IMG/VR virus record: IMGVR_UViG_3300047496_000382
DNA length: 64,000 nucleotides
Reading direction: 5' to 3' (one strand)
Source: a virus
Below, piece by piece: positions 1-64,000 of the stretch. The notes below the pieces were generated by a model that had not been told where the DNA came from, made no database searches, and saw only the letters and a list, made by a program, of their open reading frames with translations. The position numbers and the translations under genes were made by a program. Numbering within the stretch: position 1 is the stretch's first letter; each line of letters starts with the position of its first letter.

Positions 1-226
1 GGTCCGTGCGCTGGAGGTAGACCGTGGTTGTGTCGACCGCGCGAAGACGCGTGTGGAGCTTCTTGAGCATCTCCGAGAACGTGCTGTGCTCGAAGGGCTC
101 GCAGCTGCGTCCATCTGCATCCTCGGTCGTCAGACTGCCCTCCGACAACTCCGTGTGCGGCAACCGCCGGTACTGCAGCAGGACGTACGGAATCGCAAAG
201 GACGTGATGGCTTCTTGCGCGCTCAT
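1..226 (-). CDS. hypothetical protein, runs off the window edge
   Basis: Manual translation MSAQEAITSFAIPYVLLQYRRLPHTELSEG...; ATG overlaps the stop of 223..705 (ATGA); open to position 1. Confidence 0.55.
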   Translation of the reverse strand, partial: MSAQEAITSFAIPYVLLQYRRLPHTELSEGSLTTEDADGRSCEPFEHSTFSEMLKKLHTRLRAVDTTTVYLQRTD

Positions 227-705
227 GTGCAGTCGAGCTCCTCGAGAATCTTCGTTGCGTAGCTGTGCGGCCGCGCGATGCGGTAGATAACCGCTCCCTC
301 TGGCGCCGCGCCGAAGTACACACGCGTGCCGTCCCAGAGCTCCAGCGATTCGAGGACTGTGCGTGCCTGTCCGAGAACCTGCGTCCCCCGCACGCGACGG
401 ATGGGTACGGTCTTGAGCAGCTCGGTGACGTCGTCGAGTGAGCAGCTCTGTTCCGCGGGCAGGCCGAGCCCGTGCATCGCGGCGAAGGCTTCTTCAGGAG
501 TGAGGTCCTGTACGCCATGCACGCGAAGGATGTTCGGGTCAACGCGGTCTTCGTTCAAACACTCGGCCTTCTTGCCGCAGCGCACGCAGACGTAGCCATC
601 TGGCCAAAAGCTGCTGGCGCGTCCCACCAAGAGGTCGACCTTCGCGTCCTCGTCCATGACCCTCAAGACCACGGGACACGCGCGGCAGATGATGAGCAGG
701 CTCAT
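223..705 (-). CDS. hypothetical protein with CxxC pairs (putative Zn-binding)
   Basis: CRAC and CVRC motifs; start/stop coupled to neighbours. Confidence 0.6.
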   Translation of the reverse strand: MSLLIICRACPVVLRVMDEDAKVDLLVGRASSFWPDGYVCVRCGKKAECLNEDRVDPNILRVHGVQDLTPEEAFAAMHGLGLPAEQSCSLDDVTELLKTVPIRRVRGTQVLGQARTVLESLELWDGTRVYFGAAPEGAVIYRIARPHSYATKILEELDCT

Positions 706-1286
706 GCTTGCGCCACTCCATCCTCGTCAGTGCCGGGACCCTTGGTCAGGCCCGGGTCGACGCCTTCACGTACGCGAACGATGGGGTTGCCTGCTTCGTC
801 CTTCGCGATGGTGCGTGAGGGCACGACGCGTTTTCCGGAAGGGAGGACCTGTACTCGCGAAGGTCCTGGCGCAGGCGGCGATGCAACGGTGAGTTCGGCC
901 GGCAGCTCAATCGCTGGTGGCGCGGGTGCGTCGTCCTGCTCGAGGACAGTGGGTGACGCTTCGTCCTCGCCGCCATCACCGCCGAACACGTGGACGTGGC
1001 CCTCTTCATCGTCGTCGTCTCGTACGTTTGCCCGCACAGGCGGAGACGCTTCTTCCTGCACAGCCAATCGCGGAGTGCGCACCGAGGGCGCAGTCGGCAC
1101 AGCACGCGGACGAGGAGCTCCGTTCTGCGCGACAGCCAGCTGCACGACCGCGGAGGCGCCTTCGTCATCGATGAGCGCGCGCAACAACTCACCGCTGCTG
1201 AGACGCAGCACCAAGTAGGTCGCACTCGTTCCGCTCTCGAGCTGCATCTCTTGGGTGATGGCAGTGATGGAGACCTGGAGTTCCAT
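702..1286 (-). CDS. hypothetical protein, acidic/Pro-rich
   Basis: Likely start MELQVSITAITQEM at 1286; the longer ORF start overlaps the upstream gene. Confidence 0.6.
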   Translation of the reverse strand: MELQVSITAITQEMQLESGTSATYLVLRLSSGELLRALIDDEGASAVVQLAVAQNGAPRPRAVPTAPSVRTPRLAVQEEASPPVRANVRDDDDEEGHVHVFGGDGGEDEASPTVLEQDDAPAPPAIELPAELTVASPPAPGPSRVQVLPSGKRVVPSRTIAKDEAGNPIVRVREGVDPGLTKGPGTDEDGVAQA

Positions 1287-1288
1287 CG

Positions 1289-1573
1289 CTACCTCGGGTT
1301 GCCGGGCGCCGCTTGCGCTGTTCGCAGGTTGTCTTTGGTCAGTGAGACGAGCTGCGAGACCGTCTGCGCAAGGACCACGACGTGCTTGCCGACGCGATGG
1401 GCGTTGACGAGCATCGAGCACGAAGCCCACGCCTTGTCAGCGTAGTCGACACCTTCGGGACGCTCTGTTGGCCCGAGATAGGACATGCACGCAGGACCAC
1501 AAACGCGCTCGGCGTTGAGGAAGCAGTAGAGCTTCGTTGCCGGCTTCGGCTCAGGACTGTTGTTGCTCTGCAC
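1289..1573 (-). CDS. hypothetical Cys-containing protein
   Basis: GTG start inferred; CFLNAERVCGPACMSY motif; tight gene packing. Confidence 0.5.
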   Translation of the reverse strand: MQSNNSPEPKPATKLYCFLNAERVCGPACMSYLGPTERPEGVDYADKAWASCSMLVNAHRVGKHVVVLAQTVSQLVSLTKDNLRTAQAAPGNPR

Positions 1574-2003
1574 GGATGCGCTCCTTCTCCAGCTGCGCGC
1601 GGGTTTCGAAGATGCCTTTGGCGGCGCTCTGCGCAATGACGCCGATGTAGCGCGCGAGCGCACGCCCAAGACGCTGACGTGTCTCTTGGTTCGAGTCCGG
1701 AGTGACTGTTTCGAGGAAGCCCCACTTCATCAACAGCGCGCCGAGCTCTGTTGCGAAGGTGCGCGCGAAGAGGTTGCGGATGTCGAGGAAGAACTGGCGT
1801 GCGATTTCGTCCTGACTTCCGCTGCCATGGCTGAAGTGATGGACGAGTAGGTCTTCGACTTGCCCCTTCCAGCTACAGACTTCGCACTGTGCGTTCCCAC
1901 CTGCGAGCAGCGACGCGGTGACGTCAGCGCCCCCGCAGGTAGGGCAGAAGTACGCCTTGTCCTTGTTGGGCGCACCGTTGTTGCCGTTGGCGGGAAGAGT
2001 CAT
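1551..2003 (-). CDS. zinc-ribbon protein
   Basis: CPTCGG...CEVCSW double CxxC. Confidence 0.65.
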   Translation of the reverse strand: MTLPANGNNGAPNKDKAYFCPTCGGADVTASLLAGGNAQCEVCSWKGQVEDLLVHHFSHGSGSQDEIARQFFLDIRNLFARTFATELGALLMKWGFLETVTPDSNQETRQRLGRALARYIGVIAQSAAKGIFETRAQLEKERIRAEQQQS

Positions 2004-2464
2004 GTCAGCGTGTTCTTCTTTCCGAGCTGCTTGTAGAGCTCGTCGAGGTCCTTCTTGCTACGCGCCGGCTTCGCGGGTTCCGGAGCCCTCTCGAGATATC
2101 GAGTCTTCATCCGGCTGCGCACCTGCCCAGAGGCCATAGGTGTGACCGTGAGACCACCAGAGGCGCGCACCTTGGCGACCTCCTCCATCAACAACCGCAC
2201 ATGGTCGGCCTTGTCGCGCTTCTTCTGGGTCTCGAGCCAGGGGAACGCGATTTTCATGTACTCCTCAAAGACTTCTTGGCCCTTCTCCTTGGCAATGATG
2301 GCTTGAGCGAGCGCTCGAATCCGTGCGTGCTCTACTTGTTCCTTCTTGAGCACGTACAGCATGAGGAGAGACTCTCGGAGTGACCCCTTCGGGGGCGGCT
2401 CGCGGATGGTGGCGAACAGGATGCCTGCGCGCGCCCACCCCTCCGGAGTCTCTAGCCATTTCCC
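2000..2464 (-). CDS. -1 frameshift extension (gpGT-like C-terminus); may also start independently at ATG 2362
   Basis: The -1 frame is open from the slippery site (WLETPEGWARAGILFATIREPPPKGSLRESLLMLYVLKKE...) to the stop at 2000. Confidence 0.6.
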   Translation of the reverse strand, partial: GKWLETPEGWARAGILFATIREPPPKGSLRESLLMLYVLKKEQVEHARIRALAQAIIAKEKGQEVFEEYMKIAFPWLETQKKRDKADHVRLLMEEVAKVRASGGLTVTPMASGQVRSRMKTRYLERAPEPAKPARSKKDLDELYKQLGKKNTLT

Positions 2465-3705
2465 ACTTTCTCCGCGACGAAGAGCTTGCGCACTCGGATG
2501 TCAAACCAGAAGTAGTTCACACCGAGCGATGCGAGCATGTGGAAGGGATAGCGGATGAGTAGGTTGAACTTCTTCCAGAACAGCTCCGCCTCGAACCGCC
2601 CTTCGCTGTTGAGGTGCGAGGGCATCACATTGCCGTTGATGCTGTACACGCCAATAGCGACAGACATCATCGAGAACTTGTCGAGCAGGTAGCGGTCGCT
2701 GACGGCCACACCCTTCGACTCTTCCATCACCAAGCGCTTGATGGCGAGGTCTTCTTCACCGCTCATCGAACGGAACGTCGGCTCGAAAACGTTCGGGATG
2801 ATGGGAATCCGCTGGGTGACGAAGCCCTGCATGATGAGGTCGGAGAGGTCGAGCGGTGTGAGCTTCTCCTCGATGATTTTTCGCTGCTCCTCGTTGTTGA
2901 GGATGTCCTTCATCATCATTTCGCGAAACGTGTTGAAGTCGAAGTCGTCGAGACGACGCACGGCTTCCTGGATGTTCGCTTGTGACGCGTCGGGAGATGC
3001 GGCCGGTCCGTCATTGGGCGAATTGCCCAGTCGCCCGGCCATTCCGGCAGGCCCTGCAGTGGCTTCGCGCTCGGCACGCGCATCGCCACTTTCCACGACT
3101 TGCCGCGCTGACTGGAGCTCCTGCAGCGCGCGCAGGTCTTGAATCGTGCCCTCGCTCAACGTGGTCGGCGGCGGTGCCAACATCTGCGGTGGGACCTGTT
3201 CCTTGCCCCGGATGACGCCGTACTTGCGCGCGAGGTTGGGCTGCGACGTAGCGAACATCGACCCGTGCCCCTCACGAAACTCTGGGTCCTCGCGTGCCGC
3301 AGGCGGGAGCATGTCTCCGGGGCGGAGAGCGAGCGGAGCTTGGGTTGCTGCGGCCGCGCGCGCCGGCGGTCCTGTCAACGGTCCACGGGGAGGCACCAGC
3401 GGCATCGGTGCTCCGCCAAAGATTCCCCCACCCGTCGGCGGAGGTGCAGCGCGCGGAGGCGGCGCTGCCTGTTCCGACATCGTGGCATTCTTCGACGCAG
3501 GCCCATCCAGCATAGGAATGGGCGGCGTCTTACCGCCAGCGACGGGAGCGTTGTACCTATTCGGTGCCAGGCGTCCCCCGGCTTCTGCTGCATAGCGCAG
3601 CGCTGCAGGGTCCATCACGGTGGACGAGACGAGGGGTGGTCCGAAAGTCGTCGGCGCCGACGGGTCCTTCTGCACAGCGGATGCGGTCTCGCGCTTCATG
3701 GTCAC
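2452..3705 (-). CDS. putative tail assembly chaperone (gpG-like) with long Pro/Ala-rich N-terminus
   Basis: Globular-looking C-terminal domain ending at a G-GGA-AAT slippery heptamer three codons before the stop. Confidence 0.6.
   Translation of the reverse strand: MTMKRETASAVQKDPSAPTTFGPPLVSSTVMDPAALRYAAEAGGRLAPNRYNAPVAGGKTPPIPMLDGPASKNATMSEQAAPPPRAAPPPTGGGIFGGAPMPLVPPRGPLTGPPARAAAATQAPLALRPGDMLPPAAREDPEFREGHGSMFATSQPNLARKYGVIRGKEQVPPQMLAPPPTTLSEGTIQDLRALQELQSARQVVESGDARAEREATAGPAGMAGRLGNSPNDGPAASPDASQANIQEAVRRLDDFDFNTFREMMMKDILNNEEQRKIIEEKLTPLDLSDLIMQGFVTQRIPIIPNVFEPTFRSMSGEEDLAIKRLVMEESKGVAVSDRYLLDKFSMMSVAIGVYSINGNVMPSHLNSEGRFEAELFWKKFNLLIRYPFHMLASLGVNYFWFDIRVRKLFVAEKVGNG
2458..2464 (-). 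promoter_or_regulatory. -1 programmed ribosomal frameshift slippery site G GGA AAT
   Basis: X XXY YYZ heptamer in the correct phase (gtG GGA AAT ggc tag). Confidence 0.7.
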
Positions 3706-3743
3706 CTGTACGCCAGTTGTACGCCTGGCTTGTTCAAGGGGCT

Positions 3744-3777
3744 AGAGAAAAAGAAGGGCGGGACTGCCCCGCCCTTC
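3744..3777 (-). terminator. intrinsic terminator
   Basis: 10-bp stem GAAGGGCGGG/CCCGCCCTTC with 5-nt loop, followed by a T-rich tract on the minus strand just after the 3779 stop. Confidence 0.7.
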
Positions 3778-3778
3778 C

Positions 3779-4336
3779 CTACGATTTCTTCCGAATGGCC
3801 TCGAAGAGTTTCACCCGCAGTTCGTGTCCTCCCCACGCCGGCTCCCTACCCGTGGAATACTGAAGGGCCGGATTGACGGGATGGCCGTCGTCGAAGGCGA
3901 GGTCGGCTGCGAGGATGACGTTCTTCAGGTGCTGCGGCGGACTGGCAATGCTCGACAGCTCCCCCTGTAACAAGATGTACGGACCTCGACAAACCGCGGT
4001 GTCTTGCATGCGTATCTCCACGTCCGACGTGAAGAACTGCGAGAGCAGCATCCCCTCCACAACGAGAAGAAGTACCGCCGGGGACATGTAGAGCGCGCTA
4101 ATGTCGACGCGCGTCCACGTGAGCGCGGCGCCGCCTATGTGCATCCGCATCGGGTGCGTCATCGCTACATCGCGCGAGTGCATGAAGCCGATGGGCCACC
4201 CACCGCCGGCGAAGACAACCTCGCCGACTTGTTCTTTCCGCACGGCTACTTCGTCGGAATCCGAGAGAACCCCGCCGGCGGCTTCACCGGCGCCGTCGGG
4301 GGAGCCTGCAGGACCTTCATCATGTGTCTCTTGCAT
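3779..4336 (-). CDS. hypothetical protein
   Basis: ORF with protein-like composition, followed by a terminator. Confidence 0.6.
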   Translation of the reverse strand: MQETHDEGPAGSPDGAGEAAGGVLSDSDEVAVRKEQVGEVVFAGGGWPIGFMHSRDVAMTHPMRMHIGGAALTWTRVDISALYMSPAVLLLVVEGMLLSQFFTSDVEIRMQDTAVCRGPYILLQGELSSIASPPQHLKNVILAADLAFDDGHPVNPALQYSTGREPAWGGHELRVKLFEAIRKKS

Positions 4337-4500
4337 CGGGGGCACTTGCTATTGGTAGGTGTGGTCTTGTCGTGCGGCACCAGGTCGCCGACCTTCCAGC
4401 CAGCACTGTGCGCTTGCTGGACCTTCCGCGTCATCTTGCAGCGCGGGTACGTGCACTCCAGAACGAACTCAGCGAATATCGGGTTCTCGACCTTCGGCAT
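4246..4500 (-). CDS. small Zn-finger protein
   Basis: CTYPRC...CPRC; overlaps the next gene so boundaries are uncertain. Confidence 0.5.
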   Translation of the reverse strand: MPKVENPIFAEFVLECTYPRCKMTRKVQQAHSAGWKVGDLVPHDKTTPTNSKCPRCKRHMMKVLQAPPTAPVKPPAGFSRIPTK

Positions 4501-4822
4501 CGGGCCTCGCACTCCTCTCCTTCACGTCCACCATCTTCACGATGGCCTCGAGAATCTCCTTCTTCGAAGGCTCGCGTGCGTGCGCGTTCGGTGCGAGCTC
4601 GAGACGGCTCTCGGTGAGCGCGATGCGGATGGCCTCACGAGTCATCAGCTGGAGGCGCTTCAACTCCGCCATCACGCGGTCCTCGAACCGCTGCGCCAGT
4701 TCGTAGCAGCCAGGACAGCAGAAGACCGCGGCGAAGATTTTGGCCTTCTCCGCGGGCACCGGCGTCTTGCAGTTCATGCACAGCAGCCCCTCAGCCAAGA
4801 GGACCTCCCGTGAGCCATGCAC
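4469..4822 (-). CDS. small Zn-binding protein
   Basis: CMNC...CCPGC. Confidence 0.55.
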   Translation of the reverse strand: MHGSREVLLAEGLLCMNCKTPVPAEKAKIFAAVFCCPGCYELAQRFEDRVMAELKRLQLMTREAIRIALTESRLELAPNAHAREPSKKEILEAIVKMVDVKERSARPDAEGREPDIR

Positions 4823-5177
4823 TCAGGCCTTCGGACTCTTCTGGTTCCTCGCGCTGGAGCTCTTCGCGGTCGGCGAGCATGCGCTGGTCGTCGTCGAACT
4901 TCACAATGAGCTCGGTCACGGCCTGGAGTTGAGCACGCAGCGGCTCAGCAAGATAGGGCGTGGTACGCACTGCCCAGTCCAGTGCGTACTCCGCGGCGCT
5001 CTCTAGCTTGCGCAGCTCGATGAGCATGTCGAGCTTTCCGCTCTCGAACAGGCGCACGACGCGGCGAATGAGCTGCTCGTCCCAGCGGAAACGACGAAGG
5101 TACTCATCGAGCGGCCCGGTGGTCGCGCGGTACGCTGCTGTTCGAACCAGCAAGAGCTCTGCGGTCGTGGGCGTCAT
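4791..5177 (-). CDS. hypothetical helical protein
   Basis: ORF coupled to upstream stop (ATGA). Confidence 0.55.
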   Translation of the reverse strand: MTPTTAELLLVRTAAYRATTGPLDEYLRRFRWDEQLIRRVVRLFESGKLDMLIELRKLESAAEYALDWAVRTTPYLAEPLRAQLQAVTELIVKFDDDQRMLADREELQREEPEESEGLSAWLTGGPLG

Positions 5178-5578
5178 GCTTGGAAGTAGTCATCGAGCTT
5201 CGACCAGCCGACGAGCGCCGCAGGGTCAGCGGTGACAAGAATGTTGACTGCTCTCGGGGCGCGTTGCGCAACGAGTGCTAGTACATCAGCCTTGTTGATG
5301 GGCCGTGTGGTGAGCTGCAGCTGGTAGCGCATCTCTGGCGGCCACACAGCAGGGAAGTTCGCCGTCGGGGGGAGCGGTGCGTCGGGACTTTGCCACTGCA
5401 CCCAAAGCAGGTATCGCGTGATGCCGTTCGCCTGTTCGATGTCCTGAAGGAACGCGTTGAGACGCAGCGCCTTCTCCTGGTTCACGGAGCAGTCCGGATT
5501 GAGCGTGCTCTTCTGAGCAAGCGCGACCAGCGCTGTGTACTGCTCAAGGGTGAGCGTGAGCGAGGAGGGAATCGACAT
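5174..5578 (-). CDS. hypothetical protein
   Basis: Likely start MSIPSSLTLTLEQY at 5578, just after the kinase stop. Confidence 0.6.
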   Translation of the reverse strand: MSIPSSLTLTLEQYTALVALAQKSTLNPDCSVNQEKALRLNAFLQDIEQANGITRYLLWVQWQSPDAPLPPTANFPAVWPPEMRYQLQLTTRPINKADVLALVAQRAPRAVNILVTADPAALVGWSKLDDYFQA

Positions 5579-5588
5579 GGGCGGTACT

Positions 5589-6668
5589 CTATCCCCGGAA
5601 TCGGTCCGCGAGTAGCGGGTCTTCACGGAGCGCGGTGAGCTGTAGTGCGACCGCGGTTTCGAGGTCCTGCAGCGTCCCAATGTTGCTGATGACCCCGTCG
5701 AAGAGCTCGTCTGGGATGGTCGTTTGTTCCGTCTCGCTGAGGTGCTGCCCTGCCGCACCGATGAGTCCTGCTCCAGGGCGTACGATGCGGATGACCTTGG
5801 CTCCGCGCTTCTTCAGCCCCTCGACCTCGTTGCGGAAGCGGATGTCGGGGATGACGACGAACTCCGGGATGGCTGCTTCCGGACGCGGCGCGTAGTCGAA
5901 CAGGCCGCGCTTTGCCTCGTAGCGCGGGTGCGCCCGTCCTTCGTACTTCTCTCGCGGCGCATCGTCGGGGTAGTCCGCCGGATAGACATAGTCCAGCATC
6001 ACGGACTTGCCCTCGAGCAGTTGCTCCGCCATTCGCAGCGCGTACTCAACCCATACGTCTTGGTAGCATCTGCGTCCGAACTCTGTGCCGAGCTGCTGGA
6101 GAGCATGTCGCGGCGTGAGGTACGCGAACGGTTCGTCGTTTTCGTGCCCGACGAGCTGCCCGTCCTTCATGACCGACTTCTTGTAGAAGCTGCGTGGGTA
6201 GCGGGTATCCGGCAAGTTGCGCTTGTAGCTAGCGCCCCAGAGCGTCTCTTCATCCCAGCCGAACCAGTCCGCGCACGCGCGCTTCAAAGGGTCCGCCAAC
6301 GAGACGACGATGCCATCGTGGTTCTTTACGAAGAAGTCGGCTGCCGCAGACTTCCCCGAACCCGCCGCACCACAGATGCCGATAATCATGACTTCGGTCT
6401 CCCCCTTCTTGAGCGCGATGCCGAACTGCTTCGCTAGATTCCCAACAGTGCGCGCGGATACACCCAACAGGCGGGCTACTGCGTCGGCAGTCTGCCCTTC
6501 ACGCAGACACTGCATCGCGCCCTCGACCTCAGCACCCGAGAGCTTCTTCCCTACTGCGCGCCCTTCCGCAAAGGTCACATAGGCTGGGTTCTTTGCATTC
6601 AGCGGCGTTGTGAGCGCCTGTTCTACTGACCATCCGGGAACACCGCCCATGGAATTACTGGTCTCCAT
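5589..6668 (-). CDS. deoxynucleoside monophosphate kinase (T4 gp1-like) with an in-frame N-terminal HTH region; kinase core probably starts at 6389
   Basis: MIIGICGAAGSGKS P-loop, SLADPLK, TPRHALQQLGTEFGR, VVIPDIRFRNE, HLSET motifs typical of phage dNMP kinases. Confidence 0.85.
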   Translation of the reverse strand: METSNSMGGVPGWSVEQALTTPLNAKNPAYVTFAEGRAVGKKLSGAEVEGAMQCLREGQTADAVARLLGVSARTVGNLAKQFGIALKKGETEVMIIGICGAAGSGKSAAADFFVKNHDGIVVSLADPLKRACADWFGWDEETLWGASYKRNLPDTRYPRSFYKKSVMKDGQLVGHENDEPFAYLTPRHALQQLGTEFGRRCYQDVWVEYALRMAEQLLEGKSVMLDYVYPADYPDDAPREKYEGRAHPRYEAKRGLFDYAPRPEAAIPEFVVIPDIRFRNEVEGLKKRGAKVIRIVRPGAGLIGAAGQHLSETEQTTIPDELFDGVISNIGTLQDLETAVALQLTALREDPLLADRFRG

Positions 6669-6670
6669 GG

Positions 6671-7066
6671 TCAGCTCGTGTACCGGCTGACGGTGCCTTC
6701 GAAGACCTGCTTCCAGCCCCAGTCGTCGAGCATGAACTGGCGGTACTGGTCATCGGTGATGACGAGCTGGTCGTCGACGCTGAGGTTCAGCATCCCGAGG
6801 ACGACGTCGTAGTCCTTGGTGTGGTCTTCCGGTTCGGGGAGGTCGAAGTAGAGCGTGATGTGTTCACCCCTGCGGTGCGCCGAGAGACGCGCCTCGAGGG
6901 CCTTGTCGAGGGCCTCGCCGTACGCTTTGTGCGCCTTGAGGAAGACCTCGCGATGCGCGTCGCGATTCTTCTGAATCTGCGCGATGAGGTCAGCCTTGTT
7001 CGCCTTGATGGAGCCGAGGCCCGCATTCTTACCGAAGAAACCACCGATGCCTGCGTCCGGGTGCAT
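6671..7066 (-). CDS. hypothetical protein
   Basis: GGAG ribosome-binding site upstream; protein-like composition. Confidence 0.65.
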   Translation of the reverse strand: MHPDAGIGGFFGKNAGLGSIKANKADLIAQIQKNRDAHREVFLKAHKAYGEALDKALEARLSAHRRGEHITLYFDLPEPEDHTKDYDVVLGMLNLSVDDQLVITDDQYRQFMLDDWGWKQVFEGTVSRYTS

Positions 7067-7084
7067 GTTCTTACTCCTGCGGTC

Positions 7085-8404
7085 TCAGGGACCGACCTTC
7101 TTGTGCTTGATGTCCACCGCGTCGAAGAGTTCGAGCGAAGTGCGGATGCGATAGTCATGGAAGTACTGCACCTCCTGGACGCCGCCGAGGTTGATGAGGA
7201 GCTTCGCGCAGTTATGTGCTATGATGCGGGAAGCACCGGCATGATACCAACCACCGCCGGTCTGGAGGTTGTAGACGTGGCCAGACCAACGATAGCGCTC
7301 GACGTGAACGACCTCATCCAACGCTATCTGGCAGGGGAAGACACCGCTCAGCTCGCGGCGGCGTGCGGCGTTTCCACGGCCACCATCGGAAACCGTCTCC
7401 GCCCACACGGGGTTCTCCGCGAGCGCGGTGAGGGTGGCGCTGCTTACCTGCGCACTCGCCGCATCCCACTCCCGGTACAGGAGGTCATTGCAGCGTATGA
7501 ACGCGGTGAGTCCATCAGTGCTCTGGCCATCCGGTACAACGTAGACCGCACGGCCATCAAGCTCCGCCTGCGCGAAGCTGGTCTCCTTATCAAGGAGAGC
7601 GTGTCGGGTGCTATTGCGCGCGCGTTGCAGAACGAACGCCATCCGACACGGACCGGAACCGGCGAGCGCTGGCTGTGCGATGAGCTGCTCAGGGCCGGGC
7701 TTCCCGTCGTTCTCCAAGGGGCCATCGACCACTACAACGTCGATGTCCGTATCGGGCAGACCGTCGCCGTGGAACTGATGACGTGCGCCGGGACGCCGTA
7801 CCGAGAAGCCCGTGCGCATCAACGACTCAAACACCTTCTCAATCGGCTGACCCTCCTCGTGGTCCGCGCCACCGGCGCCCATCCACTCACCCCCAACGGT
7901 GTGCAGAAGGTGGTCGCCCTCGCACAGCAGCTCTACGGGAGAGAACCCGCGCCCAAGGGTGAGTACTGGGTGGTTCGGGGTGACGGCGAACTCGCCATTG
8001 CGGGTGATGACCCGCACCATCGGGCCCTCGTACCAGCGCCGGTACGCGCGTTGAATAGGCGACGGGCTCGAGACCAGCGTGCCTGACGGAAAGCAGTTCA
8101 CGCAGGGCAAGTGCGTAGCGAAGACAATCTTCTTCGTCTCGCGCGGCACGTCGCAGTTCACGACCGCGTTCGCCTCGGCGTGAATGCAGCCACAAGCTCC
8201 CGGCGTATCGGAGTCACAGCGGTTCGGAAGACCCGACGCGTTGCCGTTGAACCCGACTGCGATGACCTTGCGAAAGTCTGGCGTTGTGATGGCACAGCCA
8301 ACCTGCATGAGCTCGCCCTTGGAGTTGGTACGGCTGCAGGTTGAGCGCTCTGCCATACTGCGGGCGAGGCGCATGTAGATTTCTTCGAACGTCGGCCTGT
8401 CCAT
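7085..8404 (-). CDS. dCMP deaminase (ComEB/T4 cd family) interrupted by an intein
   Basis: STC, VGCAI, GFNG, HAEANA and PCVN|C zinc-deaminase motifs; removing aa 104-398 restores PCVNCAKLLINLGG. Confidence 0.92.
   Translation of the reverse strand: MDRPTFEEIYMRLARSMAERSTCSRTNSKGELMQVGCAITTPDFRKVIAVGFNGNASGLPNRCDSDTPGACGCIHAEANAVVNCDVPRETKKIVFATHLPCVNCFPSGTLVSSPSPIQRAYRRWYEGPMVRVITRNGEFAVTPNHPVLTLGRGFSPVELLCEGDHLLHTVGGEWMGAGGADHEEGQPIEKVFESLMRTGFSVRRPGARHQFHGDGLPDTDIDVVVVDGPLENDGKPGPEQLIAQPALAGSGPCRMAFVLQRARNSTRHALLDKETSFAQAELDGRAVYVVPDGQSTDGLTAFIRCNDLLYREWDAASAQVSSATLTALAENPVWAETVSDGGRGNAARRRELSGVFPCQIALDEVVHVERYRWSGHVYNLQTGGGWYHAGASRIIAHNCAKLLINLGGVQEVQYFHDYRIRTSLELFDAVDIKHKKVGP
7211..8095 (-). 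mobile_element. intein, 295 aa, inserted in the PCxxC motif
   Basis: Block A CFPSGTLV, block B VTPNHPVL, block F HVYNLQT, block G IIAHN, followed by Cys+1; no LAGLIDADG motifs seen. Confidence 0.92.
7277..8086 (+). CDS. antisense-encoded HTH-HTH-PD-(D/E)xK (Vsr/DUF559-like) endonuclease nested in the intein
   Basis: GGAGG at 7264-7268, 8 nt before GTG; two HTH-like repeats (IQRYLAGEDTAQLAAACGVSTATIGNRL and IAAYERGESISALAIRYNVDRTAIKLRL); GERWLCDELLRAGLPVVLQGAIDHYNVDVRIGQTVAVE resembles the DUF559 core. Confidence 0.78.
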   Translation: MARPTIALDVNDLIQRYLAGEDTAQLAAACGVSTATIGNRLRPHGVLRERGEGGAAYLRTRRIPLPVQEVIAAYERGESISALAIRYNVDRTAIKLRLREAGLLIKESVSGAIARALQNERHPTRTGTGERWLCDELLRAGLPVVLQGAIDHYNVDVRIGQTVAVELMTCAGTPYREARAHQRLKHLLNRLTLLVVRATGAHPLTPNGVQKVVALAQQLYGREPAPKGEYWVVRGDGELAIAGDDPHHRALVPAPVRALNRRRARDQRA

Positions 8405-8709
8405 CAGAGAACTCCCCTCTGTTCCAACACTTCACGGATGACACCACGCGCGTACTCGCAGGCGCGCTTCTGGACTGCTCGTGCTTGCGGACTGCCGCGA
8501 TGGGTGACCCCGAACACGAACGCGCAGGTGAACTCCTTCACGAAGGTCTTCTCCCCGTTGGGCGTGCGCCACAGCAGCTGCAGGCCGAACTCACCACCAG
8601 GGCGGGGCAAGAAGACAACACTCTCCGCGCCCGTAGACCGCTGGATGACAGACGTCCATCCCGTCAGCTGCCCACGAAGTCCTTGGAGAAGTGCTTCGTC
8701 TCGCGTCAT
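8404..8709 (-). CDS. hypothetical protein
   Basis: Stop overlaps the deaminase ATG (TGATG). Confidence 0.55.
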   Translation of the reverse strand: MTRDEALLQGLRGQLTGWTSVIQRSTGAESVVFLPRPGGEFGLQLLWRTPNGEKTFVKEFTCAFVFGVTHRGSPQARAVQKRACEYARGVIREVLEQRGVL

Positions 8710-8718
8710 AGTCTTTCC

Positions 8719-9159
8719 ATGTCCGACCCGACGTACTTCTCCTCAGAGCGCTTCATCTTCGACGACCTCGCCAAGCGCGCGGAGCGGATGGTGGAGGAAG
8801 TACGCGCGCAGTGGCGAGAGAAGCAGCGCATCACCAACTGCTGCATCACCTGGCCCGCCGAGGTGCTCAAGGACGATGCGGGACGGGAGATTCAGGACGC
8901 GGTCTACTGCGTACTCCCCCCAGGAGAAGAACAAGAGGCACTACGCAGGATGGTCGAAAGGACCAAGGCCTACGCCCTGGTCCTCATCGAACAGAAGAAG
9001 GACGAACTGCGCGTCCTCTTCGAGAGTCATCACGGCGCGCGCGCCTGGCTCATCCCACTGGAACTTCACGGGGATGTGCGTGTGCCGGGCGCGACGCGCG
9101 TGACAGAGAATGCCGAGTGCGTGGGGCTCTTGTGGAAGCCCGCACGCGGCTCAGCCTAA
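8719..9159 (+). CDS. hypothetical protein
   Basis: Likely start MSDPTYFSSERF; GC3-rich codons. Confidence 0.65.
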   Translation: MSDPTYFSSERFIFDDLAKRAERMVEEVRAQWREKQRITNCCITWPAEVLKDDAGREIQDAVYCVLPPGEEQEALRRMVERTKAYALVLIEQKKDELRVLFESHHGARAWLIPLELHGDVRVPGATRVTENAECVGLLWKPARGSA

Positions 9160-10028
9160 CCGCCGTTGCCCGTTGCCGGCACAGTGGCTGCAGGCGCGAG
9201 CCCGTTCGAGCGCAGAGCCGCATTGGCGCTGCGACGAATCAGCGCCGACTGCGGGTCGCCGTCGTCGTCATCTTCGACCGTCTCCGGCACTTCGATGCGC
9301 GGCGTTTCCGGCGTCGACGCCGCAGCCACGACGTGTGACTTCTTGGTGCTCGCTTCCGACGTCACCGTCGGTGCTGCGGTCTTCGGCGCGGTGGGCAGCG
9401 TCACCGGCGCCTTCAAGGACTTCTCCACTCCGCGCGCGACCTCCGACGGTGGAATCGCCGCGTACTCCTGGAATGCAAAGAACAGCGCACGGTTGTAGGC
9501 CGTCTGCTCGAGAGAGCTGAGCGCGCGAACGTTCGGGTCGTCGTGATTGAGCGCTTGGCGGAAGTTCGAGATGACCATCAGCGTCGCCGTCGTCAACGAC
9601 TCGTCAGAGGCCTGGAGGAGCCCGCTCGTCGCCACGATGCCGGTGACAGATGGAGTGCGCGCCGCCTTCTTGGTCTTCGGCACGCCAACGATGTCGGGTG
9701 CCTTGGCCGCGACCTTCTTCGCCTCTGCTTTGGCGGCTTTCTTGGCCGGCGGCTTGGCAGCTGCCTTCTTCGGAGCACTTGCGCTCTTCTCTGCCGCCTT
9801 CGCGCCCTTCTTGGCAGCCTTCTTCGATGGCTTGGCCTTGGTCGCCTTCGGCGCCGCGGCTTCGACCTCGAAGTGCTTGTTGATGGCCTTGTGCGCTTTC
9901 TCTTTCTCTTCCGCGCTGAAGCTCGCCTTGCCCACCGCACGACGTGCCCCGGGGACACCGCCCTCGGCGTAACGGCCAGAGGCCAGAGCTTCTTTGAATC
10001 GGTCGAACGTCAGCTTCTCGTATTGCAT
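9156..10028 (-). CDS. Lys/Ala-rich histone-H1-like putative DNA-binding protein
   Basis: About 60-aa KKAAKK/PKKAAAK low-complexity basic tract; GGAG ribosome-binding site. Confidence 0.6.
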   Translation of the reverse strand: MQYEKLTFDRFKEALASGRYAEGGVPGARRAVGKASFSAEEKEKAHKAINKHFEVEAAAPKATKAKPSKKAAKKGAKAAEKSASAPKKAAAKPPAKKAAKAEAKKVAAKAPDIVGVPKTKKAARTPSVTGIVATSGLLQASDESLTTATLMVISNFRQALNHDDPNVRALSSLEQTAYNRALFFAFQEYAAIPPSEVARGVEKSLKAPVTLPTAPKTAAPTVTSEASTKKSHVVAAASTPETPRIEVPETVEDDDDGDPQSALIRRSANAALRSNGLAPAATVPATGNGG

Positions 10029-10112
10029 GGTCCGGGTCTCCTGTTGCAGCGTGCGGCGTGCGCGCAGCGTGTCTTGTAGTCAGAACGAGAAGTACTACTT
10101 CTTCTCTCGAAG

Positions 10113-10280
10113 TCAATAGTTCTTCCAGTACAAGACGCCAGATAGACCGCCCACACCACAGACCGCCGCAAGTAGCAAGACAATCCAACGCTCCTGGTCT
10201 CCCGCACCGATGGAAATAAGCAGCAGACCGAGCGCTCCGAGCACCAGACCTACGCACGCGCGAACAGCAAGCAGACGCAT
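10113..10280 (-). CDS. small two-TM membrane protein (possible holin-like)
   Basis: Two hydrophobic segments separated by GDQER. Confidence 0.4.
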   Translation of the reverse strand: MRLLAVRACVGLVLGALGLLLISIGAGDQERWIVLLLAAVCGVGGLSGVLYWKNY

Positions 10281-10388
10281 GTTCTCCTCCGCGAGTCTTG
10301 TCCCAGAAATCAACCGGTGGTTGAAGGCACAAGAACACCGAACAAGCACCGCTTGCTCACGACGCGGAGTACGTGGAGAATCCCGCGC

Positions 10389-10805
10389 ATGCGGATACTA
10401 CCCCTCCTCCTCACCACCGTGCTGTGTGGCGCCTTCATCGGATGCCCGCACAGCGGACCTCAACCCCAACCTCCAGCGCCGGACGCGTCTGACGCATGCG
10501 TCAACGAGGCCGGAGCCTCACTCACCGCCACGTCACCCTGCATCTGCAGCTGCGACGCGGGAGCAGACAGCGGCGTCGATGCGCACGTCGACAGCGGCGC
10601 ACCCAAAGACATCTGCGCAGCGGCAGAAGCAAAACTTCTGACGCTCCAATGCAAGGACCCTCGCGGTCGTCTCCTCGGCGGCCCGAACCTCAGCGGGACG
10701 AAGTGGGCAGACATCTGTCGCGACGTGACGGCAGGGCAAGCCGACATGAAACCTGGCTGTATCTCGGTGGCGAAGTCCTGCACGGAGGTCGAAGCATGTC
10801 GCTGA
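10389..10805 (+). CDS. Cys-rich lipoprotein
   Basis: MRILPLLLTTVLCGAFIG|C lipobox-like signal; PDASDA/DAGADSG linker; several Cys. Confidence 0.7.
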   Translation: MRILPLLLTTVLCGAFIGCPHSGPQPQPPAPDASDACVNEAGASLTATSPCICSCDAGADSGVDAHVDSGAPKDICAAAEAKLLTLQCKDPRGRLLGGPNLSGTKWADICRDVTAGQADMKPGCISVAKSCTEVEACR

Positions 10806-11650
10806 TTCACATGCCCGTGAAGGGCTACTTGCCTGATGCCGACATGCCCGACCACATCAAGGCGGGCCTGGGACCGGTGACTCCGTTCTCGGTCGCACAC
10901 CGCACCTTCGTGTCGATGGCGACATCGCGCGCGCAGGCGGGCACGGACTACGACATCCCCAACGAGCCAGCGGTCTACGACCAGCTCGACATCGGCGCGT
11001 GCGTCCTGAACGCGGCGACTGGCGCCCTCAACATGATTCTCGCCGTCGAGGGGAAGCCGACAGAGATGCTCGCGCGTCTCTTCCTCTACTTCCTCTGCCG
11101 CTCGGCGATGGGCACACTCGACCAGGACTCGGGCACATACACACACCTCGCCGTCGAACGTATCGGCCGCATCGGCATTTGCGAGGAGCGCTTCTGGCCC
11201 TACGGCGACTCGACCTTCCTCGACGCCAATGGTCACGCCGTACGCCCCGCACCAGAGTGCTGGCCCGAAGCAAGCGACAACCGCGCGAAGAACTGGTTCA
11301 ACATCCAGGACCCGAGCAACGCGTCGCAGCCGAGCCGTCTGGACCAGATGGAAGCGTCCATTCGCGCAGACCATCCCATCATCTTCGGCTCCTCGGTCGA
11401 CAGCGCCATCCAGAACTACCAAGCCGGCCAAGTTCTTGGCATCCCGAATGTGAACGCCCTCATCGGAGGACACTCGATGGTGTTCACCGGCATTCGCTAC
11501 ATCGACGGCCAGCGCTGCTGGCGCGTGCGCAACTCGTGGGGCAGCGCCTACGGCGACAACGGTCACCTGCTCATCAACGACGCCTGGGCTTCCTGGGCTG
11601 CGCTCAACGACCTCTGGGTCATCACCCGCTCGAACCAGCTCCTCTTCTGA
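10796..11650 (+). CDS. papain-like (C1 family) cysteine peptidase
   Basis: QLDIGACVLNA (Gln/Cys), GGHSMVFTG (His), VRNSWGSAYGDNG (Asn) catalytic motifs; GGAGG upstream. Confidence 0.9.
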   Translation: MSLIHMPVKGYLPDADMPDHIKAGLGPVTPFSVAHRTFVSMATSRAQAGTDYDIPNEPAVYDQLDIGACVLNAATGALNMILAVEGKPTEMLARLFLYFLCRSAMGTLDQDSGTYTHLAVERIGRIGICEERFWPYGDSTFLDANGHAVRPAPECWPEASDNRAKNWFNIQDPSNASQPSRLDQMEASIRADHPIIFGSSVDSAIQNYQAGQVLGIPNVNALIGGHSMVFTGIRYIDGQRCWRVRNSWGSAYGDNGHLLINDAWASWAALNDLWVITRSNQLLF

Positions 11651-11669
11651 CAGAAGAGAGCGCGAACCG

Positions 11670-11706
11670 CGAAGCCGTCCTCACAAGGGGCGGCTTCGTT
11701 CATTTT
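11670..11706 (+). terminator. intrinsic terminator
   Basis: CGAAGCCGTCC...GGGCGGCTTCG stem followed by TTCATTTT. Confidence 0.7.
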
Positions 11707-11712
11707 GGAGCC

Positions 11713-12588
11713 ATGGACTACGACGAAGCCATCTTCGAACTGACGCACAAGCGAACGAAGAAACCGCTGCAGGAACGAAAGCTCTGCAACAAGACACACC
11801 TCGAACGCACCCTCGCCAGTGCGCGCGACCTGGAAGGCGACGACGAGACCGTGGTCTACGTGAACCTGGTCGTCTTCGGCAACCGCATCATGCAGTGGCG
11901 CCCCAACGGCAACATCATCGTCAGCAGCGGCAACTGGCACACACGCACGACCATTGAACGCTTCCAGCGCTACTTGCCCCACAACTTTCGCCTACGCCCC
12001 AGCAAGAACTACTGGCAACTGCACACGCCGAACTACGGCATCGTGCCCTGGACCGACGGGATGGTGGTGTCCGCCGAGGGTAAGCGCCTCGACATGCCGG
12101 CAGGCCTTGAGGACGTCGACGGACTCACCCTCCTCAACAAGACGCGCGCCTTTGTCGAGAACCTGGTCGAAGAGCTCGCACGGCGCAAGTTCTCGCTCGA
12201 GGCCACGCATGCACCGGGCGGCACGCCAGACTGTCACCTCTGCCACGTGAACGACCTGGATGCCTCACACCTGTGGAAGCACGTGCTCGAGGAGAAGGCG
12301 AACGCGTGGTTCTTACAGCGACTGTTCGAAGCCGATGGCACTCGGCACCGACCTGCGCGCATCAGCGACCCACGCTTCCGCCAAGAGCTGCTTGCCTCCT
12401 GCTGGTCTGAGAATGCGCACCTGCACAAGGCGCCGCGCGGACGCGCTGCGCAGGTCCTTGAAACAGAACGCGTGATGCTGAACATCGTGCAGCGGAAGCT
12501 CAACCCCTGGCACTACCGCAAGGACCTGAAGACCTTCTTCACGCGGTACCTTCTCAACTGCTTCGGCTTCGAGCACTTCTACGATTGA
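11713..12588 (+). CDS. hypothetical phage protein
   Basis: GGAG ribosome-binding site; SGNWHTRTTIERF motif; CxxC. Confidence 0.7.
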   Translation: MDYDEAIFELTHKRTKKPLQERKLCNKTHLERTLASARDLEGDDETVVYVNLVVFGNRIMQWRPNGNIIVSSGNWHTRTTIERFQRYLPHNFRLRPSKNYWQLHTPNYGIVPWTDGMVVSAEGKRLDMPAGLEDVDGLTLLNKTRAFVENLVEELARRKFSLEATHAPGGTPDCHLCHVNDLDASHLWKHVLEEKANAWFLQRLFEADGTRHRPARISDPRFRQELLASCWSENAHLHKAPRGRAAQVLETERVMLNIVQRKLNPWHYRKDLKTFFTRYLLNCFGFEHFYD

Positions 12589-12625
12589 AGCTGCGAGTCG
12601 CAAGAAGAAGTGCCAGTATCGCCGC

Positions 12626-12985
12626 GTGCCTCCCCGTCGCGCAGGGTCACGAGAAGTTCGTGCAGAGTTCGAAGGTCCTCTGATGGAGGCCCTCGACCGT
12701 TTGACGAGCACCCTTCGAAGAGAGCAACGACGCCGCAAACAACCGCTCTCATCACGCTCAGACGTGGTGGGAGCGATTGTTTGCCACTTTTTCATTAGCC
12801 ACCGAGAAGCACTACAGGAGAGCTTGAATGAAGACGCTGTCGTCCACGAGTTCATCCAACGCCTCGCCGCAGGGAAGCCCGTCGGACTTCGTCCAAGAAC
12901 ACGCTCCGCGATTCGAAGGCCTGGAGGGGCTACGGCCGCCGGCCTTCCCGAGGTTCCCAACGGTCGAAGACCTACTGGCACATGA
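12626..12985 (+). CDS. hypothetical protein (overlaps the next ORF)
   Basis: GTG start; N-terminal half looks helical. Confidence 0.4.
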   Translation: MPPRRAGSREVRAEFEGPLMEALDRLTSTLRREQRRRKQPLSSRSDVVGAIVCHFFISHREALQESLNEDAVVHEFIQRLAAGKPVGLRPRTRSAIRRPGGATAAGLPEVPNGRRPTGT

Positions 12986-13055
12986 GCGTGGTGAACGTCT
13001 GCATCCGCTCCTCGAGACCGCGCCGCTTCCGCGACCTCAAGGACTCTTTGCACAG

Positions 13056-13367
13056 ATGCTACAAGGACGCCTGGACGTGCTCGTCGACGACGTAGCGAGG
13101 AACCCAGACCGCTACACCGAGGAGGCGCTCGCGCTCATCGCGCGTCTTGCGCAGGGACGACAAAAGGTCGAAGACCTGTCCCTCGAGGAGAGACAGGTCC
13201 TGGACCGCGCCACGCTGGACTTCGCGAAGTACATCCCGCCGAAGCCACCACCCGCACCGAAAAAGCCGCCGAAGCTGAAGCTCATCGGCGCGGACGTCGA
13301 CGGGCATCTCGGGGGTGACGCTCTCGAGCTACCCGGCGAGATGGCCTCGCACTGGTGGGAGACTTAG
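13056..13367 (+). CDS. hypothetical protein; true start may lie further upstream in frame
   Basis: GC3-rich codons; the frame is open from 12828. Confidence 0.5.
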   Translation: MLQGRLDVLVDDVARNPDRYTEEALALIARLAQGRQKVEDLSLEERQVLDRATLDFAKYIPPKPPPAPKKPPKLKLIGADVDGHLGGDALELPGEMASHWWET

Positions 13368-14104
13368 GCGTCTGCCACCAAGCTCGCGTCGTACGGATAG
13401 ACGATGGCGTAGTTGTGTGCACCATTCGGTGCTGTCGCCGGGGTGTACGCACCGTTCGGCGCGTTGGTTGCCGGCGAGGTGAAGACCCCCGTGACCGGTG
13501 CGATGGCTGCCCCGTCCATGACTTCGATGTCCGGCGCTGCCGTCGCCAAGCCAGCGAGAGAAATCGGCAGCTGGGAGAGCCCCAGGACCGCGCCGATGCC
13601 GACGTCGATGAGGCAGTCCACGCCGCCGTTGCCTGCGCCGAGGACGACGCTGGTGACCTTTGAGAAGCACTTCGCACCGTCGACATATCCCGCGACGGCG
13701 GCGGGCGTGAGGGTCTCGCTGATGGCGTCACCGTTGACATCGACGCCGCTGACGACGATGGACGTCGGCGCGTGCGCCGGCGTAACTCCGCTCGTCGTTA
13801 CACGCACGTTGCGCGGCACGGCCATCTTCGCAGAACCGGTCGTGCCTGTGAGGGACGAGTATGTGTAGCTCGTCGTCGCGACACCCGGAGCGACCGCATT
13901 GAGGATGACCGCGGCCGTTGCTGCCGGAGGAGCCGTCATCTGCTCGACGGTGCGCGTGTACAGCGGCGCGAGCGACTTGGCGACGTCCCGACGTAGGTCG
14001 GCGATTTCACCGCTCTGGCCGTGCGAGCCTTGCGCGAGATGGGGAAAGTTGGGCGCGTCCTTCGCGAACAGGCCAGAACCGTACTTCGAGGCGGGCGTGG
14101 TCAT
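13364..14104 (-). CDS. putative virion structural protein, Thr/Ala/Gly-rich beta-type
   Basis: SGVDVNGDAISETL...GAKCFSKVTSV motif recalled from phage structural proteins; end of the structural operon. Confidence 0.55.
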   Translation of the reverse strand: MTTPASKYGSGLFAKDAPNFPHLAQGSHGQSGEIADLRRDVAKSLAPLYTRTVEQMTAPPAATAAVILNAVAPGVATTSYTYSSLTGTTGSAKMAVPRNVRVTTSGVTPAHAPTSIVVSGVDVNGDAISETLTPAAVAGYVDGAKCFSKVTSVVLGAGNGGVDCLIDVGIGAVLGLSQLPISLAGLATAAPDIEVMDGAAIAPVTGVFTSPATNAPNGAYTPATAPNGAHNYAIVYPYDASLVADA

Positions 14105-14116
14105 CGTTGTGTCTCC

Positions 14117-14701
14117 TCAACCAAGGGGTGTACCGAGCGCGGGCTGACCGTATTGGTTCACCCCGTAGGGAATCTGGAAGCCGTGATGCCCGGCACCCCA
14201 CTCTACTGGCGTGCGCGGCGCTTCCATCTTGTTCTTCACGGCCTGGATGCCCTTATTCGCGAGGAGAGTACCTCCAATCGCTGTGGCGCCCAACGCGAGG
14301 TTCGTCTTCAATCCGCTGCCGCCGCCAAGGAAAGAAGTGAACGCGTTGCCTGCCAGCTTCGCGAGGTCCTGCCCTGCTGCAGCCGCAAGACGGACCGTTC
14401 CTTCGTCGTAGCCGGCTGGAAGGTCAGACCCTGCTGGTGTGAGGCGCGGAACGGCCGTGTGGCGCAATGGCGCCGCAGCCTCTTCCACCTTTGCACGCTC
14501 TTCGCGCTCCTTCCGAACGCCGAGCTCCTCTGCCTTCTCCAGCGAGCGCGCTTCTTCCTTGCGATTGCCGGAAACCAGTTCGAAGTTGAACAGTCCAGAA
14601 AGCAACTGCGCCAAGAGCGGCGATATCCCGTTGGCTGTCTTCGTGCAGAAGACATCCTCGGTTCCGTAGGCACGCATCAAGGCGTAGTTGGGAGAGTTCA
14701 C
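14117..14701 (-). CDS. putative virion protein with KxA motifs and a Gly-rich hydrophobic helix
   Basis: TKTAN, AKLAG; LALGATAIGGTLLA. Confidence 0.55.
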   Translation of the reverse strand: MNSPNYALMRAYGTEDVFCTKTANGISPLLAQLLSGLFNFELVSGNRKEEARSLEKAEELGVRKEREERAKVEEAAAPLRHTAVPRLTPAGSDLPAGYDEGTVRLAAAAGQDLAKLAGNAFTSFLGGGSGLKTNLALGATAIGGTLLANKGIQAVKNKMEAPRTPVEWGAGHHGFQIPYGVNQYGQPALGTPLG

Positions 14702-14907
14702 TCGCGGACAGCCTTCATTCGCGACGTCGACATGGTCTTGAGCAGCTTGACGATGCTCCTGGCCGTGTCGTGTGTTTCGCTCTGGGTTCGGTGCAGGGAT
14801 GCCACATGGGGTGACGACGGGACGCTGTCACGGTCCGCTGTCACTTCCCTGTCAAGGCTTTCAGCAGACCCTCTATCTGCCCGAGACTGCGTTGAATCTT
14901 TCGCCAT
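14698..14907 (-). CDS. small hypothetical protein
   Basis: Stop overlaps the next ATG; overlaps the upstream gene. Confidence 0.35.
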   Translation of the reverse strand: MAKDSTQSRADRGSAESLDREVTADRDSVPSSPHVASLHRTQSETHDTARSIVKLLKTMSTSRMKAVRE

Positions 14908-15269
14908 TCTTCCTCCTGACTCGCCGAAAAAGCGTCGAACTCCTCTTTCTTGACGAAGTCGCCGCGTCCTTCACGCAGAAATTGGATGGCTTCTTGTTGC
15001 TGCCGCCAACGACCCTCAAGCCGCGTGTGCAGAGCGTTGAAGTGCCTTTGGAGAGTAGAGAGTACTGCCTCGCGCACACGCCGTTCGACGCGCGCCTCGA
15101 GCGTCGACGTGAGCTCGACGAACTTCGGGTAGTCGGCCTCGAGGTGCTTCTTGAGCTTGTCCTCTAGGGACTTGATGCGCGCTCGATAGAACATGAACGA
15201 GCCCGCTCCAGTGCCGCCACCGGAGACGAGAGCCGTAAATGCGTGTTCGACAAGAGAGGGAATGTCCAC
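14841..15269 (-). CDS. membrane-anchored coiled-coil protein (possible lysis accessory)
   Basis: N-terminal hydrophobic/Gly segment followed by a long charged helix. Confidence 0.55.
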   Translation of the reverse strand: MDIPSLVEHAFTALVSGGGTGAGSFMFYRARIKSLEDKLKKHLEADYPKFVELTSTLEARVERRVREAVLSTLQRHFNALHTRLEGRWRQQQEAIQFLREGRGDFVKKEEFDAFSASQEEEWRKIQRSLGQIEGLLKALTGK

Positions 15270-15323
15270 GGAGCCTCTTCGAGCGGCCTGGGGTGAGGTC
15301 GTTGTGAAGCATCCGCGGGGATG

Positions 15324-15704
15324 TCATCCGAGCACCCAAATGCGCAGGACGGCAGCTGCTGTCCGCGTGATAGTGAGGGATGTAATTCCTGCCGCGGGGG
15401 TAGGCGAGAAGTATGCCACGAAGCCGCCTGAGGAGAGCTCGATAGGCGTCGCTGAACCGTTGATGACGAGCTGCACCGGTGGTGCACCGGCGACCGGGTC
15501 GTAGCGAATGAACAGCCCCTTGACCCCCGCCGCAGGGGCTGTTCCGAACGCCACGTCTGTCGAGCCGGCACCCGCCGGCAGATTCAGCACGGACTCTTGC
15601 TTCGAGTCGAACGCCCCAGCCCCGTTGAAGGGAATGGGGTCCGGCGGCAGAGTGCCGTCCGCCGGAATCTGGAGACTTCCCTGGAAGGCGAAGGGCGTCG
15701 ACAT
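15324..15704 (-). CDS. putative structural protein
   Basis: GGAGG ribosome-binding site; beta-rich composition; follows the tail tube gene. Confidence 0.6.
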   Translation of the reverse strand: MSTPFAFQGSLQIPADGTLPPDPIPFNGAGAFDSKQESVLNLPAGAGSTDVAFGTAPAAGVKGLFIRYDPVAGAPPVQLVINGSATPIELSSGGFVAYFSPTPAAGITSLTITRTAAAVLRIWVLG

Positions 15705-15716
15705 GAAGACCTCCTA

Positions 15717-16475
15717 TCAGGAGCCGGCGATGCCCGGGAACGTCGCGTTGGCGCCACCGGCATTCGAGCTGGTGGAGTTGGTGATGAGCGTGAGGGCCGC
15801 CACGGCGACAGGCACAGCGCGCTCAAATTGCACTGCGACCGACTCCTGCACGAGGACGCCTTGCGCGTCGGTCGCCCACGAGTGGTTCGGCAGGTAGCAG
15901 GCCTCGAAGAACACGGCAGCCATCGTGTCCTCGTTGATGTCGCGCACGTACATCAAGATGCCGATGGGCTGCGTGAAGAGGTCCGACGCCAGGTTGACGT
16001 AGATGTTCTCGTATCCCGGCGGGATGATGACATCGTGCGGGTTGGAGACCGACGCGGCACCAGCGTTGGGGAACATCGCCGGGACAATCGTCGGAGGGAC
16101 GAGGTCTTGGTAGTACGCGTAGAGGATGCGAAGCAGCGACGCACCGTGGTAGTAGATGCGCCCCAGGCCGAGCTGCCCGACGGTGCGTCCCGCGATGAAG
16201 TAGCTGCGCTCCGAGCCAATCTCGAAGATGCGCGAGAACTGACGCGTGTGCGACAGGTTGAAGTTCTGCACCAGGCCAATCGGGAAGACGACCTGGTTCG
16301 CGGCCTGTCCGTTGCCCGAGACGGCAGCAGAGACCGCCGCAGCCCCGCCGATGTTGGCGAGGCGCGGAGGACCTGCAGCGAGCAACGTGCAGCCCGCGTT
16401 GGCGTAGCGCCCGTCGACGAGCCCAGCCTGAACGTAGTTCGTGTTCGGCGACCAGTCAGAGAAGTTTCCAGCCAC
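15717..16475 (-). CDS. tail tube protein
   Basis: Directly after the sheath gene; PIGLVQNFNLSHTRQFSRIFEIGS and C-terminal ESVAVQFER resemble tube-protein motifs. Confidence 0.75.
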   Translation of the reverse strand: MAGNFSDWSPNTNYVQAGLVDGRYANAGCTLLAAGPPRLANIGGAAAVSAAVSGNGQAANQVVFPIGLVQNFNLSHTRQFSRIFEIGSERSYFIAGRTVGQLGLGRIYYHGASLLRILYAYYQDLVPPTIVPAMFPNAGAASVSNPHDVIIPPGYENIYVNLASDLFTQPIGILMYVRDINEDTMAAVFFEACYLPNHSWATDAQGVLVQESVAVQFERAVPVAVAALTLITNSTSSNAGGANATFPGIAGS

Positions 16476-16500
16476 GGCTTGTCTCCCTTCTTGCCTTCTC

Positions 16501-19500
16501 TCAGATGACGAGAGTCAGCCGGATGTAGTTGCACGGGAAGGGGACATCGAGCGTGATGTCGACGAGCACCGTGTCCGGAGCTGACGTGTCCTGGATGAGG
16601 TTGTTCAGGTTCGCCCCGATGATGATGCCAGATTCCGAGAGGAAGCCGAGCAGCCCTTGGATGACGTGCCCGAGCGAATCCAGGAAGCCCTGGGTGATGT
16701 TGAAGCGCCCGATGAAGTTCTTCAGACCGCGCCGCATGAACTTCGCGACGAAGTCGACGACCTTCGTGATGGAGTCGGTGCGTGTCTCGATGGACGTCAT
16801 GTCCGTCGTAAGGGCCATCCGCGAGATGAGCGGCGTGGCCGGCGCATCCTGCACGATGATGTAGTTGCCGCCTGCGGCAACCACGTTGAGCTGGCGCTCG
16901 CTGAACGTGTCGTTCGACCCGATGACACGCGTGAAACCGGTCATCGGGAAGTTGGTGAACGACTGCTGCGGCGGCTGCTGCGAGACCATGCCTGCGATGG
17001 CCGCGTTCAAGTAGAAGCCGTCGATGACCTGCTCGACACCCGAAAGGGTCGCTGCACACTGGTCTGGGAACGTCGACCAGATGCGGCGGTTCAGGTAGCC
17101 CTGCGCCTGCTGCTGGACGGTGAGCGCGATGTTGTCCTTGTCCGGCGTGCCGTCGGGCAGCACGAGGGCTGCGCCACGGATGCGCACGGCGAAGGCCTCT
17201 GCGATGAGCGGCTCAGGAAGCGCGACCGTCGCGTAGTACGCGTCGTCGTTCTCTCCTGGCTGGAAGCCGGAGGTCTGGACCGTAACGACCGAGTCCGTGA
17301 TGTCGCTAATGCTGTATTTGCTGCCGTTGCCGATGTCGAGGTAGACCCCATCGGATACGACGAGCGGACCAGGCGTCACCCCTTGGGCGAGCAAGAGCGC
17401 GCCGAGGTTCGCGACGCCTGTATCGAAGACGTTGGGCGACGGCGTCGAGTTGCCGTTGACGCCCGACGCAACGAGCGTGTCGATTTTCGACGTCGGCACT
17501 GACGGGTTGATGAGGACGATGCGCTCGCCTTTGTTCTCCGGCGAGCTCATTACCGTGACGTGCGTGCCGAAGACCTGGAAGACGCTCGGGTCGTGGGTCA
17601 GCGGCGCAATGGCGTAGACCTCGTAGCCCTCGAGGAACGTCGCAGCGCGTGTGTATGCCGCGATGGTGCCATCCGGGTAGCCGGAGTTCTGCTCGTCGAC
17701 GCCGAGACCCGTGACGTTCGTGTTCGGTGCATTGAGCAGCGCGAAGTAGAGGCCCAGGCCCAGAGGGTTGTCGACGGTGAGCGGTGCCAAGACCGACTCG
17801 AGCGTCGTCGTGTCGCTGAAGTTCAAGAGCGCTGGGCTCTTCGCCTTCGCCGTCACGTCCAGGCGGAGTGCGCGGTAAGCGACGTAGATTTGGCACTTCA
17901 CCGAGGCGACGTTGCCCTGGTAGTCGTGGATGATTTCCGGCTTGATGAGCAGATTGGCCGAGGCATCGACCGTGAGGTTTGGCGTCGGACGCGTCACACC
18001 GCTGCTGGGTGCCGTGGCCGAAAGACCCTTCGCTGTGATGTAGAACGACCCGCCGAGGTTCGCCTGGATGGGGACTTGTCGGTCGAGCTTGAGCTGGTTG
18101 GCATTCCCGCCCGGCGCCACCTTCGTGATAACGCCGAGGAGAACGCCATCGATGAAGATGTAGTCACCCGGGAGCGGCGCGTAGGGCGCGCCTCGCGTGA
18201 TGCCGGCCGTGAGCCCCAGAGTCGCCATCGCCGTACCGCCGACCACCTGAACGATGGACTCGACGCCGAGCTTGGTGTTCGTGAGCGCGAGCGCGCCTAC
18301 CGAGAGTGCCGCCACGAGCTCCCCGCCTCCGGTCGCACCGAAGAGCGAGTTGAGCTGGGTGAGGACGAGCGCGGGCGATGTCGCGCCCACGAACGTCCAG
18401 GTCTGCACACCGGTGCCGTCGTCGAGCTCGAGGGTCTCGCCATCCGGAACACCACCACCCGGAATGGGCACGGTGCCGATGACTTGCGCCGACGTCGGGG
18501 CCGCCGTGAAGTTCTGCCCAGGGCACTGGATGAGTGGCGTCTGCTGGGTGCCGTTGCCCGCGTCGATGGCTGCGGCAGCCGTCACGCCAACCGTCGTCCC
18601 GGGGGTCAACCCGAGGCCCACGTTCGCCGTACCTGCGCCGATGAGGATGGACGCCGTCGGTCCGTTCAAGAGCGTCGTGAGTACGAGCTCGTTGCTGCCA
18701 TTCTCCGTCGGCGTCAGCACCGTGCCCGTGACTGCCGCGATTTGCGACAGAATGTCAGCAGGACTCGCGGGCGCCGCGAAGGTGACCGTCAGCGGCGTAC
18801 CCGCCCCGTTCACCGTCACGATGACCGTTTCACCATCGACCGTACCGCCCGGACCGTAGACGAGCGTGGTGAGGTCCACGCTGCCCGTAGCGACCGCAGG
18901 TGTCGCAAGTCCGTTGCGGAGGAACGACTCGGTCTGCAGGAGCTCCTGCAGGCTTGAGCCCGTGCCGCCCAAGAAGAAGAACGCGCGGACGGTGCTCGGG
19001 TCGATGACCAGCTGCGCGATGTTGTTGTTCGGGTCGGGGAAGCTCGTCGTCGCCACCGCCGTCTGGCGCTGGGCGTAGTAGCTCTCGCCGGCGTAGACGC
19101 GGTTGGGTCCGAAGCCGAACGCCGCGAGGACCGCTGGCGCTGACGTCGGGAGGACTTCAATGGTCTGGAACTCATTCTCTCCGTACGAGCGAATGCGCCA
19201 CTGCGTAGTGCCGATGCTCTCTACGGTGAACGCGGTGATGCCCGCGCTCGTGAATGCCTTGGCGACTTGTGCGACGACCTGCGCTGGCGACAGCACGTTG
19301 CCGACGAACGCGACCGAAAGGGCCGGACCGTTATTCAGAGAGAGGTCGAGATTCAAACCGTCGAGGCCCCCGTAGATGGGCGGGGTGCCCGGAGCCGCAG
19401 CTGCGAGCGCGATGGCCGCGAGCGACACCAATGCTTGCGCGTTCAGCACGCCACCGGGGAGGACATCCACGACCTGACGGCACACGCCGACGACGCTGGC

Positions 19501-19587
19501 GACCAGCGTAGGAGTGATGACCGTGGGGGTCACCGTCCTGAAGACTTGGATTACCTCAACCCCAGGACGGGGAAGTTCAGCCGCCAT
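16501..19587 (-). CDS. contractile tail sheath protein, 1028 aa
   Basis: N-terminal RPGVEVIQ; C-terminal sheath-like domain (LTTDMTSIETRTDSITKVVDFVAKFMRRGLKNFIG...PFPCNYIRLTL). Confidence 0.85.
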   Translation of the reverse strand: MAAELPRPGVEVIQVFRTVTPTVITPTLVASVVGVCRQVVDVLPGGVLNAQALVSLAAIALAAAAPGTPPIYGGLDGLNLDLSLNNGPALSVAFVGNVLSPAQVVAQVAKAFTSAGITAFTVESIGTTQWRIRSYGENEFQTIEVLPTSAPAVLAAFGFGPNRVYAGESYYAQRQTAVATTSFPDPNNNIAQLVIDPSTVRAFFFLGGTGSSLQELLQTESFLRNGLATPAVATGSVDLTTLVYGPGGTVDGETVIVTVNGAGTPLTVTFAAPASPADILSQIAAVTGTVLTPTENGSNELVLTTLLNGPTASILIGAGTANVGLGLTPGTTVGVTAAAAIDAGNGTQQTPLIQCPGQNFTAAPTSAQVIGTVPIPGGGVPDGETLELDDGTGVQTWTFVGATSPALVLTQLNSLFGATGGGELVAALSVGALALTNTKLGVESIVQVVGGTAMATLGLTAGITRGAPYAPLPGDYIFIDGVLLGVITKVAPGGNANQLKLDRQVPIQANLGGSFYITAKGLSATAPSSGVTRPTPNLTVDASANLLIKPEIIHDYQGNVASVKCQIYVAYRALRLDVTAKAKSPALLNFSDTTTLESVLAPLTVDNPLGLGLYFALLNAPNTNVTGLGVDEQNSGYPDGTIAAYTRAATFLEGYEVYAIAPLTHDPSVFQVFGTHVTVMSSPENKGERIVLINPSVPTSKIDTLVASGVNGNSTPSPNVFDTGVANLGALLLAQGVTPGPLVVSDGVYLDIGNGSKYSISDITDSVVTVQTSGFQPGENDDAYYATVALPEPLIAEAFAVRIRGAALVLPDGTPDKDNIALTVQQQAQGYLNRRIWSTFPDQCAATLSGVEQVIDGFYLNAAIAGMVSQQPPQQSFTNFPMTGFTRVIGSNDTFSERQLNVVAAGGNYIIVQDAPATPLISRMALTTDMTSIETRTDSITKVVDFVAKFMRRGLKNFIGRFNITQGFLDSLGHVIQGLLGFLSESGIIIGANLNNLIQDTSAPDTVLVDITLDVPFPCNYIRLTLVI

Positions 19588-19602
19588 ACGAGGCTCCTTT
19601 CA

Positions 19603-20574
19603 TCACACCTTGACCACTCGCGGGTCGGTAGCTTGCGAGTCCTGTTGGACCTCGCAGGATTCTTCCACAGGGCCTGGCTGAATGGGAATAGGACGTCCCC
19701 CCATCGCAGGCGGCTTCAACGCAGGAGAATTTGGTCTTGCCGCGCGTACGACGACACGGACAGCAGGGTTCAGAGGATGCGGAACGGTAGGCAGACTGGG
19801 TGGAAGAGCGCCAGGCTGCGGAGTGTTTCCGTAGAAGTCACTGGCATCGGGGAAGAGCGGCGGAGGAGCAGTACTTGTAACCTCCCAAGGCGGGTCAACA
19901 CCAGCGCTCGCAGCCGCACCACCATAGCGACGTAGGTGTGCAATCCGCGAACGGATGCTGAGTGTGATGTCCTGCAGCACCTGCTGGTTGAGCGGCGTAC
20001 GCTTCGACGTGCGTACGAATTGAAAAGGACACGCGACCGTCGTCGCGTACCACTCATCTCCCAAATCTGCCTGCACGAGAGACCCCGCGGGTGATGGCGA
20101 CCCGAGAATGGGCTCACGACCAATCTCGAAGAAGCCCTCCTTCATCAGAAGCTCGCGATGAAGCCAAAGCTCCTCGGCGACAATCCACGCGAGGCGGTCG
20201 CACTCGAGAGGCACACGCGAGCAGCAGTTCACGGACATCGTGCCCGGAACGAGCACGGACTTTGTGCGCGAGTCGGTGCGCACATCACGGTCCATGAGGT
20301 CACCGAGCCCGATGGTGTAGAACTTCATCGGACCGCGCGTGATGGTGATGGCTGGGCGCTGGCCGACGCTCTCTGCCTTGATGGGATTCTCGTCCGACAC
20401 GACGAGCTCCGAGTCCGGGTCCATCGACCAGTGGTACGCGCCCACGGGCGATGCCGCGAACAGCCCCTGGATAAACGCGACGTAGAGCGTGCGGATGTGC
20501 TCTAGCGGCGAGTCCCGGAAGTTATCTTCCGGGTGGGCTCCCTGCGGCGTTGTCTGCGGGACTTTGGACGACAC
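19603..20574 (-). CDS. putative tail terminator/neck protein
   Basis: Position between neck gene and sheath; RPAITITRG motif. Confidence 0.5.
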   Translation of the reverse strand: MSSKVPQTTPQGAHPEDNFRDSPLEHIRTLYVAFIQGLFAASPVGAYHWSMDPDSELVVSDENPIKAESVGQRPAITITRGPMKFYTIGLGDLMDRDVRTDSRTKSVLVPGTMSVNCCSRVPLECDRLAWIVAEELWLHRELLMKEGFFEIGREPILGSPSPAGSLVQADLGDEWYATTVACPFQFVRTSKRTPLNQQVLQDITLSIRSRIAHLRRYGGAAASAGVDPPWEVTSTAPPPLFPDASDFYGNTPQPGALPPSLPTVPHPLNPAVRVVVRAARPNSPALKPPAMGGRPIPIQPGPVEESCEVQQDSQATDPRVVKV

Positions 20575-20875
20575 GCTTCATCTCCTCGAGCTCGCGGGCC
20601 TTGGCCATGTTGTACAGGAGTCCGAGTCCACCGCCGAGCACGGGCAGCGCCGCCATCAAGTAGGGGTACGGAATGTCCGTGCCGTTGATGTGGTTGTAGG
20701 CCTTGTTGGCGAGGTGCGCTCCGCCCGCACCCGCCAGCGTACCAGTCGCAAGACCGAGTGCTCCTGTGCCCATGACCTTGAGCTTGCGCTTCCAGTCGTT
20801 CTCGTCTGCGGCGAGCTTGCAGATGCTCTTCGCGTCATCGAACGAGAGATAGTCGACCAACGAAGGAGTGTTCAT
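20522..20875 (-). CDS. small KxA / Gly-zipper membrane-like protein
   Basis: TGATG coupling at 20875; CKLAA; two Gly-rich hydrophobic helices. Confidence 0.55.
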   Translation of the reverse strand: MNTPSLVDYLSFDDAKSICKLAADENDWKRKLKVMGTGALGLATGTLAGAGGAHLANKAYNHINGTDIPYPYLMAALPVLGGGLGLLYNMAKARELEEMKRVVQSPADNAAGSPPGR

Positions 20876-21768
20876 CAGCGCCCCGCTTTCAGATAGAGGG
20901 AGAAAATACGCGGAGCAGTCTCCGCCATGAACTCCTCGAGGTTCTGTGGGTTGGAGTAGTTCCGTTGAGGGTTCAGCCACAAGTCGCGGAGCGCGCCCGA
21001 GAGCTTGAGCTCGATGCTGAACTCGATGTCACGCGGGGGAATCTCATGCAGCTGCACCTCCTGGTGCACTGTCGCGCGCCCCTGCTCCGTCTGATTCACC
21101 TGCACCACACGCCAGCGACGGTTCTCCGGTTCGACGATGACGTCGCGCGGCTTGAGAGGCGGGAAGTACGCCAAACGCGCAGTCGTGTTCGACTGCTGCA
21201 TCGCCCCAACGTTGGTGTTCTGTTCCGTCTTCGGTGAAGGGTCGAACTGCATCCACGATTCGATGGGCAGCAGGTATCCGCGGATGAAGCCCGTGTCGTA
21301 GCAAGCTCGGCAACCGGACTGCCGGCGTTGTGCGAGCTTAGGATTCCAACAGCTACAACGCTGCCCGAACGTGCGCGCCGGAAGCACCCAACACATGCGC
21401 CCCGCGAACTCGCGGAAGAGCAGCTGCATGTGTCGCCGGAGCTCGAGGGCGATGAGGTCAGGGTCTGGGTCGTTCGAAACCGGCAGGCTGTCGACGAATT
21501 CACCCGACGGCATATGCGTGGTGCGTACGACGTAGAAGTACTTGCGCCAGCGACTGGTCGCCAGAATCACGTTGTCAACGAAGACGTAGTTGTCCGTGAA
21601 CGCCAGACTCAACGGCACGAACGGCCCGCTCGGGCCCTCACTGCGAAGGACCTGGAAAGTGTAGTCGAGCACGTCCTCCGACGTGTCCTCGAGCTTCCAC
21701 GACACCTCGTGGAAGGACAGGTCGAGCGACCTGACCCGCAGCTCCTTCAGCGTGATGAGGACGGGCAC
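20875..21768 (-). CDS. putative neck/head-closure protein with Zn motif
   Basis: GQRCSCW...CRACYDTGFIRGY; C-terminal KPRDVIVEPENRRWRVVQV resembles head-closure proteins. Confidence 0.55.
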   Translation of the reverse strand: MPVLITLKELRVRSLDLSFHEVSWKLEDTSEDVLDYTFQVLRSEGPSGPFVPLSLAFTDNYVFVDNVILATSRWRKYFYVVRTTHMPSGEFVDSLPVSNDPDPDLIALELRRHMQLLFREFAGRMCWVLPARTFGQRCSCWNPKLAQRRQSGCRACYDTGFIRGYLLPIESWMQFDPSPKTEQNTNVGAMQQSNTTARLAYFPPLKPRDVIVEPENRRWRVVQVNQTEQGRATVHQEVQLHEIPPRDIEFSIELKLSGALRDLWLNPQRNYSNPQNLEEFMAETAPRIFSLYLKAGR

Positions 21769-21774
21769 GAGTCC

Positions 21775-23136
21775 TCACAGCACGTAGGGCTGGCCCGTCG
21801 GCAGCGTGATAGGTGCCAGCGTTTGTGCGCGCGGCGAGACTCCTGGAGTTCCCGACGACGCCCCCGCCGGTGTGGGACCGCCAACACGCTGCCGAATCTT
21901 GTCGACGATACTGGAGGCCTGGTCCTTGAGCCCGCCGGCATAACGTCCGGCCGCCTCACCGAGCGTTGTGTTGCCCTTCCAGACGCCGCCCATCTGGCTG
22001 GCGATGCCCTGGCTGGCGTGACCTGCTGCCGCCCCCAGCGCACCACCCGCGAGCGCGCCACCGAGTCGATTGCCCGGACCACCAGCAGCGGCGCCGCCCA
22101 GTGCGCCGACGCCAGCACCGACCGCAGTGCTCGCGGCAGAAGGATGCGCGGCCGCGAAGCCGAGCGCCTTGGTGCCGAGGCCCTTCGCCATCTGAAGCGC
22201 ACCGCCCATGTCGAACGCGGACTTGGCGAGCAGTGCGCCCGCCACCTGCGCAGTCTTCTGGAGGTCCGCGGCGTGCGCGGCCTTCTGCGCGTCTTGTCGT
22301 GCAAGTGAACGTCCGAGCTCGTCAGCGAAGGCCATCTTCTCCTCGGGCGCGTCGTACTTCTTCGTCGCGGACAAGTAGCCCCGGCGCGCGCCGAACGCGG
22401 CACCGAGACCCGCACCGAGCAGACCATTGCCGCCCATGATGCCGTGCGCGGCACTGCCGAGCAGACCTCCCGCAAGACCACCACCAGCAGTACCCAACAA
22501 GCCGCGCACACCGCCTGAAAGCGGTGTACCGTGCTCCTCACCTTTCATCGCGCCACCGACACCACCGGCAGCGAGCGCGCCAAGAATGGCGAGCTCTGCA
22601 GGTGCCAGCGGTGCCGCAGACTTCGCAACGCCACCGCCGAGACCCTGGGAATTGTCCTGCACACCCTCCGCAGGAACATCGCCCGGCGCACCGGCACCCT
22701 GTGCGCCCTGTCCCGGAACCGGCGCAGCGGGTACTGCGGCAACCGGCGACCCGGACATCCCGTTCTCGAGGCGCGCGAGCTCGAGCTCGAGGAGCTTCTT
22801 CTTCAGCCGGATGCTGCTGCGTCGGTCGTAGAGGTTGTCGTCGTCCTTGTTGGTGAGCTTGCGCTCCTCGCGACGTTGCTGGTCCAGCATCTCGGCCTGG
22901 ACCTCCTCCTGCTCGAGGGCGAGCGCCTGCTCGAAAAGCTGCGTGCCCTTGAAGCGGTCGAGGAACTTCCCGTCATCGTCGATGTACGAGAGCTTCGTGG
23001 CTGCCGCGAAGTCGCCATTCTGCGCGAGCTGGTAGAGCGTGAGCGCATCGAGCTTCTTCAAGTCCTCGATGAACGCCGCCTCCTTCGCTTGGAGCTCGTT
23101 GCGCGCGTAGCCAACCTTCAGGAACAAATCGAGCAT
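21775..23136 (-). CDS. putative internal virion protein with KxA motifs and Gly zippers
   Basis: AKSAA, EKMAF, QKAAH, QKTAQ, AKSAF; repeated GxxxGxxxG segments. Confidence 0.6.
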   Translation of the reverse strand: MLDLFLKVGYARNELQAKEAAFIEDLKKLDALTLYQLAQNGDFAAATKLSYIDDDGKFLDRFKGTQLFEQALALEQEEVQAEMLDQQRREERKLTNKDDDNLYDRRSSIRLKKKLLELELARLENGMSGSPVAAVPAAPVPGQGAQGAGAPGDVPAEGVQDNSQGLGGGVAKSAAPLAPAELAILGALAAGGVGGAMKGEEHGTPLSGGVRGLLGTAGGGLAGGLLGSAAHGIMGGNGLLGAGLGAAFGARRGYLSATKKYDAPEEKMAFADELGRSLARQDAQKAAHAADLQKTAQVAGALLAKSAFDMGGALQMAKGLGTKALGFAAAHPSAASTAVGAGVGALGGAAAGGPGNRLGGALAGGALGAAAGHASQGIASQMGGVWKGNTTLGEAAGRYAGGLKDQASSIVDKIRQRVGGPTPAGASSGTPGVSPRAQTLAPITLPTGQPYVL

Positions 23137-23145
23137 GACGGACTC

Positions 23146-24729
23146 CTACGCCGCGTGCTTGTTGGCGAGCGTGTTGAAGATGTTCTTCGCAGAGGTAGAG
23201 ATGTCGCGAAGCAGCGGTGCGGCAGCAGCGCCGGTGAGTGCCCCGGTGGTTGCACCGAACCCCGCCGCCTGGAGCGGGTGCCGATGCGCGTAGTCGCCGA
23301 GCTCGAGGCGCACGCGCGTCTGTGCCCTGTTCAGCGCGTGGCCGACGCCCTTGTCACCTTCGGCATCGAGCTTGGTGAGCTTGTCGCGGAGCTTGGTGTT
23401 GTCCCCGTGTGCGTGCGCGTACTCCGCGCCGCCGCCGAGAAGCGCACCGGCCGCAGCGTAGGGCAGACGCGTGAGGAGCTCGTGGCCGTGTTGAAATGCG
23501 ATGTCACGCAGGGAGGCGCACTTCGAGTCGGAGAAAGGGAGTGCTGAGGCCAGCGACTCCTTTCCCGGAGAACGCGCGTTCTGCGGCTCCGATTGACCGA
23601 CCTGCACGCTGTTCTGCGCCGTCGCCCCAATCGTGGGCTCGGTCGCCTGCGCGTTCTGCGCAGTGGAGGTACTGCCTTCTGGAGGTGCGGCGCCTGGCGC
23701 CGAGGGCGTCTGCGGTGCGGCGTCTGCTGCTCCCAGGGTAGGGGACGGCGCCGAGTTCGGTGCCGCCGCCTGGCTTGCCATCGCGAGCGCAGATTCGGTG
23801 CCCGTCAGCGCTGGCGGGTCTGCTGAAGCCGCCTGGAGGATGGTTCCCCGCAGCTGCTGGTAGGACATCCGCATCGCTGCCGCAGCCTGCTGTTGCTGCA
23901 GCACCTGGTCCTGCGCCGTCATCGCGTTCTGCAAGGCATTGCCGACCTGCGCGCGGTACTGGTCCATCTGCGCCGCGTTCGCAGTGTTCTGTTGTTCGAG
24001 CTGCGTCGCTTGCTCTTGCGCCTGCTGCGCAGCTTCTTGAGCAGCGCTGCTCTCAGCACGCGTCTTGTCGAGGAGCTGGCGGAGGTACTGGGACTGTCCC
24101 TGCTCCTCCGCTGCCGCGGCCGCGCCCTCGGCTTGGATGTACTGCTGCGTCGCCGGGTCGAGGGCTGGCGCGAGACCGAGCGCCTGCTTCACGAGGTCGG
24201 CGGTGCTTGCCGTCTTGTGGTGGCGCGCGCGGTCGTGCGCCGCGCCAGCCTCGCGTCCTGCGTGTCCGCCCATGTGCTCGCCGAGCGCGATGCCTCCGAG
24301 CGTGGCCATCGGGTTCTTTGCGCCGTAGCGATGCATCCCGATACCACCCACAAGGCCGCCCAGGAGACGACCGGCGATGTCACCGTGCCGCTCGCTCTTG
24401 TGCGCCTTCTCCTTCTCGAACTCGGCACTGAGCGACGCGTGCGCGCGCTCACGCCCGACCTCTTCCGGGTCGCGCGGCGTCGCGGCGGAGACCTTGTTCT
24501 GTCCCATCGCCGTTGCCGGCAACTGAACAGGCGGAGGAGCCGCCATCGTCTTCCCCATCGCTGCCTGCGGGAGCGGCGGAGGAGAGCCCACCCCCATCTC
24601 GGCGACCTTGCGCTTCGCCTCGGCCAATGCCTCGGGGTGCGCGCTGGCGCGCTTGATGTTGATGAAGAACGCCGCGGCGTCAGCCGACGGGATGCCACGA
24701 AGCAGCTTGTCTTCGAACGACATGGTCAT
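23146..24729 (-). CDS. putative internal virion protein with Gln/Ala coiled coil, KxA motifs and Gly zippers
   Basis: TGATG coupling at 24729; IKRAS, HKTAS, VKQAL, SKCAS; QQQQAAAA tract. Confidence 0.6.
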   Translation of the reverse strand: MTMSFEDKLLRGIPSADAAAFFINIKRASAHPEALAEAKRKVAEMGVGSPPPLPQAAMGKTMAAPPPVQLPATAMGQNKVSAATPRDPEEVGRERAHASLSAEFEKEKAHKSERHGDIAGRLLGGLVGGIGMHRYGAKNPMATLGGIALGEHMGGHAGREAGAAHDRARHHKTASTADLVKQALGLAPALDPATQQYIQAEGAAAAAEEQGQSQYLRQLLDKTRAESSAAQEAAQQAQEQATQLEQQNTANAAQMDQYRAQVGNALQNAMTAQDQVLQQQQAAAAMRMSYQQLRGTILQAASADPPALTGTESALAMASQAAAPNSAPSPTLGAADAAPQTPSAPGAAPPEGSTSTAQNAQATEPTIGATAQNSVQVGQSEPQNARSPGKESLASALPFSDSKCASLRDIAFQHGHELLTRLPYAAAGALLGGGAEYAHAHGDNTKLRDKLTKLDAEGDKGVGHALNRAQTRVRLELGDYAHRHPLQAAGFGATTGALTGAAAAPLLRDISTSAKNIFNTLANKHAA

Positions 24730-25235
24730 CACTCCCAGGTGAGCACGGTGTGCATGTTCTCGCTCAGAGAGTACGCCCACGTCCAGCAGGGAGCTGCGTT
24801 GCTCACCGCAGAGGGCGTGTAGAGCTTACCGACTTGCGTATCTGTGGCGCCGTTTCCGAAGCCAAGGATGCCGCGCGCGTCGGTCCCCGCCACGGTCGCA
24901 TTCACGAGCGTGACGCCGTGGTTCGGGGTCGTCTCGATGAAGACCAGACGCCCTTCCCAGCTGGTGACCAGGAGCCCCGCAACCGCGCCCATCAACTGGG
25001 CCTGAATGTCGCTGAAGAGCAACGTGTTGGGGTCGGGATTCGAGCCCGACGACGCGATGAACGTGTACTCGACCGCCGTGGGCTGCGTGAACTTCAGACT
25101 CTTGCCGACGAGTCCGACAAGACCAACCGAGATGCTCCCAACACTCTTCTGCAACGAGCCGCCGATGAGACCTCCATTGAGGAAGGTCTGCATCTCGAAG
25201 AGCTCGCGGAACTTGTAGGCTTTGTTTTTGGCCAT
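24729..25235 (-). CDS. putative structural protein
   Basis: Operon position; GAGG ribosome-binding site. Confidence 0.55.
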   Translation of the reverse strand: MAKNKAYKFRELFEMQTFLNGGLIGGSLQKSVGSISVGLVGLVGKSLKFTQPTAVEYTFIASSGSNPDPNTLLFSDIQAQLMGAVAGLLVTSWEGRLVFIETTPNHGVTLVNATVAGTDARGILGFGNGATDTQVGKLYTPSAVSNAAPCWTWAYSLSENMHTVLTWE

Positions 25236-25242
25236 GGTGCCC

Positions 25243-25746
25243 TCAATAGGCGGCGTACGTGGCGTTGACGGCCCAGAGCTCGGAGTGCACGCCCTGGTTG
25301 CTCGGTCCGAGGATACCCTCGATGTTGAGCGCGACCTTGACCTTCATCTTCATCTGCTCCGTGAAGGAGCGAAAGAGCTGGAGCCAATTCATCAACATGG
25401 GCGTCTTGTCGTTGACGCCGACGTTGATGCCCCCGTTCGAGTAGTTGATGTGATTGCGCGTCTGGAGAAGCGCGACCGACTCGATGAGGGAGATGGTCGT
25501 CATGCGCAGGAGCAACGCCTGTTGGTCACGCGCCAGAAGACCCTCGAGGCTGTAGCGTCCGATGAATGGAGGCGTACCGTTGAAGTCGGAGAGCGCGTCG
25601 AGAACAGCCCACGCAATCTGCCTGTCGCTGGACTCAACGCCGCTGACGATGCGATTCAACTCCGGAAAATCCCGGTGATAAAGCCGCACCATCTGGACGA
25701 AGTCCCGGAAGGCATCGGTCATCCCCGGGATTCCCTGAAGCGACAC
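25243..25746 (-). CDS. putative head-tail adaptor
   Basis: Size, helical composition and position downstream of the capsid gene. Confidence 0.5.
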   Translation of the reverse strand: MSLQGIPGMTDAFRDFVQMVRLYHRDFPELNRIVSGVESSDRQIAWAVLDALSDFNGTPPFIGRYSLEGLLARDQQALLLRMTTISLIESVALLQTRNHINYSNGGINVGVNDKTPMLMNWLQLFRSFTEQMKMKVKVALNIEGILGPSNQGVHSELWAVNATYAAY

Positions 25747-25749
25747 TGG

Positions 25750-26166
25750 TCAGCTCTCTTTCACCGGTGCGGGTGCCGGCTCAGGTGCCTTGGCTGCCGC
25801 AGGTGCTGGAGCAGCTGCTGGAATGGCGGCCGGCTTCGCCTTGGCCGCAACCTCTGCAGCCTTGACCGGAGCCGCCGGAGTTGCCGCTGCCACCTTGCTG
25901 GCCCTAGCAGTGACGTACGCCGCGGGCAGCTGGTTGACGGCAAGCGCGCCAAGCGTGACGAGCTTCTGGAGACCGCCCAGAAGGCGCTTGAGGTCTTCGT
26001 CCGGAATCGCCCCCGAGGCTCCCGGCGGCAAGAGCTTCGGTCCAACGGCGATGGTAATGCCGACCATTCCCCGCTGCTTGAGCGCCGGCGTCGAGACGTC
26101 GGTCATGTTGTAGACAGTGGTCGTCTTCGGCGCAGGGGCCTGCTTCGGTGCGGGTGTCGTGCTCAT
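25750..26166 (-). CDS. hypothetical protein with Ala/Pro/Lys tail
   Basis: ATGA coupling to the upstream gene. Confidence 0.55.
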   Translation of the reverse strand: MSTTPAPKQAPAPKTTTVYNMTDVSTPALKQRGMVGITIAVGPKLLPPGASGAIPDEDLKRLLGGLQKLVTLGALAVNQLPAAYVTARASKVAAATPAAPVKAAEVAAKAKPAAIPAAAPAPAAAKAPEPAPAPVKES

Positions 26167-26909
26167 CGGCGCCTCTTGCTGTGACGCGACTCCTGTCGCG
26201 CCGGCTGGTGTTGGACGGCCTTGGTTTGCGGTGCGGGCATCGCGTTGATGACCTCTTCCTCTGCGGTCTCAGCGTTGTCTTCGACGGGTGCGTCGCTGCT
26301 CTCGGCTTCAGCTTGCGCAAGCGCGGCCTCGAGGTCGCTGTCGTTGTCTTCAACGGGTTCGAGGTCCTCCCCTGGTGCGTCCAGCAGGTCGACGCTGACG
26401 GGGGTCGCAGCCTTCTCTTCAACGACGGGCGGAGCCGGCGGCGCCTGCTTGGCCACCACAGCCAACTCCGCAGCGATGTCCGCCGCCTCTTCTTGTGCAC
26501 GGATGGTGAGAAGCGTCGGAGTCTGTCCGTCCGGCAGAATGGCAGCCGGGAGGGTGGACTGGTCTTCGCCCATGTCCGGCTCCATCGGCACACCCCACGG
26601 CTTGTCGCGCGCGGCCGAGTCCGGAAGCGGATGCGGTCGGAGCGGCGCCGGCATCTTCGGCGCTGCGACGAGCGTCCGAAGGTCGACGACCTGCCCGTCC
26701 GTCGTACGAACCTCGAGCGCGTGCGCAGCGACCTTTGCCCTGAGCGCGTCCAGGTTCGCAATGACCACGGACTCATCCACGATGCGCGCACGTGCGGGAA
26801 GAATCCGCGCGCCAGCAATGTGCTGCTTCTTATTGACCTTTGTCGGAAGCGCGCGCCGCTCAAAGCGGTTCTTCTTCTCGCGCGAGACGTTGTGAATCGC
26901 GTACAGCAT
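26163..26909 (-). CDS. hypothetical protein with acidic low-complexity C-terminus
   Basis: GGAGG before ATG 26909. Confidence 0.6.
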   Translation of the reverse strand: MLYAIHNVSREKKNRFERRALPTKVNKKQHIAGARILPARARIVDESVVIANLDALRAKVAAHALEVRTTDGQVVDLRTLVAAPKMPAPLRPHPLPDSAARDKPWGVPMEPDMGEDQSTLPAAILPDGQTPTLLTIRAQEEAADIAAELAVVAKQAPPAPPVVEEKAATPVSVDLLDAPGEDLEPVEDNDSDLEAALAQAEAESSDAPVEDNAETAEEEVINAMPAPQTKAVQHQPARQESRHSKRRR

Positions 26910-26920
26910 CGGCACCCTCC

Positions 26921-26964
26921 AAAAGACTACGGGCGCCAGCACCGATGCCGGCACCAGCGCCCGT
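26921..26964 (-). terminator. intrinsic terminator after the major capsid gene
   Basis: 16-bp hairpin that pairs fully only on the minus strand (four G-U wobbles), followed by GUCUUUU. Confidence 0.7.
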
Positions 26965-26988
26965 TACACGCGCGTGAAGCGCGATGGC

Positions 26989-28116
26989 TCAGTACTGCGT
27001 GATGGTGGGGAAGAACTCACCCTGGTCCACGCGGTTGTTCGGCGCACCGAGCGCGTCCTCGTCGACGGGGATGAACTCCGCGATGAGGCTGTCCGCGTCC
27101 GTGACCGGGTTCGCGTCGGCCGAGTAGGTCTCGAGCTTGCGAACCGCCGCGATGTTGATGACCGCCATGCCGATGTCTTCCCACGCTTGGAACGTGATGA
27201 CGTTGGCAATCTTGTCGATGTAGAACTTCGTGTTGTTCAACACGTAGAACTTGCCGAAGAACTCCGGCTTGGTGAAGACGTAGATGTTCCCCTGGCGGAG
27301 AATGTCCGTCTTGATGGTGCGGATGTACGAACGCCCCAGGAGGGTGTTGTACTTGTAGCCGTCGACCGCCGTCTCGCTCTGGAGGCGGTCGCCGAAGTCC
27401 TCGAGCGTCCAGCTCAGGATGTCGTCCCAGTCCGTCTCCGTCATCAGGAGGCGCTCGGAACGCAGGCGGTTGCCGTCGAGCAGCTTGAACAACGCCACGA
27501 GGTCCGGGCGCTGGAGCGCGCGCGGCGTCGCGTCGTCGTCGGTCGCAGTGCGCGCGAGCTCGCCCTTGCGGACGGAGAACTCCACGACGCCGGGCGACGA
27601 TTGGAGGGTCGTCGCGTTGAGCGGCGTCGGCGTACCGCCATTGGCCTCGACCTGGAGGGCCTGGACTGCAGCCTCGATGTGCACCGTGAACTCACGGTCC
27701 TCGATTTCCTGCAGGTCCTTCACCGAGTTCTCCTCGATGATTTTGGTGATGGGCATCTCGTAGGCGAGAAGCTCCTGCTCCGTCTTCTGGAAGATTTCCG
27801 AGGCGACGGTGTAGAAGCCGACCTCCGCCTTCGAACCGCGGATGAACCGCGCCGTGGGCTGGCCACGAAAGCTGATGGTCATCGCGCGGCTCTTCGGCTC
27901 CACGTCGACGATTTTCACCAGCGTGTCGTGGTTCACGCTGCGCTGGCAGTCGGCGCGCGTGACCTGCTCGGGCGGAATGACTTTCCGCGCGTAGGACACT
28001 TCACGGAGACGGTCACGGATGTACGAGCCACCGTACTCCGCCATCTTCTCCTTGCCTTCAGACGAACCGAGCTTCTGGGTGAAGAGCTCGTTGAGAACAC
28101 GCGCCGGGACGCTCAT
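26989..28116 (-). CDS. major capsid protein (HK97-fold, inferred)
   Basis: 375 aa; position after protease, scaffold and decoration genes; IRDRLREVSYARKVIP and FQAWEDIGMAVIN resemble capsid motifs; terminator downstream. Confidence 0.8.
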   Translation of the reverse strand: MSVPARVLNELFTQKLGSSEGKEKMAEYGGSYIRDRLREVSYARKVIPPEQVTRADCQRSVNHDTLVKIVDVEPKSRAMTISFRGQPTARFIRGSKAEVGFYTVASEIFQKTEQELLAYEMPITKIIEENSVKDLQEIEDREFTVHIEAAVQALQVEANGGTPTPLNATTLQSSPGVVEFSVRKGELARTATDDDATPRALQRPDLVALFKLLDGNRLRSERLLMTETDWDDILSWTLEDFGDRLQSETAVDGYKYNTLLGRSYIRTIKTDILRQGNIYVFTKPEFFGKFYVLNNTKFYIDKIANVITFQAWEDIGMAVINIAAVRKLETYSADANPVTDADSLIAEFIPVDEDALGAPNNRVDQGEFFPTITQY

Positions 28117-28161
28117 GGGGAATTCCTCTCTTCTGCTTCTGGAGCTGTGGTGGTGGTTGGT

Positions 28162-28692
28162 TCAGCTGCGCCAGCCGGACATGAACCGGAGTTGCCCGCT
28201 GTTCGAAGCAGGCAGACGCGTGACGTAGCCGACCACCGGCGAAACGTCCGCCGTGCCACCGTGGCCGACGAGCCCGGTGTAGTTGCGCCCACCGATGGCG
28301 ATGGTCGCCGCCTTCAAGGGCTGGAGCGGGAACGTGATGGCCGCACCCGCACCGAGCGCGACAGAGGCATCGAAGATGCGCGTGTCGAACTCATATTCGC
28401 CGCGGTAGATGAGCGGGACGCCCTTCTTCGACATTGCTTGGATGTCGTAGCGCCCACGCTCGGCGAAGAGCGGGAACGAGCGCGTCGTCGCGAGCGCGCC
28501 GAGGGTGCCGACGTCGGCCGCGCGCACCGCCTTGTTGCTGCCACCGGGGTCCAGCGTCAGCCACTCGCCGTCGATGACGCAGAGCGCGTTGAGCGGGTTG
28601 ATGAGCGTCTGGTCCGCGATGGGGAAATCGCGAATCTGCAGCGGCAGAACACTCGTCACCGGGGTGAAGTTGACTTTCTGGATGGTGGACAT
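28162..28692 (-). CDS. putative capsid decoration/cement protein
   Basis: Immediately upstream of the capsid gene; beta-rich. Confidence 0.55.
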   Translation of the reverse strand: MSTIQKVNFTPVTSVLPLQIRDFPIADQTLINPLNALCVIDGEWLTLDPGGSNKAVRAADVGTLGALATTRSFPLFAERGRYDIQAMSKKGVPLIYRGEYEFDTRIFDASVALGAGAAITFPLQPLKAATIAIGGRNYTGLVGHGGTADVSPVVGYVTRLPASNSGQLRFMSGWRS

Positions 28693-28719
28693 GGTCTCTC
28701 CTGGTTCCTTGGCCCGGGG

Positions 28720-29085
28720 TCAGCCCGCAGCGCCGACGATGAAGCGTTCGAGGTCAGAGCCGCCGAGGGCGATACGTTGCTCCCCGTCGGACAGGTGGGC
28801 GATTTTCGTCCCCATGTCGGGGCCGACGAGCTCGACTGCTTGCGCAATCGCCTCGAACTTGCCGTCTGCAGCGGCCTTCTCGAGGCGCGCACAAAGCGCC
28901 TCGACCGGCGTGTCGACGTCGAGTCCCTTGCCGTGCATCTTCTGCGCGAGCTTGAGGGACGCATCGTGCGTGTTTCGCGTTGCGAGCTCGGCTTCGAGCG
29001 CAGCGATTTTGGTCTGCTGCGCGCGCAAGGTACCCGCCGCATCAGCGAGCACTTCGGAGATTTGTTCGTTGCTCAGCTTGTCCAC
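28720..29085 (-). CDS. putative scaffold-related protein
   Basis: Coiled coil; TKIAA, LKLAQ, EKAAA, TKIAH. Confidence 0.55.
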   Translation of the reverse strand: MDKLSNEQISEVLADAAGTLRAQQTKIAALEAELATRNTHDASLKLAQKMHGKGLDVDTPVEALCARLEKAAADGKFEAIAQAVELVGPDMGTKIAHLSDGEQRIALGGSDLERFIVGAAG

Positions 29086-29096
29086 GTGCTCCTCCT

Positions 29097-30416
29097 TCAG
29101 CGCGCCGTAGCGGCAGCAGTCTTGGACTTCTCTTGTTCGGCTGCCTCGGCGAGCTTGCCGAGAAGAGCGCGCGCGGCTGCCGTCTTGAGAGAGCCCTCGA
29201 CGACCTCAGGCGCCGAGGCAATCTTCGGCCCCGCTTTGCCCGTGTGCTCGAAGGCGACCTGCAACGTCTTGTCCGTCGCCGCACTGAGCGCCGGCTCTTT
29301 GAAGTACTTGCCGAGGTCGATTTTGCGGTCGGCGTAGGCCTGCCCGCGCGTGTAGTCGCGCGCTGCCTGGTTCGAGCCGACGAGTCCTGTGTGTCCTTGC
29401 GGAGCGCCGCCGGCGGGATGACCGCCCGGTTGGCCCGAGGCGCTGGTGTCCGGGGGGACAGCCTTGCCAGCGGTGATGTTGGCGGGGTTGAGCGCGTCCT
29501 CTGCCTGCTTGACGCGTGCGAGCAGACCGGTGGTGAGCGCCGCAATGCTCGCCTCCTTGTCCTTGTTCTCGGGCTCGCTCGCGTGCGCGTGTTCGACCTT
29601 CGCAAGGCCCTTCTCTGCCTCACGGAGACCCTCGGTCTCCTTCTTCTCGGTCGCGGCGCCAGCGGTCTTCGCGCGAATCATCTCGAGGGGACTTGCGGTC
29701 TTCCCTCCATAATTGCGCTGCATCATGTGCTCGCTGCCGCCTGGCGGGTCGTGAAGGTTGTTCTCCACCATCGTCTTGCCGCGCTCCGTGGGCAGACCCT
29801 TTTGCTCCGGCGTGTGCATCGGGACGATGGCGTGACCCTGGCCCTTGTGGTCGGGGAGCGGCGTGCTGGCCGTCGCCTGCGAGACACCCGGTGGGTTGGT
29901 GACCACGTGCTCCGTGATGGAGGCACCTGTCTTCAGCTGCGCGGAGATGAAGTCGAGGGCACCCGCCAGCTTCTCGACGGTGTTGGCGTCGACGCTGGCC
30001 ATCTTGCTGCCGCAGGCACACTTCTCCTTGCCACACTTCTCGCACTTCTTCTCCTCCTCGGCAGAGGCGGTCTTGTCGCGCTGAAGCTGCGCCTCTTGGG
30101 ACGCGCTGATGTTCGCGGCGGACGCAGCCATCGCTTGCTTCACGAGGTCCTGCAGCATCGGTCGGGCGGTCATCTGGTTCATCGAATCATCTCCTCCTGT
30201 GGAGGCGTGCTTTGGCAGCATTTCAGCGCCCAGAGGGGGCATGGACTTCTGAGACTGCGCTCCCGCGTCGGCAGGTGGCGGGGCGCCGGTGTTGACCCTG
30301 GAGTAGTTCTGCCTGGGAGACATCCCGGCGGGTCCACGCTTCCCGGGTGCGAGAGAGGGTTCGATGCTGGGTGTTGGGATGGGAGCGGTCGCGGTTGCGC
30401 CCGTAGATGACTGCAT
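29097..30416 (-). CDS. putative scaffold/internal head protein (alternative start at 30182 with GGAGGAG)
   Basis: About 14 KxA motifs; CEKCGKEKCAC segment. Confidence 0.6.
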   Translation of the reverse strand: MQSSTGATATAPIPTPSIEPSLAPGKRGPAGMSPRQNYSRVNTGAPPPADAGAQSQKSMPPLGAEMLPKHASTGGDDSMNQMTARPMLQDLVKQAMAASAANISASQEAQLQRDKTASAEEEKKCEKCGKEKCACGSKMASVDANTVEKLAGALDFISAQLKTGASITEHVVTNPPGVSQATASTPLPDHKGQGHAIVPMHTPEQKGLPTERGKTMVENNLHDPPGGSEHMMQRNYGGKTASPLEMIRAKTAGAATEKKETEGLREAEKGLAKVEHAHASEPENKDKEASIAALTTGLLARVKQAEDALNPANITAGKAVPPDTSASGQPGGHPAGGAPQGHTGLVGSNQAARDYTRGQAYADRKIDLGKYFKEPALSAATDKTLQVAFEHTGKAGPKIASAPEVVEGSLKTAAARALLGKLAEAAEQEKSKTAAATAR

Positions 30417-30482
30417 TGGAGCTTCTGCTCCTGCTTGCTTCGCCACCCAGAGGAACATGACCGCGACCTCCCATCTCCTGGC

Positions 30483-31256
30483 TCACTGCGGATACTGAAC
30501 CGGGTAGCCGGCGGCCTCGAGGAGCTCGAGCGCGCGGATGTGAACTGCCCCTTCGAGGTCCTTCGCCGACGCCGTCTTGGCCGTGTCCTTGGCGATGCCG
30601 AGGTTGAGAACAGACGCGACCTTGCGACCGGCCTCGACGGGGTCGAGCTTTGCGTCGAAGACGAGCGCGACGGCGTACTCGGCCGCGAGGTCGTCGAGGG
30701 CCGAGGCCTCCTTCTTCCTGTCGGCCGGGTGCTCGTGCGCCTTGGCGTTCTCGATGCCCTTGCGGAGGGCCTCGGGCATCTCGTGCTTGCCCTCGCCCTT
30801 GTCGTCCCCACCACCTTCAGATGCGATTTTGCGCATCTCCTGCACGTAGGCATGGGCCATCACGCGGCCCATGAAGTCGGCCTCGGCGAGCTTCGCCGCG
30901 GCTTCCTTCTTCCCCTCGTGCTCACGACGGGCGGCCTCCATCTTCTCGCGCTTCTCCTCTTCCTCCTTCTCGGAGGCGGTCTTCGCCGGAGCGGCTGCCG
31001 CAGCCGGATTGGCTGCCGCGACCTTGGCCATGACGGTGTTGATGCCCCCCGCCGCCGCGACCTTCTGTTCGAAGTCCGCGTAGAGCGCGTTGACTTGCGC
31101 GTCTGTGCACGTCTTCAAGTCGATGCCCTGGTCGGCAGCGAGCTTGGTGAAGAGATTCACGCTCGCCTGCTTCTCCAGGTCCTCGGCTTGAGGAACGGGA
31201 GCCGATGCGGTCTTGGTGCCGTAGAAGTTGGCGAGGAACACATCCATCTTGTCCAT
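30483..31256 (-). CDS. putative scaffold protein
   Basis: 12 KxA motifs in 257 aa; Ala/Glu/Lys helical composition; directly after the protease gene. Confidence 0.65.
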   Translation of the reverse strand: MDKMDVFLANFYGTKTASAPVPQAEDLEKQASVNLFTKLAADQGIDLKTCTDAQVNALYADFEQKVAAAGGINTVMAKVAAANPAAAAAPAKTASEKEEEEKREKMEAARREHEGKKEAAAKLAEADFMGRVMAHAYVQEMRKIASEGGGDDKGEGKHEMPEALRKGIENAKAHEHPADRKKEASALDDLAAEYAVALVFDAKLDPVEAGRKVASVLNLGIAKDTAKTASAKDLEGAVHIRALELLEAAGYPVQYPQ

Positions 31257-31269
31257 GAAGTCTCTCCAG

Positions 31270-32997
31270 TCAGCTCTTGGTCCGGGCAGTCATTGACGGT
31301 AGCACCGTCTCCACACCGGAACTGGTTTCGCGTGCCGCTACTTCATCCCAGAAAGCGAGCTTGAGGTAGCGCGCAGACAAGGGAGTGAAGACAGTCTCCA
31401 CCGGAGCGGTGGCGAGCTTTCCAAGCTGCTCTGTCGGCACAGACGCCGACAGTAGCAGTTCATGAGCATGAGCCACAAGTTCCATCACCCCTCTTCGATA
31501 CCCGTTGTAGGCAGCTGCCATCTTACGTAGCAGGGGAGAAGAAAGGGAAGAAGCAGAAGACCGCTTCTCTTGTGGCTCCTTCGAGAGAACAGTGACCCTT
31601 TTTTCGATGATGGGTCCGAGTGCGGAGCGCATAGACATCATCGGCGCCAGTGCACGTCCTAGCACCTCAGAGAAGTACTCCGGACCCATGGGCACGTCTT
31701 CGACATCATCAACGCGAGGGAACACCTGACCTCTACGTTCGAGTTCATCCGCACGAGGGCGCATCCCCATTTGAATGAGGATGATTCGCTGGAACTCTCG
31801 AGGACGAAGAACCATACCCATCAGGGTAGGCGTAGACAGCGATTGCTCGAGAGGCGCAGCACCGAGCAAGTCGAGCATGTCCTTCGAGAGGTCCGGCTCG
31901 TTCGCGGTCAGAGCAGGTACTGCTTTCCCGGCGAACTGGCTGGGTACGGTGTCTTTGACGATTTCAGCGTCCTTGTCCTTCGCCTGCTTGCCCAAGAAGG
32001 CGAGCTTCAGCGGGTCCTGGACTGCAGCAACCTTCGCCTCTCCTCCGTACTCGAAGGTAGAAGCGAGCAGCTCGTTACTCTCATCGTAGCCGAGCTTCTC
32101 GGCAAGCTCTGCACCCGGAAGACTCCACAACTGCCCCGAACCCGCAATCTTCATCATCACCTTGGCAGTCTTGTCGGCGCCGATGAAGACGAAGCTGATG
32201 TCGAAGAAGCGCGGATAGTCGTTGTAGACGAACACCTTCCGCCCGTCGGGGAAGATGTGGTTCATCTGCCTGAGCGCGTGGTCGCAATAGTCCTTGCGCG
32301 TGATGGAGACGCCACGGATGCCCTTGCCTGTTCGGCGAATGAGCTCCTTGTGAACCTCGAGCACCGCGTCGCCTGGCGTCTTGTGGATGCCAGGCTTGAA
32401 CGTCGCCTGCGCTTTTCGGTACGCGTCCCAATCCAAACAGATGGAGCACGTATCGTAGGGTACGCGACACCCCATGCTCACGTCGATGTACTGCCCCGCC
32501 TGGAGCTTGTCCCAGACCCCCTCACCGCCGAACTTCTGACACTTGTCCTTGTCGACGCGAGTCACCAACTCAACGCGCCGCATTCGCGGATTCCAAACAG
32601 AGAGCTCGACCTCTCCGAAGGCGCGCGCCGCATCCTTGTTGCGATGGTGGGCGTACGGATGCGCGTAGTAGAACGTCGGGTAGCCGTAGCCCCAGTCCTT
32701 CGACCGGGCCTTGTCGATGAGCGGGTTGCCCGTCCAATCATCTGGCGCGTGAATCAACGACGCTTCAGGGAAAGCATCACCGTTGATGTTCGAAGACCAC
32801 CACTCTGAAGCACCCAGCGCGTTCACCAGAACGTACTGCGACTCTTTGCTGGGGCGCAGCGTCTCGATGTAGCGCACGACGTCGGGCAGCAGCTGCGGAG
32901 CCGCCGTTTTCTCGAACGTCGAAGAGGCAGGACCGAACAGGGGCAGCGCGTGGATGCCCGTCTCGTCCTGACCTCGGAAGAAGGAGACCTTATACAT
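31270..32997 (-). CDS. prohead maturation protease (HK97/herpes-type fold, inferred) with long C-terminal extension
   Basis: Candidate His (HPYAHHRNKD), Ser in DVSMGC, and FFDISFVFIGADKTA matching the ExSxVxxPAxxxA motif; upstream of scaffold and capsid genes. Confidence 0.7.
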   Translation of the reverse strand: MYKVSFFRGQDETGIHALPLFGPASSTFEKTAAPQLLPDVVRYIETLRPSKESQYVLVNALGASEWWSSNINGDAFPEASLIHAPDDWTGNPLIDKARSKDWGYGYPTFYYAHPYAHHRNKDAARAFGEVELSVWNPRMRRVELVTRVDKDKCQKFGGEGVWDKLQAGQYIDVSMGCRVPYDTCSICLDWDAYRKAQATFKPGIHKTPGDAVLEVHKELIRRTGKGIRGVSITRKDYCDHALRQMNHIFPDGRKVFVYNDYPRFFDISFVFIGADKTAKVMMKIAGSGQLWSLPGAELAEKLGYDESNELLASTFEYGGEAKVAAVQDPLKLAFLGKQAKDKDAEIVKDTVPSQFAGKAVPALTANEPDLSKDMLDLLGAAPLEQSLSTPTLMGMVLRPREFQRIILIQMGMRPRADELERRGQVFPRVDDVEDVPMGPEYFSEVLGRALAPMMSMRSALGPIIEKRVTVLSKEPQEKRSSASSLSSPLLRKMAAAYNGYRRGVMELVAHAHELLLSASVPTEQLGKLATAPVETVFTPLSARYLKLAFWDEVAARETSSGVETVLPSMTARTKS

Positions 32998-33000
32998 ACC

Positions 33001-33525
33001 TCACCGGTGCTTGCCGGCTCCAAACGCTGCGCCGGTCACACGGTCCTGCAGTGGGTCATGCATGCGGTCGCGGTGCGTAAGAGCCTCCACCGCCATGCTG
33101 CCCGCGTGCATCGGGTCACCCACCATCGAGCGCATGTAGTGCCCAGCGACGATGGGGTCACGCGTGAAGGAGGGGTTGAAAGTACGCAGCGTGGAGAACA
33201 TCTGGTTGAAGAGCTTCGGATTCTCCGCGTGCATCTCACCCAGGTCAGGATTCGCGTCGAGCATCGACTTGAAATCGTGCGACTTGGTCGCGGCGTCGTA
33301 CGCACCTTGAAGGAGCTTCGCACCGCCATACGCGACCGCCGCGCTACCGACTGCGAGCGCAGTGTGCCCTGCGTGTTCACCGAGCATGTGTGCGACCGGA
33401 CTCGCTGAGCCCTGCGCGGCATTGCTCATCAAGGAACCGGCGCCCTGCATGAAGCTACGCGCAGCATCTCCGAAGCCCGCGGTCTTCTTGCTCTCGAGGT
33501 ACGTGCTGACGGGGTCAGTAGCCAT
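33001..33525 (-). CDS. putative virion protein (KKTAG, hydrophobic helix)
   Basis: ATG overlaps the upstream gene end. Confidence 0.55.
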   Translation of the reverse strand: MATDPVSTYLESKKTAGFGDAARSFMQGAGSLMSNAAQGSASPVAHMLGEHAGHTALAVGSAAVAYGGAKLLQGAYDAATKSHDFKSMLDANPDLGEMHAENPKLFNQMFSTLRTFNPSFTRDPIVAGHYMRSMVGDPMHAGSMAVEALTHRDRMHDPLQDRVTGAAFGAGKHR

Positions 33526-34585
33526 TGGTCACCTGCCCTTGCTGCGGCGAGAGACGTTCGCCGAGATACCGAGCCACTGTTGCGAGAGTACTCGGACTCT
33601 CGTTGTAGTGCTTGTTTGCGTAGTGCAGCGCGGCGAGTGTGCCCGCCCCGCCGACCATGGCCTTGGTGCCGAGCGAAACGTCTGAGGCCTGCTTGATGAA
33701 GGTCGACAGGTCACTCGCCGCCTTCGCGAGTTCATCACGCGCGAGGCGTGTCTCAGCGAGCTTGTTGAGCGCCTGGCAGAACTCTACGAACTCTCCTACG
33801 AGGGGGTGCGCGGGATTCACCATGCGTGCACCACCCATCTTGTCGATGGAAGCGTGCAGCTCGCCGATGTTCCGGAACACCTCGTCCTTCAAGAGACGCG
33901 GCGCCACGAGCGAGCTGGCAACCTTGATGTGGTCGGCACTCGGCGCCACCGAGTCCCAGGCCTGGACGATGTCACCAAGAGACATGCCACGCAGCGCGGC
34001 CTGCTTCACCTGGAAGTAGAGACGGTCGCCGAGGTCGGAGTAGACGACCTCAAGCCCGCTGAGCTGAGAGAGGAGGTGCTCGCGCGCGGAAGCGACCTTG
34101 GTTTGGAGGTCCAGGGCAGGACCGAGAGGGTTCTCTTGCGGAAGGTCCGGCGCCGGCGAACCGAAGAGCGCGGTGAGCTCCGCCTCTGCGCGCGCGGCGG
34201 CGACCTTGGCGTTCGACGGAGGTGTCTGGTAGTCGAGCGTGCCCCGGTCAAAGACCGAACCCCCGCCTCCATCGTTGAGGTCACGAAGGACATCGGCGAC
34301 AGAGGCAGGACCTCCCTCGAACTCGATGACCCTGTGCGCGCTGCCCTCTTTGCGGAACTCGTTCAAGTACGCGCTCGTGTTCGCAAACTCGACGACGCGC
34401 TTCACCTGTTCCGGCGACAGACCCGCGGTCTTGACGACGTTGGTGACGGCCGCAGTCAGAGAAGAGTACGTTCCGGCACTCCAATCCGCAGAGGCCTTCT
34501 TGCCGAGCACCTCGAGGTGTTCACCTGAGATGGGTCGCGCGTTCCGCTGTTGAAACAGTCCCTGCTCGGGAAGGTCAGACGACAT
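33515..34585 (-). CDS. putative internal head protein
   Basis: 9 of about 16 lysines sit in KxA motifs. Confidence 0.6.
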   Translation of the reverse strand: MSSDLPEQGLFQQRNARPISGEHLEVLGKKASADWSAGTYSSLTAAVTNVVKTAGLSPEQVKRVVEFANTSAYLNEFRKEGSAHRVIEFEGGPASVADVLRDLNDGGGGSVFDRGTLDYQTPPSNAKVAAARAEAELTALFGSPAPDLPQENPLGPALDLQTKVASAREHLLSQLSGLEVVYSDLGDRLYFQVKQAALRGMSLGDIVQAWDSVAPSADHIKVASSLVAPRLLKDEVFRNIGELHASIDKMGGARMVNPAHPLVGEFVEFCQALNKLAETRLARDELAKAASDLSTFIKQASDVSLGTKAMVGGAGTLAALHYANKHYNESPSTLATVARYLGERLSPQQGQVTNGY

Positions 34586-34617
34586 CGAGCACGCCTCCTA
34601 GTTCAGAAAGAAGTAGC

Positions 34618-35334
34618 ATGGAGCGAAAGAGCATGGGAAGTCGAGAAGCGCCTGAATTCGTGGGTGTACTTGAAGCAGCACGCCTGCTGAAGTGCACAAA
34701 GCGCGCGATTCACGTCTATGTTCGCAACGGCACACTACGCCCTCTTCGGGTCGAAGGCGGCATCCGTTTTCGCGCCACAGACCTGCTTGGACTCCAAGAG
34801 GCGCGGTCACGCACAGACCTCACGCTATTGGAGGTGGCATCCATCGCCCTCCAAGCCAGGGCTATTGCGCGTTTCAACGAACAGCGTCTCGAGGAACTAC
34901 ACCTAGCGCTGGGCATCCCCTCCACAACCCTGGACCGCACGCCAGCAGGAGTGGTTGGGCTCCACGCCGAGGCAGTGCGTCCACTTCTGGCAGAAGACCT
35001 GCGACGGCACGACTTCATCTACTTCTGGGCCTCCTCTTTTGTCGCAATGGATGAAGACTACCTTGCGCTGGTGGCTCGGCACGTTGGGAGTCGTGAACCC
35101 TGGCGCATCTTCCTAGACCTTGCCTCTCAGCTACTGGCGCAGAGCCCCGACATGGCAACGACGGCCATCGAGCTGCGGCAGGCTTTCGCGGCGCTCGAGG
35201 CCGCACGCCGCAGTCTCCGACACGTGGCCTACTTCTACTGCACGCGTGCCGAATCACAGGAGACGGCCAACCAGTTGTTTCCAGAGAAGCCCTCTCCGGT
35301 GGACACCCTGCTGGCCATCCTCTCCTCGCGCTAA
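34618..35334 (+). CDS. helix-turn-helix (excisionase/MerR-like) DNA-binding protein
   Basis: VGVLEAARLLKCTKRAIHVYVRNGTLRPLRVEGGIRFRATDL. Confidence 0.7.
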   Translation: MERKSMGSREAPEFVGVLEAARLLKCTKRAIHVYVRNGTLRPLRVEGGIRFRATDLLGLQEARSRTDLTLLEVASIALQARAIARFNEQRLEELHLALGIPSTTLDRTPAGVVGLHAEAVRPLLAEDLRRHDFIYFWASSFVAMDEDYLALVARHVGSREPWRIFLDLASQLLAQSPDMATTAIELRQAFAALEAARRSLRHVAYFYCTRAESQETANQLFPEKPSPVDTLLAILSSR

Positions 35335-37145
35335 CCCTGGTCCGTGGGGCCGTTGTAGCCGGAACGAATCGGACCGCGTGCCGGGTCTTCTTTCATCGGC
35401 GCGATGATGTCAGGGCGCGGCGTAATCAGCATAGATGCGAGGAAGCAGTACAAGATGGAGTGGAGCGAGTCGTCCGGGCGGTCGGGGCGGTGCGTGTACT
35501 GAATCGCGCGTGTCGTCTTGTTGTATTCGCTGTAGATGTTGAGACAGTCATTGGCAAAAGGGTCTTCGAACTCCTCCCAGCACGGCAGCTCAATCTGCTT
35601 GCGCTTGATAGCGTTGAAGATGTCACTCATCACTTCTGTACGCATCACCTGCCAGCGGCGCAGGGGGCCGTTCAGCAACAGCTTCTTCTTGAGCTTCGTC
35701 ACGTACTGGTAACGCTGCACGCGACGAGGACCGAACGTTCGAATCAGGCGGTCGTTGGGGTAGTGACCACCGCCGTAGTCTGCGCCAATGACCCGCACGC
35801 TGAAGTACTTCAACATCTCTGCGATGCGGGCGAGCTGTACCTCTGGGTCGACCTCTTCCCCTGTGAAACGGTGAATGTAGAAGATGCGAAACTTCGATTG
35901 CACGTAGGTGCCAAGAGACAGCACCGTGTAGCTGTTCTCGCCAGTGCCCCAATCGAGTCCCGCGAACACTGGCGTCCCATGCGCGCGGTTCTTGTACTTC
36001 TCGAGCTCCGCTGTGCGCATCGTCACGGCGGGATTGCAGCACTCACGCACCTGCGCCCGCGTCAGCGGACGAAGACCCGAGTCGTAGGAGATGCCAAGCA
36101 CCTCGTTGTAGAACTTCTCTCGTGGGTAGCGCCCGTAGTCGAGGTAAATTTCCTCCCACTTCCTCCACGGCACCATCAACTGTGGGATGCGGTACGCCTC
36201 GAAGATGCCGTCCTTCTGCATGTGCGCCCACTGGGCGTCTGCGTGCATGGGGTTCATAATTTTGCCACAGCGCTCGCAAGATAGGCCACGGCGCTGGATG
36301 TTCTTCTCCCCCAGGACGTTCCAGTAGCGCCCGCCCTCGCCGCTCTTGCAGTCGCAGGGCACGACCCACTCGCCCATCGTCGACATCGGGCGGCCCTTAG
36401 AAGTGCCGCTCCTGTAGTACTCGATGACGTTGTCGAGGCTCTTAGGCGTGCCTGCGTAGATGAAGCGCTGCCAGGCTTCAGGAGCGTGGCTGGTCGCCTG
36501 CTCTATGACGGGGATGTTGTCGCCGAGGATGTCCTGGAGCTCGTCGATAAAAAGGCCCCACGCTGGGATGCCACGACAGCGGTCAGCGTTGAGAAAGGCG
36601 TAGCGCAGTGTGATTTTCGAGCGGTTGACGAACTGCTTCTCGAAGACGTTCTGCTGTAGCGCCGACGCTGTGAACGCGCGCAGCACCTCACTGGTCTCGA
36701 GCGGCTCCTTGATGCGGTCCGTGCTGAAGGTCTTGGTCTGCGTCGCAGAGGGAGACACGTACAGCGTGCGGTATCCCGTCACCAAGCACGCGTAGCCGAT
36801 GGCGCGGTTGCCCAGGAGCGTCGACTTCTCAACCTGACGGCCGCAGAAAAGCAACACGCGCTTGGCTGGCGTGTCGTAGATGCGGCGCATGTGGCGACGC
36901 GCCCCAAAGGAGAAGCTCTCGTAGCCGAGACCGTCTGCGCCCGGCATCCGAAACGCGAACTCGGTGAATTGCGAAGGGAGAACGGTCGAGAGTCCGGCAA
37001 CCTGCCGACTCGCCTCTTCGAGGTCAGCCCAGTCGACGAAGGGCTCCGGTTCGGGGCACCAAATTTCTCCGTCGGCGAGCTCAGGCTCATCCTCCTCCGT
37101 GTTGTCGAAACTCAACGCGTGTCCGTGCGCATCAACCAACATCAA
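35331..37145 (-). CDS. terL: terminase large subunit
   Basis: VLLFCGRQVEKST Walker A variant, LFIDELQD Walker B, YAGTPKS, CxxC, FAGLDWG nuclease motif, PDDSLHS C-terminal acidic motif. Confidence 0.85.
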   Translation of the reverse strand: MMLVDAHGHALSFDNTEEDEPELADGEIWCPEPEPFVDWADLEEASRQVAGLSTVLPSQFTEFAFRMPGADGLGYESFSFGARRHMRRIYDTPAKRVLLFCGRQVEKSTLLGNRAIGYACLVTGYRTLYVSPSATQTKTFSTDRIKEPLETSEVLRAFTASALQQNVFEKQFVNRSKITLRYAFLNADRCRGIPAWGLFIDELQDILGDNIPVIEQATSHAPEAWQRFIYAGTPKSLDNVIEYYRSGTSKGRPMSTMGEWVVPCDCKSGEGGRYWNVLGEKNIQRRGLSCERCGKIMNPMHADAQWAHMQKDGIFEAYRIPQLMVPWRKWEEIYLDYGRYPREKFYNEVLGISYDSGLRPLTRAQVRECCNPAVTMRTAELEKYKNRAHGTPVFAGLDWGTGENSYTVLSLGTYVQSKFRIFYIHRFTGEEVDPEVQLARIAEMLKYFSVRVIGADYGGGHYPNDRLIRTFGPRRVQRYQYVTKLKKKLLLNGPLRRWQVMRTEVMSDIFNAIKRKQIELPCWEEFEDPFANDCLNIYSEYNKTTRAIQYTHRPDRPDDSLHSILYCFLASMLITPRPDIIAPMKEDPARGPIRSGYNGPTDQG

Positions 37146-37195
37146 GGGAGTCTCTTCTGCTTGCGGCTCGACGGCAAGTACAACAATATGGCGGA

Positions 37196-37498
37196 GTGTT
37201 CCCTCCGAAACGCGCTGAAGACCCCAACGAGTGGCTGAGCCACATGTGCTTGAGCGTGCAACGTGCGGGAGCGATGTTCACGGGATTTGCACACGTAGAA
37301 CAACGCGAGGACCACTACGAGTGCACCGTGCAGTTGGTGCACCCGTTGGCCCCGAACGTGAAGAAGGCCCTCGAAACATACACGCGCCAGTACGCCCGCG
37401 CGGCCGGGTGGCCCTTGCGCGGCGTGCGCGTGCTCCGTCACGCCGTGGTCTTCAAGACTTCCTCGAGCTCGGTGTCGAGAAGCTCGAAGAAGCGGTAG
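37196..37498 (+). CDS. hypothetical protein
   Basis: GC3-rich codons on the plus strand; start uncertain. Confidence 0.35.
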   Translation: MFPPKRAEDPNEWLSHMCLSVQRAGAMFTGFAHVEQREDHYECTVQLVHPLAPNVKKALETYTRQYARAAGWPLRGVRVLRHAVVFKTSSSSVSRSSKKR

Positions 37499-37854
37499 CT
37501 GAACTTGTGCGGGTCGAGCACGAGGCCAAAACCCTCCGCACGCATCCACCAGCTCTTCACCTCTTCCGTGTAGGCCGCCTTCAGGCGCGGGTATGTCGCG
37601 TTGAAGTATCGCTCCGCCACGCGCGAGAGCGCATTCGGAAATAGCTCTTCCCAGTAGCGTGCCCGCGTCGACATCTCGGGCGTCAAGAAGAAGTGGTAGA
37701 CGATGGCGCCATCGACCATCGCGAACTCCGCCTTGAAGGTAGTGTGCGTGTCATCAACAATGAAGCGAACGGGCTGAAGATTGAAGTCAGTCTTCTGCTC
37801 GGCGGTTACCCGCATGTCCACTGCCGACGGGCTCAAGAACGCTGTCTCCGTCAT
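37438..37854 (-). CDS. hypothetical protein
   Basis: Likely start MTETAFLSP. Confidence 0.6.
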   Translation of the reverse strand: MTETAFLSPSAVDMRVTAEQKTDFNLQPVRFIVDDTHTTFKAEFAMVDGAIVYHFFLTPEMSTRARYWEELFPNALSRVAERYFNATYPRLKAAYTEEVKSWWMRAEGFGLVLDPHKFSYRFFELLDTELEEVLKTTA

Positions 37855-38764
37855 GGGTTGGGTCTCTCTGGGGCAAGACGTCGACCGTGTGGTGACCACC
37901 GGAGAGCTCGTGAATGCTCTTGATGGGAGTCGCGTCGGTTCGCAGCGCGATGGTCTGGAGCTCCTTCTGGAGATGCTCCGTTGGCTTCACGACCATCTCT
38001 ATCATCTCGGTGCAGGCACGAGCACCGTTGACGTAGTTCACGAACTTCTCGTTATCGCCCGGCCCGTCCATCTTGACCGCCGTGTTGGCGTTGAGGATGG
38101 CCATGTCGCGTGTCTCTTCCAGCAGACGCGTGAGCTCGAGCTTGTTGGGGGAGTGCCCCATCTTGATTTGGGCAGCAAGCGCCGACAAAGCTGAGTGTGG
38201 CAGCTCTGCGGCAATACGACGAGGGTCTTTGTAGTAAGTAGACTTCAACAGCGAGGCCGTGCCGTCGAATTCCTTACGCTCTGCCGCCCACTTCACGCGC
38301 ATCTGAAGAAGCAGGCGCAGTTGCGTTGAGTCGAGCAGGCTCATGTTCCAGAAGTAGTACGCATACTTCTCGATGACGCCGACCGTGCAGGACATGTGTC
38401 CGGCACGTGTCACGTACGCCGCGATGGCGGCGTGAGGCGCGTAAGTGATGAGCATCGTGTCGACGAACTCGCGCGCGCGCGGAAGCTCGAGGAGCTCGCG
38501 CGCTCCCTCCATCTCTGGCGTCGAACTGAACCAGCTGTTGAGCCCTTCGTGCAGGAGGAAGAAGCGCGAGGCCGAGTGGTTTCTGTCGAATGGATAGAAC
38601 TGCGCCGGCGGCTTGAGCTTCGCCTTCAGCCCCTGCACGTAGGCATCGCTGATGTAGTCGAGCCCCAACTCGAAGCACTCCTCCTTGAGCTGCTCGAGCG
38701 TCGGGGACTCTGGGTGAACGAGCCGCGCCCGGAGCGCGTTCTCTGCCGGACTGCGCAGGCGCAT
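37787..38764 (-). CDS. hypothetical helical protein (terminase small subunit candidate by position)
   Basis: Helical composition; upstream of terL; function by position only. Confidence 0.5.
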   Translation of the reverse strand: MRLRSPAENALRARLVHPESPTLEQLKEECFELGLDYISDAYVQGLKAKLKPPAQFYPFDRNHSASRFFLLHEGLNSWFSSTPEMEGARELLELPRAREFVDTMLITYAPHAAIAAYVTRAGHMSCTVGVIEKYAYYFWNMSLLDSTQLRLLLQMRVKWAAERKEFDGTASLLKSTYYKDPRRIAAELPHSALSALAAQIKMGHSPNKLELTRLLEETRDMAILNANTAVKMDGPGDNEKFVNYVNGARACTEMIEMVVKPTEHLQKELQTIALRTDATPIKSIHELSGGHHTVDVLPQRDPTHDGDSVLEPVGSGHAGNRRAED

Positions 38765-38765
38765 G

Positions 38766-40760
38766 TCAGCTCTGCTGGAAGGCGAGGACCTTCAAGCCCT
38801 CGACGGTCTGCTCCACAGAGCGGATGGCCTTCTCGAGCGCCGACGTCGGAATCTCCCGAAGTCCCAGGCGCGCGGCGAGCAAGAGCTCGCACATCTTTGA
38901 CTGCGCCTCATCAATGACCGGCAAGTAGCTGATGAAGACGCCGAGGTTCTCGGGGTTGATGAAGCCCAGGCTGAGTACGGTGTCGACGGCGACCGGGTCC
39001 GGGATGACAGCCGCCTCCTTCACGAGGTTCTGGCGGAAGTTCGGGACCGTCGCGAGGAACGCGGCAGCAGACGTCTTCATCTCGTCCCCGAGCTCCGCAG
39101 CAGTCTTCAGCTCGCGCGCGACGCGCACCTCGACTGGGCGGCTCCAGGCGGCAGCCTCGCCGACCTTCTTCAGCGCGTAGTCGGAGTTGACACCGAGACC
39201 GGCCAGCAAGAACAACGTGTCATCGAGCGACAAGAACTGGCGCTCGTCACTGCCGAGCTTTTCCACTGGGTAGCCACTGACGGCGAACGAGTTCTCACCG
39301 CCGTAGCGCAAGAAGACCTTCGGTGTCGCGTGCCCCTGCTTCTGGAAAGCGGCCGGGTCGCCGACGAGCTCAACGTCGGCAGCGTTCCCGAGCGGCATCC
39401 ACGAGAACGTGTCGGGGATGAGCACAGCGCCGTCTTCGCCTTGCGCGATGGTCGCGAGGTTCGGCTGCACCTTCACGAGCACCTGACGCCCGTCGTAGGT
39501 CTCTCCAACCAGCGAGACCCCTTCGCCTCCCGGCATCTGGAGCGTCGTCTTGATGGTCATCGGGATGGTGGCTTGCGCTTTCCCGTTGAGCACTTGGTAG
39601 AAGACGCCTTCACCGCGTGGATGGCTGGTGAAAAGGCTCGCGCCCTCCGACACCAAGAGGCCTGCGATTTCACCCTGCACGGCTTTCTGGCTGCCGTTGG
39701 TGAAGAGGAAGATGGGCAGTGACGTCCCGTCGAGGTCAAGCAGGTTCGGGAAGACGTACCCGATGAGCTCTTTCCCCTCGTGGTCTTGCACACGATAGAT
39801 GCCGAAGTCTGTGATGAGCTCCGGCTGCTCCTCCACCTCTTCCGGTGCGGGCGCTTCGCCCGTGGCGAGCGTCGTTGAGCCGTGGACATCTGCTGCAAGG
39901 ACGACCTTCGCGCCCAGCTTGTGCATCGCCTCTGCGCGCGAGAGGTGCTTCACCTCGGGAGCCCAGAAGTGGTGCGTCGCGACCTTGAGCGTGTACCCCT
40001 CGGAGGCGCGTACCAGCTGCATCACTGAAGGGATAACCGCGCTGACCAGGGCGCTGCCGAGCTTCGAAACGGGCCGAGGCACGTACTCCGCGAGCTTCGC
40101 GAGCGCGCTCGACGTTGCATGGCCGTTGCTGACGTACATTGCCTGCAGGCCACGGTCGCCATCGAGCTGCGACAAGAACGAGGCGTGGTCCGACGCGTTG
40201 ATGGTTGGCATGATGGCCGAGAGCACCGAACCCTCCTTGCCCATGCCGACACTCATCGTCGCGCCACCGCCACCGAAGCCGTAGTTCTGCCGGTACGGCG
40301 GATAGAGCTGCCCAATCATCGACTGGTCACCAGGACCGCGGCCCGTGATGTCGAAGACCTGCGGGCGGAAGATGGCCTGACGAAGACGCGTCTCCGTGAG
40401 CGGGAGCATCTTCGAGTCGTCGGTGACGAGAATGTCGAGCGGCTGGAGCTTTCGGTCTTTGACGACGATGGGGATGCGTGCGTGCTGGATGCCGGCGGCA
40501 GCGAGCGCATCCGGCGGGGCACCGTGCTGAATCTCGGTCTTGTTCGAGACTTCGATGTGGCCGAACGCGAAGCCGCGCTCACCATCCACACGGTCCATGA
40601 CGACGTCGGGCTCGAAGTCCGCGATGTACGGAATCTGCTTGAAGAGCTCTTGCATGATTTCGTTGGGCCACGCGTTGGGGTCCTCCGGCAGGACGACCTC
40701 CGCAGCGACCTTTTCGAAGTTCACGGAGGGCTCGAAGAAGAGACCGTCATTCGTCGTCAT
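38766..40760 (-). CDS. large putative virion/head protein with KxA motifs
   Basis: EKVAA, AKLAE, LKVAT, LKTAA, VKEAA; GGAG ribosome-binding site. Confidence 0.6.
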   Translation of the reverse strand: MTTNDGLFFEPSVNFEKVAAEVVLPEDPNAWPNEIMQELFKQIPYIADFEPDVVMDRVDGERGFAFGHIEVSNKTEIQHGAPPDALAAAGIQHARIPIVVKDRKLQPLDILVTDDSKMLPLTETRLRQAIFRPQVFDITGRGPGDQSMIGQLYPPYRQNYGFGGGGATMSVGMGKEGSVLSAIMPTINASDHASFLSQLDGDRGLQAMYVSNGHATSSALAKLAEYVPRPVSKLGSALVSAVIPSVMQLVRASEGYTLKVATHHFWAPEVKHLSRAEAMHKLGAKVVLAADVHGSTTLATGEAPAPEEVEEQPELITDFGIYRVQDHEGKELIGYVFPNLLDLDGTSLPIFLFTNGSQKAVQGEIAGLLVSEGASLFTSHPRGEGVFYQVLNGKAQATIPMTIKTTLQMPGGEGVSLVGETYDGRQVLVKVQPNLATIAQGEDGAVLIPDTFSWMPLGNAADVELVGDPAAFQKQGHATPKVFLRYGGENSFAVSGYPVEKLGSDERQFLSLDDTLFLLAGLGVNSDYALKKVGEAAAWSRPVEVRVARELKTAAELGDEMKTSAAAFLATVPNFRQNLVKEAAVIPDPVAVDTVLSLGFINPENLGVFISYLPVIDEAQSKMCELLLAARLGLREIPTSALEKAIRSVEQTVEGLKVLAFQQS

Positions 40761-40775
40761 GTGTTTCTCCAGCTC

Positions 40776-41420
40776 CTAGACGGTCTTCATGATACTCGCG
40801 AGCGCCGCAGCAGCGGAAGGACTGCTCGTGAGAAGCAACACACCATACACCGTGTCTCCGGGGTGGATACCGCCCACGCCCGCCGAGCACAACGCGTTGA
40901 TTTGGCTGCCTGCGGACGCAAGCGTGTCCACTCCCGTATAGCCGATGGTGATGAGAACCGTACCCCCAACGCCTAGATTTCCAGAGAGGCCCCCGAAGAA
41001 CGACACAGCCTCGAGCTTCTTCGCGAGGGCCTGGTCGAGAAGGTTCTTCAGCGTAGCGAGCTTCGAGGCCAACAGTCCTGCGAGCGCGTTGGCTCCTCCA
41101 ATCTTGGCCGACAGGGAAGCAGAGACCGGCGGAAGACCGAAAGCCAGTGTCGAGGCGATGCCTGCCTGCACCCGCGCGATGCTCAAGAGCTGCTGCTTGA
41201 GCGCAGTGATGGGATTCGTCAGATTGAGACCAAGGGACACGCTCGCCTGCTTCGCCGCAGCGAGCTGGTTGGCGAGGTCCTGCACCAGTGACCCAAGACC
41301 CGTAGGCCCTGTTAGCATCTGGTCGACCAGTCCCACGAGAGGAGAAGCCACAGCCACGGACCCATTGGCCGCAACATGAATAGTTCCCAGAGGGAAGGAG
41401 CCTAGAACGGTGACGCTCAC
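40776..41420 (-). CDS. putative baseplate-associated protein
   Basis: Coupled to the spike gene; hydrophobic/helical. Confidence 0.45.
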   Translation of the reverse strand: MSVTVLGSFPLGTIHVAANGSVAVASPLVGLVDQMLTGPTGLGSLVQDLANQLAAAKQASVSLGLNLTNPITALKQQLLSIARVQAGIASTLAFGLPPVSASLSAKIGGANALAGLLASKLATLKNLLDQALAKKLEAVSFFGGLSGNLGVGGTVLITIGYTGVDTLASAGSQINALCSAGVGGIHPGDTVYGVLLLTSSPSAAAALASIMKTV

Positions 41421-42646
41421 CCAAGCACCTCTTCATTCCCCGTCTCGATGGACCCTACCAACGATGCCACTGTTGTCAGTGTGCAGGGCAGTGGCACGCC
41501 CGAGACTGGCGTACTGCTGAACTGAATGATGATGGGCGCAGAGATGAGGTCCATCGCAATGAGGTCTCCCTTCCGTGCGACGGGCAGTTGGCCGGCACCG
41601 AGACGGATGATTTGTCCCTTGATGTTGACGAAGGTATTGCCGTCGATGTCGAGACCGTTCTGCGCAGTCAGCTGTCCTGCACCCGCTGCTTCGATAGAGA
41701 AGTCGGAGCCGAGCTTGAGGGTCAACGCACCAGTCACCTTACCGACGAAGTTGCCCTCGCAACGTAGGAAGGTATTGCCCGAGCGGTCGAAGATGAAGCG
41801 GAAGACCGAATTCTTCGGCGTCGCAGAGGAAGCGGCATCTCCGCTCTCTGCGATGAAGCCTTGCGGTGAGACTGCTACTTCGAAAATGATGGGGTTGTCG
41901 TCCCCGCCTGTGATGCCTGCCTGCGACTGTAGGGCGCCACCATCGGGTTCTGCCATCGGGTTGAAAATGCGCCCCTGCGCAATGCGAACATCGGCGTATT
42001 TGTCATTCGCGAAGACACGGAAGGTCTCGAGGTGCTGCGCTGGGTACTTCGTGAGAGAAGGGCCGTCCTGCAACCCCCAGGTCTCCGCGCCGCCGGCGTT
42101 GTAGTGCGAATAGTTCTCGCTGATGTCGATGACCTGGTTGCGCAACGGGATGTAGATACGCTGTGCGAGTTCCGTTGCTCCCAGAGATAGGACGCCGCCG
42201 CGGTGGAGGATGACGAAGTTCCCGTCGCGCGTCCGAAACCAGATGTCGCCTGGATTGATGGGTGGCCTGCCTCCCGCGAAGGTCGCGTCGGTGGGCGTCT
42301 TCGGCGGCGTGCCGTGCGTCGTAGTTCCCAGGGGCGCGTCAGCAGAGGAGTCCGAGACTTTCTCGAACGCCATCAGAAACGCGAGCACGAACGGCGCGGA
42401 GCTATCGGAGGGGATGCAAACCATCACCGTCGCACCGACCTCCGGCATCACGTAGATGCCCTCACCGTTAGAGTGGTGGAGGTACGGCGAGCCCACCTGG
42501 ATGTTGAAGTACTTCTTGCGGTCGTACTGCGCGATGACGTCCACGGTCCACTTCACCGTATTCGTGTTCACCACGCTACCCTGCACGATGTGGGCGGCCG
42601 TCAAGCCCTCCCTGTGCGTGAACGATGTTCGGAAGCGGGGAGGCAT
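41417..42646 (-). CDS. baseplate spike/hub protein (gp5/gpV-like OB fold)
   Basis: GEGIYVMPEVGATVMV OB-fold motif; beta-repeat region; C-terminal ARKGD...GSIETGNEEV tip-like motif. Confidence 0.7.
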   Translation of the reverse strand: MPPRFRTSFTHREGLTAAHIVQGSVVNTNTVKWTVDVIAQYDRKKYFNIQVGSPYLHHSNGEGIYVMPEVGATVMVCIPSDSSAPFVLAFLMAFEKVSDSSADAPLGTTTHGTPPKTPTDATFAGGRPPINPGDIWFRTRDGNFVILHRGGVLSLGATELAQRIYIPLRNQVIDISENYSHYNAGGAETWGLQDGPSLTKYPAQHLETFRVFANDKYADVRIAQGRIFNPMAEPDGGALQSQAGITGGDDNPIIFEVAVSPQGFIAESGDAASSATPKNSVFRFIFDRSGNTFLRCEGNFVGKVTGALTLKLGSDFSIEAAGAGQLTAQNGLDIDGNTFVNIKGQIIRLGAGQLPVARKGDLIAMDLISAPIIIQFSSTPVSGVPLPCTLTTVASLVGSIETGNEEVLG

Positions 42647-42647
42647 C

Positions 42648-43226
42648 TCAGTGAATCTTCCGATAGGCCGCGACCCGGCAACACCAGTCGATGAAGACGT
42701 CTTGCGCCATCGCATGCTTCATGAAGTTCACTGCGGGGTGCACCCACTGGACATTGCCCGGGATGTAACCCTTCTCGCTGTCAATGCGGTCAAGAGAAGC
42801 TACTGTTTCTCCCTCTGCGAGCGTCTTCTTCGTCATGCCGAGTGGTGCTCCGGTTAGAGCGCATCGGCGTCCTTGTTGTTCAAAAATAGACCACAGTGTC
42901 GCGGCCGTTACTGAGAATACAAATCCTCGGTGACGCGCCTGCGTACGAAGACACCCGTAACGATGCCCACTCAGGTGGCCCGCCGACGCGTACTTCGACC
43001 GGTACGTCCGTGTCTGCATTCGCGCGCAACCGCAAGACTGCGGTCCCTGTTCTACGCGTCTTGGCCTACGCCCTATAGTTGATGCGCGCTTGACTAGCTC
43101 CTTGCCGCACACGCAACGCACACGCCACATAACGTCACCGCGCGCGGCAACTTCACCCGTGGGGGCTAGCACCGTCAACAAGCCGATGACTTTTCCGGCC
43201 AAGTCCTTTCGGATGTTCGGCATCAA
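42648..43226 (-). CDS. free-standing HNH (homing-type) endonuclease
   Basis: WRVRCVCG, QSCGC, RCALTG, SLDRIDSEKGYIPGNVQWVHPAVNFMK. Confidence 0.85.
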   Translation of the reverse strand: MMPNIRKDLAGKVIGLLTVLAPTGEVAARGDVMWRVRCVCGKELVKRASTIGRRPRRVEQGPQSCGCARMQTRTYRSKYASAGHLSGHRYGCLRTQARHRGFVFSVTAATLWSIFEQQGRRCALTGAPLGMTKKTLAEGETVASLDRIDSEKGYIPGNVQWVHPAVNFMKHAMAQDVFIDWCCRVAAYRKIH

Positions 43227-46200
43227 TAGAAGTGCTCCGGCACATCCTTGAGGTGCCCGTAACCGGGTTTGCTGGCGTCCCTCTTCGTCAGACCTAGCTC
43301 GCTGCCGAAAGCCATGCCCGGGACAGGGTGCGTCCCGTGGATGTGCGACACGCCGCGCGTTGCCGCCGCCTCCATCAACGTCTCGCGAAGATGCCGGTGC
43401 TGCAACTTCGCCATCCAGTCTTCTTGCATCTCGAGAGGTAGAACTTCAATGCCTTTCAGCGTCGGCTTGTGTTCGATGGGCTTTTTGCTGGCTGCTATGA
43501 GCTCGGCGTTGAGCTTGTAGACCGTCGTCGTCGGGCGATACTCCCCACGAAGAACAGTCGGGTGGTCTCCAGAGTCCGTGACCTCGGTGAGATTCCCCAT
43601 CACGCGCACGATGGTCTCGATGGCGCGGCGCTTGATGCCCTCCTTCGCGTAGAGACCGTGAATCTCGTCGACGAGGTGTCCCTGCACACGCTCCATCGAA
43701 TTCGTCGCCTTGAAGAGCTGGCGCGGGTTCACGACGGTGCGGTTCGGGTCGGAGAGATGCTGACCTGCCTCGACCTGCATGCCGACGACGGGCGGCTGCC
43801 AGGGCATGTAGCCGCTGATGCCCCGCGAGTTGGGCAGCGCCGCGTGCAACGGCATCCCGCGCGCGTCGTTGCTGACGTGGTGACGCTTGCCGCCGACAAA
43901 GATGTCCACACCTGTCGCGGTCGGTTGAATCTTCTCGACCTTGCCGCTGACCATCGACAGCGTCGCCTCGTTCGGTACGTGCTCCGGCAGCATCAGCAAG
44001 TTCGAGAAGTGCTTGAAGGCGTTGACGACCTTCGAGCCGCTCGCCTCACGCACGCCACCCGTGTGGAAGGCCTTCAAGGTCAGCTGCACTGCGCGCTCAC
44101 CAACCGTGTGCGCCGAGAGAACGCCGATGTTGGTCCCGAGCGGATGCAGGTCTCCCGAAGAAGAAACTCCACTGCACTTCTGGCAGATGCCCTGCTCCTC
44201 CTCACACTTCAGCGGCGAACGAACGACGAGCCTGGCGTCCTTCTTGACCGACCGAATCTTACCCACGATGTCCGGTGTGAGCAGCGTGCCCGCCGGTACG
44301 TGCAGACCATCCTGGTCGAAGTCCTTCTGCAGGTAGCGGTCGTGAATGTCCCGCTCCTGCACCGACAGAGCAACGCCCTTATTGGTGCCACAATCGTGCT
44401 TAGTGATGAGCACGTTCATCATGTTCTGCATCAACAGCTTCGACATAACGCCGGGTTTCTCGACACCCTGGACCTTGAGGACTGCGCCCCGCCGCGCACC
44501 GTGCATCTGCGTCCAATAGCTGCCGAGGTCCAGACCCTCAGAGTAGCTCTTGGTGACCGGTGTCGGGATGTCCTGGTCAGCGGAGTCCTGGTAAATCATC
44601 GGGGCCAAGACCATCTGCTTGTACTGCTCCCAGCCCGGCTTCACGCCCGCGCTGTACATCGTGAAGAGATTCGAAGGGTCCTTCTTCATCTTCTCTTCGT
44701 GCAGCGTCTTCATCGTGTTGCCGGCTGTCTTGTAGACGTTGATGGCCTGGCGGTCCTTGTCAGCCTGCGGAATCTTTGTGCTCGCGTAGATGCTCGCGGC
44801 TTCGGCGTGCGCCGCCTTCAAGACCTTGTCGCGCGTCTCATAGTCTGGGGTGAAATCCTTGAGCGACAGCGTGTGCACCCCCGTGGGGACGAAGATGTTC
44901 TTGCTCGGGTCGTGCACGGCAACGTGCGTGTTTTCGAACTTCTGGAACGCGAAGGCATGGCCAGCGGCTGTGGGCAGCGGCAGGCGTACCGAGCCAGAGG
45001 CCGCGCCGTTGCCGATGTCCTTTAGCTTGTTCACGACGTCGCCGTAGAGCTCGTGATGGTTCTTCGCGAGCGTCGTCAGCATCGCGTCAAGCCCCTTGCC
45101 GTCGACCTTCGTGTTGAAGTCATGGAGATAGGTGTCCTGCATCTCCTTCGGCAGCGCAGCCGCGAGCATCACGCGCCCCGGCGTGGTTTTCTTCCCATCC
45201 AGCTCGACGACATCAGTCGACAGCAGATGACCCTTCTGGACGGCCTCGACAACCTGCGCCGGGTTCTTGAAGGTCTTCCCCGTCTCCTTGCCGACGAGCC
45301 CGAGCTTGTAGAGGCCGAGTGCCGACTCGAGCGTCGGCTGGTACATCACGCGCCCCGTCGCCTCGCTGAAGAGGTTGTTCGATGGGAACATCTTGTGGGC
45401 CTCCGCAACGGCCTCACGCGTGATGGGGACATAGGCGCTCATCGAGTCACCGTCGAAGTCGGCGGTGAATCCCCCAGTCACGAGCGGGTGAATCTGCACC
45501 GCGCTACCTTCGACACGACGCGCACGGAAGCCTTGCACCGAGTACTTGTGAAGCGCAGGGTCGCGCTTGAGTAGCACGGGGCGCTCCTCCATCACCCGGT
45601 CGAGCGCACGCCAGACCGAGGGCGTCGGCTTGGCAAGCAGCGCTGGTGCCTGCAGCTCCGTCTGGATGGCGCCCATCTCGCGCAGCTTCCGAATGACAAA
45701 GGGTCGATAGAGGCTGAGCGCTGCGTGACTCGGGAGTCCGACTTCATCGAGACCGAGCGCGGGCTCCGGCACGATGGTCGAGCGCATCGTCAAGTCCTGT
45801 CGCCGGTTGATGAGCACGCGCTGGAAGTAGCCACGCTTCGGCTGGCTTCCGCTGATTTGGTGCAGGATGCCCTTGAGTTTCTGCCCCTCGTACGGGATGC
45901 CGACGCCCATCAGCGCCTTCACGCCGTCGTAGAGACTCTCGCGAAGCTCTTGCTTGTGCGCGTCGTCAAGGTTCTGCGCGATGACCGGGTCCTTCAGCTT
46001 ATCGTTCACCTTCGCGAAGTCCGAGTAGAGCTTCGTGAGTCCCTCGAACTGAAGGTTGCCGTCGGGCAGCCGCGAGACCGCACGCAGCACGGGCGGCATC
46101 ACCGGCAGATTGTGCAGCACGTATGCGTCCGCCGGCTTGAGGTTCGCAGTGTCGAGCGCACGCAAGTACTTCACACGCTTCAAGACACTGTCGACCTTGT

Positions 46201-49200
46201 GCTCACCACGCACCGTTCGCAGTTCTTCTTCGGCCTTCCGCAGGTCCTTCTTCACGTCGATGCGCTCAAGAAGCAGCTTGATGCCAGCACCGCCGGTGAT
46301 GCCTGCATGCGTGTCCGTGAGATGCCCGTTGGGCGTGATGCCGCGTGTTCCTGCGATGACGGCGTCGTAGTCCTTCTGCGAGAGCCCGGTGAGGTGTCGA
46401 ATCGGGGCTTCGAAGACAGGGTTGGGGAGCGGCTCGGCCAGCGAGATGCGCGTCCACTGTCGACCCCCGTGACCGCCCGTGAGCTTCTCGTCGAAGAGGC
46501 CACCCGTGATGGGCTTCGGGTCGCCGTTCCCGTCGACCTTGTTGCGATGCACCAGCTCTGCAGGCTTCGGCAGCTCCTTCGGCGCGAGCGTTCGAATCTG
46601 GTCATCCGTCAACGGCGTGAGGATGAAGTCATGTCCCTTCTTCTCGAGGTTCACACCTGCACCACGCAGGAGGTCTTCGAATTTCTGGAACGCGAAGGTC
46701 GGCTTCGGCGTAGGCAGCGCGCCACCAGTCGCAATGGCTGCCCAAATGCGTCGATGGTCACTGGGCCACTGCTTCGAGGGGCTCGTGTTCGGGTCCGGCC
46801 CTTCAGACTTGTACGACTGCATCTCACGGATGTTCGCCTTCGCGCCGTGCGCGAGGAGCGCGTAGAGCCCGAGGGTTCCCATCGCCTGACCGCCGGTGTG
46901 CCCACCGCTCGCCGGTTGCAGGTTCGAGTCGTAGGTCTCGTGCTCTCCTGACCCAGGAAGCGGGTCCATGCCGCTGCGCACTGAGAGCTTCTTGTCGACC
47001 TGGTGCACGAGCTTGAGCATGTGCATCGGACCCACAAGCGCGTGTCCGAGACTTTGCTTGGTGACCGGGTCGATGAGCTCCTCGGTGTCGGAGAGCCCGT
47101 GCGTCTTCAAGTCACTCTTCACCCGCGCGAGGAAGTCGACGCCCGGCTCAAAGTTCTCGACGAGGTAGGTCTTGCCCGTCTTCTTGGCGACCTTGCCGGC
47201 GGCCGTCTCGAGCACCTGGCTCACGTTCATGCGCCCAGGAACGCCGCTGGGGTTCAGGGCCACTTCGATGTGCTCGCCGTTGGGCGTGTGCGGCATCTCT
47301 GCGTCAGGGAGGATGCGCGTGACGATGCCCTTGTTGCCGGCGCGTCCGGTGAGCTTGTCGCCGACCTGCATCGGCTCCGTGGTCTTCACGTGCACTGAAA
47401 CACCGTCCGGCCCACGGTGCACACTCACTACCTCGCCCGAGGCGTCCGCGTCCCAGCGCAAACTCTTGTCGGTGTGCGCACCGCTCATGCTGCGCCGAAT
47501 CGCGCTGAGGCCAGTACGGTCCTTCAGACGGAACGGCTTCATGGCCGCAACAAGCGGGTCGCCGGGACTGACTCGGCTACCGACGCGCACGATGCCGTCG
47601 TCGTCGAGCTTTGCGAGCTGGTCCTTCTTGAAGACGTTGTGATGCTCGCGCATGAACGCGGCTTTGTTGAGCTTCGTCTCCCCGTCGACCGCGAGCGTGT
47701 GCTTGTGGAGGTGCTCGCTCGAGAGCTTATCCGCCGCAGACTGGCTGATGACGATGCCGTCCTCGAAGTTGTAGCCACGAAAGGGGATGAACGCGACGCG
47801 GAGGTTCGTACCGAGAGCGAGTGTGCCGTTCTTCGAGAAGTTCGTGTCCGCGACCGACTTGCCCTCCTTCACTTCGTCCCCGACCTTCACCGTCGGCGTC
47901 GAGTGCAGCATCCCCTTGGCATCGTTCAACGGGTAGTGCTGGTAGAGCTGGACCTCGTGCTTCTGTCCGCTCTTGTCCGTGATGACGATGGCGTCCTTCT
48001 TCACCGACGTCACGTGCCCATCGACCGGCGCGACGTGCGACGCGAAGTCCCCGACGACCTGCTCGAAGGTGACCGGCCCCGGGACACCCGTAGAGACCTG
48101 CACCAGCGGCGGCTCACGATGCACCAACGAGATGGCCTGCTCCATCTGCCGGCTGGCCATCGAGGCACGACCGCCGCTGGTGTTCCCCATGAAGGGGATG
48201 AGGTTGGCCGTGATGTTGAAGAGCTGCGCCGGCAATCGCATCACGTAGTGCGCATCTTCGAACTTGCCGTTCTCGATGGCGTTGTTCTTCACGCTCATCT
48301 TCACGGTGTCGGAGATGGGCTTGGGCCGCCCGTTCTCCCAGCGCACCTGGTCGGGGAGCACGACGTTCGCATCTAGGAACGTGGCTGCGTTCACGTGCTC
48401 CATCTCGTGAGTGCGCGTGTTGTAGAGCTGGATGCGCGCCTCGTTGCCGACCTTCTTCAGACCGACGGGCAGGCGGAGCGTGACGCCTGTCTTCGCACCC
48501 TCGGGGGTGTTGATGGGGTCGAGGAAGCCGAGATGGCTCGGGTTCACGAACTTCGCCTCGTCGACGATGCCGCGCTCGCTACGGATGCCGCCCGGTCCCA
48601 TGATGGTCGTCTGCATTGCAGAGCCGAGCATCTCGAGAGGGTTGATTTGCGACGGCGTGGACGAGGCTTCGTTCTCCTTGAAGGTGTCGCGGACCGGGCG
48701 GTCGAAGAGGTCCATCTTGATGATGTCGCGCACCTCCTTCGCCGTGTTGATTTTCCTCTCAATGCGCTTGCGAATCCCAGGACCTGCACCGCGCAACTTG
48801 TCGTAGGCGAAGTCTCCGGCCGAGCGCAGGTCCTTGAAGACGAGGCTGTCACGGTCATCTTCTGGATGGCCGGCCTGGACCTTGAGCATCTTCTCCGTCG
48901 CGAGCCGAATGGCTTCCGACGTCACATGCGTGAGCGGCTTTCCGAGTGTAACGCTGGTGGAGTCAGGTCGGAGCTTTGAGCGCTCCATTGCCTGGTAGAA
49001 GTGAGCCGCTGCCTCCTCGTGCGACGACGGCGCCGTTCCTTTGCTAGTACGGTAGAACGCCTCGAGCGCGGCGCCGACATTGCGCGCGTTCTTGTTGGCA
49101 GTGAGGATTTCTTTCCCCCACGCCTTCTCGAGCTCTTCGTCCGTCGCGCCGAGCGTCTTCAGCAACGGGTACAACGGCGGGTGCGCCTTGTTGTAGTCCA

Positions 49201-49669
49201 TCGTGAAAATCTTCGTGTCCGGGTCGAAGGCGAGGTCGAACCGGCGCCCGTCCTTCACGTTGAACTGACTCTCGAGCTCACCGTTCTGCCTGCGGCGCGC
49301 GTACACGCCAGGCTTGAGCTGCCACTGGTTCGAGACCTGGTACTCCCGCCCATCGACCAAGTAGCTGTGGCGACGCGTGGTCTTCGGAATCTCCGCTACC
49401 CGGATGCGCTGACGGTCGATGAGTTGCCCGGCCTTGTCCTTCAGCGCGAATGTTGCGAAGACAGGTACGGCCCAACTCTCGCCGTTCACCTTCGCGGCGT
49501 GCTGCCCACGAATGTCATCTGGGTGCAGGTCATCCTGCACCTCGAGGTTCTCGAGGTGGAGCGATTGCAGCTTCCCTTGAATGCTCCCATTCGGGAAGTG
49601 ACTGCGAATGCCCTCGAGCACGTGGCTCTTGAGGTCGTCGAATGCGTCCGTCGGGGCGAGGTAGGCCAA
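43223..49669 (-). CDS. rpoBC: single-chain fused DNA-directed RNA polymerase beta-beta' (about 2148 aa, TTG start inferred)
   Basis: beta motifs PINTPEG, GYNFEDGI, GDKLTGRAGNKG, NPSGVPGRMN; beta' motifs LPVMPP, KRDPALH, TADFDGD, RSPLKC...CQKC, GERAVQLTLKAFHTGG; GGAG 6 nt before TTG. Confidence 0.95.
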   Translation of the reverse strand: MAYLAPTDAFDDLKSHVLEGIRSHFPNGSIQGKLQSLHLENLEVQDDLHPDDIRGQHAAKVNGESWAVPVFATFALKDKAGQLIDRQRIRVAEIPKTTRRHSYLVDGREYQVSNQWQLKPGVYARRRQNGELESQFNVKDGRRFDLAFDPDTKIFTMDYNKAHPPLYPLLKTLGATDEELEKAWGKEILTANKNARNVGAALEAFYRTSKGTAPSSHEEAAAHFYQAMERSKLRPDSTSVTLGKPLTHVTSEAIRLATEKMLKVQAGHPEDDRDSLVFKDLRSAGDFAYDKLRGAGPGIRKRIERKINTAKEVRDIIKMDLFDRPVRDTFKENEASSTPSQINPLEMLGSAMQTTIMGPGGIRSERGIVDEAKFVNPSHLGFLDPINTPEGAKTGVTLRLPVGLKKVGNEARIQLYNTRTHEMEHVNAATFLDANVVLPDQVRWENGRPKPISDTVKMSVKNNAIENGKFEDAHYVMRLPAQLFNITANLIPFMGNTSGGRASMASRQMEQAISLVHREPPLVQVSTGVPGPVTFEQVVGDFASHVAPVDGHVTSVKKDAIVITDKSGQKHEVQLYQHYPLNDAKGMLHSTPTVKVGDEVKEGKSVADTNFSKNGTLALGTNLRVAFIPFRGYNFEDGIVISQSAADKLSSEHLHKHTLAVDGETKLNKAAFMREHHNVFKKDQLAKLDDDGIVRVGSRVSPGDPLVAAMKPFRLKDRTGLSAIRRSMSGAHTDKSLRWDADASGEVVSVHRGPDGVSVHVKTTEPMQVGDKLTGRAGNKGIVTRILPDAEMPHTPNGEHIEVALNPSGVPGRMNVSQVLETAAGKVAKKTGKTYLVENFEPGVDFLARVKSDLKTHGLSDTEELIDPVTKQSLGHALVGPMHMLKLVHQVDKKLSVRSGMDPLPGSGEHETYDSNLQPASGGHTGGQAMGTLGLYALLAHGAKANIREMQSYKSEGPDPNTSPSKQWPSDHRRIWAAIATGGALPTPKPTFAFQKFEDLLRGAGVNLEKKGHDFILTPLTDDQIRTLAPKELPKPAELVHRNKVDGNGDPKPITGGLFDEKLTGGHGGRQWTRISLAEPLPNPVFEAPIRHLTGLSQKDYDAVIAGTRGITPNGHLTDTHAGITGGAGIKLLLERIDVKKDLRKAEEELRTVRGEHKVDSVLKRVKYLRALDTANLKPADAYVLHNLPVMPPVLRAVSRLPDGNLQFEGLTKLYSDFAKVNDKLKDPVIAQNLDDAHKQELRESLYDGVKALMGVGIPYEGQKLKGILHQISGSQPKRGYFQRVLINRRQDLTMRSTIVPEPALGLDEVGLPSHAALSLYRPFVIRKLREMGAIQTELQAPALLAKPTPSVWRALDRVMEERPVLLKRDPALHKYSVQGFRARRVEGSAVQIHPLVTGGFTADFDGDSMSAYVPITREAVAEAHKMFPSNNLFSEATGRVMYQPTLESALGLYKLGLVGKETGKTFKNPAQVVEAVQKGHLLSTDVVELDGKKTTPGRVMLAAALPKEMQDTYLHDFNTKVDGKGLDAMLTTLAKNHHELYGDVVNKLKDIGNGAASGSVRLPLPTAAGHAFAFQKFENTHVAVHDPSKNIFVPTGVHTLSLKDFTPDYETRDKVLKAAHAEAASIYASTKIPQADKDRQAINVYKTAGNTMKTLHEEKMKKDPSNLFTMYSAGVKPGWEQYKQMVLAPMIYQDSADQDIPTPVTKSYSEGLDLGSYWTQMHGARRGAVLKVQGVEKPGVMSKLLMQNMMNVLITKHDCGTNKGVALSVQERDIHDRYLQKDFDQDGLHVPAGTLLTPDIVGKIRSVKKDARLVVRSPLKCEEEQGICQKCSGVSSSGDLHPLGTNIGVLSAHTVGERAVQLTLKAFHTGGVREASGSKVVNAFKHFSNLLMLPEHVPNEATLSMVSGKVEKIQPTATGVDIFVGGKRHHVSNDARGMPLHAALPNSRGISGYMPWQPPVVGMQVEAGQHLSDPNRTVVNPRQLFKATNSMERVQGHLVDEIHGLYAKEGIKRRAIETIVRVMGNLTEVTDSGDHPTVLRGEYRPTTTVYKLNAELIAASKKPIEHKPTLKGIEVLPLEMQEDWMAKLQHRHLRETLMEAAATRGVSHIHGTHPVPGMAFGSELGLTKRDASKPGYGHLKDVPEHFY

Positions 49670-49742
49670 TGGTTTCTCCGCGGAACTTCTGGGCCGCAGG
49701 GTAGCTCGCACGCGAGAACACATGCAAGGCAGAACCAAGCGG

Positions 49743-49753
49743 TGGAATAAGAG
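49743..49753 (+). promoter_or_regulatory. candidate phage promoter TGGAATAAGAG
   Basis: Near-identical to 60276-60286; both end 35 nt before an ATG at a divergent junction. Confidence 0.5.
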
Positions 49754-49787
49754 CACTGGAGGATGACACGGCACGGAAGGAGCGAAA

Positions 49788-49916
49788 ATGGGGCCCGAAA
49801 GCAAGGACGCTGGCGCGCTGTTTCAGCGACGCATCGAGCAGATGTTCGAACTCGAGGAGCAACAAGATGACGAAGATGAACCAGAAGAAGACCTCGATGA
49901 AGGGAATACAACGTGA
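49788..49916 (+). CDS. 42-aa highly acidic peptide
   Basis: AAGGAG ribosome-binding site; MGPESKDAGALFQRRIEQMFELEEQQDDEDEPEEDLDEGNTT; absent from the supplied ORF track. Confidence 0.55.
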   Translation: MGPESKDAGALFQRRIEQMFELEEQQDDEDEPEEDLDEGNTT

Positions 49917-50006
49917 AGGTGCTGTTTCTTCTGTTCTTTGGCGCCGGTCTGTTCAACGGTGCGATGCTCTGGATTCGCGAACATCTACGCAGGGAAAGTG
50001 AGCGCT

Positions 50007-50600
50007 ATGCTCGTCAATCCGTACAGGGACCGGCTAGCGACCCTGCCCGGCACGCGCATCCTTGAGTCAACTTTCGACATCATCGGCGCGAAGTTGCTCG
50101 ACCCCCACAACCAGAGCCGCCTCTGGGAAGTGCAGTGCTTGTATGCCCCCCTTCCCGGCCGCGCGCTAGGTGGTTTTCGCGCGCGGCTCACAGACCAACT
50201 CGGATTCATCACCTTCTGCAACCAACGCGACCTCGAGGTGCTCATCGACAACGCCTGCCCTGGTGACTACTGCGGCTGGAACGACACTTACTACGTCGGG
50301 CCGACACACCGCGACTGGTATGGCCTCTGCTGTGACGAGGATGACCTACGCGACGACCTGTTCGAGTACGAGCTCCTGCTGCGCGCACAGTTCGCCGGCG
50401 GCGCGTTGATACCAGCCTTCCAGGGGCAGCTCGACTACGTGCGTCTGCTGCATCTCGGCAACAACAACGACGTCGAGGAGGAGCGTCTCTTCATAATGGA
50501 CTACGACCCAGACACGGGCGCTTTCCCCGACACGACCTTCGAGAACGTCGAGCGTCGATGGATGCGCAACGGCACTTCGAAAGTTCGATGGCATACATAG
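50007..50600 (+). CDS. hypothetical protein
   Basis: Likely start MLVNPYRDRL. Confidence 0.65.
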   Translation: MLVNPYRDRLATLPGTRILESTFDIIGAKLLDPHNQSRLWEVQCLYAPLPGRALGGFRARLTDQLGFITFCNQRDLEVLIDNACPGDYCGWNDTYYVGPTHRDWYGLCCDEDDLRDDLFEYELLLRAQFAGGALIPAFQGQLDYVRLLHLGNNNDVEEERLFIMDYDPDTGAFPDTTFENVERRWMRNGTSKVRWHT

Positions 50601-51208
50601 CCGCGTCCGCTGGCCTACTAGAGAAGACGGGCTGGACATGCACAAGCTGCGACGAGCACATCGAGTACGTCGAAGAAGTCTTCCAGTTGCAGGTTGTGGA
50701 GATGCGCCTCATCGAAGGACACCTCCGCTACTTGCCCATCATGGCGACGAACGGGGACTACCTGTTCGACCCGCAATTCATCTGCTTTCGCTGCTGGGAA
50801 GACGCCTACGAAGACCTGAAGGAGCACGTCGATGACATGCCGTCCCTGGACGACATGGGAAGCATGTTCGCCTGCTCAACTTGCGGTAGCGGCATTCGCG
50901 AAGGGGAGTACACCATCATCGCGACGCTCGGAGAGATGCATCGCTCTCGCCGCGCACCACAAGGACACCACGACCCGACGTTCGTGCCTTCAGGAGCGCC
51001 GACAGTCCTCTGCCTCTACTGCGCGAAGTGTGTCGATGAGCAGTCCATCGATATGTGGATAGGACTGGGACACAACAACGACTGCCTCGAGTGCGCGCAC
51101 GTTCGCTGCTGGCGCAACGACGTGACGTGCGAGTGCCACTGCCACACAGACGACCCCTACGAAGAAGAAGACGTCGAAGACGACACTGAGGAGGACACCG
51201 ATGGCTGA
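50588..51208 (+). CDS. multi-CxxC zinc-binding protein with acidic tail
   Basis: CTSC, CFRC, CSTC, CLYC, CLEC, CECHC. Confidence 0.7.
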   Translation: MAYIAASAGLLEKTGWTCTSCDEHIEYVEEVFQLQVVEMRLIEGHLRYLPIMATNGDYLFDPQFICFRCWEDAYEDLKEHVDDMPSLDDMGSMFACSTCGSGIREGEYTIIATLGEMHRSRRAPQGHHDPTFVPSGAPTVLCLYCAKCVDEQSIDMWIGLGHNNDCLECAHVRCWRNDVTCECHCHTDDPYEEEDVEDDTEEDTDG

Positions 51209-52430
51209 GAAGACCGAGAAGAAAGTGGGCGATGACCAAATCGTGGTGCACAACCTGGAGGACATCCTCCAGATGGCGCTGCTGGTCCCGAAGGATGACC
51301 CGCGAGACCCAGAGTGCCGCTGGGGGGCACCCATCTGCCTCTGGGGCTCGCCAGGCATTGGCAAGTCGGGCCGTGTCGAGGTTGCCGGCACGCGACTCCA
51401 GTTGCCTGTGGAGACGGTCTACCTCGCTACGAGGCAGCCCGAGGACATCTCCGGCGCACCGTTCCAGGACGTCAAGAACGGCGGCATCACTATCGAGACG
51501 ATTCTCGGGGCCGTCCGCACACTCGTCGCCGCGAAGAAGGGCGTGCTGTTCCTCGACGAGCTGTCGTGCGCACGACCCGCCATCCAGGGCGCCGCGCTCG
51601 GTGTCGTCTACGAACGCAAGGTCGGCGACACCGTGCTGCCGCCGCGCGTGCGCGTAGTTGCCGCGGCCAACCCCCCGGAAGAAGCCGCCGGCGGCTGGAT
51701 GCTTTCTCCCCCGATGGCCAACCGCTTCATGCACTTCACGGTGCCTGTGCCTTCTCGCGCGGAGTGGAGCGAGTGGCTCATGGGGAACGACGCGAGAGAA
51801 GACGTCAACCTCGCAGCGAACGAAGCGATGGTTGCCCAGAACTGGGACGTGGTCTGGGCACGCGTGAAGGGCGCCGGCGCGGGCTTCATGCTGAAGAGCC
51901 CGGACGACACGCTCTACGCGCTGCCGCGCGAAGGCAGCAAGGACCGCACGCGCGCATGGCGCTCCCCGCGGTCGTGGGAGCTCGGACTGCGCGCAGTCGC
52001 CACGTGCCGAGCCCTGGGACGTCCGGAGCTCGAGCTCGAGCTGCTCACTGGCTGCGTGGGTCACGCAGGCGCTGAGATGTGGGCGACGTACAACAAGAAC
52101 CTCGACCTCCCGGACCCGAAGGAGATGCTCGAGAAAGGCTGGACGCCGGACAAGATGCGCCTCGACGTCTGCCACGCCGCGTACTCCTCGGCCATCAGCT
52201 ACGCGCTCGACCCAAAGGACAAGAAGGAGCAGCGCGCGCGTGCAATTCTCGCGTGGAAGCTTCTGCAGGGCGGCCTCAACGCGAACATCCCCGACATCAT
52301 CGCGCACCCGGCGAAGACGCTCATGAAAGCGGGCTACCGCGCGTCCGTCGATGCGGAGCTCAAGGCTGTGGCGGGTGAAATCACCCTTCGCTTCGGCCAC
52401 AACAAAATCGCGAACATGGTCTCGCGATGA
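51201..52430 (+). CDS. MoxR-type AAA+ ATPase
   Basis: WGSPGIGKS Walker A, LFLDELS Walker B, VAAANP sensor 1, ANRFMH arginine finger. Confidence 0.9.
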   Translation: MAEKTEKKVGDDQIVVHNLEDILQMALLVPKDDPRDPECRWGAPICLWGSPGIGKSGRVEVAGTRLQLPVETVYLATRQPEDISGAPFQDVKNGGITIETILGAVRTLVAAKKGVLFLDELSCARPAIQGAALGVVYERKVGDTVLPPRVRVVAAANPPEEAAGGWMLSPPMANRFMHFTVPVPSRAEWSEWLMGNDAREDVNLAANEAMVAQNWDVVWARVKGAGAGFMLKSPDDTLYALPREGSKDRTRAWRSPRSWELGLRAVATCRALGRPELELELLTGCVGHAGAEMWATYNKNLDLPDPKEMLEKGWTPDKMRLDVCHAAYSSAISYALDPKDKKEQRARAILAWKLLQGGLNANIPDIIAHPAKTLMKAGYRASVDAELKAVAGEITLRFGHNKIANMVSR

Positions 52431-53929
52431 GCAACCACGAAGAGCGCATCGCAGTCGCGCGCGCCTTCGCCATCTTGACAGCGCCCTACTACATCGCCGC
52501 GATTCACGGGTTCGTGTTCGTGGCGGTGCCCGGGTGTCGCACGATGTTCCTCACGCGGAATCTCATCTGCGGGTACGACCCTGAGTGGGCCGTGCGCGCA
52601 ACGGACGAGGAACTGGCCGCGGACATCATCCACGAGGTGAACCACTTCCTGCGTCGGCACTTCGAGCGGTCCGACACCGTGGCGTACCCAGACCTCTTCG
52701 CTCTCGCCGGCGACCTACCCATCAACTCGGACATGCGAACTGCGGGATGGACGCTCGAAGAAGGCTCCATCTACCCCGAGAGCTTCGACCTGCCCGCCGG
52801 GCTGAGCACAGAGGAGTACTACGAACTCCTGCTCAAGAAGAAGAATGAAGAGGAAGAAGAGGAGAAGAAAAAAGAGAAGGACGAACAGGAGGGCGGCGAC
52901 GAAGAGGGCGAAGGAAAAGGCGGTGCTCCCGGCGGACAGAACAACAAGACCGACGGCGACCAGAAAGGCGCCAGCGGGAAGAAGCCGCAACCGGACCCGA
53001 ATGCCAAGAACGCTGGAGCGGGCAGCGGCAAGCCAGGCAAGGGGCAAAGCACACCCAGCAAAGGCGGTGGCGCGGGTGGCAAGGGCACACCGGTAGATAA
53101 GAAGTGCGCCGCAGGCAACTGCGGGTCCATCGCCGGTCCCTCCCACCCGCTCGAGCAAGCGACGTTGGAGCAGCTCGCTGCAAGTGTTGGCCGCAACGAG
53201 GTCGAACAGAGGGTCATCGAGAAGCAGGTCTCGCAAGCCATCAAGACACACGCAGCGACGAACGGTCGGGGGTCCGTGCCCGCCGACCTTCTCTCCAAAG
53301 CCGAGATGGACGACGAGCCCTCGACCATTCCCTGGCAACAGGAGCTGGCATCGGTGCTGCGCAACACCTCTGGACGCATCCAGTCCGGTGGTGACGACTA
53401 CTCCATCTCGCGGCCATCAAAGCGTTCTGGACTGCGCCGCGGTCTCATCAGACCTGGCCTGGTCGAGCACCTTCCCGAGGTCGGCATCGTCATCGACACC
53501 TCGGGCTCGATGGGTCCGCAGCAGCTCACTGCGGCCGCGCGCGAGGCCTACGCCGTTTGCCAGGCGCTCGGCATCGACGAGGTCTGGTTCTGCGAAGCAG
53601 ACGCCGCCATCTCACAAGACTGGAAGCGCGTCGGTCCTTCCTTCTTCCGCGACCTCGAGATTCGTGGCGGAGGCGGTACTGACTTCGCGCCCGCCATCGC
53701 CAGCGTGGACCGGTTGAACCCCCGACCGGACCTCCTCGTGTACTGCACCGACGGCGACGGCCACGCTCCTAAGCAGCCGCCACCAAATCTCGAAGTCGTA
53801 TGGGCAGTAGTTCCTTCGTACTTCAACCGCGCTCCCGCTCAATGGGGTCACACGGTCATCATCTCCGATGACCTGGGTCGTCGTCGACGCGAGCTCATCC
53901 TCCCAGACGATACAAAGGACACGCCATGA
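52427..53929 (+). CDS. DUF2201-type metallopeptidase-like plus VWA domain protein
   Basis: HEVNH (HExxH); IDTSGSM MIDAS, GGGGTDF, YCTDGDG; charged/Gly linker. Confidence 0.88.
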   Translation: MSNHEERIAVARAFAILTAPYYIAAIHGFVFVAVPGCRTMFLTRNLICGYDPEWAVRATDEELAADIIHEVNHFLRRHFERSDTVAYPDLFALAGDLPINSDMRTAGWTLEEGSIYPESFDLPAGLSTEEYYELLLKKKNEEEEEEKKKEKDEQEGGDEEGEGKGGAPGGQNNKTDGDQKGASGKKPQPDPNAKNAGAGSGKPGKGQSTPSKGGGAGGKGTPVDKKCAAGNCGSIAGPSHPLEQATLEQLAASVGRNEVEQRVIEKQVSQAIKTHAATNGRGSVPADLLSKAEMDDEPSTIPWQQELASVLRNTSGRIQSGGDDYSISRPSKRSGLRRGLIRPGLVEHLPEVGIVIDTSGSMGPQQLTAAAREAYAVCQALGIDEVWFCEADAAISQDWKRVGPSFFRDLEIRGGGGTDFAPAIASVDRLNPRPDLLVYCTDGDGHAPKQPPPNLEVVWAVVPSYFNRAPAQWGHTVIISDDLGRRRRELILPDDTKDTP

Positions 53930-54231
53930 TGGTCGAGAAGAAGAACGACGACATCCCAACGGCCGCGATTCTGCGCCAGCAGGTCCAGAGCTACTACGCG
54001 ACCATCGCGGAGAAGAACGCGAGCGAAGGCCGAAGCCAGGCTGCGGCCGTCGGGAAAGAGGCACTGGACGCCGCGCGCAGCGGGCGCACGTTCATCATGT
54101 GGTCGAAGCCGCTCAACGCGCAGGCACTGGAACTCCTCCAAGCGGCGAAACTCAAGGTCGAAGACCTCGGCGAGCGTGTCGCCACCAGCTGGCGCATCAG
54201 CTGGGACGAGTCTCCGGTCAAGGCGAAGTAG
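53926..54231 (+). CDS. hypothetical protein
   Basis: ATGA coupling to the VWA gene. Confidence 0.6.
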   Translation: MMVEKKNDDIPTAAILRQQVQSYYATIAEKNASEGRSQAAAVGKEALDAARSGRTFIMWSKPLNAQALELLQAAKLKVEDLGERVATSWRISWDESPVKAK

Positions 54232-54234
54232 CAG

Positions 54235-54268
54235 GAACAGCGGGGTGCCTTCGGGCGCTCCGCTGTTC
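54235..54268. terminator. hairpin between convergent genes (likely bidirectional terminator)
   Basis: GAACAGCGGGGTGCC-TTCG-GGCGCTCCGCTGTTC, 15-bp stem with a cUUCGg loop. Confidence 0.75.
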
Positions 54269-54278
54269 TTCTAGCTAC

Positions 54279-56357
54279 TCAGACTGCTGCTCCCGCGCGG
54301 CGCGGCGCGCGCTGCTCTGGAAGCGGTCGTGTGTCCACACCGGGGTTCCCCTGTCCAGGCTCCCGCATCGACGCCAGCATCTGCTTGACGAGGTCGGCGA
54401 GCTCGGGGCTCTGCAGCCGCAAGTTGCCGAGCGCGACCTCTTGCTGCTTCGGTGGCATCGCCGAAATCTGCTGCGCCTGCATCATTGCGAACGACGGCAA
54501 GTCGACGTTGAGGCGCGCGCCCTCGTTCTGGTTCTCCGGCTGCATCCGCTGCGCACCAGTGAGCTGGCTTGCGACGCCGGCGAGGAAGGTGGCCGGCGGC
54601 ACACCCATCGCCGTCGAAGGCGGCAGCGCCGGCTGTCCCTGCACCACCTGGCCATCGGGACCGACGACCTGGAGCTCAGGAGGCAGCTGCACGCCGCCCT
54701 GCACCAGCTCCGACCCCGGACCGCCGCCAGCGCCCTGCTGCTCCGGACCACCAGGCTCCCCTGGCGCGAGTGGCGCGGCGGCCGCCTGCTGCAGGACCTG
54801 CTGTCCCTTCGCCTGCATCTTCATCATCACGACCTGCGCCTCGCCTTGAATCTGCGCCATGGCGAGCTGCTGCTTCTTCATCGCAGCGAGCTTCAGGTCC
54901 GACTCCTCCATCATCGTGTTCGTCTCGTCGGTCTGCGAAAGGTCACTGTCGGCGAGGAGAGCCGTGTCGGAGATTTTACCAGCGGCGTTGAGCTGAAAGA
55001 AGAAGGCCTTGCGCTGCAGGTCGTCAGCCATCTTGAACGGCTTGAAACGCACACTCGCCTCGGGCCAGCCCATGTACGCAGCGACGTTCTTCATCACGAA
55101 GCGCGCAAGCGCCTTGTGGCGCAACGTGTAGCCGATGAACGCGTTCTCGAGCATGCGCATCGAGACGTTCGTACCGGCGTAGCTCATGCCGCCGAGCAAG
55201 AACTCACGCGGCACGCCCATGCCGACCATGATGTGCTCGGACCACTGTTGAATCTCGCCGGTGAGAAGCAGGGCTCGCCCGTCTCCACCGACGGTCTGTT
55301 GCCCGACGGGCAGCGGGAGGATGGGGATGTAGTTGTTGTCGTAGCGCCAGCGCGCAATCTCGGCAGCAATCTGGTCTCGCCAGTCGACGAGGTTCGTCGT
55401 GGTGTACGGGTCACTCGTCCCGCTGCCTGCCTGCGGGAAGAGGATGCGCAACGGCACGATGTGCTCGAGGAGGATGGCTTCCTGCGCCTTCTTCATCGTC
55501 TGCAGGTAGAAGGCGTCCTTCAGCACGGGCAGCAGCAGCGGCGTGCCCCAGCCACGGTCCTGCGTCGCAAGCGTTGGCCGGCGCAGATGGAAGAAGTTGT
55601 CTTTCGAGAAGATGACGCCCTTCGACTCGCGCATCGCCTGGATGAACACCTGCGGCGTCGACTCGACGACGTCCTTCCGACCCAGCACCACGTCGTTCCT
55701 GATGAGCGCCGGGATGTTGTAGAAGTAGGTGTACTCACCTGTGATGTCGTTGTACGTGATTTCTATGTCTTCGGGATTCCACCGGATGAGCCGAATGCCG
55801 CTCGCGTTCTTGAAGTAGTAGTCCTTCGGGATAGCGTCGCCGAGGAACCCACACTCCGGACACGTCATACGGAACTGGTAGTTGGTGCAAATCCAGAAGG
55901 CTCGAATCTTCGAGGCCTCATCGCGGAAGTTGCAGCGGGTGCACTGCAAGTATTTCTTGAAGGGATAGCTCAGCGAGATGCAGGCGTTGCCGTACGCGTG
56001 GTAGTCGAGCCCCGATTCGACTTGGAACGCGCGGTAGCGGAGGTGGTCCTGGAAGTACTCCGTGTACTGCTTCTTCACCGCCTCATTCTGGTGGTCGACG
56101 ATGATGTCTGTGACCGGGTACTCGCTCAGCTTGAACACCGTCGCGTTGATGAGCGGGTTCGTCATGAAGTAGTAGCGGCACCACTTGAACAGTCCCTTGA
56201 CGGTGACCGGCAAGTACGTGTGCGCGACGTCGAAGAAGGGACTCGGATAGTTGACCCCCTGGACGTTGCCACCACCCTGTGTGCGCCCGCGCGTCTGCGC
56301 GAAGCGCATGCCGCTGGCGGGCCCCGATGCGACTCCGAATCCGCCCATGAACGACAT
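54279..56357 (-). CDS. portal protein with Gln/Pro/Gly-rich C-terminal extension
   Basis: WCRYYFMTNPLINATVFKLSEYP, RGWGTPLLLPVLKD, IMVGMGVPREFLLGGMSYAG resemble portal motifs. Confidence 0.8.
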   Translation of the reverse strand: MSFMGGFGVASGPASGMRFAQTRGRTQGGGNVQGVNYPSPFFDVAHTYLPVTVKGLFKWCRYYFMTNPLINATVFKLSEYPVTDIIVDHQNEAVKKQYTEYFQDHLRYRAFQVESGLDYHAYGNACISLSYPFKKYLQCTRCNFRDEASKIRAFWICTNYQFRMTCPECGFLGDAIPKDYYFKNASGIRLIRWNPEDIEITYNDITGEYTYFYNIPALIRNDVVLGRKDVVESTPQVFIQAMRESKGVIFSKDNFFHLRRPTLATQDRGWGTPLLLPVLKDAFYLQTMKKAQEAILLEHIVPLRILFPQAGSGTSDPYTTTNLVDWRDQIAAEIARWRYDNNYIPILPLPVGQQTVGGDGRALLLTGEIQQWSEHIMVGMGVPREFLLGGMSYAGTNVSMRMLENAFIGYTLRHKALARFVMKNVAAYMGWPEASVRFKPFKMADDLQRKAFFFQLNAAGKISDTALLADSDLSQTDETNTMMEESDLKLAAMKKQQLAMAQIQGEAQVVMMKMQAKGQQVLQQAAAAPLAPGEPGGPEQQGAGGGPGSELVQGGVQLPPELQVVGPDGQVVQGQPALPPSTAMGVPPATFLAGVASQLTGAQRMQPENQNEGARLNVDLPSFAMMQAQQISAMPPKQQEVALGNLRLQSPELADLVKQMLASMREPGQGNPGVDTRPLPEQRAPRRAGAAV

Positions 56358-57931
56358 CAGATGAACTCCGGTGCTCGACCGGCCGCCGCCGGAGTTGTGA
56401 TTCGCTCAGTAGGGGTCGTCTGCCCCTGCTCGGGAGGGTCTCGCTCCGGAGGTCCCGGAGAGAAGATGGGAGGAGCCTGCCGCTTCACTCCACGCAGACG
56501 GTCGATGCCTCGACCCAGAAGAGCACCCGCTTCACTCGTGGCCTTGCCGGCGATGAGATTGCCTGCAAGCGGCATCATTCCGCCAGCGATATTTCCAACC
56601 ACCGAGCCGATGTGTCTTCCGACCGCAGCCCCGCGTCCCTCCCCGCGGTCATCGTACTCTTCACCAGAGACCGCGCGCCGAGCAGCCAGCGCAGCCGGAA
56701 GACCCACCATCGCCAACGACACAGAGCGCGGCTGTCCGTAACGCTGTTCGTCCCAGCTGGTGCGCAGTGTTCCTGCAGGGTCCTCGCGCAACGCCTTCAA
56801 ATAGCCGGGGATGCTGGTGAGACGCTTGTCTTCGGCTTTCTCCGCCGCCTGCAGACGCTGCTGCACGTCCCCAAGGTGCGCGGTCGCGCGTGCCGCTTGC
56901 CCACGATTCAAGCCAACGACCGCTTTCTCTGCCTTGTCGCGCGCGCGGTGCATCGCCTGTCGCGCATTCCAAGACCCACCGCGCACGCCACGCAGCTCCT
57001 CCGGCGTGAGCATCCCCGTGAGCGAGTGAACTTGCCGCTGCCCGAAGCGCGCGCCGGCGGCGAGAGCTCCCTCGTTCTTGCCGAACTGTGTGAGGTCGAT
57101 GCCGGTGCGCGCACCGAATGCACCGCCCAGCCCCGCGCCGAGGAGGCCACCCGTTGCCGCTCCGCGCATGCCCGCCGACAGGCCACTACCGAGCGCGCCA
57201 AGACCATCACTGCCTTCACTCTTCGCTTGCTGGTACGCCGTACGTCCCGTAGCGACACCACCAAGCCCTGCTCCGAGAAGACTGCCCATCCCGAGGCCAG
57301 CTCCCGTGTTGCGGAGCCGCTGCGCCATCGCGCCAGACCAGCCGGCCTGCTTCGCGTGCGACCACGAGGGGGCGAGACTGTTGAGCCGACTCTTCAGCTC
57401 CTCGCTCTCCTCCGAGAGCACCCGCTGCGCGGTAGACGCGTGCCCCTGCAGACGGCCCTTCACGTAGTAGTAGAGGCCGGGGATGCCCTCCTCGTTCACA
57501 TGAGGGATTCCCTGGACCAACGCCTTCGTCTTCTGACCAAGGCCCTTCGCCTTCGCTGCGAGCATCGTCGACGCCGCGTGCTGGTCCTCATGCATCGTCC
57601 ATCCCTCGGGGTGCGAGTGGATGTGGTAGTTCATGTCTGGGTGCCGGAAGGACTGGAAGCGGTCCTGGCCCGCCTCTGGAATCGCGATGGTCACCGGCCG
57701 GAAGCCGAGACTGTGCACGTCCGTCTCAGTGAGCTTGTCCTTCGGGATGACGATGCGCTTGTGGCCCGTACCTGCGTAGACGCCCTGTTCCTTGAGCAGA
57801 TTCGTGAGCTCGCCGAAGCGCCCATGGAGCTGCGCCATCTGCTCCGGCGCGTAGGGCGTCATCTCCCCGGCAGCGAGCTTGCGGAGCTCGTCGCGGAAGG
57901 CGCCCATCACGTCTTCGTTGAGGTCAGGCAT
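56357..57931 (-). CDS. putative internal virion protein with Gly zippers
   Basis: AFRDELRKLAA, AKQAG; long GxxxG segments. Confidence 0.6.
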   Translation of the reverse strand: MPDLNEDVMGAFRDELRKLAAGEMTPYAPEQMAQLHGRFGELTNLLKEQGVYAGTGHKRIVIPKDKLTETDVHSLGFRPVTIAIPEAGQDRFQSFRHPDMNYHIHSHPEGWTMHEDQHAASTMLAAKAKGLGQKTKALVQGIPHVNEEGIPGLYYYVKGRLQGHASTAQRVLSEESEELKSRLNSLAPSWSHAKQAGWSGAMAQRLRNTGAGLGMGSLLGAGLGGVATGRTAYQQAKSEGSDGLGALGSGLSAGMRGAATGGLLGAGLGGAFGARTGIDLTQFGKNEGALAAGARFGQRQVHSLTGMLTPEELRGVRGGSWNARQAMHRARDKAEKAVVGLNRGQAARATAHLGDVQQRLQAAEKAEDKRLTSIPGYLKALREDPAGTLRTSWDEQRYGQPRSVSLAMVGLPAALAARRAVSGEEYDDRGEGRGAAVGRHIGSVVGNIAGGMMPLAGNLIAGKATSEAGALLGRGIDRLRGVKRQAPPIFSPGPPERDPPEQGQTTPTERITTPAAAGRAPEFI

Positions 57932-58730
57932 TCGCGAGGAGGGGGAGCTGAAGGTTGAGTCTTGCACGGCTTTCCTCGAGGTACCCGTTGGCGATGGTCA
58001 AACGGCGCAGCTGCTCATCGACGAGCGACGGGCCCGTGGGCGGCGTGCCTGCCGCGCGCACCGCAGGCCAGCGTTTTCGCAGCTCCTCGGTGTCGATGCC
58101 CTCGGCGGGCACGGTGACGAAGTCCGCGGGCGGCAGCGGCAAGAAGATGCCGTCGTGCTCGTACACGACCGCGATGTACGCCTTCATCTCGCTCGACCAC
58201 GCCGTGTCGTCGCGAATGCGGCCAGCGATGTCGCAGCTCACCAAGACCTGGGCGACTGTCGGGACCTGCATCACGTCGAAGTCCGGGAACTCATTGTTGA
58301 ACGCCATCGTGCAGGGGAGAAAGACTTCCCAGCGCTCCCAGTACGAGTCGACGAGGTGCAGGACCTTCAACGCCTGCACCTTCGAGAGGTTCAAGTCGCT
58401 GACCGACGCCGTCTTGAACGAGTCAGGGATGCCCACCTGCAGCGTCTCCGGCTCCCAGGTGAGCCACTCCGGCCCATATTTTTGCAGCAGAAGCATATCG
58501 AGAACGAGCGGGTGCGCGTCGGGGTGCCGCCAGATGTTGTCCAGCGTCACGCGTTTCGGTACCGCCGGCAGCTTTGTCTCCTTGGTCGGAGACTCGTCGT
58601 GGCTCGTCGTCTCGCCCGGAGATGGGTCCGGCACGTCGATGTTCTCCAGCTTCTTCGGTGCTGGCTTTTGCCCCACCGTGCTGAGCGCCGCGAGGAGCTC
58701 ATCCTCGTGCGTGGGACCTTGAGCTGCCAC
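57924..58730 (-). CDS. hypothetical protein
   Basis: GTG start with GGAGG; operon position. Confidence 0.6.
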   Translation of the reverse strand: MAAQGPTHEDELLAALSTVGQKPAPKKLENIDVPDPSPGETTSHDESPTKETKLPAVPKRVTLDNIWRHPDAHPLVLDMLLLQKYGPEWLTWEPETLQVGIPDSFKTASVSDLNLSKVQALKVLHLVDSYWERWEVFLPCTMAFNNEFPDFDVMQVPTVAQVLVSCDIAGRIRDDTAWSSEMKAYIAVVYEHDGIFLPLPPADFVTVPAEGIDTEELRKRWPAVRAAGTPPTGPSLVDEQLRRLTIANGYLEESRARLNLQLPLLANA

Positions 58731-58741
58731 GAAGAAACCTC

Positions 58742-60211
58742 CTAGTACGTGCGCTCGAGGCCGGGCGATGTGTCGTTCGCCATCCGCATCATCATCCGCT
58801 TCTGGTCCAACGGAAGTGCCTTGAAGATGCCCACGGGGTCCTTCTGGAATTCCTTCAGGAAGTCCTCATTAAAGGAGTGCTTCACTGACCACGCGCCGAT
58901 GCGCGCCAGACGCCGAAGGTCTTCCTCGGTGACGACGTCGTTGCCGATGACCTCGCTGAACTCTGGCTGCGCCGTCTTCTGACCGCCGAGCACCGAGAAG
59001 AACGGGTCCGGGATGGTGCGGTCGTAGAGGTGGTCCAGCCCGGCCACCTTGTCGAACTCCCAGAGCGCGAGTGCGACGACTTCGGGGTCGGGTGCAGGCT
59101 CCGCGCTCGCTTCCTTCCACATCTTCTGGCGCGTCTGGTGTTCGATGCCGTTGAGAAGCAGGAGAGCGCCGGTATTTCCGTGGTCGAGCTCGAGGCGTCG
59201 GGCATCGAACGCGACTTTGATTTCATCTTCGGGAGCGAACGTGGAGGAGCCGTACTTCTCGACGATGGGCGCGACGGCGACACTGAGTGCTGCCGCGCGC
59301 TTGAAGAGGTTGTGCGCGAATTCGCGACGCTCCTCGACAGGCATCATCGGGGCGTAGTCGACGAAATACGAGCTGGCTGCCTTGACCTGCGCGTAGCTAT
59401 CGAGTGGGTAGCGCCCCGTCGAAGGAAGCGCGTAGTGCCCGACCTTCTTCGCCGTTTCGTACTTGGGTGGGTTCTTGTCTGTGACATCGACGTGCCGCGC
59501 CTGCGGCAGCGCATCAGGCTGCTCGGCAGTCGGGGGGTTCACCACGTCCGGAAGCACTTCCTTGTCGCCGCGCGAACCAGCGACGAGATGTCCGAGCGCG
59601 GCCGTCTTGGTCACAACTGTCTTCGAGGCGGTACCCGTCGAAGGCGTTGGTACCGAGAGCGGTGCAGTGGTGGTGCCGTTGATTTCACCGAGCTTCGCCT
59701 GTGCGAGAAGACTGGCGCGCTCGTGCGGAGTGACGATGCCCCCGTGCTCTCCCTCCAGCGCGCGTGATGCGGCCAGATTGCCCTGAATCGCCTGGTGCGT
59801 GTTCTGCGCGATGGGAACCGCGAGGCCGGCGCGCATCAGCGCCTCGACACCGAATGCGACCTTCTCGAGGACCTCGGGGACACCGACACGAAACATTGCG
59901 CAGGCCTCCTTGAGGTTCTGCGCTGCAACCTTCTGCGCTTCCGTCGGGAGCTTGTGGCCCGTCTTGAGGAAGAAGTCGAGGGCGAGCTGGGTATTGCCCT
60001 CATCGACGCAAGCGAACTTCCGAATGGTCTCTGTTCCATTCACCAGAACCACTGCGAAAGCCTCGTCCGGAAGACGACTGAGCTCTTCCGTCGTCAGGCG
60101 GTGCGCCGTCTTCACGGAGCCAGGGATGGCGTCGAACGTCGGGTAGACCGACCGGAGAACCGCCCCGTCGAAGTCATCGTGGACATCCAACACAAGCCCG
60201 CTCGTGTGCAT
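58742..60211 (-). CDS. putative head protein with 12 KxA motifs
   Basis: VKTAH, QKVAA, EKVAF, TKTAA, VKAAS, WKEAS, DKVAG, QKTAQ and others. Confidence 0.6.
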   Translation of the reverse strand: MHTSGLVLDVHDDFDGAVLRSVYPTFDAIPGSVKTAHRLTTEELSRLPDEAFAVVLVNGTETIRKFACVDEGNTQLALDFFLKTGHKLPTEAQKVAAQNLKEACAMFRVGVPEVLEKVAFGVEALMRAGLAVPIAQNTHQAIQGNLAASRALEGEHGGIVTPHERASLLAQAKLGEINGTTTAPLSVPTPSTGTASKTVVTKTAALGHLVAGSRGDKEVLPDVVNPPTAEQPDALPQARHVDVTDKNPPKYETAKKVGHYALPSTGRYPLDSYAQVKAASSYFVDYAPMMPVEERREFAHNLFKRAAALSVAVAPIVEKYGSSTFAPEDEIKVAFDARRLELDHGNTGALLLLNGIEHQTRQKMWKEASAEPAPDPEVVALALWEFDKVAGLDHLYDRTIPDPFFSVLGGQKTAQPEFSEVIGNDVVTEEDLRRLARIGAWSVKHSFNEDFLKEFQKDPVGIFKALPLDQKRMMMRMANDTSPGLERTY

Positions 60212-60275
60212 TCAAGACTCCTTCTGCGCGACAGTACCCGGCGTTTCAGCTCACGCGCAACAGTAACGGCACTGC

Positions 60276-60286
60276 TGGCATAAGAG
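60276..60286 (+). promoter_or_regulatory. candidate phage promoter TGGCATAAGAG
   Basis: Matches 49743-49753 at 10 of 11 positions with the same 35-nt distance to ATG. Confidence 0.5.
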
Positions 60287-60320
60287 AATCGGACAGCGAC
60301 GGCTAGTCCTGGAGGATAAC

Positions 60321-60938
60321 ATGAGCGCAGGCAGCATTCCTGCTTGTTTCGGCAAAGAGCACGACCCTGCCGTACCGCACTGCGCGGGCGGCCCTGACCC
60401 CACGTACCTGCATCCCGTCACGCAGTTGCGTGTGCGTCAACGCTGCGACTTCTACGACGCGTGCGGAGCAAGAACAGCCGCCGCGACGGCAGCGAACCGT
60501 CTGATAGCGCCACAAGCACTACTTCGCCCTCCGGAGCAGCAGCCGCAGGCGCAGCAGGGCCAACCACAACTGGCACCCGGGATGTCCATCCCGTTCAACG
60601 CGTATCTCCGAGCGAGTGCGCTACAAGCAGAACAAACGCGCCAAGCCGCGATGGCTCAGCCACAGCAACAACGCCCGTTCTTTCAGCCACAACAGCAACA
60701 ACAACCCCACTACGCACAGCCGCCCATACCCGGGGCGCTGTACCCAGCGCAGCAGTTCCAGCTCAACTACATGATGCCGGGCTACTTGACCGCGCCCGAG
60801 CAACGCGCACCTGGCGAGTCCGTCTGGTCAGTGGTACTTCGCGAGGTCTTGCGCGCCATCTTCAAGTCCGTCGGTCACACCATCGCGCATCACTTCGACG
60901 CGAATACGCTCAAAGGACCGCCTCCGCCGAACCGGTGA
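60321..60938 (+). CDS. protein with N-terminal Cys motif and Gln/Pro-rich region
   Basis: PACFG...C...CDFYDAC; QQQ tracts; GGAGG ribosome-binding site. Confidence 0.7.
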   Translation: MSAGSIPACFGKEHDPAVPHCAGGPDPTYLHPVTQLRVRQRCDFYDACGARTAAATAANRLIAPQALLRPPEQQPQAQQGQPQLAPGMSIPFNAYLRASALQAEQTRQAAMAQPQQQRPFFQPQQQQQPHYAQPPIPGALYPAQQFQLNYMMPGYLTAPEQRAPGESVWSVVLREVLRAIFKSVGHTIAHHFDANTLKGPPPPNR

Positions 60939-60943
60939 CACAG

Positions 60944-60966
60944 GAGCCCCGGCTAGTCCGGGGCTC
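60944..60966 (+). terminator. stem-loop (terminator or processing site)
   Basis: GAGCCCCGG-CTAGT-CCGGGGCTC perfect 9-bp stem; no U tract. Confidence 0.45.
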
Positions 60967-60987
60967 GTCACTCACTCTAGGACCTGC

Positions 60988-62730
60988 ATGAACGTTCTGA
61001 TTCGCAAGCCGGACATCGGGTATCTCGACAGCGTCCTCTATGTACCGAAGTCGAAGGTGAACGCCGAAGGATTGAAGAGAGCCCTCACTTTTCAGACGAA
61101 CGACCAGCAGAATCCGCTCCCGTTCACGCTCTACAAGGAGACAGAGCACCACCTGCTCTTGCCCCGCGAGTTCTGGCTTCCTGAGGACTTCCTCTTCCCC
61201 GTCGTGGACTGCCGCCCCCAGACATTCCCGGAAGTGGAAATCAACAGCCGCATCCAGCTCGACCACGAGATGCGCGGGGGCAAGCTCGTACCGACGGGCA
61301 AGTCTGTACAGCAAGACGCGATGCGCGCACTCCTTCAGGGTCGCGGCGGCGTTCTCCAGCTGGCGTGCGGCTCGGGCAAGACAGTCGTTGCGCTCGACTT
61401 CATTGCTCGCCGGCGAACACCGGCACTCATCCTCCTCGACACTGAGGAGCTGATTCGCCAGTGGAGCGAAGAAATCGCGATGTTCCTGGACGTGCCTGGC
61501 GGCATCGGCTTGATGAAGGGCAAGGTCTTCGACTGGAAGAAGTCTGTCGTCATCGCGACGTACCACTCGCTGGCTGCGCACGCGAAGACGATGCCGGAGG
61601 AGGTCCGCCGCTGGTTTGGCACCATCGTCTGGGACGAGGCTCACCACGTCGCAGCTCCGACGTTCTCTCGCAGCGCCGACCTCTTCTATGGTTACCGCCT
61701 CGGCCTGACTGCAACGCCTGACCGTGAAGATGGCCGACACGTCATCTACAACTTCCACATCGGTCCGACGCTCTACAAGAACCTCAAGCAGGACCTCAAG
61801 CCGCGCATCTACTTCATCTGGACAGGACTCGCACTCGACCCGACAGACACGAGGGTCCAAGAGGAGACACGCGACGTCAACGGTGAGCTCCACATCGGCA
61901 AGGTGGCCGCCTTTCTCGGGAAGTGGCCGCCACGCATCCAGTTCGTACTCGACCAAATCACGCTGGCCACCGCGCAGAATCGAAAGGTGTTGGTCCTCTC
62001 GAAGTCTGTTGACGCGCTGGTGAATCTGCTTGGTGCGTGGAACAAGCAGAGTTCGCTCTACAGCGACATCCCCTTCCCCACTGCGCAGGACGTGGGTGAA
62101 ACAGAACCACCGGTAGAGCTCGAAGCGAAAGACTACGAGCGCACGGTGAAGCAGCTGCACGTCACCATCGGAAAGCTCGCGGCGCTCGCGGACAAGACGT
62201 CGGTCAAGGCACAAAGTCTCCAGAGCCAGAAGAACGCCATCGAGCTCATGCTGACGCGCCACGAAGTCTGGAAGAAGTGCGCAGCTATCTGGAACAAGAA
62301 GCGTAGTGAATTCCTAAAGCAGCTCTTGACGGTGCCCAGCACCGCAGGCTTGATGATTCACAAGGTGCCCGCCAAGAAACGCGGTGCGATGTTGCGCGCC
62401 AAGCAGGTCACCTTCGCCATCTCAAAGTACGGGCGTGAGGGCCTCAACGAGAAGAGCCTCGACACGGTGTTGGTACTCGAACCCATCCGTAGCAGGGGCA
62501 GTTTGCAGCAGCTGATGGGCCGCGTACTGCGCGCGCTCGAGGGCAAGAAGGAGCCGGTCGTCGTGTTCTTCGAAGACGACATCGGACCCTTCATAGGGAT
62601 GTGCACACGTCTCCGTCAGCATCTGCGCGAATGGTCGCCAGAAGACGGCGGCCCGTTTCACTACGAGCTGCTCGGACACCCAACCAGTAAAGGCAAAGGA
62701 AACACATGGACAACAACGGCGCGTCCCTGA
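60988..62730 (+). CDS. SF2 DNA helicase (UvsW/XPB-like)
   Basis: LACGSGKT, WDEAHH, LGLTATP, REGLN, QQLMGRVLR. Confidence 0.88.
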   Translation: MNVLIRKPDIGYLDSVLYVPKSKVNAEGLKRALTFQTNDQQNPLPFTLYKETEHHLLLPREFWLPEDFLFPVVDCRPQTFPEVEINSRIQLDHEMRGGKLVPTGKSVQQDAMRALLQGRGGVLQLACGSGKTVVALDFIARRRTPALILLDTEELIRQWSEEIAMFLDVPGGIGLMKGKVFDWKKSVVIATYHSLAAHAKTMPEEVRRWFGTIVWDEAHHVAAPTFSRSADLFYGYRLGLTATPDREDGRHVIYNFHIGPTLYKNLKQDLKPRIYFIWTGLALDPTDTRVQEETRDVNGELHIGKVAAFLGKWPPRIQFVLDQITLATAQNRKVLVLSKSVDALVNLLGAWNKQSSLYSDIPFPTAQDVGETEPPVELEAKDYERTVKQLHVTIGKLAALADKTSVKAQSLQSQKNAIELMLTRHEVWKKCAAIWNKKRSEFLKQLLTVPSTAGLMIHKVPAKKRGAMLRAKQVTFAISKYGREGLNEKSLDTVLVLEPIRSRGSLQQLMGRVLRALEGKKEPVVVFFEDDIGPFIGMCTRLRQHLREWSPEDGGPFHYELLGHPTSKGKGNTWTTTARP

Positions 62731-63200
62731 GCGAAGTCAGACACAACGTCAAAGAGAAGTGGGCTGTGTTCGTCTGCGGCAACCGCTGCATCATCGGCCG
62801 ACTTCTGCAGTTCGAAGAAGGGGACCGCGCAGAGCTGAGCAACGGCGAGCTCGCCGACGCCGTAGAAGCGACGCCAGTTCTTCGTCTCGGCAGCGCCATC
62901 GACCTCTTCTCGCCGCTCCGCCCTGTTCAAGTGCAAGGCGCAGACGGCAAGCCGGCAATGGCCTTCGCACGCGACCCGGTAGTCACGGCGCTCGACTTCA
63001 CGGTGCACCCCGTCACCGTGAACATGCGGAGCTACGACTTCTTCTACGTCATCGACGAGATGCACGAAGACGACAAGAAGACCTACCTCGGCTTCATCAA
63101 GAACGTCCAGGAGATGTCCCAACGCTCACGCGCAGCGAAGCTCGACATCGTGCTTCCCGGCAACGGTCCATTGCCCCAGCCACCGCAGCGGCGAGGCTGA
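62706..63200 (+). CDS. hypothetical protein
   Basis: Coupled to both neighbours. Confidence 0.65.
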   Translation: MDNNGASLSEVRHNVKEKWAVFVCGNRCIIGRLLQFEEGDRAELSNGELADAVEATPVLRLGSAIDLFSPLRPVQVQGADGKPAMAFARDPVVTALDFTVHPVTVNMRSYDFFYVIDEMHEDDKKTYLGFIKNVQEMSQRSRAAKLDIVLPGNGPLPQPPQRRG

Positions 63201-64000
63201 TGGTCCCCTCGTACAAGAAGTCGTTACAGGTCCTCTACGACGAGTGGAAGGACTGCAGCGCCTGCGCTCTGGGTGAACAGCGCATCGCGCGCAACGGCCA
63301 CTTTGTCTTCGGGACGGGGACGCTCCGCAGCATCATGTTCATCGGCGAGGGTCCAGGAGACAACGAGGAGCAGGCCGGACAGCCCTTCTGTGGAAAGTCC
63401 GGCACGCTCTTGCGTTCTGTGCTCAAGGCGCTCCAGGTGGAGGACTTCTACCTGACCAATCTGGTGGCGTGCCGGTCCTGCTCTCCACAGGTCGACGCCG
63501 CAGGACAACCAGTCTTCTTCCAACGTCGGCGCGGCCCGCCACGTCAGATGTTCCGCGATGAACCGCCGACCACATCACAAGTGAAGGCATGTCTCCCCCG
63601 CCTCCAGCAGGAAATCTACCTCGTCGACCCCGTCGTCATCGTGGGCCTGGGCGCAGAGTCTACGCGCGCGCTCGCCGGTAGCGGCATCAGCATCACCAAG
63701 GAGCGCGGTGACGACTACCGCATCTCCATCCCGGGCGCTCACTTCAAGCCCGTACTGACAGGCAAGAAGGAATGGGCGCACGGACGCAAGGACGCGCTGA
63801 CCTATCCCGTCGAGCAAGGCGAGGTCGACTACTTGTTCATCCCCACGTTGCACCCCGCATACGTGCTGCGGAAGAAGGACGACAAGGACATCGACAGCCC
63901 CTACCGCCAGTTCGTGACGGACGTGCGAAAGGCCGCGCGCGTCTACGAGGAGTACCTCAAAGAGACACACGGCATTCGCCTGAAGGCACGAGAAACGCCG
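63200..64000 (+). CDS. udg: uracil-DNA glycosylase family 4, truncated by the window edge
   Basis: Manual translation: CSAC, FIGEGPGDNEEQAGQPFCGKSG, TNLVACR, PTLHPAYVLR; absent from the supplied ORF track. Confidence 0.88.
   Translation, partial: MVPSYKKSLQVLYDEWKDCSACALGEQRIARNGHFVFGTGTLRSIMFIGEGPGDNEEQAGQPFCGKSGTLLRSVLKALQVEDFYLTNLVACRSCSPQVDAAGQPVFFQRRRGPPRQMFRDEPPTTSQVKACLPRLQQEIYLVDPVVIVGLGAESTRALAGSGISITKERGDDYRISIPGAHFKPVLTGKKEWAHGRKDALTYPVEQGEVDYLFIPTLHPAYVLRKKDDKDIDSPYRQFVTDVRKAARVYEEYLKETHGIRLKARETP

Follow-up and report, generated by a model that had tools for sequence, protein, structure and literature searches.

The locus described here raises the question of how an intein that interrupts the zinc site of a phage enzyme, and that carries no recognizable endonuclease in its own reading frame, could be mobile, and whether a gene read from the opposite strand of the intein supplies the homing nuclease. 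The window, that is, the whole 64-kb stretch of DNA analyzed, is the start of a 177-kb contig (GC content 62% and 62.5%, respectively), which we read as a large phage because it encodes a terminase large subunit. Moss-metagenome runs may be the origin of this phage contig, and the locus sequence was recovered in one piece only in contigs of the probable source run. A candidate "joint" between 7213 and 8159 in run X5 was set aside: its 21-nt side shows 80% likeness, and it probably belongs to the deaminase of another organism. The 177-kb contig contains no second copy of the element.

The host gene encodes a dCMP deaminase and consists of the following parts.

7085..8404, minus strand: dCMP deaminase precursor gene (439 aa; predicted spliced product, 144 aa)
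8096..8404, minus strand: N-extein (103 aa) ending in ...THLPCVN, with the CIHAE motif (His codon 8180-8182) and the first Cys of PCxxC
7211..8095, minus strand: class-1 intein (295 aa) with Cys1, TPNH at residues 39-42, block F GHVYNL, and a His-Asn end
7085..7210, minus strand: C-extein, starting with Cys+1 (7210-7208), the second zinc-ligand Cys of PCxxC

The deaminase ORF matched PF00383 (E = 3.7e-9) and the PHROG dCMP deaminase family (E = 5.9e-24), and the predicted spliced product contains both zinc motifs of dCMP deaminases, CxHAE (HxE) and PCxxC. The insertion point lies within the latter motif (PCVN/C, the slash marking the junction). Cys1, the block-B TxxH, the terminal Asn, and the +1 nucleophile identify a contiguous class-1 intein; C1, T39, H42, and N295 are invariant among 50 aligned inteins, and the profile of the insert family matched solved inteins (2JMZ, E = 8.8e-10). 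PHROG 15127, annotated as "head protein," also matches the deaminase intein. In typical inteins, block B is located at about residue 70. In 69 of the 71 family members analyzed here, it comes about 30 residues sooner, at residue 38-40; the N-terminal half of the Hint domain is unusually short. The original prediction, made from the sequence of the window, had placed a 295-aa intein at 8095..7211 across the deaminase PCxxC motif, with intact Cys1, TPNH, YNL, HN, and Cys+1, and had described its in-frame middle as devoid of a recognizable endonuclease. The coordinates and residues are all correct, and Pfam, NCBIfam, and PHROG scans of the intein frame detected no endonuclease, LAGLIDADG and HNH families included. 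The intein thus departs from the canonical bifunctional type, in which a LAGLIDADG or HNH domain is encoded in frame between blocks B and F.

The opposite strand of the intein contains a long ORF with the following features.

7277..8086, plus strand: nested antisense gene (269 aa), GTG at 7277 to TGA at 8084-8086, in exact antisense register (-1)
7264..7268, plus strand: Shine-Dalgarno-like GGAGG, 8 nt before GTG 7277, the reverse complement of the block-F Asn-Leu-Gln codons
7277..7576, plus strand: two tandem helix-turn-helix (HTH) repeats (residues ~1-100), the probable DNA-recognition part
7640..8008, plus strand: Vsr/DUF559-like nuclease fold (residues 122-244) with conserved E130, Q147, N154, D156, E166, and R183
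7892..8026, both strands: dual-coded stretch, intein residues 24-68 (minus) and nuclease residues 206-250 (plus)

The 269-codon gene, its GTG start, the GGAGG 8 nt upstream, its TGA, and its exact antisense register had all been called in the original prediction, and these positions hold. Many long ORFs in this 62% GC window have only 0-2 stops in antisense; long open antisense frames are so common that one sequence alone is no proof of a second gene. The plus frame is stop-free already from 6821, so the start at 7277 was deduced from homologues and not from an upstream stop. Relatives were gathered from viral, metagenome, and phage collections, yielding 75 distinct inteins, 71 after removal of near copies. 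Between block B and block F, the region to which all stop counts refer, the exact antisense frame contains 2 stops in 17,450 codons among the 71 non-redundant relatives, compared with about 291 expected from the Leu and Ser content of the inteins and the codon usage of the exteins, and is open in 69 of 71 relatives against 1.5 open cases expected; decayed copies are under-sampled in these counts because relatives were partly gathered with the pattern HQFHGDG, a shadow of the nuclease motif, and P0004, P0005, P0013, P0019, and P0020 are left out of the antisense-frame reading. The other two antisense frames of the 71 relatives contain 466 and 692 stops. The search pattern placed the C-terminus of a few inteins wrongly, which leaves the counts between the two blocks unaffected. 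Internal antisense stops occur in L010:1017-1892 and L016:1501-2367 (codons 96 and 183), where the intein frame is open; these are probably decaying nucleases or sequence errors.

The pattern of substitution points in the same direction. Across the HTH region of 13 deaminase-hosted inteins, identity is 50% in the antisense frame vs 31% in the intein frame, and 1777 single-base differences are silent in the antisense frame only vs 452 in the intein frame only. The relationship is reversed in the C-terminal region that codes for the intein alone, upstream of the antisense start (77 antisense-only vs 384 intein-only silent differences), and is 434 antisense-only vs 626 intein-only in the block-B overlap; all these counts are pairwise and hence non-independent, but the difference is large. 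The nuclease core and the HTH repeats are conserved to the same degree (51% vs 50%). Both comparisons that the original prediction had suggested, a search for scattered stops in homologous inteins and a per-strand analysis of substitutions, came out in favor of the antisense gene, the ribosome-binding site (RBS), start, and nuclease residues being conserved as well. Judged by these comparisons, the antisense ORF is a real gene, with antisense selection acting in the middle of the intein, and the in-frame intein middle would be a tolerated passenger that reads through the antisense gene and is maintained only as a stop-free frame. No sigma-70-like promoter was detected in 6600-9200, and the GGNATAAG motif is absent near the locus and occurs at chance-level frequency in the window. 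A word-indexed search of the 90% protein collection with the antisense product returned zero matches, a result that is uninformative because the profile search with the family found thousands of clusters (2224 protein clusters at E <= 1e-30).

The two genes are interlocked at both conserved splicing blocks. The antisense start codon is the reverse complement of the block-F His codon, and ATG or GTG is found at this position in 66 of 71 relatives. Accordingly biased codons encode block F: the His codon is CAT in 53 and CAC in 13 cases vs 101 and 197 in the exteins, and where this His is lost (5 cases), an ATG appears 2-4 codons further on. The RBS arises from the Asn-Leu-Gln/Glu codons of the same block, in which Leu is encoded by CTC in 54 of 69 relatives vs 27% in their exteins. 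The ordinary archaeal intein 2JMZ also has His at this place (GHIYDL), so that block F may already have contained a usable start codon. At the other end, both frames are under constraint across intein residues 24-68 (identity 56% and 49%). Intein residues 36-46, with FAVTPNHP among them, are read on the plus strand as GEYWVVRGDGE (7958-7990), and in 52 of 71 relatives TPNHP is followed by a rare codon, ATA or GTA (background 10-13%), which yields the antisense Tyr of YxVxRGxG, a strand in the structure model of the antisense protein. Given the two-frame constraint and the ATA/GTA excess, the dual coding originally predicted at block B holds. The last ~20 antisense residues show little constraint and have low model confidence.

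In HMM searches, the 269-aa protein itself produced weak HTH matches and none to Vsr or DUF559; among its relatives, REase_MTES_1575 was matched by 21 of 55 and DUF559 by 6 of 55, and the family profile matched 3HRL (E = 2.5e-5). A structure model built from a 55-sequence alignment (pLDDT 86) has two domains, and its top three fold matches are all Vsr/DUF559-like: Vsr itself (1CW0; Z = 8.8, rmsd 3.1, 113 aligned residues), I-Bth0305I (3R3P; Z = 8.6, rmsd 3.2, 93 aligned), and the DUF559-like 3HRL (Z = 8.1). Z values of 8-9 were only moderately above the background of the fold search, and Foldseek against PDB gave zero matches at E <= 0.001, with 3R3P ranked third; the modeled similarity nevertheless agrees with the sequence evidence, namely, the HMM matches of the relatives and the profile match to 3HRL. 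Thus, of the two HTH repeats and Vsr/DUF559 core that were originally proposed, the core is supported by the fold model, the relatives, and the family profile, but not by any HMM match of the protein itself.

The active site deviates from that of the known enzymes. E130, Q147, D156, and E166 are conserved in 90-100% of the family, and the first Glu, the metal-binding Asp, and the extra acidic residue of the EDxHD site are represented by E130, D156, and E166, the equivalence being taken from the profile alignment to 3HRL and not from a residue-level superposition on 3R3P. The general-base His (Vsr His69, I-Bth0305I His213) is missing in every deaminase-hosted member, none of which has GxxWH, and so is the second Asp (Asp97, Asp222), whose position is occupied by Ala180 in the 3HRL alignment. 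The nuclease loop reads ELMTCAGTPY, and WH is found in no deaminase member. Among 66 family members scored, GGxWH is present in 26 and absent in 40. In a quick, midpoint-rooted tree, most of the His-less members fall into a single branch of 42 rows (SH-aLRT 96), and the deaminase clade (SH-aLRT 99) lies within it. Strict membership in the EDxHD group was rejected because the His general base and the second Asp are absent, and for the same reason catalysis is not assured. By analogy, we liken the antisense protein to a Vsr-type homing nuclease.

The general layout has a precedent. Gosselin, Arsenault and Gogarten described full inteins with an "anti-sense VSR-like HEN" in MuF-like minor capsid genes of actinophages; in these antisense HENs, the Vsr core spans residues 144-267 (Z = 10.6 to 1CW0), HHpred matched 3R3P, and minor capsid inteins with a "VSR -1 ORF" were tabled for Malisha, Sejanus, Vivi2, Fosterous, and Affeca (bioRxiv 10.1101/2025.01.02.630785). 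In tblastn searches, Malisha and Sejanus match the window element in both frames, and all five of these phages match it in the antisense frame. Full-length pairwise comparison with Malisha gp5 gave 29% identity for the intein (E = 5e-25) and 27% for the antisense protein (E = 6e-17), and Malisha falls in the same family tree. On the strength of this homology in both frames, the window element is a member of the published family, so the layout itself is not new, and the suggestion that this was an undescribed design has to be abandoned. Like the published inteins, it is a contiguous class-1 intein with a separate antisense Vsr-like ORF in register -1, in which a helical N-terminal part precedes the Vsr core. 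Unlike them, it resides in a dCMP deaminase, which is not among the 19 host proteins of that study ("deaminase" has 0 matches in its supplements); its nuclease loop is ELMTCxxTPY instead of EVxGGxWH; and whereas the second ORFs of Gosselin et al. are typically outside the splicing domain, the one described here begins within block F and extends across block B, both strands being under selection. What is new with respect to the preprint is the deaminase host, the three insertion sites, the conflict between intein and extein trees, and the subclade without the Vsr His.

Two other systems are comparable. I-Bth0305I, of the EDxHD group (PMC3239194), and the Vsr-like HENs of fractured genes (PMC2677866) share with the window protein a Vsr-type fold, residence in self-splicing elements of phages, and the order of N-terminal DNA-binding repeats and C-terminal nuclease. 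They are found in group I introns or between the halves of split inteins, have NUMOD repeats, and keep the His and the second Asp, whereas the window protein has HTH repeats, lacks these two residues in the alignment, and is encoded antisense in a contiguous intein. In the cyanobacterial dnaX intein, the nuclease is likewise encoded off the intein frame, with frame-dependent purifying selection, but it is a LAGLIDADG enzyme in the +2 frame, and the host gene is chromosomal (bioRxiv 10.64898/2026.09.14.751524). The literature search, incomplete in coverage, found no paper on a dCMP deaminase intein; one match had a terminase intein. The same arrangement is present in a deposited viral genome: gene 003 of Rctr197k (KX853510, L005:2665-4017) encodes a dCMP deaminase interrupted by this intein at PCxx/C and has the same antisense gene, sharing with the window element 45% identity in the intein frame and about 60-61% in the antisense frame. 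Rctr197k_003 is annotated as "putative head morphogenesis protein," a label that probably came from the similarity of its intein to MuF inteins, and the record shows no annotation for either the intein or the antisense gene. A layout described in 2025 is thus invisible to standard annotation. The deaminase case adds a new host enzyme and a quantitative account of selection on two strands, including a start and an RBS inside splicing motifs.

Inteins occupy three sites in dCMP deaminases, all adjoining the Cys/His zinc motifs.

Site a, CG/C-x-HAE: most deaminase copies
Site b, PCxx/C: window copy, Rctr197k, L009, L059, P0004, and P0005
Site c, N/CGCIH: L062:468-1415, two residues upstream of site a

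In trees built without P0013, P0015, and L059, the five site-b inteins group as one clade (SH-aLRT 99), a grouping that does not hold for their exteins (AU p = 8.9e-5). Between P0004 (site b) and P0019 (site a), identity is 90% in the exteins and only 39% in the inteins, and intein-free deaminase alleles exist and are common. We take the intein/extein conflict as a sign of mobility, of the kind that homing with occasional retargeting predicts; recombination between phages or loss could add to it. A recent jump, which would appear as a near-identical intein in a divergent extein, was not seen among the relatives compared, and the inteins closest to the window copy are 47-55% identical to it. 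The deaminase lineage is a single clade, and the relatives within which it is nested reside mainly in MuF head genes (labelled by flanking motifs). Inteins of the same antisense-nuclease family are also present in an FkbM-family methyltransferase (PF05050; L067:1120-2118) and a head maturation protease (PHROG 1028; L115:1561-2406), two hosts absent from the list in bioRxiv 10.1101/2025.01.02.630785. In L121:764-1639, the flanks QLRLRAQ/intein/TIARTE give the appearance of a shift from the usual MuF ARTE/ site, with an uncertain boundary call.

We consider it likely that the locus works as follows. A mobile intein of the "anti-sense VSR-like HEN" type would have colonized phage dCMP deaminase genes. 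The deaminase mRNA would be translated into the 439-aa precursor, from which the Hint domain is predicted to splice by the class-1 route (Cys1, block-B Thr and His, His-Asn, and Cys+1), restoring the PCxxC zinc site. The opposite strand, probably by way of a plus-strand transcript, would separately yield the 269-aa protein from the start and RBS written into the block-F codons. Its HTH repeats would recognize the intein-free deaminase allele, and its Vsr-like domain would nick or cut this allele near the Cys codons; during co-infection, repair from the occupied allele would then copy the element. This is in essence the selfish-element interpretation offered at the outset, and it is supported by the signs of mobility in the tree conflict and by a selected antisense gene with a Vsr-like fold.

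Several other explanations have to be weighed against this scheme. That the plus-strand ORF is a mere shadow of a GC-rich gene read in the antisense register would fit the abundance of long open antisense frames in the window, the lack of a Vsr HMM match for the protein alone, and the empty word search; we rejected it as highly improbable in view of the stop depletion and the codon and substitution patterns across the 71 relatives, the confident two-domain model with its fold matches, and the 2224 clusters retrieved by the profile. A less extreme alternative accepts the gene as real and regards its product as a catalytically dead or repurposed DNA-binding protein, with a regulatory or competitive role, the intein moving by passive recombination. 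The loss of the general-base His and the second Asp in all deaminase members (in 40 of 66 family members, there is no GGxWH) speaks for such an inactive protein, as does the wide variation between subclades of the loop after the invariant Glu. On the other hand, E130, Q147, D156, and E166 are invariant or nearly so, the core is no less conserved than the HTH repeats, and the His-less clade has spread to a second MuF site, the three deaminase sites, the FkbM methyltransferase, and the head maturation protease, which is hard to explain without cutting; we therefore regard inactivity as unlikely.

It is also conceivable that the family homes but that the window copy is inherited, passing vertically, its nuclease heading to decay. 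The stops in L010 and L016 indicate that decay happens, and the absence of a near-identical intein in a divergent extein, with closest relatives at 47-55% identity, would fit such immobility. Against this, the window copy has an intact frame, RBS, and start and all family-conserved residues, and purifying selection has acted on the nuclease over a long time, which implies that homing recurs, so that loss of mobility at this locus seems rather improbable.

Within the preferred scheme of a homing antisense nuclease, a further idea is put forward tentatively, as it could well prove wrong: the His-less branch might still cut, through a Glu/Gln/Asp/Glu plus Arg site unlike that of Vsr and EDxHD, retarget easily, and be locked to the splicing domain. 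The three deaminase sites, MuF, the prohead protease, and the methyltransferase would then count as retargeting, and the locking would lie in the start and RBS in block F and in one fold strand in block B. If true, this branch would be a distinct, retargetable subfamily of homing nucleases and a natural model of double-strand coding. Sites a, b, and c, with close elements directed to different targets in one 144-aa gene, make up a compact test system for cutting, for target choice by the HTH repeats, and for a Vsr-like nuclease without the His general base. Same-family inteins are also present in MuF head genes of the E. coli phage Snoke (L008:1201-2016) and of about 50 Salmonella phage records; the antisense ORF of Snoke has 250 codons and lacks the WH motif. 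Such cultured phages offer tractable systems for tests of expression and homing.

Some further observations concern the phage and the vicinity of the locus. Intein-free bacterial deaminases (L135-L214; best-segment identity at most 68%) stem largely from metagenome-assembled genomes of Myxococcota and Bdellovibrionota, a weak hint from sequence similarity that these might be the host group of the phage. The 177-kb contig encodes zero tRNAs and a tmRNA gene detected by ARAGORN (tag ANDNEVAQRLAA; contig G000 C1, 155475-155845, minus strand, outside the window). Close to the deaminase, at 5589-6668 on the minus strand of the window, a deoxynucleoside monophosphate kinase ORF has an N-terminal extension of ~90 aa that contains an HTH (PF13384, E = 9e-4; PHROG 664) and a WSVEQALTTP motif; the kinase adjoining P0019 shows a weak AP2 match. 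The extension of the window kinase may be what is left of a free-standing homing endonuclease that became fused to it.

Follow-up and report, generated by a model that had tools for sequence, protein, structure and literature searches.

Why would a phage carry both large subunits of a bacterial-type RNA polymerase (RNAP) in one open reading frame, and what kind of enzyme would be encoded among the genes for its particle? The question is raised by a 64,000-nucleotide window, by which we mean the whole stretch of DNA analysed here, from the 177-kb genome of an uncultured phage (IMG/VR record IMGVR_UViG_3300047496_000382). The original prediction had described a minimised beta-beta' polymerase embedded in the morphogenesis region, in which the fusion might remove the need for alpha-dependent assembly.

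The RNAP gene (Table 1) lies in a minus-strand frame that is uninterrupted from 49804 to 43223. The TTG start at 49669, already chosen in the original prediction, is supported by a GGAG located 6 nt upstream and by an N-terminus that fits the MAYL(D/A)P of the homologues, giving a chain of 2148 aa. Within this chain, the Pfam domains of beta (Rpb2_3 and Rpb2_6, aa 341-899) are followed by those of beta' (Rpb1_1, Rpb1_2 and Rpb1_5, aa 1135-2036), with E-values of 1e-62 for PF00562, 2e-6 for PF04565, 1e-24 for PF00623 and 3e-15 for PF04998. Likewise, aa 18-957 align to solved bacterial beta chains (E 1e-78) and aa 1126-2104 to solved beta' chains (E 1e-86). The open frame, the Pfam order and the PDB alignments together confirm the proposed succession of beta and beta' motifs in one frame of about 2148 aa. 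The junction, anticipated near 46640-46655, was placed by local alignment at about 46630-46660, since aa 956-1015 match the E. coli beta C-terminus and aa 1006-1135 the beta' N-terminus. At this point, the beta C-terminal helix (..FAFQKFEDLLRGAGVNLE) runs straight into the beta' N-terminus (KKGHDFILTPLTDDQIR..).

Table 1. Features of the RNAP locus and of its candidate sigma partner (window positions unless stated otherwise).
Feature	Position	Strand	Basis
Fused RNA polymerase beta-beta' gene	43223..49669	-	Single ORF, 2148 aa + stop
RBS GGAG and TTG start codon of RNAP gene	49667..49679	-	Sequence; N-terminus conserved in homologues
Beta module, aa 1-1010	46640..49669	-	Profile alignment to E. 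coli RpoB, beta structures, AF2 model
Beta' module, aa 1011-2148	43226..46639	-	Profile alignment to E. coli RpoC; AF2 model
Beta/beta' junction, without linker	46630..46660	-	Local alignments at ~aa 1005-1012
Deleted beta' N-terminal zinc-binding domain, site (GGLFDEKLTGGHGGRQW)	46454..46504	-	39-residue gap versus E. coli beta' 63-101
Catalytic Mg-binding motif TADFDGD (NADFDGD in most homologues)	45446..45466	-	Translation; aligned to E. coli NADFDGD
Second beta' zinc site, Cys 1760, 1822, 1829, 1832	44174..44392	-	Equivalent to E. coli C814, C888, C895, C898
Promoter-like element toward RNAP gene, TTGC-N20-TACCCT	49698..49727	-	Conserved in related loci
Divergent promoter-like element GCAAGG-N17-ATAAGA	49725..49752	+	Upstream block common with TTGC-N20-TACCCT element
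HNH / endonuclease VII-like ORF	42648..43226	-	Overlaps RNAP stop codon; PHROG endonuclease families, E 3e-20
gp5/VgrG-like tail spike candidate	41417..42715	-	Atlas feature matches to Phage_base_V, Gp5_OB clusters, 0.94-0.96
Large terminase gene	35331..37145	-	PHROG 675, E 3e-47; Pfam GpA_ATPase
Portal protein gene	54279..56357	-	BLASTP to Arash portal Gp204, E 7e-83; upstream of RNAP in 31/35 loci
Sigma-70-family gene, partner candidate	Genome 156060-156848, outside window		Pfam and SigA alignment

The same organisation is found among the relatives. In related IMG/VR loci the RNAP is one uninterrupted frame in 34 of 34 cases, and the best 150 cluster representatives (37-73% identity) are also single frames, most of them spanning the junction in one alignment stretch, which means that the fusion is not an assembly artefact. 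At least 120 full-length homologues of 55-67% identity occur among the matches listed. The beta-beta' fusion is real and, as judged from these comparisons, ancestral in the lineage; its location inside the morphogenesis module, with portal, spike and terminase genes as neighbours, proved to be conserved as well.

With regard to its architecture, the beta module can be aligned over E. coli beta 82-1307, of which SI1 (235-360), SI2 (953-1049) and i11 (1129-1185) are missing, and also to cyanobacterial and Thermus beta. It is colinear with residues 34-1014 of 8syi_C, with Rpb2 domain 6 (GNKG motif) and domain 3 (fork) present, and its AF2 model matches bacterial beta with a Foldseek E of 4e-52. 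The beta' module aligns to E. coli RpoC 141-551, 638-946 and 1188-1347, SI3 and most of the jaw being absent, and its AF2 model (pLDDT 74.8) matches bacterial beta' with a Foldseek TM of 0.70 and an E of 2e-58. Both double-psi barrels, the bridge helix and the trigger loop are kept in the alignments. In the catalytic motif, D404, D406, D408, A403 and G407 (alignment A1 numbering) are invariant across 31 sequences, while the residue preceding A403, a T here, is N in at least 90% of them. In the second zinc site, C1760, C1822 and C1829 are invariant among the homologues and C1832 is at least 90% conserved. The chain ends in a tail (..HLK.VP.HHY) that is conserved too. The two elements on which a sigma factor would dock are also recognisable: the clamp helices for region 2, where ..LPVMPPVLRAV.. 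and the next helices align to E. coli 240-310, and the flap-tip helix for region 4, where ..RTGLSAIRRSMSG.. aligns to E. coli ..TPEEKLLRAIFGEKA.., a segment that we take to be the beta flap tip. Taken together, the alignments show that a single chain contains everything that forms the catalytic core of a bacterial-type DNA-dependent RNA polymerase. In addition, the rifampicin pocket is substituted (equivalents of D516S, H526S, R529Q and S531T in the alignment), suggesting that the enzyme may be insensitive to rifampicin.

The description of the enzyme as minimised is only partly appropriate. E. coli beta and beta' amount to 1342+1407 = 2749 aa, in agreement with the previously quoted figure of about 2750 aa, and the phage chain is 601 aa shorter; however, most of this deficit corresponds to E. 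coli lineage-specific insertions. In comparison with the B. subtilis subunits (1193+1199 aa), the chain is about 10% shorter. What does support the term is the loss of the zinc ribbon of beta' and of the greater part of the jaw. As for the N-terminal zinc site of beta' (E. coli C70, C72, C85 and C88), the whole phage protein has four Cys and none of them lies before residue 1760. Judged by alignment, the size reduction is modest, with these two elements as its real core losses.

No alpha, omega or sigma gene had been recognised in the 64-kb window, and none lies there. For alpha and omega the absence extends to the whole 177-kb record, where PF01000, PF01193, PF03118 and PF01192 gave no match at E<=1, the alpha/omega profile controls being positive in 13-14 of 14 reference genomes. 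For sigma, on the other hand, it holds for the window only, as a sigma-70-family gene is located at 156 kb. Its product matches Pfam Sigma70_r3 beyond the curated cut-off (E 8e-10, 39.1 bits), its regions 2-3 align to SigA (E 8e-7; the Pfam region 2 match is weak, E 0.02), and its C-terminus contains a region-4-like helix-turn-helix that is conserved in the homologue alignment (A3). Sigma homologues are present in four of the five near-complete related phage records with a fused RNAP. Given that the genome encodes a sigma-70-family protein and that the RNAP retains both sigma-docking elements, the polymerase does not appear to be factor-free. An SNF2 helicase gene (Pfam SNF2-rel_dom and Helicase_C) is also found outside the window. 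Its product is included in the six other proteins of the phage that carry a terminal AFxDELxKIA tag, which is absent from both the RNAP and the sigma protein. The ..DAFDDLKSHV.. segment at the RNAP N-terminus was considered as such a tag and rejected, as it fails the motif and aligns to the native beta N-terminal helix.

The idea that the fusion removes the need for alpha is not compelling. The fused beta-beta' enzyme of Helicobacter still uses alpha, as does artificially tethered E. coli beta-beta', and a missing alpha gene does not prove alpha independence, since host alpha could be recruited. Both precedents would suit a hybrid enzyme in which the fused chain provides the catalytic core and the host alpha dimer, perhaps together with host omega, is required for assembly or for the response to activators, the fusion itself conferring no autonomy. 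Such an arrangement, which is compatible with either a packaged or an unpackaged polymerase, would also fit a phage that has no alpha or omega gene, yet maintains beta and beta' otherwise near full length and with bacterial architecture. Nevertheless, the phage enzymes of the phiKZ/AR9 type, although split, need neither alpha nor omega (PMC7598289), and a polymerase that is put together late and then enters the head would have to take host alpha along. Moreover, at a structural-alignment identity to the bacterial subunits of 22-24% (Foldseek, beta and beta' models), conserved alpha interfaces seem unlikely across the many host phyla of the lineage. We regard dependence on host alpha as possible, if on balance unlikely.

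The surroundings of the gene bear on where the enzyme acts. The order portal-RNAP-spike-terminase is kept across the lineage (31/35 loci), the RNAP being co-oriented with the other three. The portal gene, located 4.6 kb upstream of the RNAP gene here, directly adjoins it in more distant relatives, and the tail spike candidate, which has a weak Pfam Phage_base_V match, is the next conserved gene directly downstream of RNAP in 31 of the 35 loci. Three further conserved neighbours (37787-38764, 38766-40760 and 40747-41436) have no PHROGs or Pfam match, and an Atlas search of 38766-40760 returned nothing usable; none of the three looks, from its sequence, like an alpha substitute. The endonuclease-like ORF at the RNAP 3' end was rejected as a part of the enzyme, being a mobile insertion seen in one of 35 related loci. 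The record is labelled as a provirus and relatives sit in a myxobacterial chromosome; a search for tyrosine integrases found none in the record.

Direct information on the location of such an enzyme comes from the cultured, distantly related Salmonella phage Arash, where Gp206 (beta plus the N-terminal part of beta') is the most abundant protein of the virion proteome, and where Gp216 (the C-terminal part of beta'), the sigma factor Gp10 and the helicase Gp217 have also been found in virions (PMC10585845). Homologues of all four proteins are encoded here (Gp206, 32% over 1583 aa, E 0; Gp216, E 9e-36; Gp10, E 2e-23; Gp217, E 4e-97). Based on the presence of RNAP, sigma and SNF2 homologues in Arash virions, together with the conserved gene order, the best reading is that of a virion-delivered RNAP-sigma enzyme, to which we assign a probability of roughly 0.6. 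As Arash is about 31% identical and has a split beta', the virion location is transferred by homology and gene order. The place of the gene among virion genes would be better explained by the RNAP being a virion component. According to this model, the RNAP would be made alongside the particle proteins, packed into the head and ejected into the host together with the DNA. The phage sigma would then dock on the clamp helices and flap tip, and the resulting RNAP-sigma enzyme would, with no need for the host polymerase, initiate phage transcription at two-block promoters specific to the phage. The covalent beta-beta' linkage would guarantee a 1:1 stoichiometry, and the fusion may ease the assembly and packaging of one large cargo. 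Several observations count against virion delivery. Packaging has been demonstrated for Arash only, the RNAP and sigma proteins bear no AFxDELxKIA tag, and a host-type promoter-like element faces the RNAP gene. In addition, there are the provirus label and the relatives in a myxobacterial chromosome, and a temperate lifestyle fits host-independent early transcription less obviously.

The RNAP 5' end is, as far as its sequence indicates, a bidirectional promoter-like region conserved in relatives. Of the 24 distinct related loci compared, 16 carry TTG-N20-22-TA[CG]NCT facing the RNAP gene and no more than 120 nt upstream of it, the background frequency being 0.007 per 120 nt. Over the whole genome this element shows no enrichment (0-2 sites for each spacing versus 3-4 expected), so that the claim is limited to conservation at the RNAP locus. 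The bare TAG[AT]CT hexamer is not enriched (25 versus 39 expected). The divergent element, CAA-N19-A[TC]AAGA, has 21 sites in the genome versus 1.3 expected (spacing controls, 2-5) and is conserved at the RNAP 5' position in 13 of 24 relatives. Either promoter class may be used by the phage enzyme or by that of the host. Since TTGC-N20-TACCCT resembles an ordinary sigma-70-type promoter, the host polymerase could transcribe the RNAP gene.

Such early transcription by the host is the first step of an alternative in which the newly made RNAP and the phage sigma would take over middle and late transcription, as T7 RNAP or the phiKZ non-virion enzyme do, without being packaged. This would agree with a genome holding a single copy of the RNAP gene set, with the position of the gene at the head of an operon just 3' of the conserved sigma-70-like element TTGC-N20-TAC(G/C)CT, and with an RNAP devoid of the terminal tag of the six other proteins. 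However, it leaves the Arash homologue as the most abundant virion protein, with its sigma and SNF2 partners in virions too, and the RNAP gene embedded lineage-wide among co-oriented portal, spike and terminase genes, a placement typical of virion components; we consider it improbable. Finally, an rpoB-rpoC assembly chimera, a sequencing error masking a stop or a decaying host-derived gene can be dismissed as vanishingly improbable, as independent assemblies agree on one frame, 31 diverse homologues show no variation in the catalytic residues, the GC3 of the gene (0.83) is in line with that of other genes in the genome, no bacterial beta or beta' is more than about 22-30% identical, and no evidence supporting such an origin was found.

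Returning to the virion-delivered enzyme, the phage probably brings a transcription enzyme of its own into the host, and a large, barely studied phage lineage appears to do likewise. Clustered at 50% identity, the RNAP family comprises at least 150 clusters; the contigs measure about 165-210 kb and come from many environments. A stronger version, in which the single chain and the phage sigma, perhaps with the SNF2 translocase, form a self-sufficient alpha/omega-free holoenzyme that is capsid-packed and injected, is put forward tentatively, at somewhat less than even odds. If true, this would be the smallest natural cellular-type RNAP to have kept the use of two-block promoters and of a sigma-70-family factor, and the virion RNAPs of N4, phiKZ and crAss-like phages would be joined by a fourth, independent kind. 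A cellular-type RNAP core made from one gene, together with its own sigma, would lend itself as a minimal and tractable model for what alpha, omega and the zinc ribbon of beta' are needed for. It would also add a phage strategy for escaping dependence on host transcription, and probably also drugs or defences aimed at the latter. As cultured relatives exist, these predictions can be addressed at the bench. Being an intein hot spot, the RNAP gene is also a good lineage marker.

Regarding previously known systems, a literature search for fused bacterial-type phage RNAPs led to nothing beyond the Arash and mReC papers and reviews of phiKZ-type enzymes, and no account of the single-chain form was found. 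The mReC clade consists of metagenomic tailed-phage contigs, partly from IMG/VR, with COG-recognisable beta and beta' that branch apart from the cellular enzymes; its description (Weinheimer and Aylward 2020) treats beta and beta' as two subunits and mentions neither fusion nor sigma nor virion packaging, and six IMG sample identifiers of related contigs had no match in its supplementary files (PMC7481178). The gp66 protein of crAss-like phages, likewise a virion-borne single chain (about 2100-2200 aa) containing two double-psi barrels, shows no similarity to beta or beta' that HMMs can detect (PMC7481178), whereas the chain described here matches Pfam beta and beta' domains with E-values down to 1e-62. 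The phiKZ/AR9-type RNAPs are also phage-encoded relatives of beta and beta' that lack alpha and omega; of the two sets found in these jumbo phages, one is virion-packed, and an SNF2-type helicase co-occurs. They are made of 4-5 polypeptides, are far more divergent, exist as two paralogous sets and have no sigma homologue (PMC7598289, PMC7824862). The present enzyme, in contrast, is a single chain encoded in one copy with a sigma-70-family partner.

The RpoB-RpoC fusions of Helicobacter and Wolbachia share the same end-to-end order, beta followed by beta', which can be attributed to the closeness of both termini in the enzyme. These are full-size cellular enzymes, with alpha, omega and host sigma factors as their partners, whereas the phage chain is viral, about 25% identical to the bacterial subunits, devoid of the beta' zinc ribbon and encoded by a genome without alpha or omega. 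The closest counterparts are Arash (OQ632216) and the Vibrio phages D69, D148 and D181, which belong to the same lineage (31-32% identity over about 1580 aa), have homologous portal, terminase, sigma and SNF2 genes, and present the same fused beta/beta' junction in an RNAP gene that also lies beside the portal gene. They differ in that beta' is cut after approximately residue 1490 of the 2148-aa chain into a separate gene, located 4.7 kb away in Arash and behind small ORFs or a homing endonuclease in the Vibrio phages, while here it remains in one chain. The homing endonuclease between the Vibrio parts suggests that the split of beta' in Arash-like phages is secondary.

The minus strand is continuously open from 49804 to 43223. 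Within it, the TTG at 49669, with a GGAG 6 nt upstream, was taken as the start of the RNA polymerase (RNAP) gene, as in the original prediction. The choice is biologically sensible, and the resulting N-terminus, (M)AYLAPTDAF, agrees with the MAYLDPxEAF conserved in homologues. The 2148-aa product bears the Pfam beta domains Rpb2_3 and Rpb2_6 (E 1e-62) at aa 341-899, followed by the beta' domains Rpb1_1, Rpb1_2 and Rpb1_5 at aa 1135-2036, and solved bacterial beta and beta' chains match aa 18-957 (E 1e-78) and aa 1126-2104 (E 1e-86), respectively. What the enzyme is can be regarded as settled, and both kinds of match agree with the beta-then-beta' order originally predicted for this single ORF. 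The junction also lies where it had been placed, the beta C-terminal helix passing directly into the beta' N-terminus at ~aa 1005-1012 in a local alignment to E. coli.

A word-indexed search returned at least 120 full-length homologues (2119-2171 aa, 55-67% identity), some of those listed on contigs of up to ~200 kb. When an 801-aa piece spanning the junction was searched exhaustively, the best 150 representatives of 50%-identity clusters were all long proteins (37-73% identical), most of them covering the junction within a single alignment stretch. Since the gene is one uninterrupted frame in 34/34 IMG/VR loci, a stop codon or assembly error at the junction is excluded for practical purposes, and the fusion is real.

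To see which parts of the enzyme were lost, 105 homologues were combined into a profile, and this was aligned to E. coli RpoB and RpoC. The beta part is colinear with RpoB save for E. coli 235-360, 953-1049 and 1129-1185, which we take to be the lineage-specific insertions SI1, SI2 and i11. The beta' module aligns to RpoC 141-551, 638-946 and 1188-1347; only ~72 residues are left of SI3 and the jaw region (E. coli 947-1187), and the N-terminal 140 residues of E. coli beta' correspond to ~73, a clean 39-residue deletion taking out the N-terminal zinc ribbon. The whole RNAP contains four cysteines (1760, 1822, 1829 and 1832), corresponding to E. coli C814, C888, C895 and C898. The Mg loop (TADFDGD, NADFDGD in most relatives), bridge helix, trigger loop (FHTGG), clamp helices and flap-tip helix are all kept, while the main rifampicin-contact positions are changed in the alignment (D516S, H526S, R529Q and S531T equivalents). 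AlphaFold models of the beta half (pLDDT 66.5) and beta' half (pLDDT 74.8, TM 0.70) match their bacterial counterparts along their length. The enzyme is 601 aa shorter than E. coli beta plus beta' but just ~240 aa shorter than that of B. subtilis (1193+1199 aa), so that the term "minimised", used in the original prediction, is only partly apt. In addition, a conserved C-terminal tail (..PG..HLK.VP.HHY, last Tyr invariant) projects past the segment alignable with bacterial beta', and could be a packaging signal or assembly element.

In 85 collected homologues, the length rises to 2350-4739 aa because of in-frame insertions of ~280-520 aa, up to five in one protein, and LAGLIDADG_3 (Pfam) was found in 12/120 among the homologues listed. 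The insertion sites (residues ~392, ~774, ~1410-1420 and ~1870 in the numbering of the window ORF) gather at the most conserved catalytic motifs, namely the beta fork/TPEG, the beta GNKG barrel, the beta' DFDGD loop and the trigger loop. The RNAP gene of the window itself has no inteins. In the Vibrio phages D69, D148 and D181, two tiny ORFs or an annotated homing endonuclease separate the C-terminal part of beta' from the remainder; this split may have been born of a mobile-element insertion, or may even be an unrecognised intron.

Features of the phage genome and related loci (window positions unless stated)
Feature	Position	Strand
Tail sheath	16501-19587	
Major head protein	26989-28116	
Large terminase	35331-37145	
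gp5/VgrG-like spike candidate	41417-42715	
HNH / endonuclease VII-like ORF	42648-43226	-
Conserved RNAP C-terminal tail	43226-43330	-
AAA_5/DUF2201 cassette	51201-53929	+
Portal	54279-56357	
GCAAyT-N17-A[TC]AAGA copies	~10323; 30098; 49725; 60258	-; -; +; +
SNF2 translocase	genome 79197-80663	
Sigma-70-family gene	genome 156060-156848	
Six genes with AFxDELxK[IL][AGS]	genome 56356-57966; 78793-79200; 79197-80663; 85953-86432; 160484-160885; 162754-163260	
beta' split, Vibrio phage D69	locus L002, 10551-11190	
beta' split, Vibrio phages D181 and D148		

The window covers the opening 64 kb of an IMG/VR record of 177,425 bp, which is rated 95% complete and labelled a provirus, despite which no tyrosine integrase was found in it. 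The gene order is portal, an optional divergent AAA_5/DUF2201 cassette, RNAP, spike-like gene, a 664-aa gene and terminase, and this portal-to-terminase order around the RNAP is kept in 31/35 related loci. The cassette points away from the RNAP gene and encodes a MoxR-like AAA_5 ATPase plus a DUF2201 metallopeptidase/VWA protein; it is present in 24/35 relatives and missing from more distant ones, in which portal and RNAP are therefore adjacent, as they also are in Salmonella phage Arash, a cultured distant relative, and in Vibrio phage D69. The HNH / endonuclease VII-like ORF shares 4 nt with the end of the RNAP gene, stop codon included; as only 1/35 related loci has it at this position, it probably represents a free-standing homing endonuclease that inserted beside the gene. 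On the 13.6-Mb chromosome of the myxobacterium Pendulispora rubella (CP089983), two related loci lie at ~9.115 (L006) and ~9.20 Mb (L047). A 59%-identical fused RNAP is found there with the same neighbours, a 66%-identical terminase lies ~85 kb away on the opposite strand, and host-like genes (sigma-54 activator, DUF418) start 6 kb beyond the RNAP gene, suggesting a prophage, either resident or rearranged, and hosts among the Myxococcota for this subgroup.

Regarding partners, the search of the whole 177,425-bp record gave zero matches to the alpha N-terminal domain, alpha C-terminal domain or omega, with identical alpha/omega searches succeeding in 13-14 of 14 control genomes. The lack of alpha and omega noted for the window thus extends beyond it, but that of sigma does not: one sigma-70-family gene lies outside the window, its product having region 3 above the Pfam cut-off, regions 2-3 alignable with SigA and a conserved helix-turn-helix-like segment at the C-terminus. 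Sigma homologues occur in 4/5 near-complete related phage records carrying the fused RNAP. The phage RNAP, sigma and SNF2 proteins are homologues of Arash Gp206/Gp216, Gp10 and Gp217, respectively, all of them detected in purified Arash virions, with Gp206 ranking first among the proteins by number of spectra (PMC10585845). Separately, six otherwise unrelated proteins of the phage genome, including the SNF2 helicase homologous to virion protein Gp217, share a terminal AFxDELxK[IL][AGS] peptide, which is absent from the RNAP and sigma protein of the window phage.

The motif CAA-N19-A[TC]AAGA occurs 21 times in the genome versus 1.3 expected, and four neighbouring spacings yield 2-5 occurrences each. 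Most copies are intergenic and point toward a ribosome-binding site and start codon. Its fuller form is GCAAyT, a 17-nt spacer and ATAAGA (ACAAGA allowed), whose copies mostly precede small genes between 133 and 177 kb, in many cases downstream of a terminator hairpin ending in TTTCTAGCC. The copy at 49725-49752 diverges from the RNAP gene; a TTGC-N20-TACCCT set back to back with this copy points toward that gene, and the two share a central block. Upstream of the RNAP gene, the RNAP-facing half recurs in 16/24 and the divergent half in 13/24 distinct relatives, against a background of 0.007 per 120 nt. Both promoter-like motifs have sigma-70-type, two-block geometry, and each may be read by either the phage or the host polymerase.

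Where the gene lies, the synteny conserved around it and the proteome of Arash lead us to favour, with a probability of about 0.6, a model in which an RNAP-sigma holoenzyme, perhaps together with the SNF2 protein, would be delivered in the virion and initiate phage transcription without reliance on the host. It is possible, though less likely than not, that the RNAP requires host alpha, a possibility compatible with either a virion-borne or a non-packaged enzyme. The main rival, in which the RNAP is not packaged and is expressed early by the host polymerase, seems unlikely in the light of the same three lines of evidence. The original proposal that fusion may stand in for alpha is not directly supported. 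Known cellular fused beta-beta' enzymes retain alpha. Conversely, phiKZ-type enzymes do without alpha although they are split (PMC7598289).

No description of a single-chain form was found in the literature searched on phage-encoded RNAPs. The study defining mReC, a Caudovirales clade with deep-branching beta and beta', handles these as separate subunits and mentions neither fusion, sigma nor packaging (PMC7481178), and, according to one review, jumbo phages that encode an RNAP have no sigma factors. The work on Arash reports the split form of the RNAP together with its virion proteome (PMC10585845).
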